A stretch of 64,000 nucleotides of DNA. Source: Bacillales bacterium (lineage in GTDB: Bacteria > Bacillota_I > Bacilli_A > RF39 > UBA660). Position 1 is the first letter of the stretch. The number at the start of each line of letters is the position of its first letter. The notes under the pieces are model-generated. The model ran no database searches. It was given only the letters and a program-made list of their open reading frames with translations, and was not told where the DNA came from. Shown here one piece after another: positions 1 through 64,000 of the stretch. Where the stretch lies: positions 29,535 to 93,534 of the forward strand of contig JAEEZR010000010.1 in NCBI GenBank assembly GCA_016292035.1, read 5' to 3'. The position numbers were made by a program, and so were the translations under genes.

Positions 1-917
1 GCATACCCATCTATATTACTATTATCTACTCCTATGACTGTTACTTCTGGATTATTCTTTTTAACTTCTTCTAATTTATCTTTAATACATAATATATATC
101 CACCTTTTATGCTAAGAGGTCCTTCAAAATATGTGTCTTCTCCTCTTAAACTTGTCAAAGTAGAGTCATCTGCTTTTTCAAAAGGCATAATAACTGCATA
201 TTCTCTTCCTTCAAAGACACCTAAAGAATGCGAAGTTACTTCTCCATTTAAGCAAAAATGAACTGTATTTCTTCCTACATTATAATTAAATGTAAATTCT
301 TCACCATCAAAATAAGTAGCTGATGACTTCATAATGTTTTGAGAAAAAGCTGGGCTTACCTTGCTGTTTTTTGGACTATACATAGTTTTATGTACAAGGC
401 AAAAGTCTTTTTTGCTTTCAAAGTTAGATTCATTGTTTATTATGTCTAAGTCAGATTCATCTAGAATAACTTCTTCATTATTTTCTATTAGAAAAGAAGT
501 TGCTTCTTCAAATGTCATTCCTAAATCTTTAATATTATTTGCACTTGATATTTGTTTATACTCTTCTAATACATTACTTAGAGATGCTTGAAGAGCTATA
601 CACTCATTTTTCTTTTCTTCAAGAGATTTTAATGATTCTCTTTTTTTGTAGTACTCTTCATTTGCTTTGTCATAATTACTTAATGCTTCATTTCTTTCTT
701 TAACTTTTTCTAAGTATTCTTTTCTTTTAAATAGTAATTTAGATAATAAGCTATAATTTAAAGGTGCAAGATGTTCATAAGGCATTTGTGGACTTTCTAA
801 TTTATCAATTTCTTTAATTTCATCATCTAATCTTTTTATTTCTTCACTAAGTGATTCATATCTAGCTAGTTCATCTTTAATCTTGCTTAGTTTTATTTCT
901 TTTATTTTATTTAACAT
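1..917 (-). CDS. Hypothetical protein, N-terminal 305 aa only (the gene runs off the left edge). N-terminus is coiled-coil.
   Basis: Absent from the ORF track because there is no stop in the window. My reverse translation from the ATG at 915-917 (GGAGG just upstream) reads MLNKIKEIKLSKIKDELARYESLSEE... and stays open to position 1. The + ORFs 34-261 and 361-591 are its antisense shadows. Confidence 0.6.
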   Translation of the reverse strand, partial: MLNKIKEIKLSKIKDELARYESLSEEIKRLDDEIKEIDKLESPQMPYEHLAPLNYSLLSKLLFKRKEYLEKVKERNEALSNYDKANEEYYKKRESLKSLEEKKNECIALQASLSNVLEEYKQISSANNIKDLGMTFEEATSFLIENNEEVILDESDLDIINNESNFESKKDFCLVHKTMYSPKNSKVSPAFSQNIMKSSATYFDGEEFTFNYNVGRNTVHFCLNGEVTSHSLGVFEGREYAVIMPFEKADDSTLTSLRGEDTYFEGPLSIKGGYILCIKDKLEEVKKNNPEVTVIGVDNSNIDGY

Positions 918-958
918 AAACCCTCCATTTAAAAAAAGAATAATGTAAATTCATTATT

Positions 959-1327
959 CTAAATCCATCTTGGTATATAAATATTTCTTGTTATTGTTTC
1001 TTTGTAATCTTCAAAATATTCAATTATTTTATTCATTACATATTCTTGAAGATTTGTAACTGCTGAATTTACCTTTAATGTAGATAGTTTATTAAGCATT
1101 TCTTTTTTAAATTTATTATCTGTAATAAATTTATACATAATATTATCTATTTTAGTTAACTTTTCTACTTCTCTTTGCGTTACTGTTTCTAATGAGAAAA
1201 TATAATCAGTATATATTTTTATTATTTGATATGTTTCTTTATCTCTTTCATTTATATCAGAATTAACTATTTTATAATAATTTTTGCATATGTTTACGAT
1301 TTGCTTGTTTTTATTAAAACTATTCAT
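959..1327 (-). CDS. Hypothetical protein (122 aa)
   Basis: Intact ORF in the dominant orientation with typical Lys/Asn/Ile-rich composition. No motif recognised. Confidence 0.5.
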   Translation of the reverse strand: MNSFNKNKQIVNICKNYYKIVNSDINERDKETYQIIKIYTDYIFSLETVTQREVEKLTKIDNIMYKFITDNKFKKEMLNKLSTLKVNSAVTNLQEYVMNKIIEYFEDYKETITRNIYIPRWI

Positions 1328-1421
1328 CTTTTATGTTACTCCTTATTCTAGTTACATTATATTATAATTGTTCTTTATATTGCAAGAGGAAGTTTTGTTT
1401 GCTAGTGCATTAAAAAGTACA

Positions 1422-2474
1422 TTATATTAATCTGAATATATCTTTTATTGTTACATATATCATTAATGCGATTAATAAGATTGTACCAATTGAATTAAGT
1501 ACAGTTTCTACTTTATCATTTAGTCTTTTGCCTTTAATTCTTTCAATAAGTAATAATAATATTCTTCCTCCATCGAATACAGGTATAGGTAGCAAGTTTA
1601 TTATTGCTACATTTATGCTTAAGTATGATATTAAATATAGAATATTTTCTAATCCTTTACTTTTTATATTATCAATCACTGAGTATATTCCAATTGGTCC
1701 GCTTAAGTTACTTGCTTTTATCTTACCGGTAATTAATTTGGATACTATTTTTACTAAACTAGTGCTTGAATAAAAAGTTTCAGTAAATGTATATTTAATA
1801 GATGCGATTAAGCCTCTTTCTTTTACTACTTTTGATCCTATTCCAAATACTGGGTATTTATTTCCTTCTTCATCTTCTTTTATTTCTGGTTTTACTACAA
1901 AGGTATATTCTTCATTATTTCTTAGAATTGTTATACTATATTCTTCTTTTACTTTAGAATATCTTGTTTCTAGAAGTAGATCATCAAAAGTATTTATTTT
2001 TTTATCATCTATTTTTAGTAGTAAATCCCCTTCTTTAATGCCTGATATGAATGCAGGAGATGCTTTTTCAACTAATCCAATATATGGTTTAGTTGAAGGT
2101 GCTCCATAGACTAGTGCACTAATAAATAGGAGTAAAATTGCTAATATAAAGTTAAATACTATACCCATTATTAGTATTAAGAATCTAGCTAAATAAGATT
2201 TATTTTCTAGTATCTGATCTTTTTTTATTCCCTTAGTTCTTCCTTCTTGAGTTGAAGCTATTGCATTATAACCACCTAGTGGTAAAAGTCTTAGTGAATA
2301 TAGTGTTTCATCGTTTTTCCTTTTGAAACTGAATATTTTAGGACCCATACCTATACTAAACTCATGAACATATACTCCTGATTTTTTAGCTGCTATAAAG
2401 TGTCCAAATTCATGAGCAAATACAATTATGCTTATAATGATAGAAAATATTATTAGTGTTATTATAAAGTTCAT
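1422..2474 (-). CDS. rseP: RIP metalloprotease RseP/RasP (M50 site-2 protease with PDZ domain)
   Basis: HEFGH zinc motif at the N-terminus, a central PDZ-like segment, the NLLPIPVFDGGR motif, and a position downstream of cdsA. Confidence 0.9.
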   Translation of the reverse strand: MNFIITLIIFSIIISIIVFAHEFGHFIAAKKSGVYVHEFSIGMGPKIFSFKRKNDETLYSLRLLPLGGYNAIASTQEGRTKGIKKDQILENKSYLARFLILIMGIVFNFILAILLLFISALVYGAPSTKPYIGLVEKASPAFISGIKEGDLLLKIDDKKINTFDDLLLETRYSKVKEEYSITILRNNEEYTFVVKPEIKEDEEGNKYPVFGIGSKVVKERGLIASIKYTFTETFYSSTSLVKIVSKLITGKIKASNLSGPIGIYSVIDNIKSKGLENILYLISYLSINVAIINLLPIPVFDGGRILLLLIERIKGKRLNDKVETVLNSIGTILLIALMIYVTIKDIFRLI

Positions 2475-2484
2475 ATATTCCTTC

Positions 2485-3273
2485 CTAGATTATTTTGGAT
2501 ATAAGGTTAAGTACAATTGCTAAAACTAGTAAACTGTCAAGTCTATCAAGTACTCCACCATGTCCTGGCATTATTGTGCCATAGTCTTTTATTTTAAAGT
2601 GTCTTTTAATAGCTGAGAATAGTAAATCTCCTGCTTGGGATACTAAAGATAATGCTATAGTAATTATTATTCCTTTTATTACTCCTACATGAAGAAGTCC
2701 TACTAATATTATAGAACTTATTATTGTAGACATTGTTACACCAACAATTAGCCCTTCTATTGTCTTATTAGGAGATATGCTTTTAGCTAATTTATGTTGT
2801 CCTATTAATTTGCCTCCAATATATGCAAATGTATCAGTTATTATTGTAATTGATAGCATGTATACAAATAAAAGTGGCTCATCTATTCTTATTAAACCTA
2901 TGCTGTTAAATCCTAGTCCAAGAAGTAATATTATTCCAACTAAGAAAAAAGCATCACTTATATTATATTTTTCATCTTTTCTATACACTATTAGAGGAAT
3001 TAGAAGTGTTAGAACTACTATTACTATTCTTTTTTCTAAATCTATATTAATATCAATAGGCCAGCAATATACCATTATTAATAGTAAACTTAGAAGTGAT
3101 AGTATCTTTATTTCTAGAGGTATAGGCTTTTCTGTTTCTTTTGCTTTTAACATTTCTAGAAGAGCAAGTATAGTTATAACTGTTGCTCCTAGATAAAACA
3201 CTTTGCCTCCTATTAGTAATATTGGAAGTAAAATTGCTACTGCCACTAGTGCACTTATTATCCTTTGTTTCAT
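2485..3273 (-). CDS. cdsA: Phosphatidate cytidylyltransferase
   Basis: Polytopic membrane protein with the C-terminal CdsA signature GDLLFSAIKRHFKIKDYGTIMPGHGGVLDRLDS. Confidence 0.9.
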   Translation of the reverse strand: MKQRIISALVAVAILLPILLIGGKVFYLGATVITILALLEMLKAKETEKPIPLEIKILSLLSLLLIMVYCWPIDINIDLEKRIVIVVLTLLIPLIVYRKDEKYNISDAFFLVGIILLLGLGFNSIGLIRIDEPLLFVYMLSITIITDTFAYIGGKLIGQHKLAKSISPNKTIEGLIVGVTMSTIISSIILVGLLHVGVIKGIIITIALSLVSQAGDLLFSAIKRHFKIKDYGTIMPGHGGVLDRLDSLLVLAIVLNLISKII

Positions 3274-3284
3274 TTAAAATCCTC

Positions 3285-4010
3285 CTAAAAGTTTAAATAT
3301 TCTATATCTTTATCTTCTTCTTTTGCTTCTTCAGTAACTTTTGAACTTACAAAACGATTTGTTTCTTCAATTTTATTAGTAGGAATCTCAGGTATTATTT
3401 CTGTTACTTCTACTCTTTCTACTTCGTCTTCTTTATAATCATTTATCGCTTTATTATAAATTGGGCTATTGTTTTTATAGTCATATTGTCCTGCTTTAAA
3501 TACAGGTACTTCTTCTTTAGGCTTTGAAGTTTCTGCTTTAAACTCATTATCTACTTTTACTTCTTCATCAGCAGCTTCATTTAAACTATTCATTTCACTT
3601 TCAGTTAGAAGTGTTACCATTTCACCTGATACATCATCAAATTCTTTTTCAACTTCTATTGAGTTTATTTTAATATAATTAAGTACTGGAAGCATTACTA
3701 TTGGAAATAATATTAATAATATTGTAAAAGCTTTACTAAGGTTAAACATTATACTTAATCTATATGATATTAGTATAAATACTATTACATTTGTTACTGG
3801 TACAAACAAAAGAACAGCCATTGCCCTATTTAGTTTAACAATATCTATTAGAACTATCAGATTATATACAGGGATAAATGATAGATTCTTATTTTTAAAA
3901 TTTTTAGAAAATACTTTATCTGTTGTAACGCAGCAAAATAAAGAATATGCTAATGTAATTACTTCAAAAAACATTATTACTTTTAAAAATCTTACAATTA
4001 TTTCGCTCAT
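3285..4010 (-). CDS. Hypothetical membrane protein with an acidic C-terminal tail
   Basis: Several N-terminal TM helices followed by a Glu/Lys-rich tail. It occupies the slot where uppS usually sits but has no UppS motifs. Confidence 0.55.
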   Translation of the reverse strand: MSEIIVRFLKVIMFFEVITLAYSLFCCVTTDKVFSKNFKNKNLSFIPVYNLIVLIDIVKLNRAMAVLLFVPVTNVIVFILISYRLSIMFNLSKAFTILLILFPIVMLPVLNYIKINSIEVEKEFDDVSGEMVTLLTESEMNSLNEAADEEVKVDNEFKAETSKPKEEVPVFKAGQYDYKNNSPIYNKAINDYKEDEVERVEVTEIIPEIPTNKIEETNRFVSSKVTEEAKEEDKDIEYLNF

Positions 4011-4110
4011 GTTTGTCCCTCTATTCTCTATTTATTATGATACAATATTTTGCCTTCTTTTACAAGGCAATTTTTCTTTATTATTTAATATAATATTATA
4101 GGTGAAAATA

Positions 4111-4389
4111 ATGAGTTTCTTTAATTTTCAAAAGATTGTTAGTGCATCATCTAGTTTTTTTAACTATGCTTCTAAAGCTACTTCTATGTTTAAAAGTATT
4201 ACCCCTACTATTAAAGATATTAAAAGTACAGTAGATACTTATAAATCAATTAAAAGCACTGCTAAAGATGCACATTTTAAGGAGATAGAATCTACTAATA
4301 GACCTGCTAGTGTATTTAAAAAGAAAATAGATAATAATAGATCAAATTTTATTGATTCTTTAACACTTTTTTATAAAAAAAAGAATTAG
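4111..4389 (+). CDS. Small hypothetical protein (92 aa, Lys/Ser/Thr-rich)
   Basis: ATG at 4111 is preceded by AGGTGA at good spacing (the track starts at the GTG at 4102). It is a lone + strand ORF that overlaps the trmK stop by 4 nt. No motif recognised. Confidence 0.35.
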   Translation: MSFFNFQKIVSASSSFFNYASKATSMFKSITPTIKDIKSTVDTYKSIKSTAKDAHFKEIESTNRPASVFKKKIDNNRSNFIDSLTLFYKKKN

Positions 4390-5003
4390 TATTTATAGCT
4401 ATCTATAGCTTTTATTACTAATTCTAATTCTTTGTTATCTACATTATTTATAATTTTAGAGTATTTGTGTTTTATATAATCATTTTTCTCTTTTAGTAGT
4501 TCTTTATTTTGATGATTATATCCAATTAATATTTCATTATTTGTTAGTTTTTGTTTACCTTTAGAAAATATAATTAGATTATAATATTTTCCCTTTTCTT
4601 TTATTATTTCTTCTAAATCTATTTTATAGCCTATAGAGTTCATTTCTTTTCTTAATATATCGTGATTATTATTTGAAATAGTAATTATTCTTTTTAATGG
4701 TACTTTATTATCTTTTATTATATTTAAAATAGTAAATGTTCCCATTCCTGATAATACTAAAGTGTAATCAGTTTCATTTTCTTTTAGGGTTACTCCATCT
4801 CCTACCCTGAAATCTATGAAATGTTTTAATTCTATATTTGTACTTTTTATTGCACTTTCTATAATATTATCTTTAATGTCAGATGCAATTGAATATATTC
4901 CTCTTTTAGCTAGTTTTTTACTTAAAAAGGCTTGATCGCATCCAACATCTATTACTTTTTCATTATCACTTATATATGAAGATATTACTTCTATTCTAGT
5001 CAA
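4386..5003 (-). CDS. trmK: tRNA (adenine22-N1)-methyltransferase TrmK-like
   Basis: Pattern [11 protein letters not shown] ... GDG ... LSGMGT ... resembles B. subtilis TrmK/YqfN. It lies just downstream of sigA, as in Bacillus. Confidence 0.7.
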
Positions 5004-6231
5004 TTAAGAAATCCTTTAACTTTTTAGCACGAGATGGATGACGTAGTTTTCTTAGAGCTTTTGCTTCTATTTGTCTGATTCTTTCTCTTGTTACTCCAAA
5101 TTTCTTTCCTACTTCTTCTAGAGTATGGCATGTTCCGTCATATAGTCCAAAACGAAGTTCTAGTACTTCTTCTTCTCTCTTTGTAAGAGTTTCTAATACG
5201 CCTTTTAATTCTTCTTTTAGCATTTCATATGTAGTATATTCTTCTGGTGACATTGTTCTTTCATCAGCTAAGAAATCTCCTAGATGTGAGTCATCTTCTT
5301 CACCAATTGGAGTTTCTAGTGATACTGGGTCTTGGCTTATCTTTTTTATTTCAATTATCTTGTCTAGTGATAATCCCATTTTTTTAGCTATTTCTTCTTC
5401 AGATGGTTCTCTATTTAAGTCTAGTGCTAGTTGTCTTTCAATTCTAGCCATTTTGTTAATTGTTTCAACCATATGAACAGGAACACGAATTGTTCTTGCT
5501 TGGTCTGCTAGAGCTCTTGTAATAGCTTGTCTAATCCACCAAGTTGCATATGTAGAAAACTTATAACCTTTTTCAAAGTCGAATTTTTCTACGGCTTTCA
5601 TTAAACCTATATTACCTTCTTGTATTAAGTCTAGGAATAAAAGTCCTCTTCCTACATATCTTTTAGCAATTGATACAACTAGACGAAGGTTACTTTCCGC
5701 TAATGTTTTTTTAGCTTCTTCATCACCTGCTGCTATTCTATGAGATATTTCTTGTTCTTCTTCTAATGATAAAAGGCTTATTCTACCTATTTCTTTAAGA
5801 TACATACGAACATTATCATTTACCGACATGTCTTTACTTTCACTAGCTAAGTCATCCATGTTAAGTTCTATATCTTCGTTTAATAAATCTCCATCAGAAT
5901 CGTCTTCATCTTCACTTCTAACTTCAATGCCATTTTCAGTTATTCTATTATATAAAGTATCATAGTCATTTGCGTCTAATTCTAAATTATTAGTGGCTTT
6001 AGCTATTTCTTCATATGTTAAGAAACCTTTCTTTAATCCAGATTCTATTAATTCATCTAGAATTTCTTCAAATGTCTTCATTTGTTTAACTTCTTTTATT
6101 TCTTTTTTAGCTTCTTTTAAAGTTAATTCTTCATCATTTTTAGTTTGATTACTTTTCTTAGTATCTTTTATTTCCTTAACTGCTGTTTTACTTTTCTTTT
6201 CCTCTTTTACTTCTTCTACTTTCTTTACCAT
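4996..6231 (-). CDS. sigA: Primary RNA polymerase sigma factor
   Basis: Regions 1.2-4.2 are present, including [13 protein letters not shown] and the region 4.2 [30 protein letters not shown]. The dnaG-sigA operon arrangement is conserved. Confidence 0.95.
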
Positions 6232-7946
6232 TTTAGCACCTCTTTTTTGATATTTTCTATTTTCATAGCTATTCTTTTCTTTTCTTCCTTATCTAGTGAA
6301 GACTTCATTTGATTAGTTAAAAGATCTATTTGTTTTTTTATTCTTAATTCTTTTATTCTTTCACAGTAGTCTTCAAGTTCTTCATTTGTATATTCATCTG
6401 AATCATTAAAAGCAAGAACTTCTTTCATAATACTATTTAAGTCGTCATGCAACGTAGTGTAGCATATAAAATCCGATAAGTCAAAACTTTTATTTTTATT
6501 GTAGTAGTTTATTATTTCTCTTGCTAGTTTTTTTCTATTATCATCATTTAAATATCCTAGATTATTTTCATAGTATTCAATTATCTTTGGATCAATCATC
6601 ATGAAATATAATATTTTAAGCTCGCTTTTATCGTATTTGTTATATACTTTTTTTACTACTACGTTTGTTTTTTCTTTCTTTTCTATTACTTTGTTGTTTG
6701 TTATTTTTTCTTTTATCAAAGATTCATCTATATTAAATTCTTTTGATAGTTCTTTTATTTTTAATTCTCTTAGTATATTATCATCTATCTTATTAATAGC
6801 TTCTATACTATCATTAATATATTTAGCCGCGACTGAAGAATCTTTTAAGTCTTTATTATTCTTTAAATAATTTAATTTAAAGTCAATAAAGCTTACTCTG
6901 TTTTTGTATGCTTCAGTAAAGGCTTCTTTTCCTTTAGCTAGGATTAATTCATCAGTGTCTTTATAGCCACTAAATAAGATTACCGTTGGCATTATAGAGT
7001 TTTCCATTAATTTATCACCAATAGCAATTGTAGCTCTTTTACCCGCATCGTCCTGGTCTAAGTTTAATACTACATTTATTTTCATGTTTTTTATTAAACT
7101 TAAATGTTCATTTGTAAAGCTTGTTCCCATCAGGGCAACTGCATTATCTATTCCTACTGTATGAAGCCTTATTATTTCCATCTGGCCTTCGCTTATAATT
7201 ATTTCTTTTTCTTTTCTTATAAAGTCTTTAGCGCGATGAAAGTTATATAACATACTCCCTTTTTTAAATATTGGTGTGTCTGTTGTATTAATATATTTAG
7301 CTTCATCATTTTCTGTATATTTTCTTGCCGAGTAGCCTACTTTGTTACCATATATATCACACAAGGTAAACATTATTCTGTTTCTAAACATGTCTTTTCC
7401 TGATGAGTTAGATAAACCTATTTGTTTTAATTTATCTAAGCTATACTGCTTTGACAAGCTATCAACAAGTCCACTATCTAAAGATAATCCTATATCAAAA
7501 AAATCTATAGTTTCTTTATCTAGTCCTCTTTTTTTAAGATATTCCATAGCTTCTTTACCTTTAGCAGAGTTTAGATTGTTTTTATAATATGAAGAAGCTA
7601 TTTCATATATATCGTATAAATCTTTATTTGGAAGATCTTTAACTTCTTTTTTTATATTTAAATTGATATTGGCGTTTTTGGCTAATATATCAAGAGCTTC
7701 TACAAATGATACTTTTAAATAGTTCTCAATAAATGTAATTACATTACCAGAGTTTTCACAGGTGAAGCATCTATAAATTTGCTTTTCTCTAGATACACTC
7801 ATTGAAGGAGAATGGTCATCATGAAATGGACATACTCCAAAATAGTTTTTACCTTTTTGAGTTAATGGGATATAAGAAGATATAACATCTACAATGTCGT
7901 TTGCTTCTTTTATCTGTCTTATTGTATCTTCATCTATCTTAGCCAT
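6225..7946 (-). CDS. dnaG: DNA primase
   Basis: Zinc ribbon [13 protein letters not shown]...CFTC, a TOPRIM segment (EGQMEII...[11 protein letters not shown]), and overlap with the sigA start. Confidence 0.95.
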
Positions 7947-8021
7947 TATTTACGCCCTCCCAATTACTATATACGACAAAATTTTAAAAAACACTTTTTT
8001 ATTTTTAAAAAAATTGGTGAA

Positions 8022-8534
8022 TTAATATCCACCAATTGTAAATTTGTTATCACTTACTACTATAAATGCATGAGAATCTATACTAGTAACTAAATCTTTT
8101 AATTTTTTGACTTTCTTATTAGTAGTACAAACTAGTATCATATATTTGTTAGATACTAAGTCTTTTCCTTGTATTTTTGATACACTTATAGCATATCCAT
8201 TATCTACTAAAGTTTTTACTATTTTTTTATCTTGTTTTACTACTATATTTACTGTTACATTACTTGTGACAAATCTGTCTGTTAAATACATTCCTACGTA
8301 TACTCCAGTAGCGTATCCTAGAGCATAAGACATGGCTACCAATACAATATACTCTTCTGTATTTAGAGCTTCTCTAACTATGAAGAACCATACTGTTACT
8401 TCTAAAAATGCAATTATCATTGCTAGGAATGTTTTATTTTTAACAATAAGCATTGTTTTTACTGTTCCTAGTGAAGTATCTAGTATTCTTGCAAAATATA
8501 CTATTAGACACATTAGTACTAAATTTTCTGGCAT
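8022..8534 (-). CDS. UPF0316 family membrane protein (DUF2179 C-terminal domain)
   Basis: About 170 aa, with 3 N-terminal TM helices and a C-terminal small alpha/beta domain typical of UPF0316/YebE-like proteins. Confidence 0.65.
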   Translation of the reverse strand: MPENLVLMCLIVYFARILDTSLGTVKTMLIVKNKTFLAMIIAFLEVTVWFFIVREALNTEEYIVLVAMSYALGYATGVYVGMYLTDRFVTSNVTVNIVVKQDKKIVKTLVDNGYAISVSKIQGKDLVSNKYMILVCTTNKKVKKLKDLVTSIDSHAFIVVSDNKFTIGGY

Positions 8535-8566
8535 ATTTTTCTCCTTTTGTAATCTTAATTATTAAT

Positions 8567-8590
8567 AAAAGTACCTTTTATGGTACTTTT
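8567..8590 (-). terminator. Intrinsic terminator after pilin gene P1
   Basis: Stem aaaagtacc/ggtactttt with a 6-nt loop, running into a T-rich tract on the minus strand. It is near-identical to the hairpin after pilin P5 at 51405-51430. Confidence 0.7.
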
Positions 8591-8596
8591 ATTATT

Positions 8597-10630
8597 TTAT
8601 CTTGTAGCTAATTTATAGCATTTGCTTCCATCAGCATTATATTTAGTCCATCCACTTGGACAAGTGTATACTGTTTCTTGGCCATCTGGACAATAAGCAG
8701 TTCCTGTTCTATACACTGGTGCACATGCTCCTGCTTCACTAGCTCCATATGTAATTGTACATGAGTATGACTGAGCTACTGTATAATAATCTCCTTGATA
8801 TATATAACCTATATATCCAATGTATGCATTATAGTTGGAAGCCATTTGATTATAGTATGTTTCAAATGCAGATAATGTTTTAGTTGATTGAGAGCAGCTT
8901 CCTCCGTTAACACTACAAACTGTATAATATACTAATCCATTAGAGCTAGACATGTATTGAACATTTTGGCTTGCTGTTTCATATTCTGATGTTCCTGTGA
9001 TTTTACTATATTTAGTTCCAGGACTTGTTTTCCATGTTCTAACGTTTTGAGCACATCCCCATACTCCGTTTGGACAGTTACCTAAATTACTAATTAATAC
9101 TCCGCTTTGGTTAGTTAATGCTGGTTTACTATATTGATGATAATTATAGTTTGCATCGCATCCCCATAGTGTGTAAGCATCATATTTACATCTTATATTA
9201 CCATTTTTACATGAAGCATAACTTGATGCATTTGTTACACATACATATCCTCCTGAAGAAGAACCCAAACTTGAATCAAGTGTTAGTGTTCCTGAAGCAC
9301 ATTTCCATGCTTGTGGCGCTACTATAGTACATGTTCTAGCACTTGTTACATTTGATGCTGTTAGTGTGCTTCCAGATAAACTACATCCAGTTCCTGATAC
9401 CGTTGCACCTGTTAATGTGTAGTTAGCTAATGCACTAATAGTAAATGTTCCACTGCTACCATATTCAACTTGTTTACTAGTTGGATTACTTGAACAATTT
9501 GTGCATGTTACTGATACTGTGAATTTTTGTTTTGGAAGTGTTACTATACATGATTTGTTTTCTTTTACATTAGATATTGATAGAACTGATGCATTTAATG
9601 AGCATCCTCCAGTTACTGTTGCACCTGTTAGGGTATATCCAGTTTTTGGTGATATAGTAAAGCTTGTTTCTTCTGCATGTTCTACTTGCTGTGTTGCTGG
9701 TGTACTTGTACAGTTATTACATGTTACTCCAACACTATATACCTTCTTCTTTAAATTTATTTCACATACTGAAGCGGCTGTTACATTTTCAATATAAACT
9801 ATTCCATCTACTAGTGAGCATCCACTTCCTGATACTGTTGCTCCTTCTAAAGTATAGCCTTCACCTGGCACTATTGGGAAAGAAGCACTAGCTCCTATTT
9901 CTATTTTTTGATTTGTACTAGAACCACTACATGTATCACAAGCTATTGTTACAGTATATTTTTGTTTAGCCAATTTAACATTACATGTATTAGTTCCTTT
10001 AGCATTATGGTAAGTTAATATATTTCCTTCTAAAGTACATCCTCCAGTTACTGTGGCATCCTCAACAGAATATGTTTCATCTGGTGTTATTGTAAATAAT
10101 GCATTAGCTCCTTTAGCAACTATTACTGTAGAGTTATCTACATTACCATTTTCTACTGTTACAGATACTTTAGCACTTTCATTTGTACTAAAACAGACAC
10201 ATGATCCAGTAGAACAGTCTACTGTTCCTTTTGCTATATCATCACCGGATATATCTGTAGTAAGTGAAGCCATATCTTCATTTGAGTAACAATACTTTTC
10301 GTTAGATAGTGATAAGCTTTTTACATGTCCTGTATCATCAAGCTCAACTAAATAGTTAAATTCTGTAGTATGAATATCTAGCTTACTACATCCTAGTGAG
10401 CCAAAAGATTCATCACAGTATAAAGAACTAGATTTAGAATGAAGAGCATCTGCTTGATACTTTTTTTCTGCTTCTTTCTTTATAGATTCTACTTGTATTG
10501 CAAAAGATTTTTTTCTAGATACCTCGTATGAATTTAATACTTTAGGTATTATTAAAAGCATCAATAATCCAATAAGAGCTATTACTGCTAAAAGCTCGAT
10601 TAATGTAAACCCTCTGTTTTTTCTTTTCAT
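8597..10630 (-). CDS. Modular type IV pilin-like protein P1 (677 aa): prepilin leader, a 140-aa Cys-containing head, 4 InlB-B-repeat-like modules, and a 237-aa Cys/Tyr/Gly-rich C-terminal domain.
   Basis: MKRKNRG/FTLIELLAVIALIGLLMLL is a class III signal with Gly-1, Phe+1 and Glu+5. The start is trimmed to the ATG at 10630 because the track's 26-aa extension lies over the promoter. Repeats described under the repeat feature at 9311-10168. Confidence 0.85.
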   Translation of the reverse strand: MKRKNRGFTLIELLAVIALIGLLMLLIIPKVLNSYEVSRKKSFAIQVESIKKEAEKKYQADALHSKSSSLYCDESFGSLGCSKLDIHTTEFNYLVELDDTGHVKSLSLSNEKYCYSNEDMASLTTDISGDDIAKGTVDCSTGSCVCFSTNESAKVSVTVENGNVDNSTVIVAKGANALFTITPDETYSVEDATVTGGCTLEGNILTYHNAKGTNTCNVKLAKQKYTVTIACDTCSGSSTNQKIEIGASASFPIVPGEGYTLEGATVSGSGCSLVDGIVYIENVTAASVCEINLKKKVYSVGVTCNNCTSTPATQQVEHAEETSFTISPKTGYTLTGATVTGGCSLNASVLSISNVKENKSCIVTLPKQKFTVSVTCTNCSSNPTSKQVEYGSSGTFTISALANYTLTGATVSGTGCSLSGSTLTASNVTSARTCTIVAPQAWKCASGTLTLDSSLGSSSGGYVCVTNASSYASCKNGNIRCKYDAYTLWGCDANYNYHQYSKPALTNQSGVLISNLGNCPNGVWGCAQNVRTWKTSPGTKYSKITGTSEYETASQNVQYMSSSNGLVYYTVCSVNGGSCSQSTKTLSAFETYYNQMASNYNAYIGYIGYIYQGDYYTVAQSYSCTITYGASEAGACAPVYRTGTAYCPDGQETVYTCPSGWTKYNADGSKCYKLATR
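9311..10168 (-). repeat. Four tandem coding repeats of about 70-73 aa inside P1
   Basis: Recurring pattern (Y/F)TV(T/S)VxC(T/N)NC ... F(T/P)I ... GYTL(E/T)GATV(T/S)G(G/S)GC(S/T)L ... NVT...C. Confidence 0.85.
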
Positions 10631-10663
10631 TTTCACAATAATCAACCTCTCTACTATACCTAA

Positions 10664-10692
10664 ATTATATATCAACTTTTTTACCTTTTCAA
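10664..10692 (-). promoter_or_regulatory. Sigma-A type promoter for P1
   Basis: On the minus strand, TTGAAA, a 17-nt spacer, then TATAAT. It lies between the lepA terminator and the P1 start. Confidence 0.55.
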
Positions 10693-10693
10693 G

Positions 10694-10723
10694 AATAAAA
10701 AATAGCATATTTTGTATGCTATT
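10694..10723 (-). terminator. Intrinsic terminator after lepA
   Basis: Stem aatagcata/tatgctatt with a 5-nt loop, followed by TTTTATT on the minus strand. It overlaps the lepA TAG stop. Confidence 0.7.
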
Positions 10724-12503
10724 CTTTTTTATCTACACTAAGTACTGATAAGAATGCTTCTTGTGGAACTTCTACGCTTCCTACTTGTTTCATTCTTTTC
10801 TTACCCTCTTTTTGTTTTTCTAATAGTTTTCTTTTTCTAGATACATCTCCACCATAGCATTTTGCAAGTACATTCTTTTTCATGGCAGAAAGTGTTTCTC
10901 TTGCTATTACACGAGTTCCAATAGAAGCTTGAATAGGAACAGTAAACATTTGCCTTGGTATTATTTCTTTTAAGTTTTCTACTATTATTTTTCCTCTTTG
11001 ATATGCATTATCTTTATGTACTATAACTGATAAGGCATCTACTAAGTCTCCATTTAGTAGTATATCTAGTTTTACTAATTTACTTTCTTTATAGCCTATA
11101 AATTCATAATCAAAAGAAGCATATCCTTTTGTAGAACTTTTTAATTTATTAAAGAAGTCATATACTATTTCAGATAGTGGTAGTTCATATATAACATTTA
11201 CTCTTTTAGAATCTACATATACATTATTTATGTATTTACCTCTTTTGTCTTGGCAAATAGTCATTACGCTTCCTACATATTCATTTGGTACGAATATATT
11301 TGCTTTTACATAAGGCTCTTTAATTGTTTTGATTTTTTGTTCTTCAGGCATTTTAGTTGGGCTATCAATATATACAACATCTCCATTAGTCATTTCAACT
11401 TCATATACTACTGATGGAGAAGTTGCTATTAATTCAATATTAAATTCTCTTTCTATTCTCTCTTCTATTATTTCCATGTGAAGAAGTCCTAGAAAGCCAC
11501 ATCTAAATCCAAAACCTAAAGCATCTGATTTTTCTATTTCAAACATAAGTGATGCATCATTTAATTTTAATTTTTGAAGAGCTTCTTTTAAGTTTTCAAA
11601 CTTAGAACTATCTATCGGATATAGTCCACTGTAAACCATTGGTTTTACTTCTTTATATCCGCTTAGTGCTGGAGCATCATTTTCTTCAAGTACAATAGTG
11701 TCTCCTACTTTAACATCTTCTATTGATTTAATAGACGCTGTTATATATCCTACTTCACCTGCTGATAGTTCGTTTCTAGAGCTATCCTTTGGAGTATGTT
11801 TTCCCATAGTTAGTACTTCATATACTGCACCAGTTGCTTTCATTTTTATTTTGTCATGTAGTTTTAATTTACCATCTACTACTCTAATAAGAGCAACTAT
11901 ACCTTTATAACTATCAAAATAGCTATCAAATATAAGAGCTCTTAATGGTTTATCTTCTCCTTTAGGAGAAGGTATTCTTTTTATTACTTCATCTAGCAGT
12001 GCTTCTACTCCTTCGCCTGTTTTTCCACTTACACAAAGGATTTCATCTCTATCAAATCCTATAGTTTGTACAAGTTCATCTTTTACTCTTTCAGGGTCAG
12101 CATTTGGAAGATCTATTTTATTAAGTACTGGGATTATTGTTAAATCGTTTTCCATAGCAAGATATAAGTTAGCTAGTGTTTGGGCTTCTATACCTTGAGT
12201 TGCATCAACTACAAGAATTGCTCCTTCACATGCAGCTAAGCTTCTACTTACTTCATAAGAAAAGTCTACATGACCTGGTGTATCTATTAAGTGAAAAGTA
12301 TAATCTTTATATTTAAGCTCTACTGCATTTAATTTAATTGTTATTCCTCTTTCTCTTTCAAGATCCATATTATCTAGTAGTTGTTCTTTCATTTCTCTTT
12401 TATCTACTGCATGAGTAATCTCAAGTATTCTATCAGCTAGAGTACTCTTACCATGATCTATGTGTGCGATTATTGAAAAATTTCTTATTTTGTCTTTATT
12501 CAT
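10719..12503 (-). CDS. lepA: Elongation factor 4 (LepA)
   Basis: [21 protein letters not shown]1 motif, [13 protein letters not shown], and the LepA-specific C-terminal domain. The ATG at 12503 has a GGGAGAG RBS, which makes the track's upstream ATG at 12518 less likely. Confidence 0.95.
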
Positions 12504-12540
12504 AAAGATCTCTCCCATGTAAGAGATTATATCAAAGTTT

Positions 12541-12574
12541 TATAAAAAAATAAACAACTGCTAGTTGTTTATTT
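12541..12574 (-). terminator. Intrinsic terminator after pilin gene P2
   Basis: Stem aaataaacaac/gttgtttattt with a 5-nt loop, followed by a T-run on the minus strand. Confidence 0.7.
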
Positions 12575-12580
12575 TTTTTA

Positions 12581-13519
12581 TTATGAATTGTAGCAAATTG
12601 CTCTGCCGCTTTTTTCTATTTTGCAAGCTACATACGGATTTTCCTCATATACATATATGGTTCCAGTATAATCTATATCTATTCTAACTGAATCATCTGG
12701 TACTTTCATAGTTATGCCATCATTATTACAATATCCTTCAATACCTGCTTCACCAAGATCATTTAACATTTGTGCTTTAATTTTGTTTAGTGTTATAGTT
12801 TTATTAGTATCCCAATAATTTCCTGGATAACATGTCAGTTTGCCATTATAAAACGCGCATGCTTCGTGTCCTAATACATTATCATTTTTGTCTATATAAG
12901 TTCTTATTAAATAGTTAGGATAATGCCCATGTTCATGTTCGCCTCGGACTTCATCAGTTATGATATGGAAATCTTCTACGGCAAAAGGTGGAACTTCGTT
13001 TGATGCATAATAAGTAAATCCTGGATATTCTGTATCTTTGTATGACCAATAAACATAATGGTCTTTCTTTATCGTCTTTCCTCCAATACAACTACAGCTA
13101 GATGTAGTACACTCTAGCTTTCCATTTTCTGAAAACTCATCTTCATCTATTTGTGATAAATCACCGCTCTTTACAAAGCAGTAGTTAGAGTCTTCTAGAG
13201 CTACTCCTGATATTTTATTATCGCTTCCAAACATTATTACATACTTTATGCCATTATCTGATATATCAAGTTTAACTTCATCATTACATGATTCGTTTAC
13301 TCCACTGCAATAAATGTCAATGTTTTTGCCATTCATTACATCTATTTGTTTTTGCTTATCTCCTGTTTTTATTAAACTTTCTACTTGAACTTTAAATGCT
13401 TCTTTCTTTCCTTTACTAAACATTCCTAGTACATTAGGCATTATTAAAAGCATTAGTATTGCAAGTATTGCAATAACTGCTAGAAGTTCTACTAACGTAA
13501 AACCATTTTTTCTTTTCAT
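12581..13519 (-). CDS. Type IV pilin-like protein P2 (312 aa)
   Basis: MKRKNG/FTLVELLAVIAILAILMLL prepilin motif. The head domain is shared with P1 and P3-P5. The C-terminal YVYW...LIRT...GHEAC..YNGKL.C module is shared with P3 and P4. Confidence 0.85.
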   Translation of the reverse strand: MKRKNGFTLVELLAVIAILAILMLLIMPNVLGMFSKGKKEAFKVQVESLIKTGDKQKQIDVMNGKNIDIYCSGVNESCNDEVKLDISDNGIKYVIMFGSDNKISGVALEDSNYCFVKSGDLSQIDEDEFSENGKLECTTSSCSCIGGKTIKKDHYVYWSYKDTEYPGFTYYASNEVPPFAVEDFHIITDEVRGEHEHGHYPNYLIRTYIDKNDNVLGHEACAFYNGKLTCYPGNYWDTNKTITLNKIKAQMLNDLGEAGIEGYCNNDGITMKVPDDSVRIDIDYTGTIYVYEENPYVACKIEKSGRAICYNS

Positions 13520-13562
13520 AAAATCACCTCTATTATTATAATATAAATAGATGTATCATTGA

Positions 13563-13599
13563 ATAAAAAGTACAGCTGGTTTACATATTAGCTGTACTT
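13563..13599 (-). terminator. Intrinsic terminator after the 233-aa hypothetical gene
   Basis: Stem aagtacagct/agctgtactt with a 12-nt loop, followed by TTTTT on the minus strand. Confidence 0.6.
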
Positions 13600-14299
13600 A
13601 TTTTAAATATAACCTATTAGGTACTTCTGTGCATTTAAAGTTTTCATCATATATATCGTTTTCTATTCTTATGATTTCATTTAGCTTACTATGTAGAAGA
13701 GGGTCACTTTTTGTAAATATTCTATATAGTAATTCTTTATATTCACTTGAAGTTATTATCTTTTTATACTTTTGTGATTTTTCCATCAACTCCTTAGTGT
13801 GTTTTGGTATCCTATAATTAAATATATAACACATTAATAAAGGAGCTTCCATTCTACTTAGTGATTCTATGTTTTGAAGGTAAGGAATATTTTGATAATG
13901 TTTACCACTTTTTTTGCATTTAACTTCATTTGTTCTTACATTAACAAACATTAAACCTTTATTATCATGAGCAAATTGAGAGTAAAAATATACTTTTTCT
14001 TCTTCTACTCTTATTGCTTCACTGTTATTAGCCATTACTAAAGGAAGAATAAATGCATTTTTTAGTATATAGTCAGTATCCATATGAAATCCAGTAAATA
14101 TTCCACTTTTCTTATATTCTTTTAATATATTGTATAAAATAGTTACATCTTTGTGCCATCTATCTTCTTCTTGAAGATTTAATTTAATAAGATTTTCATA
14201 TAACTTTCTAATATGATTACAATCACTTCTTTCAAGGCCTTCATTTCTTCCTTTTTCAAGTATAAGGCCAATTGATAATTCTATTTCATCAAGGTTCAT
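13598..14299 (-). CDS. Hypothetical protein (233 aa)
   Basis: Intact ORF with its own terminator. No motif recognised. Confidence 0.55.
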   Translation of the reverse strand: MNLDEIELSIGLILEKGRNEGLERSDCNHIRKLYENLIKLNLQEEDRWHKDVTILYNILKEYKKSGIFTGFHMDTDYILKNAFILPLVMANNSEAIRVEEEKVYFYSQFAHDNKGLMFVNVRTNEVKCKKSGKHYQNIPYLQNIESLSRMEAPLLMCYIFNYRIPKHTKELMEKSQKYKKIITSSEYKELLYRIFTKSDPLLHSKLNEIIRIENDIYDENFKCTEVPNRLYLK

Positions 14300-14363
14300 A
14301 TTATTCCTCCTTTCATAAAATTAAGTGTATTTTATCAAAAAGACCGTACTTTGTAAAGTACGG

Positions 14364-14954
14364 TTAATATATTATATTATTATCTTTATCAAATTTTACT
14401 TCTAAGAATTTTTTAGATGATAATAAATCACATAGGTGAACTATTCTTTGATATTTAGTTTGTGGTTTTGGAAGGACTTCATTTCCATCAAAGTCTTTAT
14501 TCCACTGTCCCATATGTGAAGATATCATGCTTTTTAATAGTTCTACTTCTTCGTTAGTTAGCTTTGTTTTATCTTTATTATCTTCTACTAATTTGGCAGC
14601 AAGAAGAGGATGATCTATTCTTGTATATTTTTCATTATCTCCTCTTTTTACTGAATCATGAAGTATTAGTGATAGTATTATCAAATCTTTTTCGTCATTT
14701 GTATAAAAGCATCCAAATGTTTCAGTATCAATTATTTCCTTAGCTATTCTGACTGCTGCTTTTGTATGTCTTAGAAGCCCTTTTTCTCCTTGTGAGAAGT
14801 CAGGATGATACTTTCCTGTAGAGGAAGCTGCTTCAGTAAAGAAGTAATCAGGCATCATTTTAATTAATACTTTTGCACTTTCTTTTATTCTATCACTTTT
14901 TATATAATTTATTTCTTTTTCAAATTCCTTTATTTTAGAATCCTCGGCCACCAC
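14364..14954 (-). CDS. HD-domain phosphohydrolase family protein
   Basis: GKYHP...LLRHT...LILHD segments are typical of small HD proteins. I favour the GTG at 14954 (AGGAGG 5 nt upstream) over the track's ATG at 15005, which would overlap the upstream gene by 71 nt. Confidence 0.7.
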   Translation of the reverse strand: MVAEDSKIKEFEKEINYIKSDRIKESAKVLIKMMPDYFFTEAASSTGKYHPDFSQGEKGLLRHTKAAVRIAKEIIDTETFGCFYTNDEKDLIILSLILHDSVKRGDNEKYTRIDHPLLAAKLVEDNKDKTKLTNEEVELLKSMISSHMGQWNKDFDGNEVLPKPQTKYQRIVHLCDLLSSKKFLEVKFDKDNNIIY

Positions 14955-16842
14955 CGCCACCTCCTGCAAAACCTGAGCCTCCTGAGAAGCCTCCACCAGA
15001 ACCACTACCAGAGCTGTATGAAGAACTTCTTGCTATAGCTTGAGACTGTGCTTGATAAGCACTGCTTACTGTTTTTGTTAATTGATTATTTAATGATGTG
15101 TTTAGGTTATGGACTAATATATAGTCATACACATTTATATTAAATCCTCTGCTTTCCTTATACTCATTAAATTTCATTTTCATTACTTTTTCTAGTTTAC
15201 TAGATACTCCTAGTATATTTGCATATACTAAGTATCTTTCCCATAGCGCTATTTCTGGTAAGTCTTTTTCATCAAATCTTCCAAAGTCTAGTAAGAATCT
15301 TTTAAATGCTTTCCATTTATAAAAGTGAAGTGCTCCTCTTTTTGTTCTTTTGTTAAATGCTAGAGCATATATACCAAATGCTGTTGATGATACAAATATT
15401 ATTGGAGTAATAAAGCTTATTATATTATTATTTACTAGCGCTATGCATAGTATATAACCTAAAAATGCATATAATACACTAAATACTTTTATATCTGTTG
15501 CATTTTCATAGAAGTTTTCTTTTATAGCATCATCTGTTACTATGTCTTTCCATCTATTATAACCATTTAAGTATGGGCTAGATGTACCATTAACTTTTTT
15601 AGCATATTTTTTAATCTGTGATAGTTTGACTTCTTTTCCTTTTGCTACTATGTCAAATAATAATTTAATTATTTCATTTTCTGCTTTAGTTAAATTATCT
15701 CTATCTAATAGTGTAAAAATATAATCATCATTTTCTGCTAATACACTTATTTTCTTTTTATAAATTAGATTTAGTATACTTGTAGAGAAAGCTTTTTCTG
15801 TAATTCTTTTAGAGAAAAGATATTCTATTAAAGTGACATCATAATCATCAATAAATTCTCTATTATATTCATTTTCTAATGTGTTTTTATATTCTATGTC
15901 ATGTTTAATTAATATATATATAGTTATTACTAATAATAAACATATATATAGTCCACTTATTACGTGTAGTATATTTTTTTTAGTTTTTTCTTTCATTCTT
16001 AATTCATTTATTTCTTCTGCTCTTACTTTTTCTACTTTTAATATACCATCTACTGCTTCTACTTGTGTATTCTTTTTAGCTTCTTTTACTAATCCTTTTG
16101 GAAATACCATTCTTGCATCTACTGATGTTTCTTTATATAGGTTATCTATATATAGAAGTAATCCTTCACATTTTTGTTCATTAGGGCAGTTTTTTCTTAC
16201 CTCTCCATCAGCAGGGCCATGAGCCCATACTTTTAGAGATGTTTCATTTACTTCTTTTGGTAAGTTTACTTTAATGTTAAGGTGTTTAATAGTGTCATCA
16301 AAATTGCTTCCTATGAATGCATAGTAAAGCTCACTTACATCTTCATGATTAACTACTACGTTCTCTACCTCATATTCAAGATAAAATAATGTACTTCCCT
16401 TATATGTTTCATTATACATTTTAATTGATATACCATTATTTATCTTTGATAGTTCATAACATCTTTTATTGTCAGAGCATTCATTAAAGTCTGTTATTTC
16501 GTATTCAAATATATCATAGTCTATATTTTTATTATACTTGTCTATTCTTCCTACTTTTATAAGTTTTAAATCGTCTGCATTATAAATACTATTATTAGAA
16601 AATGATACATTATCTGGATCAAAGTCTATTAGATTTTCATTTTTATATACTAAATCTCTTATATATTCATTAAATGATCCTTTTACTTTTATTACTTCTT
16701 TTACTAGTAAGTTTCCATTTTCTTTAATGTCTACGTTTTCTATTATATTTTCTACTGTATAATCTACTTTACTAGTTGCAATAGCATTAAGGACTGTTAC
16801 ATTAATAAATAATAAAAGTATTGTTAAAATAACTTTTTTCAT
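14935..16842 (-). CDS. DUF2207-family membrane protein with a Gly-rich C-terminal tail
   Basis: Signal peptide, large extracytoplasmic N-domain, TM helices, and the tail SGSGSGGGFSGGSGFAGGGGGGRGF that is characteristic of DUF2207 partners of LemA. Confidence 0.75.
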   Translation of the reverse strand: MKKVILTILLLFINVTVLNAIATSKVDYTVENIIENVDIKENGNLLVKEVIKVKGSFNEYIRDLVYKNENLIDFDPDNVSFSNNSIYNADDLKLIKVGRIDKYNKNIDYDIFEYEITDFNECSDNKRCYELSKINNGISIKMYNETYKGSTLFYLEYEVENVVVNHEDVSELYYAFIGSNFDDTIKHLNIKVNLPKEVNETSLKVWAHGPADGEVRKNCPNEQKCEGLLLYIDNLYKETSVDARMVFPKGLVKEAKKNTQVEAVDGILKVEKVRAEEINELRMKEKTKKNILHVISGLYICLLLVITIYILIKHDIEYKNTLENEYNREFIDDYDVTLIEYLFSKRITEKAFSTSILNLIYKKKISVLAENDDYIFTLLDRDNLTKAENEIIKLLFDIVAKGKEVKLSQIKKYAKKVNGTSSPYLNGYNRWKDIVTDDAIKENFYENATDIKVFSVLYAFLGYILCIALVNNNIISFITPIIFVSSTAFGIYALAFNKRTKRGALHFYKWKAFKRFLLDFGRFDEKDLPEIALWERYLVYANILGVSSKLEKVMKMKFNEYKESRGFNINVYDYILVHNLNTSLNNQLTKTVSSAYQAQSQAIARSSSYSSGSGSGGGFSGGSGFAGGGGGGRGF

Positions 16843-16878
16843 CTTTTCTCCTTAAAAAAGACTTACTATTAGTAAGCC

Positions 16879-17436
16879 TTAAAAATTCACTTTAACAGAA
16901 GAAGCTTCTTCTTCGTTTATTTTAAAGAATTCTTCTTCTTTAAAATTAAATATTTTAGCTACTATATTCGAAGGAAAAACCATTATTAAATTATTTAGTG
17001 TTAGTACTGAATCATTATATAGATTTCTTGATACTGCCACTTTGTTTTCTGTTTCTTTTAGAGTGTCTTGAAGAGATAAAAAGTTTTGATTAGCTTTTAA
17101 ATCTGGATAGTTTTCTGCTAGCGCAAATATACTTTTAATTCCAGTGTTTAGCATATCATATGCTTTCATTTCTTCTTCTTTTGTTTTAGCAACATTAAAT
17201 TTATTTCTAGCTTCAATTACTCCCTTTAGAGTTTCACTTTCATGAGAAGCATATCCTTTTACAGTTTCTACTATATTAGGAATTAAATCAAATCTTCTTT
17301 TTAGTTCAACATCTATTTGAGCCCATGAATCTTTTACTCTGTTTCTTTGTTTTATTAGTTTATTGTATACAGCTATTACATATAGTGCTACTAATAAGAT
17401 TAATGCTATTAATACTACTATTATTATTTTATCCAT
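16879..17436 (-). CDS. lemA: LemA family protein
   Basis: N-terminal TM helix followed by the LemA pattern YNKLI..RN.V...WAQIDVELKRRFDLIPN. Confidence 0.9.
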   Translation of the reverse strand: MDKIIIVVLIALILLVALYVIAVYNKLIKQRNRVKDSWAQIDVELKRRFDLIPNIVETVKGYASHESETLKGVIEARNKFNVAKTKEEEMKAYDMLNTGIKSIFALAENYPDLKANQNFLSLQDTLKETENKVAVSRNLYNDSVLTLNNLIMVFPSNIVAKIFNFKEEEFFKINEEEASSVKVNF

Positions 17437-17449
17437 AATAAATCCTTCC

Positions 17450-17989
17450 TTATACAGTCATTAATTCTTTTTCTTTTTCTTTATATTTTTCTTCAACCTT
17501 TAAATTATACTTATCAATTAATTCTTGTACATCGTCTAGATACATCTTTTCTTCATCTTCAGGATATTCTTCCCTTTTGATTTGATTGTTTGCATCTTGT
17601 CTTATATTTCTTAATGCTATTTTAGCTTCTTCAGTCATTTCTTTAACTTGTTTAACATAATTTCTTCTTGTTTCTTCTGTTAATTCAGGTACAGTTAAAT
17701 AAATAACTTCACCATTGTTTGTTGGTGCCATTCCTAGTTCAGCTGCAAATAGAGCTTTTTCTATTTCTTTTAATAAGCTTTTATCAAATGGCTTAATCAT
17801 TAATTGTCTTGCTTCTGGTACAGAAACAGTTGCAATTGTTTGAATTGGTGTTGGATTTCCATAGTAATCAATTGTTATTCCACTTAAAATGTTAGGGTTT
17901 GCTCTTCCTGCTCTTACTGTAGTGAATCTACTTTCTAGATTTTCTACTACTTTATCCATTTTTGATTTTACTTCGTTTTCGTTATACAT
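17450..17989 (-). CDS. frr: Ribosome recycling factor
   Basis: About 180 aa with VRAGRANPNIL and LTEETRRNYVKQVKE motifs. Confidence 0.95.
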   Translation of the reverse strand: MYNENEVKSKMDKVVENLESRFTTVRAGRANPNILSGITIDYYGNPTPIQTIATVSVPEARQLMIKPFDKSLLKEIEKALFAAELGMAPTNNGEVIYLTVPELTEETRRNYVKQVKEMTEEAKIALRNIRQDANNQIKREEYPEDEEKMYLDDVQELIDKYNLKVEEKYKEKEKELMTV

Positions 17990-18038
17990 ATTTTCTCCTT
18001 TAAATATATTATATTATAACTTACTTAACTAATAAAGC

Positions 18039-19007
18039 CTATTTATTATATTTATAGAAACCTTCTCCAGCGGCTTTACCTGTTTTACCTTCGTCCATAT
18101 ATTTATTGATAATATCAAGCATTCCATCAAAGTTATATGGAAGCATCATTTTCTTAAATAATGGGTCGAATAAGTCTGGTACTTTTTGATATTGAAGTAC
18201 AATATTTTTAGCTGTTTCTAATCCTACTGTATCTAGAATTTGGAAAGGTCCGAATGGAGCGCCTGTTCCTATTGTCCATGCTTTATCAATAGTTTCTGGA
18301 TCAGATATATCATTAGCTAGCATATCCATTGCACTAAGTAAGAATGGAACTAATAATGAGTTTAGTAAGTATCCTGATTTTTCATTTCTTACTGCAAGTG
18401 GAATCATTCTTATTGCTTTTGCAAATTCAATTATTTCATCAAAGTATACTGGATCAGTATCTTCATGTTTCATTATTTCTGCTACATTGTTTTTCCATAT
18501 AGTGTTAGCAAAATGCATTGCTAAATACTTATTAGGTCTTTTTGTATATTTTGCTAACTTAGAAGGTAAAAGAGTTGAAGAGTTTGTTACCACTACTGTC
18601 TTTTCTTCTAATTTAGTACTTATTCCTTCATAGAAAGAAGCTTTAACATCAAATAATTCAGTAATTGATTCAATTAATAAATCTGCATCTTTTAGTGCTT
18701 CTTCTTGAGAAGTAGTTATTTTAATATTAATATTATTAACTTTTTCAATACATTTATCTTTGTCAAAATCTTCTACTGAAGATAAACCTCTACACCAGTT
18801 TTTTGATGTTTCTGATTTATCTTTATCCATTAGATTAATTGCATCTATATATGTTTTAATTAAATTATTTATCTTTGTATTTATTTCAGGAATTGTGTTT
18901 TCATCATGTGTAAGTATTGTTACATCAAATCCACTGTAAGCACTTTGGAAAGCTATTTGACTTCCAAGAACTCCTCCTCCTGCTACTACTACTTTTTTAT
19001 AATTCAT
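18039..19007 (-). CDS. 3-hydroxyacyl-CoA dehydrogenase family protein (NAD-binding)
   Basis: N-terminal Rossmann motif VVVAGGGVLGSQIA. C-terminal GKTGKAAGEGFYKY is typical of the HBD/FadB family. Confidence 0.75.
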   Translation of the reverse strand: MNYKKVVVAGGGVLGSQIAFQSAYSGFDVTILTHDENTIPEINTKINNLIKTYIDAINLMDKDKSETSKNWCRGLSSVEDFDKDKCIEKVNNINIKITTSQEEALKDADLLIESITELFDVKASFYEGISTKLEEKTVVVTNSSTLLPSKLAKYTKRPNKYLAMHFANTIWKNNVAEIMKHEDTDPVYFDEIIEFAKAIRMIPLAVRNEKSGYLLNSLLVPFLLSAMDMLANDISDPETIDKAWTIGTGAPFGPFQILDTVGLETAKNIVLQYQKVPDLFDPLFKKMMLPYNFDGMLDIINKYMDEGKTGKAAGEGFYKYNK

Positions 19008-19071
19008 TTGTTATCATCTCCTTATTAAGTATATCACCTATTGCTTTTTTATCAAATGATTTGCATTAATT

Positions 19072-19992
19072 TTACTGTAAAGGTTCTTTGCTATTTCTTC
19101 TATCATCACTTATTAAAGATATAGGTGTTGATAGTTCTAGAACTCTTTCTATTATTCTTCTAGACTTTAATTTATCTACTCCGCTTTTAGTTTTGCTTAA
19201 GTGTTCATCTAAAGAATCTATATCTAAATTAGAAGTGAAAAATGTTATTTTTTTATTATCCATTCTACTTTGAAGTAGACTAGATAGTACTTCATCTCTT
19301 GACCAGTCTGTGTTATTTTCTGCTCCTATATCATCTAGTAAAAGTACATCTGCAGTTTCTAAGTCAGTAAATACTTGTCTATATGTATAGTCTTTATTAT
19401 CGAATGAATCTTTTAGCTTTCTTAAAAGTGATGGGACATAAACACTGATACATTTTTCACCTTTTAAGCTTAACTCATTTAATACTGCATTTATCATATA
19501 GCTTTTACCGCTTCCAAATGATCCATATAAATACATTCCTTTAACTTTAGGATATTCTTTCATAAACTTCTTTATATACTTTAAAGCCTCTACTCTATTT
19601 TGATCATCTACTAGTATTTCTTTTAGTCTAGCTGTTTTTAGTGATTCATTCATTTCATAGTACACCACTTTACTTTTAGAGCTTTCTTCTTTTTTCTTGT
19701 ATTTACATGGTGTATAGATAAAAACTAATTCTCCATCTTTGTTAGATGGATATTCTATGTATCCAGGGTAATCTTTATTACAACAGTGAAGTCCTTTACA
19801 ACCTTCGCATCCTTTTATATCGCATACTGTCTTTTGTAATTTAGTTGTATATTTAGCCAATTCTTTTTTATCCATTTTAAGTTTACTACATAAAGATGCA
19901 AATTTATTGTCTTCCATAGCTTCATCAAAGTATCTTAAGACATCCATTTTTAAATCTTTTTTATTTTTAGTAATATCTTTTATTTCTCTCAT
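19072..19992 (-). CDS. dnaI: Primosomal helicase loader DnaI
   Basis: Cys-rich N-terminal zinc domain, Walker A YGSFGSGKSY, Walker B LLLDDIGAE. It is translationally coupled to the upstream dnaB-type gene. Confidence 0.8.
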   Translation of the reverse strand: MREIKDITKNKKDLKMDVLRYFDEAMEDNKFASLCSKLKMDKKELAKYTTKLQKTVCDIKGCEGCKGLHCCNKDYPGYIEYPSNKDGELVFIYTPCKYKKKEESSKSKVVYYEMNESLKTARLKEILVDDQNRVEALKYIKKFMKEYPKVKGMYLYGSFGSGKSYMINAVLNELSLKGEKCISVYVPSLLRKLKDSFDNKDYTYRQVFTDLETADVLLLDDIGAENNTDWSRDEVLSSLLQSRMDNKKITFFTSNLDIDSLDEHLSKTKSGVDKLKSRRIIERVLELSTPISLISDDRRNSKEPLQ

Positions 19993-21308
19993 ACATACTC
20001 CTTAAGAAAATCTTCTAGTTCTTCTTTTTCTTCTTTTGCTATTTCCTTTTTAGACACATTATCTGAAAGCCATGATGGTATTTTAGATACTTTTTCTTCT
20101 TTAATTTCTTTCTTTTCTGTTTTCTCTTCTTTTACTTTTTTTAGTTTTTTATATTGCTTACCTGCATATTCCATAGCGTCTTCTGCAGTTTCTATTGAGT
20201 TTCTTTTCCATTCGCCTGCTAATGTTTCTACAAATGCTTTTACTAATCGATTGTCTTGTGTTTTTAATGTAAAATCTATAAGAACATTTACTACAGATGG
20301 ATTTAGTTTAATATCTACTAATAACATTTCAAGTATGTTCATATCTCTTGTTGTTGGTTTAGCCCCTTTATATTTACTTTTTAAGAAATCATAAGGTGAA
20401 GTGGATTCAAATACTTTTATTAGTTTTTTCTTTTCTGACTGAGTATTTTCATTTTTTGATATCTTCGCTACATCTTTTTTGTATATTAGTGATGGTGTTT
20501 TACCATTATTATTAAATTCATAATATTTCTTTATATTTTTTCTTAATTCATCTTTGTCTATTAGTCCCTTTTCATTTATGCTTACTTTAGCAATGTCAGC
20601 CATTGTTAATGCATCTACTCTATATAGATATGCTAGATGATTTATTAATTCTCTTACTGATTTATTAAGCGCTTTATCATTAAGTAAATTCTTTGGAAAG
20701 CTACTTATAAATGCATCAAAATCAAAATATGATTCATAAGATAATTCTCTTTTTATTTTAGAGGCTATTTCATCATTGTTTTCTATATCAAAGTTAGTAT
20801 AATTTTGACTTTTAAAAGTCATGTCAAATTTACTAGTTATATCTTTATACTCACTTAAATCTACTTTGGGTACTTTAAAGTAATTCTTTATTCTTGTATA
20901 TTCATCTTTTCCTACGTTTGTATAAAGTACATTATTAAATATTGGGTGATTAAAGAATTCACTTATAGATAAAGGACTATATAATTCATATATATAATTA
21001 TTAACACTGCCTTCTTTAACGTATGTTTTTAGAAGACCTACTGATTCTAGTTTTATCCTTGAATCTTTTAATAGTCTTATATTGGTTCCTAGATTAGTTA
21101 GTAAATGATGATGAGTTAATTCACTACTCATAAAGTTGGATACTTTTAGTTCATTATATAGAGAATTATATAGCATTACTGCATCTGATCCTATTATAGG
21201 CATATATAGCATGTTTAAAACAAGTTTATCGTTTTCAGTTAATAAACTTCTATTTATTACTACATATATATCTGCTGGTAATAGTGTATTCTCGCTCATC
21301 ATTTTCAC
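19989..21308 (-). CDS. dnaB: Replication initiation and membrane attachment protein (Bacillus DnaB type, DnaD-like domains)
   Basis: DnaB_2/DnaD-like C-terminal segment (VVNVLIDFTLKTQDNRL...ETLAGEWKRNSIETAEDAMEY), and a 4-nt overlap with dnaI as in Bacilli. Confidence 0.7.
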   Translation of the reverse strand: MKMMSENTLLPADIYVVINRSLLTENDKLVLNMLYMPIIGSDAVMLYNSLYNELKVSNFMSSELTHHHLLTNLGTNIRLLKDSRIKLESVGLLKTYVKEGSVNNYIYELYSPLSISEFFNHPIFNNVLYTNVGKDEYTRIKNYFKVPKVDLSEYKDITSKFDMTFKSQNYTNFDIENNDEIASKIKRELSYESYFDFDAFISSFPKNLLNDKALNKSVRELINHLAYLYRVDALTMADIAKVSINEKGLIDKDELRKNIKKYYEFNNNGKTPSLIYKKDVAKISKNENTQSEKKKLIKVFESTSPYDFLKSKYKGAKPTTRDMNILEMLLVDIKLNPSVVNVLIDFTLKTQDNRLVKAFVETLAGEWKRNSIETAEDAMEYAGKQYKKLKKVKEEKTEKKEIKEEKVSKIPSWLSDNVSKKEIAKEEKEELEDFLKEYV

Positions 21309-21386
21309 CTAAAATTATTGTATATTAAAGATAGTTTTATTTCAAGTAATTTACTGTCTTTATTAGATAAAAAAATAAGTGGGGAC

Positions 21387-21971
21387 TTATTTAAGTACCT
21401 CACTTATTTTATCTACTCCTACATATGATGCAGCATTATTATTATTGACTACTTTTATTAGTGTATAATCGTTTATTTGAAGTTCTTGTGGGTATGAATA
21501 ATTAGTTATAGATTTTTCTCCTTTTAAGTAACTATTCATTCCATTAGATAAGTCTACTTTATATACTTTTAGAGCCTTTTCTTTAGCTTTATAGTTTGAT
21601 ACTATTTGGTTAATATATAAACTATTTTCACTAAAATCACCTATTAATACAAAGTATTCTTTTTCTTCTCTTTTAAACATAGTTCCTGCATTTATATTTT
21701 CATAGTCTATTTTAGCTTCTTCTAGTTCTGGTTTAGTGTATCTATTATCAAACCAACCTAGTTTATGAGCACCTAGAGTTAGTCCATATATAACTAGGAA
21801 TACACCAAGTAATATTATTACTAATAGAGTAAAATCTTTAAATACTTTTGAAGTGTTTTCTTCTTTTACTATTTCTTTTTTAGTTTCTACTTTTTTAGTA
21901 GTTTTTTTAGGTGCTACTTTTGCACTTTTGTTAGTAATTTTTTTGTTTGTTTTCTTTTTTGCCTTTGCCAT
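21387..21971 (-). CDS. Hypothetical membrane-anchored protein with a Lys-rich N-terminus
   Basis: The ATG at 21971 has a GAGGT RBS, so the track's start at 22001 is less likely. Single TM helix. No motif recognised. Confidence 0.5.
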   Translation of the reverse strand: MAKAKKKTNKKITNKSAKVAPKKTTKKVETKKEIVKEENTSKVFKDFTLLVIILLGVFLVIYGLTLGAHKLGWFDNRYTKPELEEAKIDYENINAGTMFKREEKEYFVLIGDFSENSLYINQIVSNYKAKEKALKVYKVDLSNGMNSYLKGEKSITNYSYPQELQINDYTLIKVVNNNNAASYVGVDKISEVLK

Positions 21972-22028
21972 ATTAAATACCTCGAAATTAATATACCACA
22001 TTATATGATTTTTAACAAGGACACTTTT

Positions 22029-23006
22029 TTATTTTGTTATTGGAGTGCTTGAAGTTGATGACGCTATTTTAAGTAGTTCCATTTGAGATAAATCTTCTCC
22101 AATTAAGTAAAACTCTGTTCCGCTTTCTGACCAAGTTAGAGATGTTGGAGTTAATACACCTACTACCCCTTTATACATTACTATTTGAGCTGTAGTATTT
22201 ACAGTTTGATGGTTTTCACTCCTTTTAGCTTTTTCTTCTATTAGTGTAAAAGGTTTTTCTCCTTTATATGTTAGTATTACTCTTTCACTATTTTCTTCTT
22301 TTAGCATTTCTTCTTTTGAATAAGTAGTTCCTGCAGGTAAATACATTGGGTATACTACAGAATCAAGAGTGGTTGATGTTTCCTTTGATATATCTTCTTT
22401 AATATTATTTGATAATTTAAAGTAATCACTTTCATATTTTTTATTTGCTTCTATAAGTGTAATTTTCATTTCTAAAGCTATAGAGTTATTCTCATCTTTT
22501 ACATATACTTCTTTAGGAAGAAAAGTTTTCTTATCAAACTTTATTATTTCTTCTTTTAGCTGTGCATTGTTAGGATAATCCACTTTAGCACTTATTTCAT
22601 AGTATTCTTCTTTTGTCATTATAGTTCTTTCGCTATCTTTTTTGATATCGTTTAGTAGGCATTTTAATATATATGATTGGGAACTATTTACTGGCCATTC
22701 ACTTTGAAATTTAAAGCTTTTATTTAGTGAAGGTGTTACTACATAGACTCCTTCTTCATTTTTTAGTATTATTTGTTCATGGCTATTATTCTTGTTTATT
22801 AAAGATACTCTATAGTATGATTCTTTATTAGATACATCTACTTTGTAACTATACTTGTCATCATTTTGATATATAGTAAGATCTCCAACTAAATGATATG
22901 AATATAAACCTTCTATACTCTTTTCTATTTCACCTAATACATTATTATTTTTTGAACAACCACTTATTAAGATTATGCTCAATAAAGCAATTAATATTTT
23001 TTTCAA
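22029..23006 (-). CDS. Putative lipoprotein (possibly LolA-fold/DUF4367-like)
   Basis: Lipobox LISGC after a signal peptide. The fold assignment rests only on vague resemblance. Confidence 0.6.
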   Translation of the reverse strand: MKKILIALLSIILISGCSKNNNVLGEIEKSIEGLYSYHLVGDLTIYQNDDKYSYKVDVSNKESYYRVSLINKNNSHEQIILKNEEGVYVVTPSLNKSFKFQSEWPVNSSQSYILKCLLNDIKKDSERTIMTKEEYYEISAKVDYPNNAQLKEEIIKFDKKTFLPKEVYVKDENNSIALEMKITLIEANKKYESDYFKLSNNIKEDISKETSTTLDSVVYPMYLPAGTTYSKEEMLKEENSERVILTYKGEKPFTLIEEKAKRSENHQTVNTTAQIVMYKGVVGVLTPTSLTWSESGTEFYLIGEDLSQMELLKIASSTSSTPITK

Positions 23007-23110
23007 AATAACCTCCTTTAATTATTTCTAGTTAAGTATATTTTTTATGTATAAAAATATGATGCATAATTTATTGTTTTTTGTTTACTATATAAACATA
23101 AGGAGGGATT

Positions 23111-23320
23111 ATGCAGACATTACAAAAAATATGCCTTTGTTTAGTTATAGTAGGCGCAATTAACTGGGGCCTTGTAGGACTTTTTAGTTTTAATTTAGTA
23201 GAGGCTATATTTGGAGTTAATACTCTTCTTACTAATGTTATCTATACATTTGTAGGATTATCCGGCATTATTAACATAGGTCTTTTAGTTATGCCTTTTG
23301 AGGAAACTGCTAGAAAATAA
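23111..23320 (+). CDS. DUF378 family small membrane protein
   Basis: 69 aa with two TM helices and the VGAINWGLVGLF motif typical of DUF378. Strong AAGGAGGG RBS. Confidence 0.8.
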   Translation: MQTLQKICLCLVIVGAINWGLVGLFSFNLVEAIFGVNTLLTNVIYTFVGLSGIINIGLLVMPFEETARK

Positions 23321-23352
23321 AAATACAAGAGATTATCTCTTGTATTTTATTA

Positions 23353-24324
23353 TTACTTTTTGTATGTTTTACCATCGTAAGTAAGTGTCTTTTTATCTTT
23401 ACTATATTTGAATGTGAAATAATTATATTCTGTGATATCTCCAAAATAGTCTGATGTACGTCTATATTCATATGCTGCTATTATTTCATCTTTCTTTTCG
23501 TCATATCTCCATTCGCAAGATAATATATCAAACTTACTTAGACTTGTGATATCACATGTAGCATCTTTTTTAAGTACTATTTTTTTATCTCCATATTCAT
23601 ATGTTCCTGATATTTTTCTTTCAGTGTTAGCCATATAACCGAAGAATCTAATAATACTTAGAAGAACAATTACTCCTGCTAATGCTAGAGCTATTATCTT
23701 TAATAGTTTGCTATCTTTTGTTAATAAATTCTTATTTTTGTAAGCATTTTTAATACCATCTTTTTCAGTAGTAATTAGTTCAGTTAGTTTGTCTTTAAAT
23801 TCTTTATTGTTCCATGTAAAGAATATCATTGGTAGTTTTCCATACTGATGGATTGTTACTGATCTAAATATATAAAATACTCTGTTAGTTGATACTCCAG
23901 TTATTTTATTAAGAGGAATAGATATTTCTCTTCTTTTAAATGGTAAATACTTTTCTTTATATACTTCATTTTTTGTTAAGCATAACATAGTTTTACTTAC
24001 GCATTTATATAGGTAATTCATAAATAGATATAATATGAATAATCCTATTAAATAAAGAATCTCTTTTCCTAGTCTACCAAAGAAGTTATAGTTAAGTGCT
24101 CCAAAGTCTCCTTTAAAGTTAATAAATGTTATTACTGCTAGGAATAATAGTAAAATTCCAATATAAATCTTGTCTAGAGCAGATATAAATAATACTCTAC
24201 AAGTTACTAGTGCGTCTGACTTTTTTGATTCTTCTATTTCTCTTTCTTTTGCTAGAGCTGCTCTTTTGCTTTCAAGTTCTTTTTTCTTAGCATCATATTT
24301 TTCTTTTAGTTCATCTTTGTTCAT
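23353..24324 (-). CDS. Hypothetical membrane protein (possibly contains a bacterial PH-like domain)
   Basis: Coiled-coil N-terminus, TM helices, and a segment resembling bPH_2/DUF304 domains. Low certainty. Confidence 0.5.
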   Translation of the reverse strand: MNKDELKEKYDAKKKELESKRAALAKEREIEESKKSDALVTCRVLFISALDKIYIGILLLFLAVITFINFKGDFGALNYNFFGRLGKEILYLIGLFILYLFMNYLYKCVSKTMLCLTKNEVYKEKYLPFKRREISIPLNKITGVSTNRVFYIFRSVTIHQYGKLPMIFFTWNNKEFKDKLTELITTEKDGIKNAYKNKNLLTKDSKLLKIIALALAGVIVLLSIIRFFGYMANTERKISGTYEYGDKKIVLKKDATCDITSLSKFDILSCEWRYDEKKDEIIAAYEYRRTSDYFGDITEYNYFTFKYSKDKKTLTYDGKTYKK

Positions 24325-24395
24325 TTTTTACCTCCATTAAAAAAGTTTTCCTTTCTAAATTCAATTTTAGAATATAAGGAAAACTTTGTCAACGT

Positions 24396-25763
24396 TTATT
24401 CAGTTGTGACTATTATCTGAATTGTTTTTGTTTTACTTGTGTAAGTGAATTTAACATCTTCACCTGATACATATACAGGTACAGAATATGTTCCTGGTTC
24501 AGTAATATTGCTTAAATCAACGTATGCTTTTATTGATGAAGACTCTAATTTATCAAGAAGACTCTTAACACCCTTTACTGCGACTGTTACTTTAGCATCA
24601 TTTTCACTGGCTGCACTTGCTCTTAAATTTTCTTTAAGTCCTTCAGTTACAACTGTAATATTTTCATATTCTTTTGATGTTTCTTCTTCCATCTTAACAT
24701 TTATTGTTACTGCTGTTTCGCTTATGCTTCTTGCACCAGAAGGTTTATTAATAACTTTTTGATATACTTTATTTTCATAAAGGTTAGTTACATCAATATT
24801 TATTTCAATGTAGTTTAAGTCATTTAATACTACTTCGTCTGCATATACAGTTACATTTGTTACTGATGAAGTTATAGATGATATTGCACTTCCTGGTCTT
24901 ACTTCTCCAGTTGGTACTATCTTAAGTGGAACTGTTTTAGATGGAGATGTTATAGTTACAGTTGCTTTTACAGTACTTGGTACTACTTCAATTCCGTCCA
25001 CTTCACTACCATTTTCATCATACGCTACTAGTTTTACATTTTCTAGAGTATATGTTCCACTTTCTTTTGCACTTATTGCATTTACATCCACAATTGCTTT
25101 TACATTAGCAATTGTAGATAGTTTTTCTTTGTAACTTTTAATTATTATTTCATCTCTATCTAAAAGAACGTTACTTACAACTAGTGTTTGATCTAGTTTA
25201 TCTGTGTTAATTACATCTATTGATAGAGTTCTTACTTCACTTACTTTTGGATAAATAACTACAGTTACTTCTCCTGGGCTTAGTGTATATTTTAGATTTT
25301 TAACAGGATTATTGTATTCTAATGATACTTTATGTGTTCCTGCATCTAAATCTGAAAGGTCTACAGAAATTCTATGATTTCCTAGTTGTCTTGCTAGATA
25401 TAATTCACCAGATTTTCCTCTTAAGAATATATCTGCTTTTGTTGGAAGACCTTCTATTACAAATGCCTCTTCATTGTATTCACTTACTACATCTACGTTT
25501 GCTATTACGTCACTTTTGGTATCTGTTAATGCTGTTGTTTCACTATCTATAAATAGAAAACACATGAATGCTAGAAGTAGTGATATGTATAAAAGCACTG
25601 TTGGTTGATTTAGTATTTTATCTACTAGTCCAACTCTTACTTTGAATTTATCTTTAATAAAATATGCTATTTTACTTATTGGAGTTATTAATATTTTATC
25701 AAAGAAGCCAATAATTGCTTTGAACACTGTTACTAGTATATTATCTTTCTTATTGTCCTTCAT
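24396..25763 (-). CDS. cdaR: CdaA regulatory protein CdaR (YbbR-like repeats)
   Basis: N-terminal TM helix plus repeated YbbR-like beta domains of about 90 aa. It overlaps the 3' end of cdaA. Confidence 0.8.
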   Translation of the reverse strand: MKDNKKDNILVTVFKAIIGFFDKILITPISKIAYFIKDKFKVRVGLVDKILNQPTVLLYISLLLAFMCFLFIDSETTALTDTKSDVIANVDVVSEYNEEAFVIEGLPTKADIFLRGKSGELYLARQLGNHRISVDLSDLDAGTHKVSLEYNNPVKNLKYTLSPGEVTVVIYPKVSEVRTLSIDVINTDKLDQTLVVSNVLLDRDEIIIKSYKEKLSTIANVKAIVDVNAISAKESGTYTLENVKLVAYDENGSEVDGIEVVPSTVKATVTITSPSKTVPLKIVPTGEVRPGSAISSITSSVTNVTVYADEVVLNDLNYIEINIDVTNLYENKVYQKVINKPSGARSISETAVTINVKMEEETSKEYENITVVTEGLKENLRASAASENDAKVTVAVKGVKSLLDKLESSSIKAYVDLSNITEPGTYSVPVYVSGEDVKFTYTSKTKTIQIIVTTE

Positions 25764-26595
25764 TTTCTTTTTCCTCCTTTTCTTCTATAGGAGTTTCTTC
25801 TATTTCATCTGCATCATAGAAAGTTTCTTTATGAGGAGTTAATTCTTCAATTAATGTCATTCTCATGTCTTCTAGTGTCATGTTGTATTTTAAGTCTCCT
25901 TCTATTGCTAAACTTACTCTTCCTGTTTCTTCACTTACTACTAAAGCTATAGCGTCAGATATTTCAGATATACCTAAAGCTGCTCTGTGTCTTGTTCCTA
26001 ATCTTTTAGATATACTTGGATTTAAACTTGTAGGAAGAACGCTTCCTGCACATGTTATTCTATCTCCTTGAAGTATTACTGCTCCGTCATGTAAAGGGTT
26101 ATTAGGGAAGAATATACTTATTAATAGTTCAGAAGATACGTCTGCATATAATTTAGTTGAGTTTTCTATGTATTGATTTAGCCCATAGTCTCTTTCAATT
26201 ACCATTAATGCTCCGATTCTATTTTTTCTTAAATATTCTACTGCTTGCATTATTTCATAGACTACTTTTTCTCTTTCATCTACAGTAAGTACTTTATGTC
26301 TTCCTAGAAGTTGACTTCTCCCAATGCTTTCAAGTACATTTCTTATTTCAGGTTGGAATATTACTACAAGGGCTAGTGGTGCGTAATCTATAACATATTC
26401 CAGTAATACACCTACTGTATTTAGATTTAGCCAAACACTTAAAAACTTAAGAGCTATTACTATTAACAGTCCTTTAAATATTAGAGTTAATTTAACATTA
26501 TTTTTAATATATTTAAGAATGTAATAAAATATTAACCAAAGAATAGCTACATCTAGTATTTTGGTAAATAAGTTATATATTTCATTTAGGGTCAT
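25750..26595 (-). CDS. cdaA: Diadenylate cyclase CdaA
   Basis: Three TM helices followed by a DAC domain with DGAVIL and GTRHRAALGISE motifs. Confidence 0.9.
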   Translation of the reverse strand: MTLNEIYNLFTKILDVAILWLIFYYILKYIKNNVKLTLIFKGLLIVIALKFLSVWLNLNTVGVLLEYVIDYAPLALVVIFQPEIRNVLESIGRSQLLGRHKVLTVDEREKVVYEIMQAVEYLRKNRIGALMVIERDYGLNQYIENSTKLYADVSSELLISIFFPNNPLHDGAVILQGDRITCAGSVLPTSLNPSISKRLGTRHRAALGISEISDAIALVVSEETGRVSLAIEGDLKYNMTLEDMRMTLIEELTPHKETFYDADEIEETPIEEKEEKENEGQ

Positions 26596-26693
26596 ATCTA
26601 TACTACCCCTCCTTCTACTTTCCAGTGTAATTATATAATAAAAAAGATATATTTACTATATCTTTTATTATTTTTAACACATTTCTTTACGAA

Positions 26694-27113
26694 TTAATTA
26701 TTATTTTGTTCAGGGTTAATTTCTTCTAGTTTAGCTTCAGCTACTTGAGTATTTGCTGCTTCAAGTTCTGGGTTAACTGGTGTTTCTTCTAAAGTTGGTG
26801 TTTCAAAAGCAACGGTTTCAGGTGCTGGGGCACTTTCAACATTTATATTTTCTACATTTTCAGGATTAGCTATTACTACTTCTTCTAGATTTGGTACATT
26901 TGATTCAAAATCAAGTATTTCTTCATTACTTTCTTCCTTTACAGGAGCTGCTGGCGCTACTGGCTCAGATGCGTTTATACTTTCTCCTTTAAACTCAGAT
27001 TTATTTTTGTTCTTTCCTTCGATTAAAAATCCTACTAAAGCAAATAGAAGAACACCTGCTGCTACAAAGAACCATATATAGTTTTCTGCTAAGAAATTCA
27101 TCACATTTTCCAT
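26694..27113 (-). CDS. Hypothetical membrane-anchored acidic Pro/Glu-rich protein
   Basis: One TM helix followed by a low-complexity acidic tail. Confidence 0.5.
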   Translation of the reverse strand: MENVMNFLAENYIWFFVAAGVLLFALVGFLIEGKNKNKSEFKGESINASEPVAPAAPVKEESNEEILDFESNVPNLEEVVIANPENVENINVESAPAPETVAFETPTLEETPVNPELEAANTQVAEAKLEEINPEQNNN

Positions 27114-27174
27114 TTTTATCCTCTCCTTATGTTAATTTAATTTTATCAAAATATAATAAATATTTCAATATAAT

Positions 27175-28257
27175 TTATTCTTCAGATGGGTTTGTATTAC
27201 CAATAATTGATAAGTTTTTACCTTTAGGCATTATTTGTACCCAAGTGTTTCCATCATTTAGTTTTATTTCTTCGTTTGTATCTTTATATTTATATACTGT
27301 TTTTCCTGCTCTTGATGTTTTTTCCCAAGTTATAGGATAAGCATAACCATTAGTTATATAATATCCTTCTCCACTAGTTATATTTGTAAGAGCTTGCCTT
27401 CCATATCTATCATATGAGTGGTTTTCTACTTCATATACTATTATATTTTTAGTAGTATATTGTTTTCCTGTATCAATGTCTGTATGAGCTTCTGTTTCAC
27501 CATAACCATTTGCCATACTTCTTTTATATACTTTGTTTTCAGGATCATAATCATATTTTGTTGTTTGATAATTAGAATATTCAATATCTATATGATCTGC
27601 TTTTTTAGATAGTTCTTTTTCATTTAGATTAATTTCATCTATTGAGTATTTAAATAATTTACCTTTGTCAGATGTTGTTCTAAATCCACTAGCGTTTACT
27701 CCTTTTTTAATTAAAGATCCTTTAGTGAATCCAGTGTGTTCATATGCTCTGTTAAGTCCTGATTCTCTATAAAAATAAGTCCCCTCATAATATATTCCAT
27801 CTAAGTGATCCATTTTTAAAGAGTCCATATCATTATAAGCTTCTGTGCTTCCTCCCCAGTGAATATATATTGCATCATTTTCTAGTGCATAATCTAAAAA
27901 GTATATTCTTGAGCTTCTTACTGATCCTATTTTTTCTGGCATTTTATCAAGAGAGCTATATAAAGCCATTATTCTTGTTATTCCACCTTCTACTATTATT
28001 TCATAGTTTAAATATGAATCTTGAAGCCCTGCATGAGGCCATGCATTATGATTGTTATTTATCATAACAGCTACTGATCTATCAGTGCTGTCTTCATCAA
28101 ATATTTTTAATTTTTTTACTACTACAGGTTCTTTTTCTTTTTCTGGAGTACTTTCTTTTGGCTTTTTGTCTATAAATGTTTTATAGCCTATAAAAGCTCC
28201 TGCTGCAATTATTATTAAAGCTAATATTCCTAAAATTATTTTTAGTGGTTTTTTCAT
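27175..28257 (-). CDS. DUF3048 domain protein (YerB-like)
   Basis: VAVMINNNHNAWPHAGLQDS...EGGITRIMALY...GSVRSSRIYF matches my memory of the DUF3048 signature. Confidence 0.75.
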   Translation of the reverse strand: MKKPLKIILGILALIIIAAGAFIGYKTFIDKKPKESTPEKEKEPVVVKKLKIFDEDSTDRSVAVMINNNHNAWPHAGLQDSYLNYEIIVEGGITRIMALYSSLDKMPEKIGSVRSSRIYFLDYALENDAIYIHWGGSTEAYNDMDSLKMDHLDGIYYEGTYFYRESGLNRAYEHTGFTKGSLIKKGVNASGFRTTSDKGKLFKYSIDEINLNEKELSKKADHIDIEYSNYQTTKYDYDPENKVYKRSMANGYGETEAHTDIDTGKQYTTKNIIVYEVENHSYDRYGRQALTNITSGEGYYITNGYAYPITWEKTSRAGKTVYKYKDTNEEIKLNDGNTWVQIMPKGKNLSIIGNTNPSEE

Positions 28258-28332
28258 ATACTACACTTCCTCTAGTATTATTATAATTCATAATTAACTT
28301 AATTATTTTAACAAATAAAAAGAGTTTACATT

Positions 28333-28845
28333 TTACTGTATACTCTTATCTAGTGTGTTTCTACTTGTAATTTCTTTAAGAATTTCATCAAATACAATTC
28401 TATACATTTTATCTTTAGCTTCTAATTCATCTGTTTCTTTTTTATATTTTCTTATTATAGAACTATAATATGCTTCATCTTTAAAGTTTTCACTTTTATA
28501 TGATTCCTTAGCTTTGTTAGATATCCATTTTATTATAGATTTATTTTCTACCATTGTTTTTTCTGCAACTGTTTGTTCTTTTCCAACTAAACTTTCTAGT
28601 TTAATTAAACCCTCTGTAGATAAATGCCCCAATAAAACATAGTATTCTTCTCTTAGTGTTTTTAAATATAAGTCTAATTTATCTTTTTGATTATTTAGAT
28701 CTTCTATGCTTAGTTTTTTCTTTTCAAGTGCTTCTTTGTTATTAATACTTATAGACATTTGAATTTCATCTTCTATCTTTTTTTCTAAGCATGAGCATCT
28801 ATATTCAACATCCAACATATTTTTTATTAATACTATGTTTTCCAT
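28333..28845 (-). CDS. Hypothetical coiled-coil protein (170 aa)
   Basis: The ATG at 28845 has an AAAGGAG RBS and lies 1 nt after the upstream stop. The track's start at 28914 would overlap by 68 nt. Confidence 0.55.
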   Translation of the reverse strand: MENIVLIKNMLDVEYRCSCLEKKIEDEIQMSISINNKEALEKKKLSIEDLNNQKDKLDLYLKTLREEYYVLLGHLSTEGLIKLESLVGKEQTVAEKTMVENKSIIKWISNKAKESYKSENFKDEAYYSSIIRKYKKETDELEAKDKMYRIVFDEILKEITSRNTLDKSIQ

Positions 28846-28846
28846 A

Positions 28847-29347
28847 TTACCTACTCCTTTTTGTTCTTTCTTGAGTCGATTCAATAGTAAATTTAATTTC
28901 TTTTTTTCTTTCAATGCAGCTTTCTTTATATCTTTTCATAGCTGCTAATCTTTCATTAATATATTCTTTAGCTACTAATGATTTTCTTCCATTATTGTTT
29001 ATTGATACTTTTACATATTTTAATGATTTGATGCTCTCATCAACTTCACCTATTAAAGCTGTTACTTCTGATAATAATTCTTTTAGTTCTTCAGTTGACG
29101 CCATCATTATACGATTATTATATCTTCTTTCTGCAGTATCAAGTTCTTTTACTGCTAGGTTAAATTCTTCTCTGACAGAGTCAATTAATACTTCTAAATC
29201 AGTTATATACTTTTTAGATTCTTCGCCCATATTTTCTCTTAGTTTAACATATTCACACATTAAATCGTGATGCATTTGAAACAATCTTTTATATTCTGCT
29301 CTTGCCATGGCATAATCACGTACTACGCGCAAGTTACTTAATATCAT
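28847..29347 (-). CDS. Hypothetical coiled-coil protein (166 aa)
   Basis: Intact ORF forming a two-gene unit with 28333-28845. No motif recognised. Confidence 0.55.
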   Translation of the reverse strand: MILSNLRVVRDYAMARAEYKRLFQMHHDLMCEYVKLRENMGEESKKYITDLEVLIDSVREEFNLAVKELDTAERRYNNRIMMASTEELKELLSEVTALIGEVDESIKSLKYVKVSINNNGRKSLVAKEYINERLAAMKRYKESCIERKKEIKFTIESTQERTKRSR

Positions 29348-29403
29348 ATTTAATACATCCTTTCTTAATGCGTTTTATTATAACATAGCACACTTTTCTT
29401 AGC

Positions 29404-29428
29404 AATAAAAAAGCACTCATTAGTGCTT
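29404..29428 (-). terminator. Intrinsic terminator after ssrA
   Basis: Stem aagcact/agtgctt with a 4-nt loop, followed by TTTTATT on the minus strand, 12 nt after the tmRNA CCA end. Confidence 0.7.
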
Positions 29429-29439
29429 ACTCTTCTTTT

Positions 29440-29794
29440 TGGTGGAGCTGACGAGGAATGACCTCGTGTCCAAAATACCAGCTGCGCAGGTCTTTAATTA
29501 CAAGTTTAGCTAGTTTCAGATTTCAAAAAGTTATATGGATTGCTAGCCTTCCCTAACTTTTCTAAGACTATAAATATTCTTTATTTAGTATAGACACCTA
29601 AATAATATAGTTCACTTTTATGAACCCAGCCTTTCTCTCGTGAACAAAGAGAAAAGTGAGCCACCCTAGACCTTAATTAGGCAAAAACAGGTGAGAAATT
29701 ATAATCGTTTCCGGTTATTTAAATTGTTGGATTTATAGTATCCCTACTACTTGAACCCACGTGCACGACTATCCTGTCGAATCAAAACAGCCCC
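29440..29794 (-). ncRNA. ssrA: tmRNA (transfer-messenger RNA)
   Basis: On the minus strand the 5' end is GGGGCTGTTTTGATTCGACAGGATAGTCG. The 3' end is GGACACGAGGTCATTCCTCGTCAGCTCCACCA (T-arm plus acceptor plus CCA). An internal tag ORF follows TTAAATAACC, analogous to the B. subtilis resume context. Confidence 0.9.
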
Positions 29795-29804
29795 ATGCAT
29801 GATA

Positions 29805-29834
29805 ATTATATCATACTGAGGCTGTTATAGTCAA
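29805..29834 (-). promoter_or_regulatory. Promoter of ssrA
   Basis: On the minus strand, TTGACT, an 18-nt spacer, then TGATATAAT (extended -10). It lies about 10 nt upstream of the mature 5' GGGG. Confidence 0.6.
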
Positions 29835-29858
29835 TTAATAACTGTACTTAGTTTGATA

Positions 29859-30797
29859 CTAGTTATATACAGTTTCTATTGGCCCACATGCTGCAATTCC
29901 ATCATTATATAAGTCACAATGGTCACTATTAGAAAACTGAAGTACCCTAGTTTTGGCTGAATAATTATATACCCAGAATCCTCCGTATATGTTTTCAGAA
30001 TCACCTATACGAAGTGATACGTAACTTGTGTCATAACTTGTTAGAGATTCATCTACTGTTATTCCTAAAGATGATTCAACATTTTGTATTAATTTGTTTA
30101 ATGTTGCGCTACCAGTTCTATCGGAAGATACCCATCCATTTGGTTTTTGACAAGCTAATTTTCCATTATAGTATACACACGCTTCATGCTCTACTGTTTC
30201 TTTATTAGTTCTTATAAGTACTAATCCATTTGTTAAAGATAAGTCACTAAGTCTTGTTTTTGCTGTTGATGGGTAAGATCCTTGTGCATATTCTGTGTTG
30301 TTTCCACCTTCAGTTTTTGTCCAGTATACATATGGACTATTTCCGCCATTTGTATTAGACTGTCCTAAGCAAGAGCATTCACCATTATCACATGAAAGTG
30401 TTCCATTTTTTACAAATTCTTCTTCATTTATGTTTGAAGAATATGATTCATTAACATAGCAGTAGTTTGAGTCTTCTACGGCTATAAAATCAACTTTTCC
30501 ATTTGGCCCAAAATCTACTATGTATTTAGCGTCTGTATCTGTTGTATCTAGTTTTGTTTCACTATTACATATATTTTCAATATTGTAGCAGTAATAATTT
30601 CTAGTATTATTTGATAATGAATCAGATTGTTTTTGACTTTCTGCTATTCTAACTATACTTTCAACTTTTACTTTGAATGCATCTTTTCTTCCTTTTTCAA
30701 ACATATTTAAAACGTTTGGCATTATAAGCAACATTAATATTGCTAGTATTGCTATTACTGCTAAAAGCTCTACTAATGTAAATCCTTTTTTATTCAT
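29859..30797 (-). CDS. Type IV pilin-like protein P3 (312 aa)
   Basis: MNKKG/FTLVELLAVIAILAILMLL. The ATG at 30797 avoids overlap with P4. It shares the head and the YVYW/GHEAC C-terminal module. Confidence 0.85.
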   Translation of the reverse strand: MNKKGFTLVELLAVIAILAILMLLIMPNVLNMFEKGRKDAFKVKVESIVRIAESQKQSDSLSNNTRNYYCYNIENICNSETKLDTTDTDAKYIVDFGPNGKVDFIAVEDSNYCYVNESYSSNINEEEFVKNGTLSCDNGECSCLGQSNTNGGNSPYVYWTKTEGGNNTEYAQGSYPSTAKTRLSDLSLTNGLVLIRTNKETVEHEACVYYNGKLACQKPNGWVSSDRTGSATLNKLIQNVESSLGITVDESLTSYDTSYVSLRIGDSENIYGGFWVYNYSAKTRVLQFSNSDHCDLYNDGIAACGPIETVYN

Positions 30798-30810
30798 ATA
30801 ATCATTCCTT

Positions 30811-31830
30811 TTAGTCTTCCAAATTATCATATACGTTTCCTGTGTTTATATAGGTATTACCATTAATAGTTACTATTTCACCTTTATCTATATAGTAATA
30901 CTTGCCTAAATTATATATGTATGTGACACCATTTACAACATTATTAAACACTAAATTGCCGTCCATTCTTTTTAAAAAATCCAAAGTTCCATTTGTCCTG
31001 TCAAAACAAAAAGGTCCACCAACAACAGAATTATCGACTAAAGATTGGGATTGTAAGCACATATATGGGTTAAAACCAGCGCTTATAAGTATTGGTTTTA
31101 ATTCCTCACCCGTTTCAATATTATCAAATGCATTTTTCTTAAAACATGTTGTTTTAGTAGTACTCTTAGCACATATTTCATGTCCTAGAACGTAGCCGTT
31201 ATTTAGTGTTGTTCTAAAGAACAAATTTCCTAGTGTTTCATAACTGGTTAATGCATTTGATGGATATGTTCTATCTGTAAATAATTCACCTTCTACTGTG
31301 TAATTAATGCATTTACCATTTTCATATGTGCATCTTCTTCTACCGTAAGTAATTGTATGATTCCAGTATACATATGTATTATTAGCTGGATCTAGATTTT
31401 CACATACACATACTCCATTTATGCATGTAAGAGGCTTTCCTTCTACTAAATCCTCTTCATTTATATTTGCATTATAATTATCGCTCACATAGCAATAGTT
31501 ACCATCTTCTATAGCTATTGATTTAACGTTATTTTTTCTATTAAATGTTACTTGGTATTTTGCCCCGTTTTCTGATACTGATAGTTGTTTACTATCTTCA
31601 CACTCATCTAATCCTTCACAGTATAAATTAATATTTTTTCCTTCTAATGTATCTGTTTGAATTTGTTTTTGTGCTGATTCTACAATATTGCCTACTTGTA
31701 CTTTGAAGGCATTTTTCTTTCCTTTAGAGAACATGCCAAGTACATTTGGCATTATAAGTAACATTAGTATTGCTAGTATTGCTATTACTGCTAGAAGTTC
31801 TACTAATGTGAATCCTTTTTTATTTTTCAT
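30811..31830 (-). CDS. Type IV pilin-like protein P4 (339 aa)
   Basis: MKNKKG/FTLVELLAVIAILAILMLL. It shares the head and the YVYW...GHEIC module, and has a distinct Asn/Gly/Tyr-rich C-terminal end. Confidence 0.85.
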   Translation of the reverse strand: MKNKKGFTLVELLAVIAILAILMLLIMPNVLGMFSKGKKNAFKVQVGNIVESAQKQIQTDTLEGKNINLYCEGLDECEDSKQLSVSENGAKYQVTFNRKNNVKSIAIEDGNYCYVSDNYNANINEEDLVEGKPLTCINGVCVCENLDPANNTYVYWNHTITYGRRRCTYENGKCINYTVEGELFTDRTYPSNALTSYETLGNLFFRTTLNNGYVLGHEICAKSTTKTTCFKKNAFDNIETGEELKPILISAGFNPYMCLQSQSLVDNSVVGGPFCFDRTNGTLDFLKRMDGNLVFNNVVNGVTYIYNLGKYYYIDKGEIVTINGNTYINTGNVYDNLED

Positions 31831-31867
31831 GTTTACCTACTTTCTAGAAATATAATAACATAGCTAT

Positions 31868-31899
31868 AAAAATAACTGCAATTGATTTGCAGTTATTTT
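31868..31899 (-). terminator. Intrinsic terminator after asnS
   Basis: 12-bp stem aaaataactgca/tgcagttatttt followed by a T-run on the minus strand. Confidence 0.7.
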
Positions 31900-31913
31900 A
31901 CTTTAGTTTACAA

Positions 31914-33302
31914 TTAATATTCACAGCTTCCTGGTGTTCTTGGATAAGGAATAACATCTCTTATGTTTTCAACTCCTGTTAAATACATAATTAGTCTTTC
32001 AAATCCCATTCCAAATCCAGAGTGATAACATCCTCCGAATCTTCTTAGATTCATATACCAGTCTACTGTTTCCATAGCAACATTACATTCTTTAGCACGT
32101 GCAACTAGTTTTTCATAGTTATCTTCTCTTTGAGAACCACCAATTAATTCACCTGCTCCTGGTACTTCTAGATCTACTGCTGCTACTGTCTTATGATCAT
32201 CGTTTTCTTTCATATACCATGCTTTTATTTCTTTAGGCCAGTTAGTTATGAATACTGGACTGTTAAAGTGCTCTGTTATATATTTTTCATGTTCTTTAGC
32301 GATGTCATCATCATAGTCAGGAGTAAACTCGAAATCTACACCACTTTCCTTTAAGAGGGTAATAGCATCGTGGTGAGTTATTCTTACGAAGTTAGATGCA
32401 AGTAATTTTGTTAGCTTATCTTTTAATGTGTTATCTACGAATTGGTTTAGAAAATCTATTTCTTCAGGACATTTGTCTAGTACATATTTTACTATGAACT
32501 TTAGCATTTCTTCTTCTATGTCCATTACCTTATCTAGATCACAGAAAGCTATTTCTGGTTCAATCATCCAAAATTCGTTTGCATGTGTTTTAGTGTTTGA
32601 GTTTTCTGTTCTAAATGTTGGTCCGAATGTATAAATTTTCTTAAATGCTAGGGCAAATGTTTCACCTTGAAGTTGTCCACTTCCTGTTATATATGTTGCT
32701 TTGTTAAATAAGTCTTCTTTCCAATCAATTTTGCCATCTACTTTTTTGATGTTATTTAAATCAAGTGTTGTTACTTTAAACATTTGATCAGGGTCTTCAC
32801 AAGCAGCTGTTGTTAAAAGAGGAGTATGTACATATACATAGTTGTTCTTTTGGAAGTATTCGTGAATAGCCATTGCAGCTACACTTCTTACTTTAAATAC
32901 TGCTTGGAATAGGTTTGTTCTAGGACGAATATAAGCTTGTTCTCTTAAAAATTCTCTTGTTGGTCTTCCTTTAGCTTGAAGAGGATAATCTTCATCACAG
33001 TCTCCTTCTAGTTTAATATTTTCTACTTTAAGTTCGTATTCTTGACCTGATCCTTCTGACTTAATTAAAGTACCTTCTACTGTTATAGCAGCGCCTATTG
33101 GATACTTAGATATTTCTTCAAAGCTACTTAATTCATTTGTATATACTAGTTGCAAATGTTTAAAACATGTTCCATCAGAAAAATCTATGAATCCAAATTC
33201 TTTTTGTTTTCTATGGTTTTTAATCCATCCTGATATTGTTACTTGTGTTCCAAGTAATTCTTCATATTTTTCATGTAATTCTTTTAAATCCATTTTTATC
33301 AT
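31914..33302 (-). CDS. asnS: Asparagine--tRNA ligase
   Basis: Class IIb synthetase with an N-terminal OB fold, FRTENSNTKTHANEFWMIEPE (motif 2 region) and a C-terminal GFGMGFERL motif 3. The upstream T-box has an Asn specifier. Confidence 0.92.
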   Translation of the reverse strand: MIKMDLKELHEKYEELLGTQVTISGWIKNHRKQKEFGFIDFSDGTCFKHLQLVYTNELSSFEEISKYPIGAAITVEGTLIKSEGSGQEYELKVENIKLEGDCDEDYPLQAKGRPTREFLREQAYIRPRTNLFQAVFKVRSVAAMAIHEYFQKNNYVYVHTPLLTTAACEDPDQMFKVTTLDLNNIKKVDGKIDWKEDLFNKATYITGSGQLQGETFALAFKKIYTFGPTFRTENSNTKTHANEFWMIEPEIAFCDLDKVMDIEEEMLKFIVKYVLDKCPEEIDFLNQFVDNTLKDKLTKLLASNFVRITHHDAITLLKESGVDFEFTPDYDDDIAKEHEKYITEHFNSPVFITNWPKEIKAWYMKENDDHKTVAAVDLEVPGAGELIGGSQREDNYEKLVARAKECNVAMETVDWYMNLRRFGGCYHSGFGMGFERLIMYLTGVENIRDVIPYPRTPGSCEY

Positions 33303-33315
33303 CCTTTCTAAATAT

Positions 33316-33540
33316 AAAAAAACAGTGTCCTCCCTCTTAGGGACGAAACACTGCTTAGATTCCGCGGTACCACCCAGTTTATCTATAAATAGATCACTTT
33401 AGGATTTAACGCATTCCTTACGTATATATTTACTTAATTTCAATATATCACTCAGAAGTGTTATTCAGTTTAAGCATATTATCAATTTTCCACCAATCAT
33501 TGACTCTCTATAAATCGTTTTTAAACTTACTTCTCTTCTT
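33316..33540 (-). promoter_or_regulatory. T-box leader riboswitch controlling asnS
   Basis: On the minus strand there is an AGAGAG stem I base and a candidate specifier AAC-A (33460-33462, in GAATAACAC). The conserved T-box GGGTGGTACCGCG is at 33363-33375. A terminator (cagtgt...acactg) plus T7 follows at 33316-33353. Confidence 0.8.
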
Positions 33541-33587
33541 CATTGATTTATTAAAGTATAGCATATTTTATTTCAAAAGAAAAGCGT

Positions 33588-33875
33588 TTATTTTGTAGGA
33601 TAAACGCTTGCTTGTTTTTTATCTTTTCCTTTTCTTTCATACTTTACTATTCCGTCTACTAAAGCAAATAGTGTATGATCTTTACCCATTCCACAGTTTA
33701 CACCTGGATAAATTTTAGTTCCTCTTTGACGATAAATGATATTTCCTTCTTTAGCAAATTCTCCGTCGCTTTTCTTAGCACCAAGTCTTCTACCTTCAGA
33801 GTCTCTACCGTTCTTAGTTGAACCAACACCTTTTTTAGATGCGAATAGTTGTAAATCTAAAATCATAAATTTCAT
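33588..33875 (-). CDS. rpmA: 50S ribosomal protein L27 with a cleavable N-terminal propeptide
   Basis: [26 protein letters not shown]. The LQ(L/F)FA-SKKG Prp cleavage context matches the Firmicutes type. GAGGAGG RBS lies 8 nt upstream. Confidence 0.95.
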
Positions 33876-33878
33876 CTA

Positions 33879-34184
33879 TTAGTCCTCCTCAATATTAATA
33901 TTATCTTTGTAAGTACTTTCTAGTTCTTTTAATGATTCATAAAGATTTAATAATAATGTATTAGTTATATTATCTTTCTTTATATTTTCTAGAGTAAACA
34001 TTTCTTTTTGACTATAAGAGATTGCTTCTTTGTCAAATCTAAGAATTGCATTTACAGTAACTATTAAACTAGTACTTACTCCAGCACATACTATATCTTT
34101 CCCATATTTATCATACATAGCATGGCCTTCTATTTTTATGCTAGTAATTATATTATTTTCTTTTTTAAAATAAGCTTTAATCAT
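33879..34184 (-). CDS. prp: Ribosomal-processing cysteine protease Prp
   Basis: About 100 aa, located between rplU and rpmA, with GHA...DIVCAGVS catalytic His/Cys motifs. Confidence 0.9.
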   Translation of the reverse strand: MIKAYFKKENNIITSIKIEGHAMYDKYGKDIVCAGVSTSLIVTVNAILRFDKEAISYSQKEMFTLENIKKDNITNTLLLNLYESLKELESTYKDNINIEED

Positions 34185-34186
34185 AA

Positions 34187-34489
34187 TTACTTACCAATTT
34201 TTTTAATTTCAATTTTAGTATATGGTTGTCTATGACCATGTTTAACTCTTGAAGATTTAGTTTTATTTTTGTATTTGAATACAACTATCTTCTTTTGTTT
34301 ACCATGTTTAAGTACTTTAGCAGTTACTGTAGCACCATTAATATATGGAGCACCAATTTCACCGTTTAAGTATAAAACTTTGTCAAAAACAACGTCAGTG
34401 TTTACTTCATTATCTAGTTTTTCAACATAAAGGATATCTCCTTCGTTAACTAAATATTGTTTTCCACCAGTAACAAATATTGCTTTCAT
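34187..34489 (-). CDS. rplU: 50S ribosomal protein L21
   Basis: [14 protein letters not shown]...KFKRK-like basic C-terminus. First gene of the L21-Prp-L27 operon. Confidence 0.95.
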
Positions 34490-34580
34490 TTATTATTCCT
34501 CCTTCAATAAGACTCGCCATTAAGGTGTCTACGCTTATAAACCTTTTCTGTGCGGTTGTAGAGAAAGATTTTCTACAAAC
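34490..34580 (-). promoter_or_regulatory. Candidate L21 ribosomal-protein leader
   Basis: A 5' UTR of about 90 nt between the promoter and the GGAGG RBS contains the hairpin gtttgtaga...tctacaac. Firmicutes carry a structured L21 leader at this position. Identity not verified. Confidence 0.4.
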
Positions 34581-34586
34581 GTAGTA

Positions 34587-34615
34587 ATTTTATCATATTA
34601 TGGCTTTTAAGTCAA
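34587..34615 (-). promoter_or_regulatory. Promoter of the rplU-prp-rpmA operon
   Basis: On the minus strand, TTGACT, a 17-nt spacer, then TAAAAT. Confidence 0.55.
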
Positions 34616-34619
34616 ACCT

Positions 34620-35543
34620 TTATCTGTTTTTTCTTGCTTCTTTTATTAGTTTTAATGCAGCTTCTGGATTATCTGTTAAATAAGCTAGTTTTTCTGCTTC
34701 TTTGGATAATAATATTTTTTTTATTGCTTTGCTATGTATTTGATTTATTCTTTGTCTTCTAACACCATATATTTTGGCTATTTCTTCAAATGTTAATTCT
34801 TTCCCTGTAGTATATCCACATTTATATAGAAGAATATCTTTTTCTCTTTCTGAAAGTGTATTCATTCCTCTTATAATGTTTAATAAATTCTTTAAAGATT
34901 CTTTAGTTAATTTATTAACTACTAATTCTTCTGGATTATAAGTAGAGTCTGCTACATTATCTTTTATAGTTTTTTCTTCATCTTCATCTATATATGTTTC
35001 TAGGCTTATAGAATTAAGTGATGTTACTTCTAGTTCTCTTACTTTCTTTTCTTTTATATTTAAAGCTTTAGCTACTTCACTTCTTGAAGGAAGTCTACCA
35101 TATTCTTTTTTATATTCATTAATAAACTTATTGAATTTATTTATAATTGTATTACCATGCCATGACATCTTAGTTGCTTTAGTATTCTTTTGGGCAAATT
35201 TTTGAATATATGATGTAATGTTTGGAGTAGCATATGTAGATAGTTTCTCTTTTCTATTTAAATCAAAGTTCTTTATAGCTACATATAAACCAAGTATTCC
35301 TTCTTCTATAAGATCCAATTCATCTAATCCTGCTTTTTTATATTTTAATGCAATGCCCCTTACTAATTTTAGATTATGAACTATTAATTTGTTAGTAGCT
35401 TTCATGTTTCCTTCTTGACTTTCTTTAATTAGTATTCTTTCTTCTTTTTTAGTTAGTACTGTTAAGTTATCAAAGTCTTTATAAAACATTCTCTTTATAT
35501 TACTTACATCTATTTTATCAAGTTCAGTTAGTTCTTTTTTCAT
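34620..35543 (-). CDS. Sigma-70 family RNA polymerase sigma factor (alternative, SigA-like domains 2-4)
   Basis: Region 2 (NLKLVRGIALKYKKAGLDELDLIEEGILGLYVAIKNFD), a region 3 segment, and the region 4.2 HTH FEEIAKIYGVRRQRINQIHSKAIKKI. Region 2.3/2.4 reads TYATPNITSYIQKF instead of the TYATWWIRQ of the primary sigma. Confidence 0.8.
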   Translation of the reverse strand: MKKELTELDKIDVSNIKRMFYKDFDNLTVLTKKEERILIKESQEGNMKATNKLIVHNLKLVRGIALKYKKAGLDELDLIEEGILGLYVAIKNFDLNRKEKLSTYATPNITSYIQKFAQKNTKATKMSWHGNTIINKFNKFINEYKKEYGRLPSRSEVAKALNIKEKKVRELEVTSLNSISLETYIDEDEEKTIKDNVADSTYNPEELVVNKLTKESLKNLLNIIRGMNTLSEREKDILLYKCGYTTGKELTFEEIAKIYGVRRQRINQIHSKAIKKILLSKEAEKLAYLTDNPEAALKLIKEARKNR

Positions 35544-35624
35544 CTAGAGGTCACCGCCTTTCATTGAGTATATTGTAGCATTTATTGTACAAATAGTAAA
35601 TAAAAAAGCAGCATAAAAACTGCT

Positions 35625-36047
35625 TTAATACCTATTTTCTCTTTCTAAGTCTCTTTTCTTTATTGTTTCTCTTTTATCATAAAGTTTTTTACCTCTTGCT
35701 AGAGCTAAAAGAACTTTAGCTTTATTATTCTTTATATAAACTTTTAGAGGCACTAGTGTATATTTATTAAGTTCTATTTGCTTAGAAAGTTTATTTATTT
35801 CATTTTTATGAAGAAGTAGTTTTCTTTCTCTTCTTTCATCATGATTAAATATATTACCTTCTTCATATTTAGCAATATATGTATTAGTTAAATATACTTC
35901 ACCTTTTTTTATTCTAGCATATGAGTCATCTAATGAAACTGAACCTTTTCTAATACTTTTTATTTCAGTGCCTTTAAGTTCTATTCCAGCTTCTATTTCA
36001 TCTATTATTTCATAGTTGAATCTAGCTTTTCTATTTACTATTTCCAT
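35625..36047 (-). CDS. smpB: SsrA-binding protein
   Basis: [10 protein letters not shown]...GTEIKS...[10 protein letters not shown] motifs. It overlaps the 3' end of rnr. Confidence 0.95.
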
Positions 36048-38128
36048 CTTTCAAGCCCCACTACTGTAAAATCAACATGTCTTAATTCTTTAGATGCATT
36101 TATACATTTTACTTTTATTTTTTGTCCTAGATTAAATGCTACTTGTCCTTTTCTTGCGTATACAAGAGTAAAGTCTTCAGATGAGTTAAAGTATCCTTTT
36201 AGATCTTCATAGTTTACAAATCCTTCTACATAGTTACTTGTTACTACAAAGAATCCATTTTTGTTAATTGTATCTATTTTAGCATCATATATGTCTCCTA
36301 TATGGTCTTCCATGTATTCTGCTATTTTCATGTCTTCTACTTCGTATTCACATTCATCGCTTCTTCTTTCAGTCATGCTTATGTGTTCACATGCTTCAGA
36401 AAGACCTCTTGCTATTTCATCTAAACTAACACCAATGTTTTCTTTAAATATAGCTACTTTAATCATATAGTGAAGAAGTAAGTCAGAAAATCTTCTTATT
36501 GGAGAAGTTTCATGTGTATACTTTTTACTTCCTAGTCCATAGTGGCCTATATTTTCTGGAGAATATACGGCTTTTTGCATGCTTCTTAATAGTTTCTTAC
36601 TTAGTATTTCTTCATCTTTTGTACCTTTTATTGTACTTATTATTTTTTGTATATTCTTATTTGACATATCAGAATAATCAAATTTACCTTTAAGAGTATA
36701 TCCTAGAGCACTCATAAGCTTTAGGAACTCTTCTATTTTTTTAGGTGTAGGAGTTGCGTGTACTCTATAGATTCCATAATCACTAACTTCTGTTAAAAGA
36801 TCAATAGAGCTTTCGTTTGAAGCTATCATGAATTGTTCAATTAGAGTTTGTCCTTCTCCTTCTTCATATTTCTTTATTTCTTTTACTTTTCCGTTTTCAT
36901 CTACTATTAGTTTTATTTCATCAGAGGCAAATTCAATTTCTCCTCTTTCTCTTTTGTTTTGCTTAAGTATTTTAGATAATTCATTCATTTTAAGAAGAGT
37001 TTCTCTAAATTCTTCATATCCTTCTACGTGTTCACCTTTTAATACTTTGTTAACGTCATCATAATTCATCTTTTTTCTAGATTTAATAACGCTTGGGAAT
37101 ATACTTTTATTTAGGATATTACCATATTCATTTATTTCCATTTTGCATGATACTGCTTTTCTATATACCCCTTCATTAAGTGAGCATATACCATTTGATA
37201 ATTCTATTGGAAGCATAGGCTCTACTTTATCTGCCATGTATGTAGAATTACCTTTGTTATAGGCATCTTTAAAAGTGGCACTATTCCATTTAACATAAGA
37301 AGTAACATCAGCTATAGATACTGTTAATTCATAGTTTCCATTATCTAGCATTTTTAAACTGATAGCGTCATCTATATCTTTTGTATCTATTCCATCTATT
37401 GTAAAGATTTCTTCATTAGTTAAATCTACTCTTCCTTTAAATTCTTCTTTAGTTACTTCAGTAGGTAAATGTTTTACTTCTTCTTCAGTTTCTTTAGAAA
37501 ATCCAGTAGGTACTTCCATTTCTGCCATTATTTCTAGAGTATCTATGTCTGGTGAGTTTTTATGACCTATTTTTTTATCTACTTTAGCATATATATCATC
37601 TTTATCTTGTCTTGTACTTCTTAAAGATACTATTTCTCCTTCAACTAGAGGAATATCGCTTTCTTCAAGAATAATATTTAGTTTATATGGTTTTAGTGGT
37701 TTAACATAGGTTACATTATTTTCTATACATACTTCAGCAAGTGGTAGACTTCTTTCAAGAACTCTTTTAACTCTTGCTTCTAATCCATCTCTTGTTACAA
37801 ATTTTTCAAGTAAGCATGTGTCACCATTTTGAGCATCTTGAAGATTTCTTTTATCAATAAATAAATCATCTTCTTTATCTATTAGTGCCCATGCATTTCC
37901 TGAAGCAACTACTTCTACTTTAGCTTTAAAGTATTCATCTGTAGCTAGCTTGAAAGTATTCTTTTTGCAGGAAATTAACTGTCCTTCGTTTACTAGCTCA
38001 TATAAAACTTCTAGAAGACTTTTAATATCTTCTGATGTATAATCCTTCTTTATATGTTTGATTATATCTATTGGATCTAATTTTTTATTATTAGAATGAT
38101 TAAAAACACTTAATACTTTTTCTTTCAT
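36038..38128 (-). CDS. rnr: Ribonuclease R
   Basis: N-terminal HTH/cold-shock-like region, RNB catalytic domain ([15 protein letters not shown]), and a C-terminal S1 domain. Confidence 0.92.
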
Positions 38129-38260
38129 ATATCTTCTTCCTTACTATGTTTATTATACTATATAGGCATAAAAAAACAAATAGATTAATTAATAACTATT
38201 TGTTTTTTAATTCACTTTAATGATTTTTATGTGCAATATTCACTCGTTTTAAGATATAGT

Positions 38261-38473
38261 TTATATACTTAAGAATAATGAAATTGCGATAAATAAGAAT
38301 CCCATTATGAATGTAAGTCTAGTTAGGAATTTTTCTGGTCCTCTTTCTTTCATTTGACCCATTAACATAGAGTTTCCTCCAGTTATTATTTGGCCAGCAT
38401 CTGATGCTTTACCACTTTGTAAAAGTACTAAAGCTATTAATATTATTGATACTATTATTAATACTATTTCCAT
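38261..38473 (-). CDS. secG: Preprotein translocase subunit SecG
   Basis: 70 aa with two TM helices and LLQSGK...GG motifs. Its position between eno and rnr matches Bacillus. Confidence 0.85.
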   Translation of the reverse strand: MEIVLIIVSIILIALVLLQSGKASDAGQIITGGNSMLMGQMKERGPEKFLTRLTFIMGFLFIAISLFLSI

Positions 38474-38494
38474 TTTTACACCTCAGGTAATATT

Positions 38495-39742
38495 TTAACC
38501 TATTTCGCTTTCTTTTTCAATATTTTCTTCTATTTCTAGAAGTCTATTATATTTAGATAGTCTTTCTCCTCTAGAAGTAGAACCACTTTTCATAAATGGT
38601 ACATTCATAGCAACAGCTAAATCACTTATGAATGAATCAGGTGTTTCTCCTGAACGATGACTCATTATACATGTATATTTATTTTGTTTAGCAAGCACTA
38701 TTGTTTCTAGTGTTTCGTAAAGAGTACCTATTTGATTTGGTTTAATTATAATTGCATTACATAGACCCATTTCAATGCCTTTTTTAAGTATTTCTTTATT
38801 AGTTACAAATAAATCGTCACCTACTATACTTATCTTTTTACCAAGGGCTTCTGTTATTAGTTTAAATCCTTCAAAGTCTTCTTCTGCATAAGGATCTTCT
38901 ATACTTATTATTGGATATTTTTTTAGTAAATCCTTATAGTATTCTAGAATTTCTTCTCTATTTAAATTTTTATTATCTATATTATAAGTATCTGTTTCAC
39001 TATTATAAAATGATGTAGCAGCAACGTCTAATGCAATAAATATATTCTTTCCAGGGATATATCCAGCTGTTTCAATTGCTTTTACTATTAGAGTTAATGC
39101 TTCTTCGTTATTCTCTAGATCAGGAGCAAATCCTCCTTCATCACCTACACCAGTAGATAATCCTTTTTCTAGTAATATTCCTTTTAGTGAATGGAATATT
39201 TCTGAAGCTGCTCTTAAGCTTTCTTTAAATTCTTTAAATTTAGGCATTATCATAAATTCTTGAATATCAATATTATTAGCAGCATGTTTACCACCATTTA
39301 ATATATTAAACATACAATATGGGATTTTAGTTTCTCTTTTATTTAAATACTCATATACTTCAAGGTTATTATCTAGTGCAGCAGCTTTAATAGCAGCAAT
39401 ACTAACACCTACTATTGCATTAGCTCCTAGAGTAGATTTGTTTTCTGTTCCATCTAGTTTTATCATTATTTTGTCTATTTCCTTTTGACTTTCAACTTCT
39501 ACTCCTAAAAGAGCTGCTCTTATAACAGTATTAACATTATTTACTGCTTTTAATACTCCTTTACCCATGTATCTTTCATCGTTGTCTCTAAGTTCTAGTG
39601 CTTCTCTTTTACCTGTTGAAGCACCAGAAGGTACACCGAAAGTACCTTTTGAACCTTTTTCAGTATATACACTTACTTCAAGTGTTGGGTTACCTCTTGA
39701 ATCTAATATTTCTCTTGCTTTTATATCTACTATCTTACTCAC
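38495..39742 (-). CDS. eno: Enolase
   Basis: [13 protein letters not shown]-terminus, [17 protein letters not shown]. Confidence 0.95.
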
Positions 39743-39897
39743 TATCTAATCCCTCCATATTTAAATTATACTACTATTTTCCTAAAAATAACAGGAGGTT
39801 TACACTTTTATTTTCAGTACTAATTTAAGTACAATTAATGTTGACTTTTTGTATTTAATGTGCTACTATATATAACATTAAAAAAAGGGGCTAAAAT

Positions 39898-40803
39898 ATG
39901 AAAAGCAAAGAAGAACTACTAAGTAGAAAAGAATTAGATAGAAAAACTAGAAAAAAACATTTTGATGCTGGGGAATTTAGTGCTATTAGAGATCTAGTAA
40001 AAGTAAGCCCAGTTTCAGCAATTGGTGAACTACAGCGTTATATATATAATTATCCTGAGGATCTTTTTGCTATGTGCTTTTATATTAGTACCCTTATATC
40101 TATTAGAGAATTTGGTCGTGCCAAAGTTGAACTTCAACGTTTTGGCTTTGATGATATTCATGCTTGTAAAAGTAAAATAAGCGAAAAGCAATACAGAAAA
40201 ATACTTGAATGTTTTGTTTCTTCATTAGTTAAGCTTTTTATACATACAAAAGATTACCTTAAGGCTTACCAATTAGTTAATAATTATCCTAAAATTAAAT
40301 ATTGGAATTTTAATGGTAGTAGTTCTCTTTACTTTTGTAAGCACAGGGCTGGTATGGTAGATGAGGATGATAACTTCAATTACATTTTTAGTCAAATATC
40401 TAATTATAGTGAGGAAAGATTTTTAGAGCTTTTAAAAATACATACATTGCAAGAAGAAGATGATGGAAAAGTACACAATGATGTCTTTAACGCTGATTTT
40501 CCACTGGATAAAGCTTTAGAAGAAGTTAGACAAATTGTTTTAAGACAAAAAAACAGAAGCGCTTTTGTACATTTATTTGAAGATGTTTATACATTTAGAT
40601 ATGATAATTGTGGAAGAGTTAATAATAAAATGACTAATTACTTTAGGGTTGTTACTTTTCACGATACTACAAATATCATTACTATGTGTCCTGCTTATGA
40701 AATAGAAGGACTTGAGGTAACTGATATTAACTATTTAAGAGAAGATAATAATGTAAGAAGATTAAGTCAAATAGATAAGTTTAATAAGAAATATGGCTTA
40801 TAG
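39898..40803 (+). CDS. Hypothetical protein (301 aa, helical-repeat-like)
   Basis: Intact + strand ORF with an AAGGGG RBS region, upstream of the FemAB-type gene. No motif recognised. Confidence 0.55.
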   Translation: MKSKEELLSRKELDRKTRKKHFDAGEFSAIRDLVKVSPVSAIGELQRYIYNYPEDLFAMCFYISTLISIREFGRAKVELQRFGFDDIHACKSKISEKQYRKILECFVSSLVKLFIHTKDYLKAYQLVNNYPKIKYWNFNGSSSLYFCKHRAGMVDEDDNFNYIFSQISNYSEERFLELLKIHTLQEEDDGKVHNDVFNADFPLDKALEEVRQIVLRQKNRSAFVHLFEDVYTFRYDNCGRVNNKMTNYFRVVTFHDTTNIITMCPAYEIEGLEVTDINYLREDNNVRRLSQIDKFNKKYGL

Positions 40804-40832
40804 CTGTGTTATAATTATGAAGGAGGAAAAAT

Positions 40833-42095
40833 ATGAATATTAGGGAATTAACTAAAGAAGAATTTGATAACTTTTCAAAAAACCATATGCTTGGTAGTTT
40901 TTATCAAACTAGTTCATATGGAAATGTTATGGAAAGCGAAGGATATACTTCTATTTATGTAGGCGGTTTTAAAGATGATGAATTAATGGCAGGAGCTTTA
41001 ATTCTTTCTAAAACAATATCTCTTAATGTAAAATACGGATATAGTCCAAGGGGATTTCTAGTAGATTACTTTGATAAAGAAACATTTAGTGAGTTTATTA
41101 AAGCATTAAAGTCTTACTTTTCTAAGAAAGGCTTTGCATTTATTAAGATTGACCCTATTATCACTTTATCAATTTTAAATAATAAAAATGGTAATAAGAC
41201 TCTTAACTCTACTTCTGCTAATTTGATAAATACATTAGAAGAAAATGGTTTTAAGAAACTTAAAGATAATTTATATTTTGAGAGTATACTTCCTAGATTT
41301 AACCCTATTATTAATTTAAAAGATTTTAGTTATAATAAGGTAGATCCAAAGATATATAATAAAATTTCTAAATTTCAATCTAAAGGTTTAACTCTTAATA
41401 AATGTGATATATATGATATAAATGCTTTTTATGAGTTTGTTAAGAGAAAAAATGATTATTCTAGTGATTTTTATAAAACTATATTTAAAGAGTTTAGTGA
41501 AAAAGATATGGCTGATTTATATTTAATTAGTATGGATTATCATTCATATTTGCATCACTTACAAGAGGATATTACTATTGAAGAAGTACTAAATGAAAAA
41601 ATTAATAGAATACTTCAAATGGATCCATCTAACAAGTCTATATTAAACGAAAAGATGAATAGTGATAAAAAACTAAATGATATTAATGAAGAAATAGCAT
41701 CTGTTAATCAAAAGATTCAAAATGGCACTACTAAAGAAGACATTGCTAGTGCATTAGTTATTAAATATAATGGTATTGCTACTATATTTGCTTCTGGTTT
41801 TAATAAACAATATAATAAGTTACTTCCTAATCATTTCATGCACTACTATCTAATAGATCATTATAAAGAGGAAGGATTTAAATTCTTTGATTTAAATGGT
41901 ATTACAGGTGACTTTAGTGATAGTAATCCATATAAAGGATTAAATGACTTTAAGATTGGATTTAGTCCTGTTATATTTGAATATATTGGAGAATTTGATT
42001 TAGTAATTAACAATACTAAATATTCTCTTCTACTTTCTACTAAAGCAATTCAAAGAGAATTCACAAAAAAAGGACTTAAGAGTACAAACTCTTAA
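40833..42095 (+). CDS. FemAB-family peptidoglycan interpeptide-bridge aminoacyltransferase
   Basis: About 420 aa with two GNAT-like lobes separated by a coiled-coil insertion (aa ~240-300). N-terminal FYQTSSYG and C-terminal FDLNGI...YKGLNDFKIGF match the FemX/FemA pattern. Confidence 0.8.
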   Translation: MNIRELTKEEFDNFSKNHMLGSFYQTSSYGNVMESEGYTSIYVGGFKDDELMAGALILSKTISLNVKYGYSPRGFLVDYFDKETFSEFIKALKSYFSKKGFAFIKIDPIITLSILNNKNGNKTLNSTSANLINTLEENGFKKLKDNLYFESILPRFNPIINLKDFSYNKVDPKIYNKISKFQSKGLTLNKCDIYDINAFYEFVKRKNDYSSDFYKTIFKEFSEKDMADLYLISMDYHSYLHHLQEDITIEEVLNEKINRILQMDPSNKSILNEKMNSDKKLNDINEEIASVNQKIQNGTTKEDIASALVIKYNGIATIFASGFNKQYNKLLPNHFMHYYLIDHYKEEGFKFFDLNGITGDFSDSNPYKGLNDFKIGFSPVIFEYIGEFDLVINNTKYSLLLSTKAIQREFTKKGLKSTNS

Positions 42096-42114
42096 GTCTT
42101 TTTTTATTTATTAA

Positions 42115-42633
42115 TTACTTTAAAGCTTCAAGTAATTCAGCTTTTTTCATTGTAGTGTATCCTTCGATACCTTTTTCTTTAGCTATTTCTTTTAATTCAG
42201 CTACAGTTTTGCTTGATAAATCAGTTGTTTCTTTTTTAGCTTCTTTTGTTTCAGCTTTAGGAGCTTTTACAGCTTTTCCTTCTAAACCATCTTTAGCTAT
42301 TTTAACTAATTTAGCAAATTCATTCATGTCAACTATTGCTAGTTCAGATAACATCTTTCTGTTGATTTCAACACCAGCTTTTTGTAGTCCATTAATGAAT
42401 TTAGAATAACTAATATCATTTTGTCTACAAGCAGCATTTATTCTTGTTATCCATAATTTTCTGAAGTTACCTTTATTTTTCTTTCTGTCGTTGAAACTAT
42501 ATCTTCCTGAATGCATTAATTGTTCTTGAGCACTCTTATATAGTCTGTGTTTGCTTCCAAAGTAACCTTTAGCAGCTTTTAATACTTTTTTTCTTCTTTG
42601 TCTACTAACAATTCCGCCTTTAACTCTTGTCAT
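42115..42633 (-). CDS. rplT: 50S ribosomal protein L20 with a 55-aa C-terminal extension (Rho_N/HeH-like motif)
   Basis: Canonical L20 covers aa 1-117 (MTRVKGG..RRKKVLK..GYFG..). Then comes a Lys/Ala/Glu linker and [30 protein letters not shown]. Confidence 0.93.
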
Positions 42634-42639
42634 TTACTA

Positions 42640-42834
42640 CTACCCCCTTAATGCTTTCTTGTATCTATTTGTATCAGCTTGTGATAAAGTAGATCCCTTT
42701 CTGTGATCTCTGTTGAAGCTTGTTGGCTTCTTTCCTGTTTTATGGTTTGCTCCTGGTTTACCAATTTTAGTGCTTCCACCAGGTCTTACTGTAACTTTTT
42801 TAGCTATTCCTTTATGTGTCTTTTGTTTTGGCAT
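42640..42834 (-). CDS. rpmI: 50S ribosomal protein L35
   Basis: MPKQKTHKGIAKK..., 64 aa, located between infC and rplT. Confidence 0.95.
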   Translation of the reverse strand: MPKQKTHKGIAKKVTVRPGGSTKIGKPGANHKTGKKPTSFNRDHRKGSTLSQADTNRYKKALRG

Positions 42835-42855
42835 ATCTTTCTCCTTCTTTCTTTT

Positions 42856-43377
42856 TTATTTAGGTGCTACTACAAGGCTAATACTTCTTCCTTCAAGTTT
42901 AGCTTCTTCACTAATACTTCCGTGTTCGCTTAGTCCTTCAGCAAATTTTTCTATTACTTCTTTTCCTAGTTCTGGATGCGCAATTTGTCTACCTTTGAAT
43001 CTTATAGACACTTTAATTTTGTGACCTTTTTCAAGGTAACTACTTGCGTTTCTTAATTTAGTTTCGAAGTCATGTTTATCAATTGTAACGGATAAACGGT
43101 ATTCTTTTAAATCAAGATTTTGTTCTCTTTGTTTTTTCTTTTGTTCTTTTTCTTTCTTTAGTTTTTCATATTTAAACTTATTATAGTCAATTACTTTGCA
43201 TACTGGTGTAGGGCCGTTAGCACTCATAAGTACTAGATCAAGTCCTGCATATCCTGCTAGTGTTAGAGCATCTTGTTTACTTTTAATACCAAGTTTTTCT
43301 CCATTTGGTCCTATGACCATCATTGAATCAACATTTATTTGTTCATTAATTAGAACATCGTCTTTTTGCTTTGCTAT
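42856..43377 (-). CDS. infC: Translation initiation factor IF-3 (non-AUG ATA start)
   Basis: IAKQKDDVLINEQINVDSMMVIGPNGEKLG is a canonical IF-3 N-terminus. GGAGGTG lies 7 nt upstream of the ATA at 43375-43377. The track's 20-aa extension is Cys/Phe-rich non-IF3 sequence that overlies the leader. Confidence 0.9.
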   Translation of the reverse strand: MAKQKDDVLINEQINVDSMMVIGPNGEKLGIKSKQDALTLAGYAGLDLVLMSANGPTPVCKVIDYNKFKYEKLKKEKEQKKKQREQNLDLKEYRLSVTIDKHDFETKLRNASSYLEKGHKIKVSIRFKGRQIAHPELGKEVIEKFAEGLSEHGSISEEAKLEGRSISLVVAPK

Positions 43378-43520
43378 TTTAAAGCACCTCCAAATATAAA
43401 AGTGAATGCATAATATGCATCCACTTAAAAACTTCAAAATGATTAATTTCTTAGCTTTTTACCTACTTACCTATTATAAGTCAGGTGAGTGCGTGGATGC
43501 ACTGCTTTCTCTTTTTCGTA
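43378..43520 (-). promoter_or_regulatory. Candidate L20 leader (infC operon autoregulatory 5' UTR)
   Basis: A 5' UTR of about 140 nt with a long-range helix: gtgcatccac pairs 9 of 10 positions with gtggatgcat about 75 nt downstream. The position matches the Firmicutes L20 leader. Identity not verified. Confidence 0.45.
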
Positions 43521-43524
43521 TTAA

Positions 43525-43553
43525 ATAATACACTATAATCTATTATATGTCAA
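43525..43553 (-). promoter_or_regulatory. Promoter of the infC-rpmI-rplT operon
   Basis: On the minus strand, TTGACA (overlapping the pbp TGA stop), a 17-nt spacer, then TATTAT. Confidence 0.55.
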
Positions 43554-45700
43554 GAGTTTATTTGAGTTTCTTTCTTTTCTTCTTTTTTCTCAACATATAT
43601 TGGCTCTAAAGTAATGTCAATGATTTCACTTGGATTTACTTTTTTACCTCTTAAATCTGTATTCTTTGCGTATCCAAAGCCACTATATTTAAATTTAGTT
43701 CCTACTAGTTTTCCATATATTTCTAGATCATTCTTACTAAAGCCTTCTACATTTATATGGCTTAGATTATTATCATTAGTTAATAAGAATACTTTATCAT
43801 TAGAGTTAACTACTGCTCCTTTATTAGGGTACTGATTGATTACTTTAGTTCCACTTCCTATTACTATTATATTTGATTTAGTGTCTTTTAATGTTTCTTT
43901 AGCAAGTGTTACATCTTTATTTATTAAAGATGGCATTTTAAATTCATTTTTTACTTCATCTACATACTTACCTGTTATTCCTAAGTATGAGCTTATATCC
44001 TGCACTAATCCTCTATATGCTTCTTGTGGAAGAGACATAGATGTTATTTTACTTGCTGCTATATATACTAGTATTTGTGGATCATCTGCTGGGAATAATG
44101 CTGCAAAGCTTCTTATGTAGTCATAGTATCCAGTTAAGTATCTTCCTGTGTTTGGATCAGCTATTTCTGCTGTACCTGTTTTACCAATAGTTACTACTGG
44201 AGAAGTCTTATATCCAGTAGAAGCTGCAACTGGGTCATCAGAGTTTACTGCTCCCCACATTAATTTTTTCATTTTATCAATTGTTTTTTTACTTGCTACT
44301 TGTCTTACTTCTGTTCTTTCATTTTCTAATATTACATTTCCTTTTGAGTCAGTTACTTTCTTTACTATATATGGTTTTAATATAACTCCATCATTAGCAA
44401 TAGAAGTAAATGCCTGGACCATTTGAACTGGTGTAACTGTCATACCTTGTCCAAATGAAGCATTAGCTACTTCTATATCAACTTTGAATGGAAGTGTTCC
44501 ATATTCTTCATTAGGAAGATTGATTCCTGTTTTTTCACCTAGACCTAGTTTAGTATAGAAGTCTTTTAGCATCTTTCCGCCTTGTCTTAATGCGAGTTTT
44601 GATGCCGCTACGTTTGATGATGCCATATATCCTTGGTCATAAGTGATCTCTCCCCATCCCCATGTGTTCCAGTCACTTATTTTGTATCCATCAACCACTA
44701 TATTACCTGACATATATTTTTCTTTTTCATCATATAATCCATTTTCGATAGCACTCATAAATGAGAATGTTTTCATTGTAGAACCAGGTTCATATGTATA
44801 AGAAACAAATGGATCATAATAACTCTTTATATTTTTAGTATTGGGATCAAAACTAGGGTTAGATGCTACTGCTAGTATTTCTCCTGTTTTAGCATTAGTT
44901 ACACTTACACTAGCCCATTCAAGGTATGATGCTTCTTCCATTTTTGCAAGAGCTTGTTCTGCAAATAATTGGATATTAGTATCAATAGTTAAGTAAATAT
45001 TATCTCCATTTTCAGCTGCTACTACATTTTCTTTAGCTCCTGCCATTTTATATCCGTAGATATCTCCTTCATATTCTCTTGAACCATTTTTACCAGTTAA
45101 TTCATCATTAAATTCTAGTTCTACTCCCATTTCTCCAACTACACTACCGTCTTCATACGTTTTAGCATATCCTAGAGTATAACTTAGGAAGTCTCCATTA
45201 GGGTAATATCTTTTTACGCTTTTTATGAAGTCTATTCCTGGTAGTTCTAATTTTTCTATTTGTTCTTTTACGAGTTCAGTTATTCCTCTTCCACCAGGGC
45301 CAAGTTCAACTTGGTATACATCTGGTATATTTAATAAGTATAGTATATCTTCTTCGCTCATATTGATGATAGGACTTAATGCTTTTGCTGTTTTTTCTTT
45401 ATCTACTACGTGATTAGGACTAGACATATCAGTAGTTCTACTTGGTTCTAGATACGCTATTACAGTATATGAGTTAATATTTACAGATAATATATTTCCT
45501 AAAGAATCATATATAGTTCCACGCTCAGCAAATATTTTTTCTTTAACAGTATTTCTACTTTCTGCAAATGCAGTTAAGTCAATTCCGTCCACAGTTTTAC
45601 TAAGTACTATATAAGATAATCTTACAGATATTACTGCAAATAAAAAAACAACAACTAATATAAATAGCTTATATATTTTTACAGTTCTTGTTTTTTTCAT
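43550..45700 (-). CDS. Class B penicillin-binding protein (FtsI/PBP2B type) with C-terminal PASTA domains
   Basis: N-terminal TM helix, STMK (SxxK), SSN (SxN), KTGTA motifs, and two C-terminal PASTA-like repeats. It follows ftsL in the dcw cluster. Confidence 0.9.
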   Translation of the reverse strand: MKKTRTVKIYKLFILVVVFLFAVISVRLSYIVLSKTVDGIDLTAFAESRNTVKEKIFAERGTIYDSLGNILSVNINSYTVIAYLEPSRTTDMSSPNHVVDKEKTAKALSPIINMSEEDILYLLNIPDVYQVELGPGGRGITELVKEQIEKLELPGIDFIKSVKRYYPNGDFLSYTLGYAKTYEDGSVVGEMGVELEFNDELTGKNGSREYEGDIYGYKMAGAKENVVAAENGDNIYLTIDTNIQLFAEQALAKMEEASYLEWASVSVTNAKTGEILAVASNPSFDPNTKNIKSYYDPFVSYTYEPGSTMKTFSFMSAIENGLYDEKEKYMSGNIVVDGYKISDWNTWGWGEITYDQGYMASSNVAASKLALRQGGKMLKDFYTKLGLGEKTGINLPNEEYGTLPFKVDIEVANASFGQGMTVTPVQMVQAFTSIANDGVILKPYIVKKVTDSKGNVILENERTEVRQVASKKTIDKMKKLMWGAVNSDDPVAASTGYKTSPVVTIGKTGTAEIADPNTGRYLTGYYDYIRSFAALFPADDPQILVYIAASKITSMSLPQEAYRGLVQDISSYLGITGKYVDEVKNEFKMPSLINKDVTLAKETLKDTKSNIIVIGSGTKVINQYPNKGAVVNSNDKVFLLTNDNNLSHINVEGFSKNDLEIYGKLVGTKFKYSGFGYAKNTDLRGKKVNPSEIIDITLEPIYVEKKEEKKETQINS

Positions 45701-45704
45701 ATTA

Positions 45705-46001
45705 TTACTCCTCTGTTGAAACTCTTCTTATATTACTATTATTATACCCCAAACCATAAGTTGTTGCAACAGCTTCAACATTGTCTAAAGATGCTAGTTC
45801 ATTAATTTTCATTTCTAAACTTGCATTAATATTTTCTTGTTTAGCAATTTTTTCTTTTATGCTTTCTACTTCAAAATTGGTTTTTGAAATAAAAGCCATA
45901 GATAAAGAACCACCGAAAATATTTCCGATTATTAAAACACCTATTAAGAAACGTAATGTTCTTTCACCTCTAAATAAGTTTTTCTTTCTGTTCTTTATCA
46001 T
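45705..46001 (-). CDS. ftsL: Cell division protein FtsL
   Basis: 98 aa bitopic protein with a TM helix and a coiled coil, located between rsmH and pbp. Confidence 0.75.
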   Translation of the reverse strand: MIKNRKKNLFRGERTLRFLIGVLIIGNIFGGSLSMAFISKTNFEVESIKEKIAKQENINASLEMKINELASLDNVEAVATTYGLGYNNSNIRRVSTEE

Positions 46002-46014
46002 ATTCTTTCTCCTT

Positions 46015-46917
46015 TTATATTTTTTCTATTATTCTTAGTTTTGCACTTCTACTTCTATTATTGTCTTCTAGTTCTTTATCAGTAGCCACTAATGGCTTTC
46101 TTGTTATATTTATAGCTTTTGCTTTCATATCATCTGGCACTACTGGTAGTTTCTTTGAAAGCGGATTATCGCTTGTTAATTCTTTAAAAACCTCTTTTAC
46201 TATTCTATCTTCCAAACTATGAAAAGAAATAATACATAGTCTTCCATGAGGAGCCAATAAATCAAATGCATCTTTAATGGAACTTTCTAAAATTCGAAGT
46301 TCATCATTAACTTCTATTCTTATTGCTTGAAATGTTTTCCTACAAGGATTTTCTTTTCTTCTATAACTTTCTGGGACATTATTCTTAATTATCTCAGCAA
46401 GTTCTAGTGTAGTGTTAATTGGTCTATTATTTACAATAGCTTTAGCAATTGATTTAGCATTTGCTTCTTCCCCATAGCAATATAGTAAATTGATTAAATC
46501 GTTAAGTGAATATTCATTTACTACTTCTTTGGCACTTAACTTTTGCCTTCTATCCATTCTCATGTCTAGAGGTGCGTCTTTATGAAAACTAAAACCCCTT
46601 GAAATTTCGTCAAGTTGTGGAGAGCTAACCCCTAGATCGAATAGTATTCCATCTACTGGTTCTTTAATATACTCTTTCATATTCTTAAAATTTGTATGAA
46701 AGATTTTAAAGTTATTACCTATCTTACTTAGTTTTTCACTGCTATAAGTAACTGCTTCCTCATCTTGATCAAAGGCGAATAGGAACCCCTCAGTTTCTAA
46801 TCTCTTCAAAATTTCCCCTGAATGGCCAGCATAGCCAAGTGTTGCATCGATATATTTGCCACTAGCCTTAATGTTTAATCCTTCAATTGATTCATCTAAT
46901 AATACACTCTTATGCAT
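46015..46917 (-). CDS. rsmH: 16S rRNA (cytosine1402-N4)-methyltransferase
   Basis: HKSVLLDESI..., DATLGYAGHS, FDLGVSSPQLD motifs. The ATG at 46917 has a GGAGGAG RBS, so the track's start at 46962 is less likely. Confidence 0.93.
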   Translation of the reverse strand: MHKSVLLDESIEGLNIKASGKYIDATLGYAGHSGEILKRLETEGFLFAFDQDEEAVTYSSEKLSKIGNNFKIFHTNFKNMKEYIKEPVDGILFDLGVSSPQLDEISRGFSFHKDAPLDMRMDRRQKLSAKEVVNEYSLNDLINLLYCYGEEANAKSIAKAIVNNRPINTTLELAEIIKNNVPESYRRKENPCRKTFQAIRIEVNDELRILESSIKDAFDLLAPHGRLCIISFHSLEDRIVKEVFKELTSDNPLSKKLPVVPDDMKAKAINITRKPLVATDKELEDNNRSRSAKLRIIEKI

Positions 46918-47347
46918 TTTCTCCTCCAGTAAATAAATTTTCTGCAATGTCTGCAAAGGCATCTAGATTACTCTCCATGAAAGTATTAAACGCATCCTCA
47001 GCCCATACTTCTATGTGTTCGTTTACGCCAATTATAACGCAGTTCTTTGTTAAATTGGCGTAACGAACGAGTGGTGAGGTAATATTAATTCGACCTTGCT
47101 TATCGAATTCGCTAGTGGATGCTCCGCCTAAGAAAAATCTATTGAAGTTTCTGACGTCGCCTTTAGTAAATGGAAGAGAAGCAAGTTTGTTAGTAATCTT
47201 CTCCCATTCAGATTTTGAATAAATGAATAAACATTTATCTAGACCACGAGTAACGATAATTTCGTCGCCCAAATCATATCTGAATTTAGAAGGAATAATT
47301 AATCTGCCTTTTTCATCAATACTGTGATGATATTCTCCCATTAGCAT
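46910..47347 (-). CDS. mraZ: Transcriptional regulator MraZ
   Basis: Two SpoVT/AbrB-like repeats with DEKGRLIIPSKFR and DKQGRINI motifs. First gene of the dcw cluster. Confidence 0.93.
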   Translation of the reverse strand: MLMGEYHHSIDEKGRLIIPSKFRYDLGDEIIVTRGLDKCLFIYSKSEWEKITNKLASLPFTKGDVRNFNRFFLGGASTSEFDKQGRINITSPLVRYANLTKNCVIIGVNEHIEVWAEDAFNTFMESNLDAFADIAENLFTGGENA

Positions 47348-47356
47348 TTTAATCCC

Positions 47357-47391
47357 CCACTTTCTTCCACTTCACTCCACTATCTACCACT
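47357..47391 (-). promoter_or_regulatory. MraZ operator: four direct AGTGG boxes at exact 10-bp spacing
   Basis: The plus strand shows ccact at 47357, 47367, 47377 and 47387. On the minus strand this is AGTGGtagatAGTGGagtgaAGTGGaagaaAGTGGggga, immediately upstream of the mraZ ATG. Confidence 0.75.
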
Positions 47392-47490
47392 ATTTTACAT
47401 TAATACTTTTTTCTTGTAAATAGCAAAATTAAAAAAAATAAAAGTTTTTTTAAAGTTGTACACCTTCTTTACAAATAGATGTTTTTTAAC

Positions 47491-47523
47491 TACAAAAAAC
47501 AGAAAATATTTCTATTTTCTGTT
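47491..47523 (-). terminator. Intrinsic terminator after the 1267-aa gene
   Basis: 11-bp stem aacagaaaata/tattttctgtt with a 4-nt loop, followed by TTTTTTG on the minus strand. Confidence 0.75.
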
Positions 47524-47531
47524 TGATTTTG

Positions 47532-50500
47532 TTAGCATGAACAACTAATGGATGAAGGCAATCCTGGCCCTTTAGGACAAGTACTTGCACTACTATTGCA
47601 GTAGTTCTTTAGACAATTTGTATCTGTTCCAACACATTTATAATAGTTAGATACACCTTTTGTTCCTCCGTTACAAGTCCAGCTTCCGCTTGCTGCTCCG
47701 CTTCCTGTATTAGTATATTTGACTGAGCATCCTTTAATTGTACCGGTTGTTCCATTACATTCATAAGAAGCTGTCCAATACCATTTGTTACCAGATCCTG
47801 AGTATGCTGTCCTTGTGACTGTACAGGAACTTTTTACTGCTTTTACTGTACAAGTAACATTATTAGTAACATTTCTAACTGTCAGTGTACTTCCTGATAG
47901 AGAACATCCTGTTCCTGTTACTGTTGATCCAGATAATTTATAATTATTAGATGCAGTAAGTGTAAAAGTAGCATTTGATGAGTGATTGATTAATGCACTA
48001 GATGGATTTGACGAACATCCTGTACATGAAACTGATACTGTGTATTGTTTAATTGGAATATTAACGTTGCAGCTTACATTACTTGTAACATTGCTTGCTG
48101 TTACTGTGCTTCCAGAGATTGTACAACCTCCAGTTACTGTAGCTTTTGATATATCATAGTTTTCGTTTGCTGTTATAGTAAATGATGCATTAGAGCCATA
48201 TTCTACTATTTGTGAATTACTTGAAGTAGTGCCGTTTGTTACTGATAAGTTAACGGTATACTTAAGTTTGTTCATTGAAGCTACACACGATCTATCTTTT
48301 CCGACATTATACGCTGTTATTTTTCCATTTTCGGCTTTGCATCCACTTGATGTTGTTGTTAGAGTGTTAATATCATATCCAGTTGATGCTGTAACTGTTG
48401 ATACAGTTGTTTCTCCTGGAGCCACTTCAACATAGCTAGGAGCTGCACTTCCGTGATCAACTATAAATCTTATTTCATATGCAAGTGGTGATAAAGTTAC
48501 GGTGCATGTTTGATTGTTATAAGCATTCTCTATTGATAAGGCATTTCCTTTTAGTTTACATCCTTCTCCACTTACTGTAGAATGTCTGATCATGTATCCT
48601 TCTTTAGGATTAATTGTTAATACTTTATCAGAATGTTTTTCTACTTCAAATGATACTTCTGATTCTTTACAGTTTTCACATATAACATTTACTTTGACAT
48701 TTTCATATGGAAGTATTCTATATGGATTATCTACTGTTCCGTCAGCATCATTAGTTAGAACATCATTATTTAATGATATTACCGGTCTTATAGCATAGTT
48801 TTTATCAACTGTCATTGCTTGGAATGAACCATATGTTCCGCTTCTTCCATTTACTTCATAAATATATCCTACTGCTTTTGCAGTTGAACTAGTAGTTGAT
48901 GCTATTTTAGCTGGTGACATTGTCCACCATCTTTGGTTACCCATGATTGATGAACCAATACTATTTAAATAATACCATGCTTTTGAGTTCCCTTTTCCAG
49001 AACTTCCTCCTGCAAATACTATCTCATCTATAGTCATTAGGGCTATTGGATATTTAAGTGATTCATTTCCGTTTTTAGTGCTATATCTATCTGATAATTC
49101 TTCACATGCATATGATGGCTCATCTATTTTATAAGCTCTCTTATAAGCATTAGTATATACAGTTGTTTTTATTTTACCATTGTCTTTTATTGTATATGTT
49201 CCATTATATATTGATGAATCACCACAGTAGATAGCATTCCTATTTATATAGTTAGAATATCTTACTAGATTTCTACTATAATAGTTATCTATCATAAGTT
49301 TTACATCTGAATCATATATATTAGTTCTTAACTCATCTAGATCACTATAAGAACTTCCATACATATATCTAATAGCACTTGGATATATTTTATCGTTAAA
49401 GTTACTAGATGCTATTGAAGCATTTGTAGTTGAAGGATTTGGTCCTACATAAAGAAGTCTTACACCATTTCCTTCATTATTAGAGTTGGTTCTAATTATT
49501 CTCCAATATAGTTCTTTTCCTTCATTATTTTTACCGAATATTACCCAGTTATTTGTTACATTTCCTCTATAAAAATATACTCTTGATTTATCTTGTGTAT
49601 CAGTTGTGTAGTATATTTCTCCTGTGTTATTATTTTTGTCTACTTTATTATAGTCTATGCTTGCTGCTGATATGCTTTTATTATCATCTAATATCTTTTC
49701 AGATAATACATGACTTTTTGTTTTTGCAATTACTGTGCATGTAGTATCTTCCACTACATTTTTTACTGTAAGTTCATTATTTTCATTTAAAATGCAGTTT
49801 GTTTCATTAGATGAAGTAACGTCTGCATTTCTTAAAGTAAATCCACTAGTTGCTGTTATTGCAAATGTAGCATTGCTTCCTTCATATACACTTTTTTGTC
49901 CGAAGTTACTAGTGCAGTTTGAACATAAAACTGTTACTGTATGTTTTGGCTTTGGTTCTGGTGGTATTTTAGGTAGTGATATATTGTAAGATACATTTTT
50001 AGTTACGTGTACTTTCAGTATATCTTCTTCAAGTAAACATCCTCCACCATTATAGTAAGCTCCTTGTGTTGTGTAACCTTCTTCTGGAATTAAAGTATAA
50101 GTTAAATCTTGACCATATGCTTGATCGCTTTCTGTTATTGTGCTTGGATTTGCTCCTGTTATATTTACATTTACTGAAAAGAATTCTTGATTTAAAGTGA
50201 CTTTGCATCTACCATTTTTAGTTATATATGCACTTACAAGATTACCACTTACTGTGCATCCTTCATATCCTTCAGTAGTGGCACCTTCTAGTATATATCC
50301 TTCTTTTGGTTCTATTATTCTATTAACTTCTTGACCATATTCTACTTCAAATAGTGATTCAAATCCCGCCTGTGCTTCATCAGAAGTGAAATAAAAATAA
50401 TATTTCTCTTTATCCAGTTTTATATTACATACTGTATTTTTTTCTATATTAGTTGCTAATACTTTTAAGTTGTTTTCTTCATCTATATATAATTTACAGT

Positions 50501-51335
50501 GATTGTTTTCTTCTTCTAGTGGTTCATCTTCTTCTAACTCTTCTTCTTCGTCATCTACAAGTAGTTTAAGAGCGTTGATAGTATACTTTCTTGTATTAAG
50601 AGCTAGAGGCTTGCTCTTATTTCTTGATTCTAATTCTTCTTCACTTATAACTTCAGCAGAATCTATATCATATCCGTCTTCTGGAGTTAATGTAAATGTT
50701 TCTGAACCACCTACATGTACATATTTAGCTTCAGCATCAGGTGTTGCGCCTTCAACATTTAGTGTTACTATTCTTTTATTTTCTTCATATTCTGTTTTAT
50801 CTAGGAAACATGTTACATGAGTTTTAATTATTTTTCCTTGATCTATGTTTTGTTCAGTTCCTGTTTCTTTGAATATTATATTATATTTTACTTCATGGAT
50901 TTGTCCTTTAGAGATTATATTTTTTTCAGGCTCTAGTGTTCCTTTTGAAAGGATTATTTCTTCGCCTGGGGTACTAGGAACTGGTGTTTCTGATAAAAGA
51001 TTTCCATCTGTTCCATCAATTGTTTGAACATATACATTATTAGTGTAACTGTTTTCTTCCATTGTTAGAGTGCATGTATAGTCTACTGCTACATCAGAGT
51101 CACTTATAAAATAAACTCTAGTTGATCCTTCGCCTTTCCATCCAGGGAAAACATTTTCAGATGCTTCAGGAGAAGATACTACATATTCTACTTTTCCTAG
51201 TCTAGCTGTCTGTACAGTGCTGCTTGATGATTCTCCTCCATAGTTAAAAACAAAGTAAGCTAACGCTGTACTTGTTACTAACATAATTAGCGATAAAAAG
51301 ATAATTACTGATAAAACCATTGATTTCTTCTTCAT
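47532..51335 (-). CDS. Giant secreted or anchored repeat protein (1267 aa). Layout: N-terminal hydrophobic signal (not a prepilin), unique domain, 4 InlB-B-repeat-like modules, a 335-aa globular insert, 4 more modules, and a Cys-rich cap ending SCSC.
   Basis: The ORF is intact. The N-terminus is MKKKSMVLSVIIFLSLIMLVTSTALAYFVF. The modules are homologous to those of pilins P1 and P5. There is no LPXTG motif. Confidence 0.85.
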   Translation of the reverse strand: MKKKSMVLSVIIFLSLIMLVTSTALAYFVFNYGGESSSSTVQTARLGKVEYVVSSPEASENVFPGWKGEGSTRVYFISDSDVAVDYTCTLTMEENSYTNNVYVQTIDGTDGNLLSETPVPSTPGEEIILSKGTLEPEKNIISKGQIHEVKYNIIFKETGTEQNIDQGKIIKTHVTCFLDKTEYEENKRIVTLNVEGATPDAEAKYVHVGGSETFTLTPEDGYDIDSAEVISEEELESRNKSKPLALNTRKYTINALKLLVDDEEEELEEDEPLEEENNHCKLYIDEENNLKVLATNIEKNTVCNIKLDKEKYYFYFTSDEAQAGFESLFEVEYGQEVNRIIEPKEGYILEGATTEGYEGCTVSGNLVSAYITKNGRCKVTLNQEFFSVNVNITGANPSTITESDQAYGQDLTYTLIPEEGYTTQGAYYNGGGCLLEEDILKVHVTKNVSYNISLPKIPPEPKPKHTVTVLCSNCTSNFGQKSVYEGSNATFAITATSGFTLRNADVTSSNETNCILNENNELTVKNVVEDTTCTVIAKTKSHVLSEKILDDNKSISAASIDYNKVDKNNNTGEIYYTTDTQDKSRVYFYRGNVTNNWVIFGKNNEGKELYWRIIRTNSNNEGNGVRLLYVGPNPSTTNASIASSNFNDKIYPSAIRYMYGSSYSDLDELRTNIYDSDVKLMIDNYYSRNLVRYSNYINRNAIYCGDSSIYNGTYTIKDNGKIKTTVYTNAYKRAYKIDEPSYACEELSDRYSTKNGNESLKYPIALMTIDEIVFAGGSSGKGNSKAWYYLNSIGSSIMGNQRWWTMSPAKIASTTSSTAKAVGYIYEVNGRSGTYGSFQAMTVDKNYAIRPVISLNNDVLTNDADGTVDNPYRILPYENVKVNVICENCKESEVSFEVEKHSDKVLTINPKEGYMIRHSTVSGEGCKLKGNALSIENAYNNQTCTVTLSPLAYEIRFIVDHGSAAPSYVEVAPGETTVSTVTASTGYDINTLTTTSSGCKAENGKITAYNVGKDRSCVASMNKLKYTVNLSVTNGTTSSNSQIVEYGSNASFTITANENYDISKATVTGGCTISGSTVTASNVTSNVSCNVNIPIKQYTVSVSCTGCSSNPSSALINHSSNATFTLTASNNYKLSGSTVTGTGCSLSGSTLTVRNVTNNVTCTVKAVKSSCTVTRTAYSGSGNKWYWTASYECNGTTGTIKGCSVKYTNTGSGAASGSWTCNGGTKGVSNYYKCVGTDTNCLKNYCNSSASTCPKGPGLPSSISCSC
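47832..48704 (-). repeat. C-terminal block of four tandem modules of about 72 aa in the 1267-aa protein
   Basis: aa 878-1168, for example YTVSVSCTGCSSNPSSALINHSSNATFTLTASNNYKLSGSTVTGTGCSLSGSTLTVRNVTNNVTCTV. Confidence 0.85.
49722..50774 (-). repeat. N-terminal block of four more divergent modules in the 1267-aa protein (the first is interrupted by an acidic insertion)
   Basis: aa 188-538. Acidic insert DDEEEELEEDEPLEEE at aa ~260-276. The fourth module has the full CxNC...C...C pattern. Confidence 0.7.
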
Positions 51336-51362
51336 TTATCTCATCTCTATTCTATATAGATT

Positions 51363-51391
51363 ATTATATACCGTTTAAAGATTTTTATCAA
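51363..51391 (-). promoter_or_regulatory. Promoter of the 1267-aa gene
   Basis: On the minus strand, TTGATA, a 17-nt spacer, then TATAAT. Confidence 0.55.
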
Positions 51392-51404
51392 GTTTTTAGT
51401 CATA

Positions 51405-51430
51405 ATAAAAAGTACCTTTTAAGGTACTTT
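51405..51430 (-). terminator. Intrinsic terminator after pilin gene P5
   Basis: Stem aaagtacc/ggtacttt with a 6-nt loop. It overlaps the TAA stop and is followed by TTTTTATT on the minus strand. Confidence 0.65.
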
Positions 51431-53030
51431 AATTACAACTACAATTATATCCTGAAGAACTTACATTTATACCAGCAACACTTGTGCTTGATAAACTTGT
51501 ATTACAATATGAACGTATATTTCTTCTAGTTGTGCTTGTACACATTCTGTTAGGATTTGAGCTTCCGTAACTTCCACCATTACACTGAGTACTTCCATAG
51601 AAGCAGTTTACAATGCTACCAGTTTTTCCGCCGGTGCATGTGAATGACCCATAAAATCCTGATGTTGGTTTAGTTGTTGTACAATTAGAACTTGAAGAAC
51701 AATAAACTGTGCAGCTAGATGATTTAGCAGTTACAGCACATGTTTTATTAGATGTTACATTAGACGCTGTTAAAGTGCTTCCTGAAAGAGTACATCCTCC
51801 TGTTACTGTTGCTCCTTCTAAAGAATAACCACTTGATGCTGTCAGTGTAAATGTAGCATTTGTATTATAATCAACTGTTTGACTAGAAGTATTTAAAGTA
51901 CATCCTGTACATGTAGCTGAAACTGTAAATTGTTGTTTAGGCGCTGTTACGGCGCATGTAGTAGCAGCTGTTACATTGTTTAAACTTACTGTACTTCCTG
52001 AAAGTGTGCATCCTCCTGTTACTGTTGCACCTGTTAGGGTATATCCTGTATTTGCAGCGATAGTAAATGATGTATTAGTAAATGCCTCAACATTTTTTTC
52101 TTCACTTGCTGGTGTACAGTTAGTACATGTTAGCTTAATTTTATATGATTGTACTCCTAGAGATACTCTACATGTAGTATCTGCTAATACATTTGTTACT
52201 GATACTTTACCATTTTCTAGTGTGCATCCATCTGACACTGTGGCATTGTTTAGATTATATCCAGTATTAGCTGATATATTAAAGTATACATTTGATCCAG
52301 CCATAACGGTTCTTGTACTTGTAGCTGGTGTACAATTAGTACATACTAAATCTACTTTATAGCTTGCTACTGGAAGTGTTATAGTGCATGCTTTATTTGA
52401 AGTAACATTTGATGCTTTTAGAATATTATCTTCTAGTGTGCATTCTCCTTCAACAGTTGCATCTTCTAGTGTATATCCAACATTAGGAGTGATTACAAAT
52501 AGTGCATCCGTTCCTTTATCTACTAGTGCATAAGGCATATCACTTTTACCATTGTTAACTGTAACTGATACTTTCTTTTTACCTTCTATTACAACACAGC
52601 TGCAGCTCTCTCCTGTACATTCTACTGCACCATTTTTAATGTCACTCGTATTTATATCGAATTCTTTAGTTGTGTCTACATCTTTTATATAGCATAAGCT
52701 TCCATCAGATACTGTTAGATGTGATACTTTACCACGTTCATTTAATTCTATTTTATATTTCTTATCGGTTTTTAAAAGATCTAATGATGTACATCCTAGG
52801 CTTGATAGAGATTCATCACAGTATACTCTTCCCGTCGCTCCAGTTAGTCCATCAGCCATGTATTTCTTTTCAGCTTCTTTTTTTATTGATTCAATTTCAA
52901 TTTTAAATGCATCTTTTTTTGCTGCTCCAAACATGTTTACTACCTTAGGATAAATAAGTAGCATAAGTACTGCTACTACTCCTAGTACGGCTAAAATTTC
53001 GACCAAAGTAAAACCTTTTTTATTTTTCAT
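51429..53030 (-). CDS. Modular type IV pilin-like protein P5 (533 aa): prepilin leader, head, 4 InlB-B-repeat-like modules, and a 96-aa Cys-rich cap ending NCSCN.
   Basis: MKNKKG/FTLVEILAVLGVVAVLMLL. The head aligns with P1 (ESIKKEAEKKY..YCDES..LGC). The repeats are at aa 154-437. Confidence 0.88.
   Translation of the reverse strand: MKNKKGFTLVEILAVLGVVAVLMLLIYPKVVNMFGAAKKDAFKIEIESIKKEAEKKYMADGLTGATGRVYCDESLSSLGCTSLDLLKTDKKYKIELNERGKVSHLTVSDGSLCYIKDVDTTKEFDINTSDIKNGAVECTGESCSCVVIEGKKKVSVTVNNGKSDMPYALVDKGTDALFVITPNVGYTLEDATVEGECTLEDNILKASNVTSNKACTITLPVASYKVDLVCTNCTPATSTRTVMAGSNVYFNISANTGYNLNNATVSDGCTLENGKVSVTNVLADTTCRVSLGVQSYKIKLTCTNCTPASEEKNVEAFTNTSFTIAANTGYTLTGATVTGGCTLSGSTVSLNNVTAATTCAVTAPKQQFTVSATCTGCTLNTSSQTVDYNTNATFTLTASSGYSLEGATVTGGCTLSGSTLTASNVTSNKTCAVTAKSSSCTVYCSSSSNCTTTKPTSGFYGSFTCTGGKTGSIVNCFYGSTQCNGGSYGSSNPNRMCTSTTRRNIRSYCNTSLSSTSVAGINVSSSGYNCSCN
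51720..52571 (-). repeat. Four tandem coding repeats of about 71 aa inside P5
   Basis: Same consensus as the P1 repeats. A 41-nt stretch (52009-52049) matches P1 (9603-9643) at 39 of 41 positions. Confidence 0.85.
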
Positions 53031-53057
53031 CTACATCTACCTACCTACTATAACATT

Positions 53058-53086
53058 ATTATATATAATTATATATTATTTTTCAA
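53058..53086 (-). promoter_or_regulatory. Promoter of pilin gene P5
   Basis: On the minus strand, TTGAAA, a 17-nt spacer, then TATAAT. Confidence 0.55.
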
Positions 53087-53088
53087 CA

Positions 53089-53114
53089 TTAAAAAGAAGC
53101 ACAATGCGCTTCTT
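53089..53114 (-). terminator. Intrinsic terminator after the prepilin peptidase gene
   Basis: Stem aagaagc(g)c/g(a)gcttctt with a short loop, followed by TTTTT on the minus strand. Confidence 0.55.
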
Positions 53115-53860
53115 TAAAATACATAACCCATACTGGATAATATATATATTATTATGCATGATAATAATAGGAACGGTCCGAATGGAATTAGATTTTCATT
53201 ATATTTTTCATCGAGTAAGAAGTAAGCTATTAAAGCTAGAACGCTAGCTACAAATAATGAAAGAAGTCCATTAAATGTTCCAAGAGCAAGTCCTATAGGA
53301 AGCATTAATTTTACATCTCCTCCTCCAAGGCTTTCTCTTTTAAATACTTTATCTCCTACTATTTTTACTAATAACATAATTACAAATAATACTACCATTC
53401 CAACTATTTTTAATTTGTAGTCATTAAATGAACTAAATGATATATATGTTATTAGTATTAATAGAGTTGATCCAAATACTACTCTATCTGATACGTAATA
53501 ATATTTAAAGTCACTTACTGCAGTTACTGAACATGCACTTATTAATATTAGTGGCACTATTATATCCGCAGTTAATCCATAATACAAATAACTACACATA
53601 AATGTTATACCAGTAAATAATTCTACTATTAAGCTACTTATATCTATATGCGCTTTACAATATGAGCATTTACCTTTTAGGCATATATAAGATATTACTG
53701 GAATGTTCATATACCATTTAAGTGGTTTTAAGCAGTTATCGCATCTACTTCCTGGTTTTATTATACTTATATTATTTGGTATTCTATATCCTATGCAAGC
53801 ATAGAAACTTCCAAGAAGTAAACCAAGCACTAAAAATGCTCCCCCATAAAATACTGTCAT
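53114..53860 (-). CDS. Prepilin peptidase (A24 family, PilD/ComC type)
   Basis: N-terminal Cys pairs CDNC...CSYC, polytopic membrane protein, catalytic Asp contexts AVSDFKYY and GGGDVKLM. Confidence 0.88.
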   Translation of the reverse strand: MTVFYGGAFLVLGLLLGSFYACIGYRIPNNISIIKPGSRCDNCLKPLKWYMNIPVISYICLKGKCSYCKAHIDISSLIVELFTGITFMCSYLYYGLTADIIVPLILISACSVTAVSDFKYYYVSDRVVFGSTLLILITYISFSSFNDYKLKIVGMVVLFVIMLLVKIVGDKVFKRESLGGGDVKLMLPIGLALGTFNGLLSLFVASVLALIAYFLLDEKYNENLIPFGPFLLLSCIIIYILSSMGYVF

Positions 53861-53870
53861 TATATTCCTC

Positions 53871-55748
53871 CTATTTAAGTATTTCTGAACTTACGTTGTA
53901 CATTGGAACTAATACTGATATCATTATACCACCTACTACTACTGCTAGGAATACTAGTAGTATAGGTTCTACCATTGTTTTTAGAGTATTTGCTAAAGAA
54001 CGTTGTTCTCTTTGATAGTACTCACTTATTTTTTCAAGCATGCTAGCAAGTTGTCCAGTTTGTTCACCTGTTGATATCATATAATATGCAAGTTCTGGTA
54101 TAGCCCAGCTTTCCTTAAATGATAATGACATTTTTTCACCTCTTAATAGGTTTGAAATTGTATCATACATTATCATTTTATAGAATTCATTATTAGTTAT
54201 TTTACTTAAGATATCAATTGTATCTGTAAGTAATACATTGTTTTTATTAAGTACTGCGAATGTTTTCGCAAATAAGTTCATTTCATTATAGATAACTATG
54301 TTACCTACTACTGGTATATGCATGTATGCATATTGAACTACTGTTCTAAATGCTTTTACTTTCTTATATAGTATTGAGAATACCAATATAATAGCTAATA
54401 TAGCTACAAATAATATACCAACATTATTTCTTAAGAAGTCTGATAGTTTTAATAAGAATAATGTTATACCTGTCATTTCTGCATTCATTGAATCATATAC
54501 TTTTTTGAATTGAGGTACTATGTATACAACCATGAATGTTATAACAGTTACTGCAAATATAAGTACTATAGATGGATAAGTTAATGCACTTATCATTTGT
54601 TTTCTTGTAACTTCTTTTTCTTGATAATAATTTGACATATCATCTAGAGTTCCTTCTAGATCACCTATTAATTCAGCTGCTTTTATCATGTTAATTAAAA
54701 GAGCTGGGAACACTTTGTTTTGTTTTTCTAATGCAGATGAGAAGTTTTCACCTACAGATAATTCATATATTAATGAAGAATATACCTTTTTATATTTTCT
54801 TCTATTATCTTGTTTAGCTAATATTTTAATAGCGTCTATTAATGGAATACCAGCTTTCAAATATGTGGATAATTGTGTTAACCAGAATACTAAGTCTTTA
54901 TTCTTCATTTGTTCATTCATGTGTGATTTCTCACCATGTATGAAATTTATCCACCAGTTAGTAGTTATTTCATATACTTCATATCCTTCATCAATTAAGA
55001 ATGAGTGTACATCTAGTCTAGATAAAGATGGGAAGTATCCTGTTATTAATTTGCCTTCTTTATTTCTTGCTAAATATCTATATACTTGTTTCTTTTCAGT
55101 TCTTTCAGCATCTTTACCAAATTTATCAATAAATAATACTTCAAGTTCTCTTTCTTTTTTATTTTTATAGTATTTAACTAATGATATATTATTCCATTTG
55201 TTTACAAAGTAATTAGATATAGACTTAGGTGCATTTTTAGTTGCATATGTTGTCTTTTCTCTAATCATTTTAATTCTTTTAGCAGATTTATCTACAAATC
55301 CACTAAGTGAACTATATATAAATATAGGGAAAGAATAGAATATTACTTTTAATACTTTAAATGAACCTCTTCCGATTGCCTTTAGTAGTAAATATAGCTC
55401 AGTTACTATTGGTTTAAGAGAATATTTGTATACAGCTTTGCCTACTATTCCTACATATTTAGCAATAAACTTAGATGCATACATTATTGCTACAAAAATA
55501 TAACTAAATACAGTAAAAATATTAGTGACTAAAAAGTCAAATGCTTTAAATAAACCTACTGATGTGTATGATAGTGTTTTTATTATTTCGCCAAATAATC
55601 CTACTACTATTTTTTTTATTAATAAAAATATACTTTTAAAAAAGTCTACAAAGAATTTAACTATAGGATTCATATTCCTATTAGTAGAGACGGAACTATT
55701 CTTTTTTTTCTTGGTTTGCTTTGGTTTTGCTTTTTTATATGTTTTCAC
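53871..55748 (-). CDS. Type IV filament platform protein (GspF/PilC/ComGB family) with a 220-aa N-terminal extension
   Basis: GTG start with GGAGG 8 nt upstream. The canonical N-domain begins at YRYLARNKEGKLITG (aa ~223). There are two T2SSF repeats (LSTYLKAGIPLIDAIKILAKQ and FAVLNKNNVLLTDTIDILSKI) and 3 core TM helices. Confidence 0.88.
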   Translation of the reverse strand: MKTYKKAKPKQTKKKKNSSVSTNRNMNPIVKFFVDFFKSIFLLIKKIVVGLFGEIIKTLSYTSVGLFKAFDFLVTNIFTVFSYIFVAIMYASKFIAKYVGIVGKAVYKYSLKPIVTELYLLLKAIGRGSFKVLKVIFYSFPIFIYSSLSGFVDKSAKRIKMIREKTTYATKNAPKSISNYFVNKWNNISLVKYYKNKKERELEVLFIDKFGKDAERTEKKQVYRYLARNKEGKLITGYFPSLSRLDVHSFLIDEGYEVYEITTNWWINFIHGEKSHMNEQMKNKDLVFWLTQLSTYLKAGIPLIDAIKILAKQDNRRKYKKVYSSLIYELSVGENFSSALEKQNKVFPALLINMIKAAELIGDLEGTLDDMSNYYQEKEVTRKQMISALTYPSIVLIFAVTVITFMVVYIVPQFKKVYDSMNAEMTGITLFLLKLSDFLRNNVGILFVAILAIILVFSILYKKVKAFRTVVQYAYMHIPVVGNIVIYNEMNLFAKTFAVLNKNNVLLTDTIDILSKITNNEFYKMIMYDTISNLLRGEKMSLSFKESWAIPELAYYMISTGEQTGQLASMLEKISEYYQREQRSLANTLKTMVEPILLVFLAVVVGGIMISVLVPMYNVSSEILK

Positions 55749-55823
55749 AAATAGTACCTCCTCTATTCTTTTTTACTATTTCTATAATATCATATTTCTT
55801 TTTATATTAAAAGAATTTTTTTA

Positions 55824-55856
55824 AAAAGAAAAGAACTTTACTTTCGTAAAGTTCTT
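55824..55856 (-). terminator. Intrinsic terminator after the 601-aa gene
   Basis: 11-bp stem aagaactttac/gtaaagttctt with a 4-nt loop, followed by a T-rich run on the minus strand. Confidence 0.7.
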
Positions 55857-55864
55857 ATTTTATA

Positions 55865-57670
55865 TTATTCTTCACTTTTGATAAAGTCTACGCTTGTTGT
55901 GTCAATTACGTTTCCTTGTTCATCTTTTAAGATTAAATCTACTTCGTAATATCCATCTTTGTCTGCATCAACTACTACTTCATCTAATTGTGAGAAACTA
56001 TTAGCATCTTTAAGTTCAACTGGAGCACCATTAACATCATCAATTACTTCACCGTTGTATTTAATAGTTACTGTTGAGCCTTCTGCTTTTTCTTTAACTA
56101 CTGCAGTTATTGTTCCATTAAATGTAACATTTTCTCCTGCACCATAAGTATTTTCATATGTTTCAACAAATCTATCTGTTGATTCTTGTTCTTCAAGATT
56201 AATGTACTCATAATATGATGATATGTCTTCAATTGTTGGTGAATCTACTGAACAGTAATCATATCCGCATCTTTCGTAGTATACAGTGTATTCATCTAAT
56301 TCAGTATCATCTGTTAATACGTAGTTGTTAGAATATTGATCAATAACTATTTCTGTTGGATATGTAGGTGTTTCTTCATATACTTCCATAGCATAATCTG
56401 TTGTTTTAACTGTTTTTCCTTCTTCATCTTTTAGAGTAAATGTAAGTAAGTAATTTCCTTCTTTACTTGCAGTCATGTCATTAGAATATTCTATATTACT
56501 TGAAGAAACATTTACTGTATATAGTAAACCTTGTGCAGTTTCTGAGAAAGTGTCTACTCCATTTTCATTATTCCATGAAAGTGTTCCAGCTCCTTCATAA
56601 GTTACATACATTTTATAATCTTTGCTTTCATCCAATTCACTACTTGAAACTGATACTGAGAATGGTGCTTCTACAGCTTTTATACGTTCAGATGTTCCAT
56701 CACTTAATTCAATGAATGTATACTTACTGTTATCTTTGTCTAGATATATAAGTTGTGTTCCTGAAGCGTATGGATTATCAACTTTTGCAGTATCTTCTCC
56801 TAAATCAATGTTATTGTTAGATGGATCAACAATTATTGAAGGGCTTCCTTCTATTTCGTTATTATTTATAACACTTGCATTGTTTGTAGTTGATACTTCA
56901 CTTGAGCTTCCACTGATTCTTGCTCTTGAATCACTATATTCATTTTGATTTGTAATGTTTATGTTATCATTAACAACAACTTTAGAATCGTTGATAGTTA
57001 ATGCATAATAAGAAGCATCTACATCCATTTTTCCAATAGTAACATCAGTTGAATCTACTATTTGTATTGCCACTCTATCTTCATAGCTTCTTCTTTCAGT
57101 TATATTAACATTTAAATTTGTTAGTGATACTTTTTGATTAGTATTAATTTTAATACCATATGATTTAATTAGTTGTTTTGAGAAGTTTATTGTTTTTCCT
57201 TTTCCATCAATTGTTACTTCTCTATCAATTAAAATTGGTTTTGATAAACCTGTTAAGTCATTTTGTAATTCTAGTGTAGTAGCGGCATTTTCAGTTTGTG
57301 CTAGAGTCAATACTAATTCTTCATAAGAAGATATTTCGTCTTTTGTTATTACATTACCATTATCATCTCTAGTTACACCAAATAATGTCTCACTTACTAC
57401 AGTTCCATCTGCTTTTACCCATTTACCAGTTTCAGTATTATATTTAACTATTGATGCTGGGTTAATTGATGGTGGTAATAATTCAGCAGTAATCCTATTT
57501 ACATATATTCTATCTGCAGCTATATAAATGTTGTCGATTTCTGCTCTATTATTTACTGTTGTAGTAGCCATTGTTTTAGCTTCACTTTGTGTTATAATAG
57601 TTGCTTTTGCATTAGTAAGTGGCACTAATAATAGAATTGTAAATAGTATCCCATATATTATTTTTTTCAT
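55865..57670 (-). CDS. Secreted protein (601 aa), possibly a beta-helix region plus acidic Ig-like C-terminal domains
   Basis: Sec signal MKKIIYGILFTILLLVPLTNAKA. VTIDGKGKTINF and short repeated V/I-x-V-x-N rungs suggest a parallel beta-helix. No anchor motif. The fold call is tentative. Confidence 0.7.
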   Translation of the reverse strand: MKKIIYGILFTILLLVPLTNAKATIITQSEAKTMATTTVNNRAEIDNIYIAADRIYVNRITAELLPPSINPASIVKYNTETGKWVKADGTVVSETLFGVTRDDNGNVITKDEISSYEELVLTLAQTENAATTLELQNDLTGLSKPILIDREVTIDGKGKTINFSKQLIKSYGIKINTNQKVSLTNLNVNITERRSYEDRVAIQIVDSTDVTIGKMDVDASYYALTINDSKVVVNDNINITNQNEYSDSRARISGSSSEVSTTNNASVINNNEIEGSPSIIVDPSNNNIDLGEDTAKVDNPYASGTQLIYLDKDNSKYTFIELSDGTSERIKAVEAPFSVSVSSSELDESKDYKMYVTYEGAGTLSWNNENGVDTFSETAQGLLYTVNVSSSNIEYSNDMTASKEGNYLLTFTLKDEEGKTVKTTDYAMEVYEETPTYPTEIVIDQYSNNYVLTDDTELDEYTVYYERCGYDYCSVDSPTIEDISSYYEYINLEEQESTDRFVETYENTYGAGENVTFNGTITAVVKEKAEGSTVTIKYNGEVIDDVNGAPVELKDANSFSQLDEVVVDADKDGYYEVDLILKDEQGNVIDTTSVDFIKSEE

Positions 57671-57689
57671 TTTTTCTCCTTCCTTTATT

Positions 57690-58577
57690 TTATCCTATAA
57701 TTGCTTTTTTAACATTATAAGTTGTATTGTTTAGTTTTATTTTTGCTACTGAGTTAATTTGATCTTTATCAACTATTATAGCTTTTATACTTTCATCATA
57801 TCTTCCAAGATATTTGTCAGCGGCATTATATACTGCATATACTTCTTTAGCTTGTGCTTCAGTTAATTCTGTGTCATTCTTTATAAGTATTATCTTGTAA
57901 GAAATATCAAGTCCATCTACAGCCTCATATCTGTATTTATAATCATCTAGTACAGTTATTGTTACTGTAGCCATTTTACCAGAGTCGCTACTTTTAACAG
58001 TTATAACAGCTTTACCTGGCTTAACAGCAGTTACTGTACCTTTAGCATCAACTTTTGCAACTGCTTCATTATCTGATGAGTAAGTTAATCCAGTGTTTAG
58101 TACGCCACTAGGATATACGCTTGCACCTATTTCATAAGTACTGCCTATTTCTAGATTAACACTTGTTGCTTTAACATTTACTTTAGTTACAGTTAGTTTA
58201 TAGCAAGAGCAACTTTCTGTATTTAAAGCATATCCTTTATCACAAGTTAGTGTGCAAACACTTGCTACCGGTTCAGTGGGTTTTTCTTCTTTACTAGGTT
58301 CTTTTTTATTCCATTTTGCAACTAAAACCATATCTTCAGTAACTTCTAGATCAAAGTCATATTTTTCTCCATCTAGTTCCCATCTTGCAAAAGAATATCC
58401 TTCTTTAGTTGGATCTTCAGGCTTAGTAACTTTTCCTCCTTTTTCTACATTTTGGCTTTGTACTTTAGTACCACCATTACTATCAAATTCTACTAAGTAT
58501 TCTTTCTTAGAACAACTACATGCAGTTAAGACAGTAAGTGCAAATACTAAAAGCACTGCTATTTTTAGTTTTTTCAT
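57690..58577 (-). CDS. Lipoprotein with a Listeria-Bacteroides (Flg_new) repeat, a CxC Cys-cluster and a Big_2-like Ig domain
   Basis: Lipobox LTAC. YLVEFDSNGGTKV...PTKEGYSFARWELDGEKYDF...MVLVAKW is the classic Flg_new repeat. CTLTCDKGYALNTESCSC cluster. ...AVAKVDAKGTVTAVKPGKAVITVKS is Big_2-like. Confidence 0.8.
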   Translation of the reverse strand: MKKLKIAVLLVFALTVLTACSCSKKEYLVEFDSNGGTKVQSQNVEKGGKVTKPEDPTKEGYSFARWELDGEKYDFDLEVTEDMVLVAKWNKKEPSKEEKPTEPVASVCTLTCDKGYALNTESCSCYKLTVTKVNVKATSVNLEIGSTYEIGASVYPSGVLNTGLTYSSDNEAVAKVDAKGTVTAVKPGKAVITVKSSDSGKMATVTITVLDDYKYRYEAVDGLDISYKIILIKNDTELTEAQAKEVYAVYNAADKYLGRYDESIKAIIVDKDQINSVAKIKLNNTTYNVKKAIIG

Positions 58578-58605
58578 TTTGTCTCCTTTCTAATACTTTT
58601 AGGTA

Positions 58606-58663
58606 AGCAAAAAGGGATTATGAAAACACAATAACGGTTAAATTAATGTATTATCATAATCCC
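58606..58663 (-). promoter_or_regulatory. Terminator-like hairpin inside the 5' UTR of the lipoprotein operon (candidate attenuator or riboswitch expression platform)
   Basis: On the minus strand, GGGATTATGA (58654-58663) pairs perfectly with TCATAATCCC (58614-58623) across a 30-nt loop and is followed by TTTTTGC. It lies about 40 nt after the predicted TSS and about 30 nt before the GGAGA RBS. Confidence 0.5.
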
Positions 58664-58701
58664 TCCCCCTAAGTAACCCAATAGTATTACTTACATTTTT
58701 G

Positions 58702-58730
58702 ATTATAATTAAGTTAGAAAAAAATGTCAA
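58702..58730 (-). promoter_or_regulatory. Consensus sigma-A promoter of the lipoprotein/601-aa operon
   Basis: On the minus strand, perfect TTGACA, a 17-nt spacer, then perfect TATAAT. Confidence 0.7.
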
Positions 58731-58756
58731 ATAAAATGAGAGTTTTTGAGCCTTTT

Positions 58757-59458
58757 TCAGGCATTTTGTATCTTATATATTACATAATTATGGTTTCTTT
58801 TTACTTTGTTTATATTGTCTATATAATCAGTTTTTCTAAAGTTAAAGTCTATTAGTTTTCTTTCCAATAATAGTTTGTTTAATTTACTATCTATTCCTTT
58901 AAATTCTTCATATATATTTATCAGTATAAATATAAATAAATATATAGCTAGTATCTTACCTATTATAAAAAATATTAGTGGGGTTAATACTAAGCTTATT
59001 AATAAAGTTACTTTAATGCTTTGCTTATATGGAAGAATATAGTCTAATAAATTATTTAATAGTCTTCCTCCATCTAGTGGAATTATTGGTAGTAGATTAA
59101 ACTTAAGTAATAATATATTTATCATGTATATTTTTTCATATGTTATATTTCTAATTATTCCTAGTGTATTTAGCTTATACATTAATAATATAAATAATAT
59201 CTGCACTAGGGGGCCACTTATAATCATTAGTATTTCTTTATATATTTTAGTATTTAAACTACTTTCTAATTTAGTTATTCCTCCGAATAAATATATTTCT
59301 ATTTCTTTTACTTTCATTTTTAGAAGACTACCTACTATACAGTGACCTAATTCATGAATAATAATTGATATAATTAATACAAATGTATAATCAAAGTATC
59401 CCGATAAAAATGATAGGAGTAATGCTATATATGTTATTATATTTATTTTAATTTTCAA
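58757..59458 (-). CDS. M50 family site-2 metalloprotease (SpoIVFB-like, no CBS domain)
   Basis: HELGH in TM helix, LLPIIPLDGGRLL motif. Overlapping gene pair with an M23-like protein, as in spoIVFA-spoIVFB. Confidence 0.75.
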   Translation of the reverse strand: MKIKINIITYIALLLSFLSGYFDYTFVLIISIIIHELGHCIVGSLLKMKVKEIEIYLFGGITKLESSLNTKIYKEILMIISGPLVQILFILLMYKLNTLGIIRNITYEKIYMINILLLKFNLLPIIPLDGGRLLNNLLDYILPYKQSIKVTLLISLVLTPLIFFIIGKILAIYLFIFILINIYEEFKGIDSKLNKLLLERKLIDFNFRKTDYIDNINKVKRNHNYVIYKIQNA

Positions 59459-60026
59459 TATATGGCCTATAGTCTAATACTTCATCATCTTTATAAAAAG
59501 ATAAGTATAAATAATCATTATTAGTTTGACCTAGCACTCTATCTTTTTCTATGTAGTCATATACTTTTAGATCATGTACATCTATATTTGAATAGATTAC
59601 ATTTATTCCATTACTTTGCTCGATTATTATACTATCCATATCATCTTTTTTTCCTATAAAACATATAAGGCCACTATTAAGGGCTTTTATAGTATAACCT
59701 TTATTAGTTTTTAATAATACTCCATTTAGGTAGTCTTTCTTTTCTTCATATATTAAGTTCTTTTCTTTACTTACTGTTTGCAGTGCATTATCTTTTATAT
59801 CTTTTATTTTTAATATATAGTCATTATATATTTTATTAACTTTAGAGAAGTTTATATTTTCTTTATATACTATATCTTTTATTCTTTCTTTAAATTTGGT
59901 ATTTGTTTTAGATATTATTAATATAGTTAATACTATTATTGCTACTACTAGAGATTTTTTTAATAATCTGTTTATATAATCTACTATGTTTAGTTTATTT
60001 CTTTTTAGATAGTCTTCTACTTTCAT
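59448..60026 (-). CDS. Membrane-anchored degenerate M23/LytM-domain protein (SpoIVFA-like)
   Basis: N-terminal TM helix. The C-terminal G.ICFIGKKDDMDSIIIEQSNGINVIYSNID...V..YDYIEKDRVLG follows the LytM fold pattern without the catalytic His residues. Confidence 0.6.
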   Translation of the reverse strand: MKVEDYLKRNKLNIVDYINRLLKKSLVVAIIVLTILIISKTNTKFKERIKDIVYKENINFSKVNKIYNDYILKIKDIKDNALQTVSKEKNLIYEEKKDYLNGVLLKTNKGYTIKALNSGLICFIGKKDDMDSIIIEQSNGINVIYSNIDVHDLKVYDYIEKDRVLGQTNNDYLYLSFYKDDEVLDYRPYIEN

Positions 60027-60088
60027 TTATTTCACCCATAAGTATTTTATGTCTTGAACTTTTTATGTATTACATTTAAACTATAAGT

Positions 60089-60442
60089 ATGAAGAAGATT
60101 AATGAAAGTTTAATAATTGAAAAGAAAAGTAAATTTATAGGAATACTTTATGAAGTAAATAGTGAGGAAGAAATTAAAGATATTCTTAATTATTTAAAGA
60201 ATGAACATAAGAAAGCTAGACATATTTGCTATGCCTATAAGATTGGTCCCTTAGCTAAAAAAAGTGATGATAAAGAACCTAGTGGTACTGCTGGTAATCC
60301 TATTTATAATACTATTATGATGAATAACTTAGATAATGTTTTAATAGTTGTTATTCGTTATTTTGGCGGTACTCTTTTAGGAACTGGACTTTTAACAAGA
60401 AGTTATTCTAAAGCTGCTTCTTCTTTAATTAGTAACAAATAA
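60089..60442 (+). CDS. IMPACT/YigZ family protein, N-terminal (UPF0029) domain only
   Basis: SKFIG...ARHICYAYKIG...DDKEPSGTAGNPI motifs. At 117 aa it lacks the usual C-terminal DUF1949 domain. Confidence 0.75.
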   Translation: MKKINESLIIEKKSKFIGILYEVNSEEEIKDILNYLKNEHKKARHICYAYKIGPLAKKSDDKEPSGTAGNPIYNTIMMNNLDNVLIVVIRYFGGTLLGTGLLTRSYSKAASSLISNK

Positions 60443-60524
60443 TATTTTTAACATATAATATAATAGATAAAGATATAGTTAACTAAGGTTTAGTTAATAA
60501 TCCATGGATATATCTTTATCTTTT

Positions 60525-60854
60525 TTATGTAAATAATTTTCCTAAGACTTTACCTATTTTTTTAAAAAAAGATATTACTACTTTTTTACTTTCTTCTCCT
60601 ATCTTAGCAGATATTTTAGATATACCATTACTATAGTCTTTAGTGCTTGTATCTATATAATTATTTATATTTAAATCTTTACCATTTTTTATGTCTTCTT
60701 CAAATCTTTTCATAGCTTCATTTGTTATTTGTGATTTTTTATATTCTTTGTATTCATAGTAGCCATTGCTTTTGGAGTAAAGTACTAATAAATACATTGC
60801 AAATAATAATCCTAAAATAACTAATCCTTTATTAGGCTTTTTCTTTTTATCCAT
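60525..60854 (-). CDS. Small membrane protein, YqxA-like by position
   Basis: 109 aa with one TM helix, immediately downstream of spoIIP, where B. subtilis has yqxA. No sequence motif verified. Confidence 0.4.
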   Translation of the reverse strand: MDKKKKPNKGLVILGLLFAMYLLVLYSKSNGYYEYKEYKKSQITNEAMKRFEEDIKNGKDLNINNYIDTSTKDYSNGISKISAKIGEESKKVVISFFKKIGKVLGKLFT

Positions 60855-61743
60855 TTTGTTTCTCCTTTATATATTCATTAATAGCCCATGCAAGTACTTC
60901 AAGTGAGTTATTAATTTCTTCTAAATTTGAATCTACTCCTCCTACTTCTATTAATGTGCTTATGGCATCTAAATCTGGATTATAGCTTCCTTTGTAAGGA
61001 CTTCTTCTATCTACTACTCCTCTTGTTAATCCTTTATATTTGCTTTCTATTATTTCATATAATCTAGGAGCAAAATTTATATTGTTTTCTTCTTTTGTAT
61101 GCTCATATCCCATAAGAAACATTAATTTAGCATATGGCTTATTATCTATATTTATTAAAGTTATATCTTTTTTTGCACTGTCTCTATGTATATCTATCAT
61201 ATATTTAATAGATGGATTATTTATAAGTGCTGTTCTTGCATAGTTTTCACTAGCGTGGTAACTATCATTATAGTTTAAGTTATTTCTATTTAAGTATTCC
61301 TTTATACTATTTGTTTCTATAATAGATTCTATTCCATACTTTTTTAGGTGTTCTTTTAATATAGCGGAAGCTATCATAACTGTTGGTTTTATTGAATAAT
61401 GAAATGATGTTCTTTCATATTCTTCTGTCTGATGAGTATTATATATATACATTATTGGATTATCTTCTTTTTCTTCTTCTAGATATACAAATCCTCCAAT
61501 TGGGTCTATTAGTTCTTCATCCTTCACCTTTATATTTAATAGTTTTCTTGGTGTTATATAGCTCGATACTTTAGATAGTACTAATGGAGGTTTATTAGTT
61601 ATACTATTCATTAATGATTCTAATAAGTATTCTTTTATTTTACTGTTATTTACTATTTTAATTATTATTAATAATAAAAAGATGACTGGTATACTTCTTT
61701 TAATAAAGGCTTTCATAATATCACCTTTTAAAGTATAAGTCAT
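60847..61743 (-). CDS. spoIIP: Stage II sporulation protein P family amidase
   Basis: IYNTHQTEEY and IDIHRDS motifs, an N-terminal TM helix, and gpr-spoIIP synteny. Confidence 0.75.
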   Translation of the reverse strand: MTYTLKGDIMKAFIKRSIPVIFLLLIIIKIVNNSKIKEYLLESLMNSITNKPPLVLSKVSSYITPRKLLNIKVKDEELIDPIGGFVYLEEEKEDNPIMYIYNTHQTEEYERTSFHYSIKPTVMIASAILKEHLKKYGIESIIETNSIKEYLNRNNLNYNDSYHASENYARTALINNPSIKYMIDIHRDSAKKDITLINIDNKPYAKLMFLMGYEHTKEENNINFAPRLYEIIESKYKGLTRGVVDRRSPYKGSYNPDLDAISTLIEVGGVDSNLEEINNSLEVLAWAINEYIKEKQNG

Positions 61744-61764
61744 CTTTTGTAAAAAATTAGTCGA

Positions 61765-62421
61765 TTAAAGTAATCTATTTATAGAAAGAGATATAATACT
61801 TGAGTTATTTTCTACTAGTTCATTTATTTCTTCTTTTGTAATTATTAATTTTTCTTCTTCTAATATAAGTGGCACTCCTATAGTTATAAGAGGAGCTTTT
61901 ATTGTTTTCTTACTTATAACGTCTTCTCCTATTAATAGTTTAGAATTAGATATTTCTATTATTTTACCAATATTATTTATTTCTTTTGTGTTTAGAGAGT
62001 CTATTAATACTACTAAATCTATATTTAATTCTTTTACAAGTGCTTTTATAAATTTAAGAGTGTTTATATTAGTTACTTTCATAGTGTCTTTATATATTTT
62101 CATTTGATTAGTTACTATTTTTTCTATAGTTAAATATCCTAATTTATCTACTGATACTTCTTTATTTCCTAGCCCTATAAATAATATATTACTATTTTTA
62201 TTAATACTCATTTCCTTTAATAGCTCATTTATACTATCTTGAACTAGTCGAATAGTATTTTCTATGTCTACTCCTTCTTCATATTTTATAGTTATTATTT
62301 TTTCTTTCTTACTACTTAATTTAGATATATATAAACCCTTTTCTATTTTTATATAGTTTTCCTCTTTATTAGAGTCTTTTACTCTAGTACTTTCTTCTAG
62401 ATAAAGCCCTTGTTTTTTCAT
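61765..62421 (-). CDS. gpr: Compact GPR-like (A25 germination protease family) endopeptidase, 218 aa
   Basis: ILFIGLGNKEVSVDKLGY compares with the Bacillus LIVGLGNWNVTPDALGP. DLVVLIDSL compares with DFVIAIDAL. PLITIGVPL compares with PVIAIGVPT. It is divergent from rpsT, as in Bacillus. Confidence 0.65.
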   Translation of the reverse strand: MKKQGLYLEESTRVKDSNKEENYIKIEKGLYISKLSSKKEKIITIKYEEGVDIENTIRLVQDSINELLKEMSINKNSNILFIGLGNKEVSVDKLGYLTIEKIVTNQMKIYKDTMKVTNINTLKFIKALVKELNIDLVVLIDSLNTKEINNIGKIIEISNSKLLIGEDVISKKTIKAPLITIGVPLILEEEKLIITKEEINELVENNSSIISLSINRLL

Positions 62422-62513
62422 ATAATCACCTATTTATAATTTTCCTATTTCTCTTGCTTTTTATACACTTTTTTGATAAAATCATTTTGTTATCAAAAAG
62501 GAGGAAAGTAATA

Positions 62514-62777
62514 ATGGCAAATATTAAAAGTCAAAAGAAAAGAGTTATAACTAACAGAAAAGCTACTGTCCTTAATAATGATGTTAAAGAATCTATGAAG
62601 ACAGCTATTAAAAAATTTGAAAAAGCTCTTAGTGTTAGTAAAGAAGAAGCACAAAATAAATTAGCTGTTGCTATCAAAGCTATTGATAAAGCTCAAAGTA
62701 AAGGCGTTATTAAGAAGAACACAGCTAGTAATTATAAATCAAGAATTACATTAAAGTTTAATTCTCTAAGCAAGTAA
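62514..62777 (+). CDS. rpsT: 30S ribosomal protein S20
   Basis: MANIKSQKKRV... start at 62514 with an AAAGGAGGA RBS. The track's 20-aa extension is rejected. Confidence 0.93.
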   Translation: MANIKSQKKRVITNRKATVLNNDVKESMKTAIKKFEKALSVSKEEAQNKLAVAIKAIDKAQSKGVIKKNTASNYKSRITLKFNSLSK

Positions 62778-62815
62778 TACTTGCTTTTTTTATTTGGCAA
62801 TATTACAATTAAAAT

Positions 62816-63721
62816 ATGAAGAAAATAGGAAATTTGATTTTTACAATTTTTTTAATGGGTAGTGTGGTATTTGTATATTTAAATGTGGATACAATAAGTG
62901 ATTTTATAGTTTCTTTTTTAATGGATAATAAAAGTGTTGTTATTAAAGAAAGCAATCAATATGAATTATCTTATGATTATTTATTCTTTCATAACGATGA
63001 AGACTTTATTCCCTATTCATATGATGATTTATTAAACATATATTACAATATATTAAATAGAGGTTATGATACATTTACTTTTTATTGCCCTAAAGAATAT
63101 GAGAACTGCGCTAATGACATAGAAAAAATAGCTGATAATGAAGAATTGATGAGTAATATTAATGGCTATGTACATCCATATAATAGTTTTGAGAGATTGG
63201 AACTTTATATATCTTCTCTTAATGAAATAACTATTGATGTTATACATAAATATACTCCTGAAAAAATAGATACATTAAATGCTAAAGTTATAAGTATTAT
63301 AAATAGTTTAGATTTAAAAGATAAAAGTATTAAAGATAAAATAAGTCTTATTCATAATTATATAGTTAATAATTCAGAGTATGATAAAGATAAGGCTGAT
63401 AATAAGTTCTCACCTTATGATGCTTCTAGTGCATATGGTAACTTAATAGAAGGCTTTGGAGTTTGCTCAGGTTATTCTGACGCAATGAGTATATTTCTTA
63501 ATTATTTAAATATACCTAATATGAGAGTAAATAGTAAAAACCATGTATGGAATTTAGTATACATAGATGGTCAATGGTTACATCTTGATCTTACATGGGA
63601 TGATGTAGATAATAAAAAGTATTCTAACAATTATTTTTTAATAACAACTGATAAATTAGAAAAGTTAGATCAAACAGAACATAGCTTTGATAGAGAGTTT
63701 TTTAAAGAGGCTAATTATTAA
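62816..63721 (+). CDS. Transglutaminase-like (cysteine protease fold) domain protein with an N-terminal TM anchor
   Basis: GVCSGYSDAMSIFLNYLNIP...KNHVWNLVYIDGQWLHLDLTWDD gives the Cys-His-Asp arrangement of the transglutaminase core. Confidence 0.75.
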   Translation: MKKIGNLIFTIFLMGSVVFVYLNVDTISDFIVSFLMDNKSVVIKESNQYELSYDYLFFHNDEDFIPYSYDDLLNIYYNILNRGYDTFTFYCPKEYENCANDIEKIADNEELMSNINGYVHPYNSFERLELYISSLNEITIDVIHKYTPEKIDTLNAKVISIINSLDLKDKSIKDKISLIHNYIVNNSEYDKDKADNKFSPYDASSAYGNLIEGFGVCSGYSDAMSIFLNYLNIPNMRVNSKNHVWNLVYIDGQWLHLDLTWDDVDNKKYSNNYFLITTDKLEKLDQTEHSFDREFFKEANY

Positions 63722-63750
63722 TTAGCCTCTTTTATTCACCAATCAACATT

Positions 63751-64000
63751 TTATTTATCTATAAAATTTATTACTTCGTTAATTGTGTTATTAAAATTAT
63801 CATAGTCTGTATTAAACCAGTTTATATTATCAAATTGATTGTTATACCAAGTATATTGTCTTTTTGCAAATTTCTTAGTATTTCTTTTTATGTTTTCTAT
63901 TGCTTCTTCTAAAGATACTTTGTTATCTAAATATTCTATTATTTCTTTATAGCCTATTAAGTCTTTTGTTTTCTTTTTATCTTTTAATAGTTTTACTTCT
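63751..64000 (-). CDS. miaA: tRNA dimethylallyltransferase, C-terminal 82 aa (the gene enters from the right edge)
   Basis: My reverse translation reads ...[41 protein letters not shown]...FIDK*, matching the conserved MiaA C-terminal region. Stop at 63751-63753. Confidence 0.75.

What the first reader, a model, noticed from the sequence alone, without database searches (positions are those of the whole stretch)
51429..53030. Bead-on-a-string pilin: prepilin head fused to four Cys-bracketed Ig-like modules and a Cys-rich cap
Seen in the sequence: P5 (533 aa) and P1 (8597-10630) share one architecture. It starts with a class III signal peptide, followed by a head of about 140 aa with conserved Cys (YCDES..LGC...C(Y)...C..G.C.C). 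Next come four tandem modules of about 71 aa, most with four positionally conserved Cys (CTNC at the start, GGC mid-module, TC at the end). A Cys-rich C-terminal cap ends the protein. I count about 30 Cys in P5. The module consensus (TVxV...G...V..G....FTI....GYTL.GATVTGGC.L.G..L...NVT...TC.V) resembles the divergent InlB B-repeat family (Pfam Flg_new_2, from memory). Established knowledge: modular pilins with one extra adhesive domain are known in Streptococcus sanguinis. I am not aware of pilins carrying a four-module array plus a cap. Inference: if it is polymerised or placed at the tip, each subunit would project a disulfide-stapled stalk tens of nm long, which suggests an adhesin or spacer. 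The heavy Cys content implies an extracytoplasmic oxidative folding pathway, and none is encoded in this window.
Basis: partly seen in the sequence, partly recalled or inferred. Interest (0 to 1): 0.75.

Follow-up and report, generated by a model that had tools for sequence, protein, structure and literature searches.

The report
Long-stalked modular type IV pilin
A low-GC gut-type bacterium encodes a type IV pilin whose ordinary pilin head carries a rod of four small beta-grasp repeats tipped by a rare ten-cysteine domain, most likely an adhesin shown on a pilus; it is a new variant of the already catalogued "modular pilin" design, not a new kind of system.

Summary
Window 51429-53030 (-) encodes a 533-aa protein with exactly 30 Cys. 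It has a class III signal peptide (MKNKKG|FTLVE), a 6-Cys head of about 150 aa, four 72-aa repeats and a 96-aa, 10-Cys C-terminal domain. The head is a true type IV pilin module. It passes the N_methyl and TIGR02532 cut-offs, and Gly-1, Phe+1, Glu+5 and Pro+22 are invariant in 20 homologues. A head profile matches solved pilins, and the prepilin peptidase and PilC genes lie immediately upstream. The repeats are not Ig-like. They are remote, disulfide-stapled relatives of the InlB B-repeat / Flg_new_2 helix-less beta-grasp domain, and Pfam's model misses them. The cap is a conserved but very rare domain: 12 clusters among 1.84 billion representatives. It is always C-terminal, ends in Y-x-C-S-C, and occurs on both pilins and non-pilin secreted proteins, including the neighbouring 1267-aa protein. 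P1 shares the head and repeats but has a different terminal domain. Multi-repeat modular pilins, including pilin-IPR044060 and pilin-IPR013378 arrays, were already catalogued by Raynaud et al. 2021, so the novelty claim is overstated. Best reading: a PilD-processed minor or tip pilin that projects an adhesive knob about 15-20 nm. No assembly ATPase or thiol oxidoreductase is visible in the window.

The parts
53013..53030 (-). Leader peptide MKNKKG of the class III signal, with predicted cleavage after Gly6
   Evidence: N_methyl and TIGR02532 are above their cut-offs. Gly-1, Phe+1 and Glu+5 are invariant in 20 homologues.
52572..53012 (-). Pilin module (residues 7-153): alpha1 helix followed by a small beta-sheet, with 6 conserved Cys
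   Evidence: AF2 predicts a helix at 9-62 followed by strands, pLDDT 80-93. The head profile A7 matches Thermus PilA4 (6xxd_A) over profile positions 7-117 at E 5.6e-9, plus about 18 other pilins. The 156-aa stand-alone pilin P0021 has the same six Cys.
52356..52571 (-). Repeat 1 (residues 154-225), with 2 Cys and no CxxC
   Evidence: Repeat HMM; AF2 pLDDT above 90 and all-beta.
52140..52355 (-). Repeat 2 (residues 226-297), with 4 Cys
51924..52139 (-). Repeat 3 (residues 298-369), with 4 Cys
51720..51923 (-). Repeat 4 (residues 370-437), with 4 Cys
51432..51719 (-). C-terminal 10-Cys cap domain (residues 438-533), ending in YNCSCN
   Evidence: Only 12 clusters among 1.84e9 representatives carry it, always at the C-terminus. 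Ten Cys columns are conserved. AF2 could not model it, pLDDT about 30. No Pfam hit.
53058..53086 (-). Promoter-like site TTGAAA-17-TATAAT upstream of P5
   Evidence: Consensus scan, 11 of 12 matches. Weak evidence in AT-rich DNA.
51409..51430 (-). Terminator-like hairpin directly after the P5 stop codon; a second one at 53093-53115 follows pilD
   Evidence: 8 terminator-like sites found against 2.9 +/- 2.0 in shuffles. Sequence read.
53114..53860 (-). Prepilin peptidase (PilD-like)
   Evidence: A24_N_bact E 1.5e-28 and Peptidase_A24 E 9e-15. The same gene lies upstream of the orthologue P0002 in L081.
53871..55748 (-). PilC/GspF-type platform protein with an N-terminal extension of about 220 aa
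   Evidence: T2SSF E 5.6e-49. GspF/PilC models align to residues 217-623.
47532..51335 (-). 1267-aa secreted protein with about 8 of the same repeats, an unknown central domain and a divergent copy of the cap (about 47535-47831)
   Evidence: Repeat HMM. Cap HMM E 4.9e-19. BLASTP of the two caps E 6e-5. An orthologous gene start follows the pilin in L081.
8597..10630 (-). P1: paralogous pilin with the same head and four repeats but a different 236-aa, 14-Cys tail

Best explanation
P5 is a modular type IV pilin. The adjacent PilD-type peptidase cuts after Gly6 (inferred). The hydrophobic alpha1 helix lets the 150-aa head enter a type IV filament built on the adjacent PilC platform, driven by an ATPase encoded elsewhere (inferred).

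The C-terminal 380 residues form a semi-rigid rod of four helix-less beta-grasp (InlB B-repeat-like) beads. Each bead is stapled by a C3-C4 disulfide, and beads 2-4 also carry a CxxC pair. The rod ends in a compact ten-cysteine knob.

A rod of this bulk fits best at the filament tip or as a sparse minor subunit. I therefore read P5 as a minor pilin that holds an adhesive or ligand-binding knob about 15-20 nm from the pilus. The repeats act as a length-adjustable spacer: relatives have 2, 4 or 6 copies.

The same knob and repeats are also mounted on signal-peptide proteins, including the next gene. This fits a model in which effector modules are swapped between carriers.
For: Shown:
- Class III signal peptide above curated cut-offs.
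- Gly-1, Phe+1, Glu+5 and Pro+22 invariant in 20 homologues.
- Head profile hits about 19 solved pilins or pseudopilins, one across alpha1 plus the globular part.
- AF2 predicts a long N-terminal helix followed by a beta-sheet.
- The order pilD, then pilin, then giant protein is conserved in a second organism (L081). A related set of genes sits around P0035 (L082).
- Repeats are modelled at pLDDT above 90 and are all-beta.
- Foldseek of the four-repeat model hits the MucBP/Mub rod YwfG (E 2e-6), the InlB B-repeat (prob 0.87) and ubiquitin-like arrays.
- hhalign against Flg_new_2 repeats gives 93.5%.
- Across 40 repeats, C1 and C2 are both present (23) or both absent (17), never one alone. C3 and C4 are both present in 35 of 40.
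- Repeat number varies: 2 in P0035, 4 in P5, 6 in P0002.
- The cap is conserved with 10 Cys on six pilin clusters and at least four non-pilin secreted proteins.

From the literature: modular pilins act as tip-exposed adhesins in S. sanguinis (PMC8179133).
Against: - No PilB-type ATPase, PilM/N/O or small major pilin is in the 64-kb window, so assembly into a filament is unproven.
- Foldseek with the head plus repeat 1 model found no significant match and no type IV pilin.
- The cap could not be modelled (pLDDT about 30), so its fold and function are unknown.
The disulfide pairing rests on presence/absence patterns only.
- No thiol oxidoreductase was seen, and the organism is probably an anaerobe. 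Oxidative folding is assumed, not shown.
- Adhesion is inferred by analogy. No ligand is indicated.
Confidence: 0.6

Rival explanations
1. Membrane-anchored display without polymerisation. The prepilin N-terminus serves only as a PilD-processed membrane anchor. The rod of beta-grasp beads spans the Gram-positive wall and places the cap at the cell surface.
For: - No assembly ATPase or major pilin is in the window.
- All five prepilin genes here are large, 312-677 aa.
- In this lineage such genes are scattered singly among housekeeping genes (L083, L084).
- A rod of 15-25 nm is about the thickness of a monoderm wall (inference).
- The same rod and cap also occur on ordinary signal-peptide proteins.
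Against: - Glu+5 and Pro+22, which matter for filament assembly, are invariant.
- A PilC platform gene is kept next to pilD, both here and in L030.
- Small stand-alone pilins with the same head exist in relatives (P0021, 156 aa), which suggests a filament for these heads to join.
Confidence: 0.17
2. Major subunit of a 'bottle-brush' filament. Every subunit of the pilus carries the stalk, giving a thick, bristled fibre.
For: - No small major pilin is seen in the window.
- P5 has its own promoter-like site and is flanked by terminator-like hairpins, which is compatible with strong independent expression.
- Geometry does not strictly forbid radial rods (inference).
Against: - Five different large pilins share the head, which suits interchangeable minor subunits.
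- A fibre roughly 40 nm wide could hardly cross peptidoglycan (inference).
- Characterised modular pilins are low-abundance subunits (PMC8179133).
- P5 and its orthologues are singletons among about 15 billion sequences, unlike typical abundant major pilins.
Confidence: 0.08
3. Part of a pseudopilus or secretion device of the T2SS or Com type. P5 would be a pseudopilin that helps export or dock the neighbouring 1267-aa cap-bearing protein rather than acting as an adhesin itself.
For: - The order pilD, pilin, giant protein is conserved.
- The cap is shared between P5 and the 1267-aa protein, which could mean cap-cap docking.
- The N-terminus also scores with GspG and ComGC models, below their cut-offs.
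Against: - The 1267-aa protein has its own signal peptide.
- PilC scores better with the GspF and PilC models than with ComGB, and all are below the equivalog cut-offs.
- P5 and the 1267-aa gene appear to be separate transcription units.
- There is no evidence for any cap-cap interaction.
Confidence: 0.07

Closest known systems
Modular minor pilins PilB (vWA module) and PilC (lectin module) of Streptococcus sanguinis (Raynaud et al. 2021, PMC8179133; Shahin et al. 2023, PMC9934059)
   Same: A monoderm type IV pilin with a canonical class III signal peptide and a small pilin module. An extra C-terminal effector is grafted on by a short linker. The expected role is a tip-exposed adhesin.
   Different: P5 carries four spacer repeats plus a terminal domain rather than one globular module. 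The effector is an uncharacterised 10-Cys domain. There are 30 Cys. No experimental data exist.
Catalogued pilin architectures IPR012902-IPR044060 (x1-3) and IPR012902-IPR013378 (x1-5) in Dataset S1 of Raynaud et al. 2021. That these InterPro entries correspond to Flg_new_2 and Flg_new is from my memory.
   Same: A pilin head followed by tandem InlB-B-repeat-type domains. P0020 and P0033 found here are examples.
   Different: The P5 repeats fall below Pfam detection, so P5 would not appear in that catalogue. They are Cys-stapled and followed by the 10-Cys cap. The catalogued proteins were only counted, not studied.
InlB B-repeat / Flg_new_2 (PF18998) domain
   Same: About 70 aa, all-beta, helix-less beta-grasp, tandem arrays in surface proteins, and a shared motif pattern (G..F.I.P..GY ... 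NVT). hhalign gives 93.5%. Foldseek matches 9qr4, 7pv9 and 7nms.
   Different: The Pfam HMM does not hit. P5 has an added conserved C3-C4 pair and a CxxC pair. Alignment to Flg_new_2 covers 47 of 73 columns.
CofB of ETEC type IVb pili
   Same: A large minor pilin with a pilin module, then a beta-repeat domain, then a terminal beta-sandwich. It is thought to sit at the tip and dock a partner (as summarised in PMC8179133).
   Different: No sequence relationship was detected. CofB belongs to the type IVb class and forms a trimeric tip. P5 has a short type IVa-like leader.
MucBP/Mub-repeat rods of Gram-positive adhesins (e.g. YwfG, PDB 7yl4; PMC9815576)
   Same: Head-to-tail beta-grasp beads form an elongated stalk that presents a binding domain. 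This was the best Foldseek match (E 2e-6).
   Different: These rods are anchored by LPXTG/sortase, not by a pilin. The binding domain is N-terminal. The sequence families differ and there is no Cys stapling.

Membership tests
Type IV pilin (class III signal peptide protein, IPR012902/PF07963) | Short hydrophilic leader ending in Gly-1, followed by Phe/Met+1 and Glu+5 | tested here: met
   The sequence is MKNKKG|FTLVE. N_methyl scores 29.3 bits (cut-off 21.2) and TIGR02532 scores 25.6 (cut-off 16.3). The motif is invariant in 20 homologues.
Type IV pilin (class III signal peptide protein, IPR012902/PF07963) | About 21 hydrophobic residues that begin a long alpha1 helix, packed on an antiparallel beta-sheet (lollipop fold) | tested here: inconclusive
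   AF2 predicts a helix at 9-62 then 5-6 strands, pLDDT 80-93. The sequence profile aligns to Thermus PilA4 (6xxd_A) across positions 7-117 at E 5.6e-9. However, Foldseek of the head plus repeat 1 model found no pilin and nothing below E 0.06.
Type IV pilin (class III signal peptide protein, IPR012902/PF07963) | A cognate prepilin peptidase and assembly machinery (PilC platform, PilB ATPase) | tested here: inconclusive
   PilD (A24) and PilC (T2SSF) are adjacent. No T2SSE-type ATPase is in the 64-kb window. The rest of the genome is not available.
Type IV pilin (class III signal peptide protein, IPR012902/PF07963) | Actual cleavage, N-methylation and incorporation into a filament | not testable with these tools
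   This needs proteomics or electron microscopy.
Modular pilin sensu Raynaud et al. 2021 | An N-terminal pilin module fused to one or more additional domains not specific to type IV pilus biology | tested here: met
   The head (1-153) is homologous to the stand-alone 156-aa pilin P0021. It is followed by four repeats and a cap that also occur on non-pilin proteins.
Flg_new_2 (PF18998, divergent InlB B-repeat) | Match to the Pfam HMM at or above the gathering score (23.6 bits) | tested here: not met
   No hit for P5, P0002 or the single repeats, even at E<=10.
Flg_new_2 (PF18998, divergent InlB B-repeat) | Remote homology and the same helix-less beta-grasp fold | tested here: met
   hhalign of 14 repeats against Flg_new_2 repeats of P0014 and P0020 gives 93.5%, E 2.3e-7. 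phmmer hits P0014 at E 5.6e-12. Foldseek matches the InlB B-repeat with prob 0.87. DSSP shows no helix in the repeats, as described for the InlB B-repeat (PMC8900821).
   The top Foldseek neighbours are MucBP/Mub, InlB B-repeat, ubiquitin-like and sushi arrays. CnaB-type sortase pilins appear only at prob <=0.28.
Sushi/CCP domain | About 60 aa with four Cys paired 1-3 and 2-4, and a conserved Trp | tested here: not met
   Foldseek lists CCP arrays (8cmt_C E 5.5e-6). But C1 and C2 are gained or lost together while C3 and C4 persist, which implies 1-2 and 3-4 pairing. There is no conserved Trp.
SipW-dependent / TasA-camelysin-like proteins (for the neighbouring 1267-aa protein and other non-pilin cap carriers) | Match to TIGR04088 or Peptidase_M73, or to the TasA structure | tested here: inconclusive
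   There are only sub-threshold hits, and only in P0027: TIGR04088 at 15.2 bits (cut-off 19) and Peptidase_M73 at 15.5 bits (cut-off 22.5). The N-terminal profile A6 finds no TasA in the PDB. The resemblance of the ..YAYF.. motif is from memory.

The most novel reading that the evidence does not exclude
The ten-cysteine, C-terminal ...GSGY-x-CSC domain is a previously undescribed extracellular effector module. It would be a disulfide-rich adhesion or thiol-exchange 'warhead' that a small clade of low-GC gut Bacillota mounts interchangeably on two kinds of carrier, type IV pilins and signal-peptide (possibly TasA-like) surface proteins. Length-tunable, disulfide-stapled B-repeat or ephrin-receptor-like stalks hold it out. 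This would also imply a working extracytoplasmic oxidative-folding system in a probable anaerobe.
Probability: 0.2. Interest if true: 0.6.

Novelty: new variant of a known kind. Interest (0 to 1): 0.4.

Why it matters
Modular pilins are the current explanation for how simple type IV pili gain many functions. This locus adds three things to that picture.

- A case in which a spacer of variable repeat number (2, 4 or 6) and a terminal effector are clearly separate parts.
- Effector parts that are shared with non-pilin carriers in the same gene cluster.
- Repeats and a cap that domain databases miss, which supports the published suspicion that modular pilins are under-counted.

The rare 10-Cys domain and the heavy use of cysteine in exported proteins of a low-GC gut bacterium give concrete targets for adhesion and disulfide-formation experiments. 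None of this overturns current understanding.

Tried and rejected
- Pfam, NCBIfam and PHROGs scans of P5, P1 and single repeats gave only the N-terminal pilin motif. There was no Flg_new_2 hit and no hit for the cap.
- phmmer of P5 against PDB sequences matched only the alpha1 region.
- The first genome-contig scan with P5 found nothing. The second, with alignment A1, returned 80 loci that match the head only. None contains the repeats or the cap (HMM searches).
- The metagenome scan found only the P0002 contig.
- The homologue search with the head alone scored only 89 candidates. The search with repeat profile A4 returned nothing, so that search was wasted.
- The look-up of encoding contigs could not locate P0001, so the rest of the source contig (100 kb) and the organism name were not obtained.
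- Foldseek with the head plus repeat 1 model gave no significant match.
- AF2 did not fold the cap. Model coordinates are not exposed, so the requested Cys-Cys distance check could not be done. I replaced it with presence/absence covariation of Cys columns.
- The TasA/SipW link for the 1267-aa protein was tested by profile against the PDB and by family scans. It was sub-threshold only.
- The central domain of the 1267-aa protein (alignment A8) matches nothing in the PDB or Pfam.
- The weak SRCR similarity of the cap (E 0.14) was rejected as not significant.
- The sushi/CCP reading was rejected on the Cys pairing pattern.
- The P1 tail was compared with other Cys-rich pilin tails and matches only its orthologue P0004.
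Full report
**Observation.** The ORF at 51429-53030 on the minus strand encodes 533 aa. It contains exactly 30 Cys. That is 5.6% of residues, against 0.71% in 37 other minus-strand ORFs of this 28%-GC window; the binomial P is about 1e-17. An HMM built from the internal repeats recovers four copies with a strict 72-aa period: 154-225, 226-297, 298-369 and 370-437. It also finds four copies in P1 (8597-10630) and about eight in the next gene, a 1267-aa protein at 47532-51335. The P5 copies are 33-54% identical to one another. They leave no DNA-level tandem repeat, so the array is old. The described layout of head, four modules and a Cys-rich end is therefore real.

**The head is a type IV pilin module.**
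- Residues 1-27 pass the Pfam N_methyl and NCBIfam TIGR02532 cut-offs.
- In an alignment of 20 homologues, Gly-1, Phe+1, Thr+2, Leu+3, Glu+5 and Pro+22 are invariant.
- AlphaFold2 predicts a helix at 9-62 followed by a small beta-sheet at pLDDT 80-93, in both the full-length model and a head plus repeat 1 model.
- A profile of 13 heads hits about 19 solved pilins or pseudopilins. One is Thermus PilA4 (6xxd_A), aligned over profile positions 7-117 and chain residues 1-113 at E 5.6e-9.
- A 156-aa stand-alone pilin, P0021, shares 43% identity and all six head cysteines. The head is therefore a complete pilin in its own right.
- One test failed. Foldseek with the head plus repeat 1 model returned nothing significant and no pilin. 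Structural confirmation is therefore incomplete.

**The repeats.**
- They are modelled with pLDDT above 90 as all-beta units without a helix.
- With the four-repeat model, Foldseek's significant matches are the MucBP/Mub rod of YwfG (7yl4, E 2e-6), the B. anthracis TIE protein, CCP arrays and the InlB B-repeat (prob 0.87).
- The InlB B-repeat is a beta-grasp fold that lacks the usual helix (PMC8900821). YwfG's Mbp and MubR units are beta-grasp beads joined head to tail into a rod (PMC9815576).
- Pfam's Flg_new_2 model does not detect the P5 repeats even at E<=10. However, phmmer links P5 to a protein with six Flg_new_2 repeats (P0014, E 5.6e-12). Profile-profile comparison of 14 window repeats with Flg_new_2 repeats gives 93.5% probability at E 2.3e-7.
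The label 'Ig-like' is wrong.
- Among 40 repeats from this family, the first two Cys (CxxC) are either both present (23) or both absent (17), never one alone. The last two are both present in 35 of 40. This implies C1-C2 and C3-C4 pairing and argues against a sushi-type 1-3/2-4 pattern. I could not measure distances because model coordinates are not exposed.

**The cap.**
- Residues 438-533 were not foldable (pLDDT about 30) and match no Pfam family.
- A full HMMER scan of 1.84 billion representatives found only 12 clusters. In every one the match is at the extreme C-terminus.
- The alignment shows ten conserved Cys columns and a terminal G-S-G-Y-x-C-S-C, followed by 0-2 further residues.
- Six carriers are prepilins: P0001, P0002, P0029, P0032, P0033 and P0035.
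- Four are signal-peptide proteins with a ..YAYF..-type N-terminus. Their similarity to SipW-type signals or camelysin is only sub-threshold.
- The 1267-aa neighbour carries a divergent copy (cap HMM E 4.9e-19; BLASTP E 6e-5).
- Some carriers use ephrin-receptor-like Cys repeats as the stalk instead of B-repeat-like units.
- P1's 236-aa, 14-Cys tail is a different domain.

**Context.**
- On the minus strand the gene order is: lipoprotein with Flg_new and Big_2, a 601-aa Pectate_lyase_5-type adhesin, PilC (T2SSF), the prepilin peptidase, P5, the 1267-aa protein, then mraZ-rsmH-ftsL-pbp.
- P5 is flanked by terminator-like hairpins and has its own promoter-like site.
- In L081, the contig of the 54%-identical orthologue P0002 with six repeats, the order pilD, pilin, start of the giant protein is conserved.
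- Around P0035 (same head, two repeats, same cap) lie a repeat-bearing 743-aa protein and homologues of the lipoprotein and the adhesin.
- The window holds five prepilin genes, all large (312-677 aa) and all Cys-rich. It holds no small pilin, no T2SSE-type ATPase and no thioredoxin-like CxxC protein.

**Mechanism.** What is shown is a prepilin with a cognate peptidase and platform next door, carrying a confidently modelled rod of beta-grasp beads and a conserved Cys-rich terminal domain. What is inferred is:
- cleavage and methylation by PilD;
- entry of the head into a filament driven by an ATPase encoded elsewhere;
- a location at the tip or as a sparse minor subunit, because of the bulk of the rod;
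- disulfide stapling of the beads;
- a role for the cap in ligand binding.

Four beads of about 3.5-4 nm plus a small knob give roughly 15-20 nm, which is less than 'tens of nm'. Rival readings are a non-polymerised membrane anchor whose rod spans the wall, a bottle-brush major pilin, and a pseudopilus that docks the neighbouring protein. They are listed with their tests.

**Comparison and novelty.** Raynaud et al. 2021 defined modular pilins and counted 1,219 of them in 264 architectures. These include IPR012902-IPR044060 x1-3, IPR012902-IPR013378 up to x5, IPR005046 (DUF285, as in P0007-type relatives found here) up to x9, and a 13-repeat case. They also noted that pilins whose modules lack database signatures are missed. 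P5 is such a case. It has the same design principle, with a divergent Cys-stapled B-repeat spacer and an undescribed, very rare terminal domain that is shared with non-pilin carriers. I therefore rate it a new variant of a known kind, of moderate interest. P5, P1 and their relatives are singletons or near-singletons in a collection of about 15 billion sequences.

**Limits.** The organism could not be named. The best head matches are in uncultured gut Bacilli, Erysipelotrichaceae and Mycoplasmatota MAGs. The rest of the genome is unavailable. There is no structure for the cap. The disulfide and adhesion claims are inferences.

Noticed in passing
window 8597-10630, 12581-13519, 29859-30797, 30811-31830, 51429-53030 (all minus strand): There are five prepilin genes in 64 kb. 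All are large (312-677 aa), all share nearly the same alpha1 and a 6-Cys head, and all are Cys-rich (10-34 Cys). No small major-pilin-like gene is present. The three proteins of about 312-339 aa share another unknown C-terminal module.
   Followed up: partly
window 47532-51335 (-): A 1267-aa secreted protein has a ..LAYFVF.. N-terminus, about eight of the same repeats and a divergent copy of the 10-Cys cap. It also has a conserved central domain of about 340 aa (motifs WRIIRTN, YP.ALMT.DE..FAGG, RPV.SL) that matches nothing in Pfam or the PDB. That central domain also occurs on a pilin (P0029).
   Followed up: partly
window 53871-55748 (-); L030 8201-10361: The PilC homologue has an N-terminal extension of about 220 aa that looks like it contains membrane segments. 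Here and in L030, pilC and pilD form a pair with no adjacent pilB-type ATPase.
   Followed up: partly
window 55865-57670 and 57690-58577 (-); L082 4805-7585: A 601-aa Pectate_lyase_5-type putative adhesin and a lipoprotein with Flg_new and Big_2 lie upstream of pilC. Homologues of both (23% and 48% identity) sit beside the cap-bearing pilin P0035 in L082. This suggests a conserved adhesion gene neighbourhood.
   Followed up: partly
window 10719-12518 (lepA) and 43550-47347 (mraZ-rsmH-ftsL-pbp); L083 234-7389: Modular pilin genes sit directly beside lepA (P1) and the dcw cluster (P5 and the 1267-aa gene). In L083 a cap-bearing pilin (P0033) lies exactly between pbp2B and lepA. The same housekeeping junctions seem to be reused as insertion points.
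   Followed up: no
L038 9998.., L061 12208.., L076 10001.., L045 3178-13300: Other uncultured gut Bacilli MAGs encode giant prepilins of 733-1240 aa with 30-33 Cys. Their tails carry repeated C-P-S-G-W-x-L-S-G-x-x-C hairpins, which also resemble the last 20 residues of P1. L045 has five tandem pilin genes, four of about 680-690 aa and one of 488 aa.
   Followed up: no
P0031, P0032, P0033 (proteins found with the cap): Eukaryote-type Ephrin_rec_like (PF07699) Cys-rich repeats score at or just below the gathering cut-off (23.0-25.7 bits against 23.1) on bacterial prepilins and secreted proteins. They serve as an alternative stalk beneath the same cap.
   Followed up: no
window 53093-53115, 51409-51430, 55831-55856: Terminator-like hairpins separate pilD, P5 and the 1267-aa gene, and the adhesin gene from pilC. 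The cluster therefore looks like several transcription units rather than one operon.
   Followed up: no
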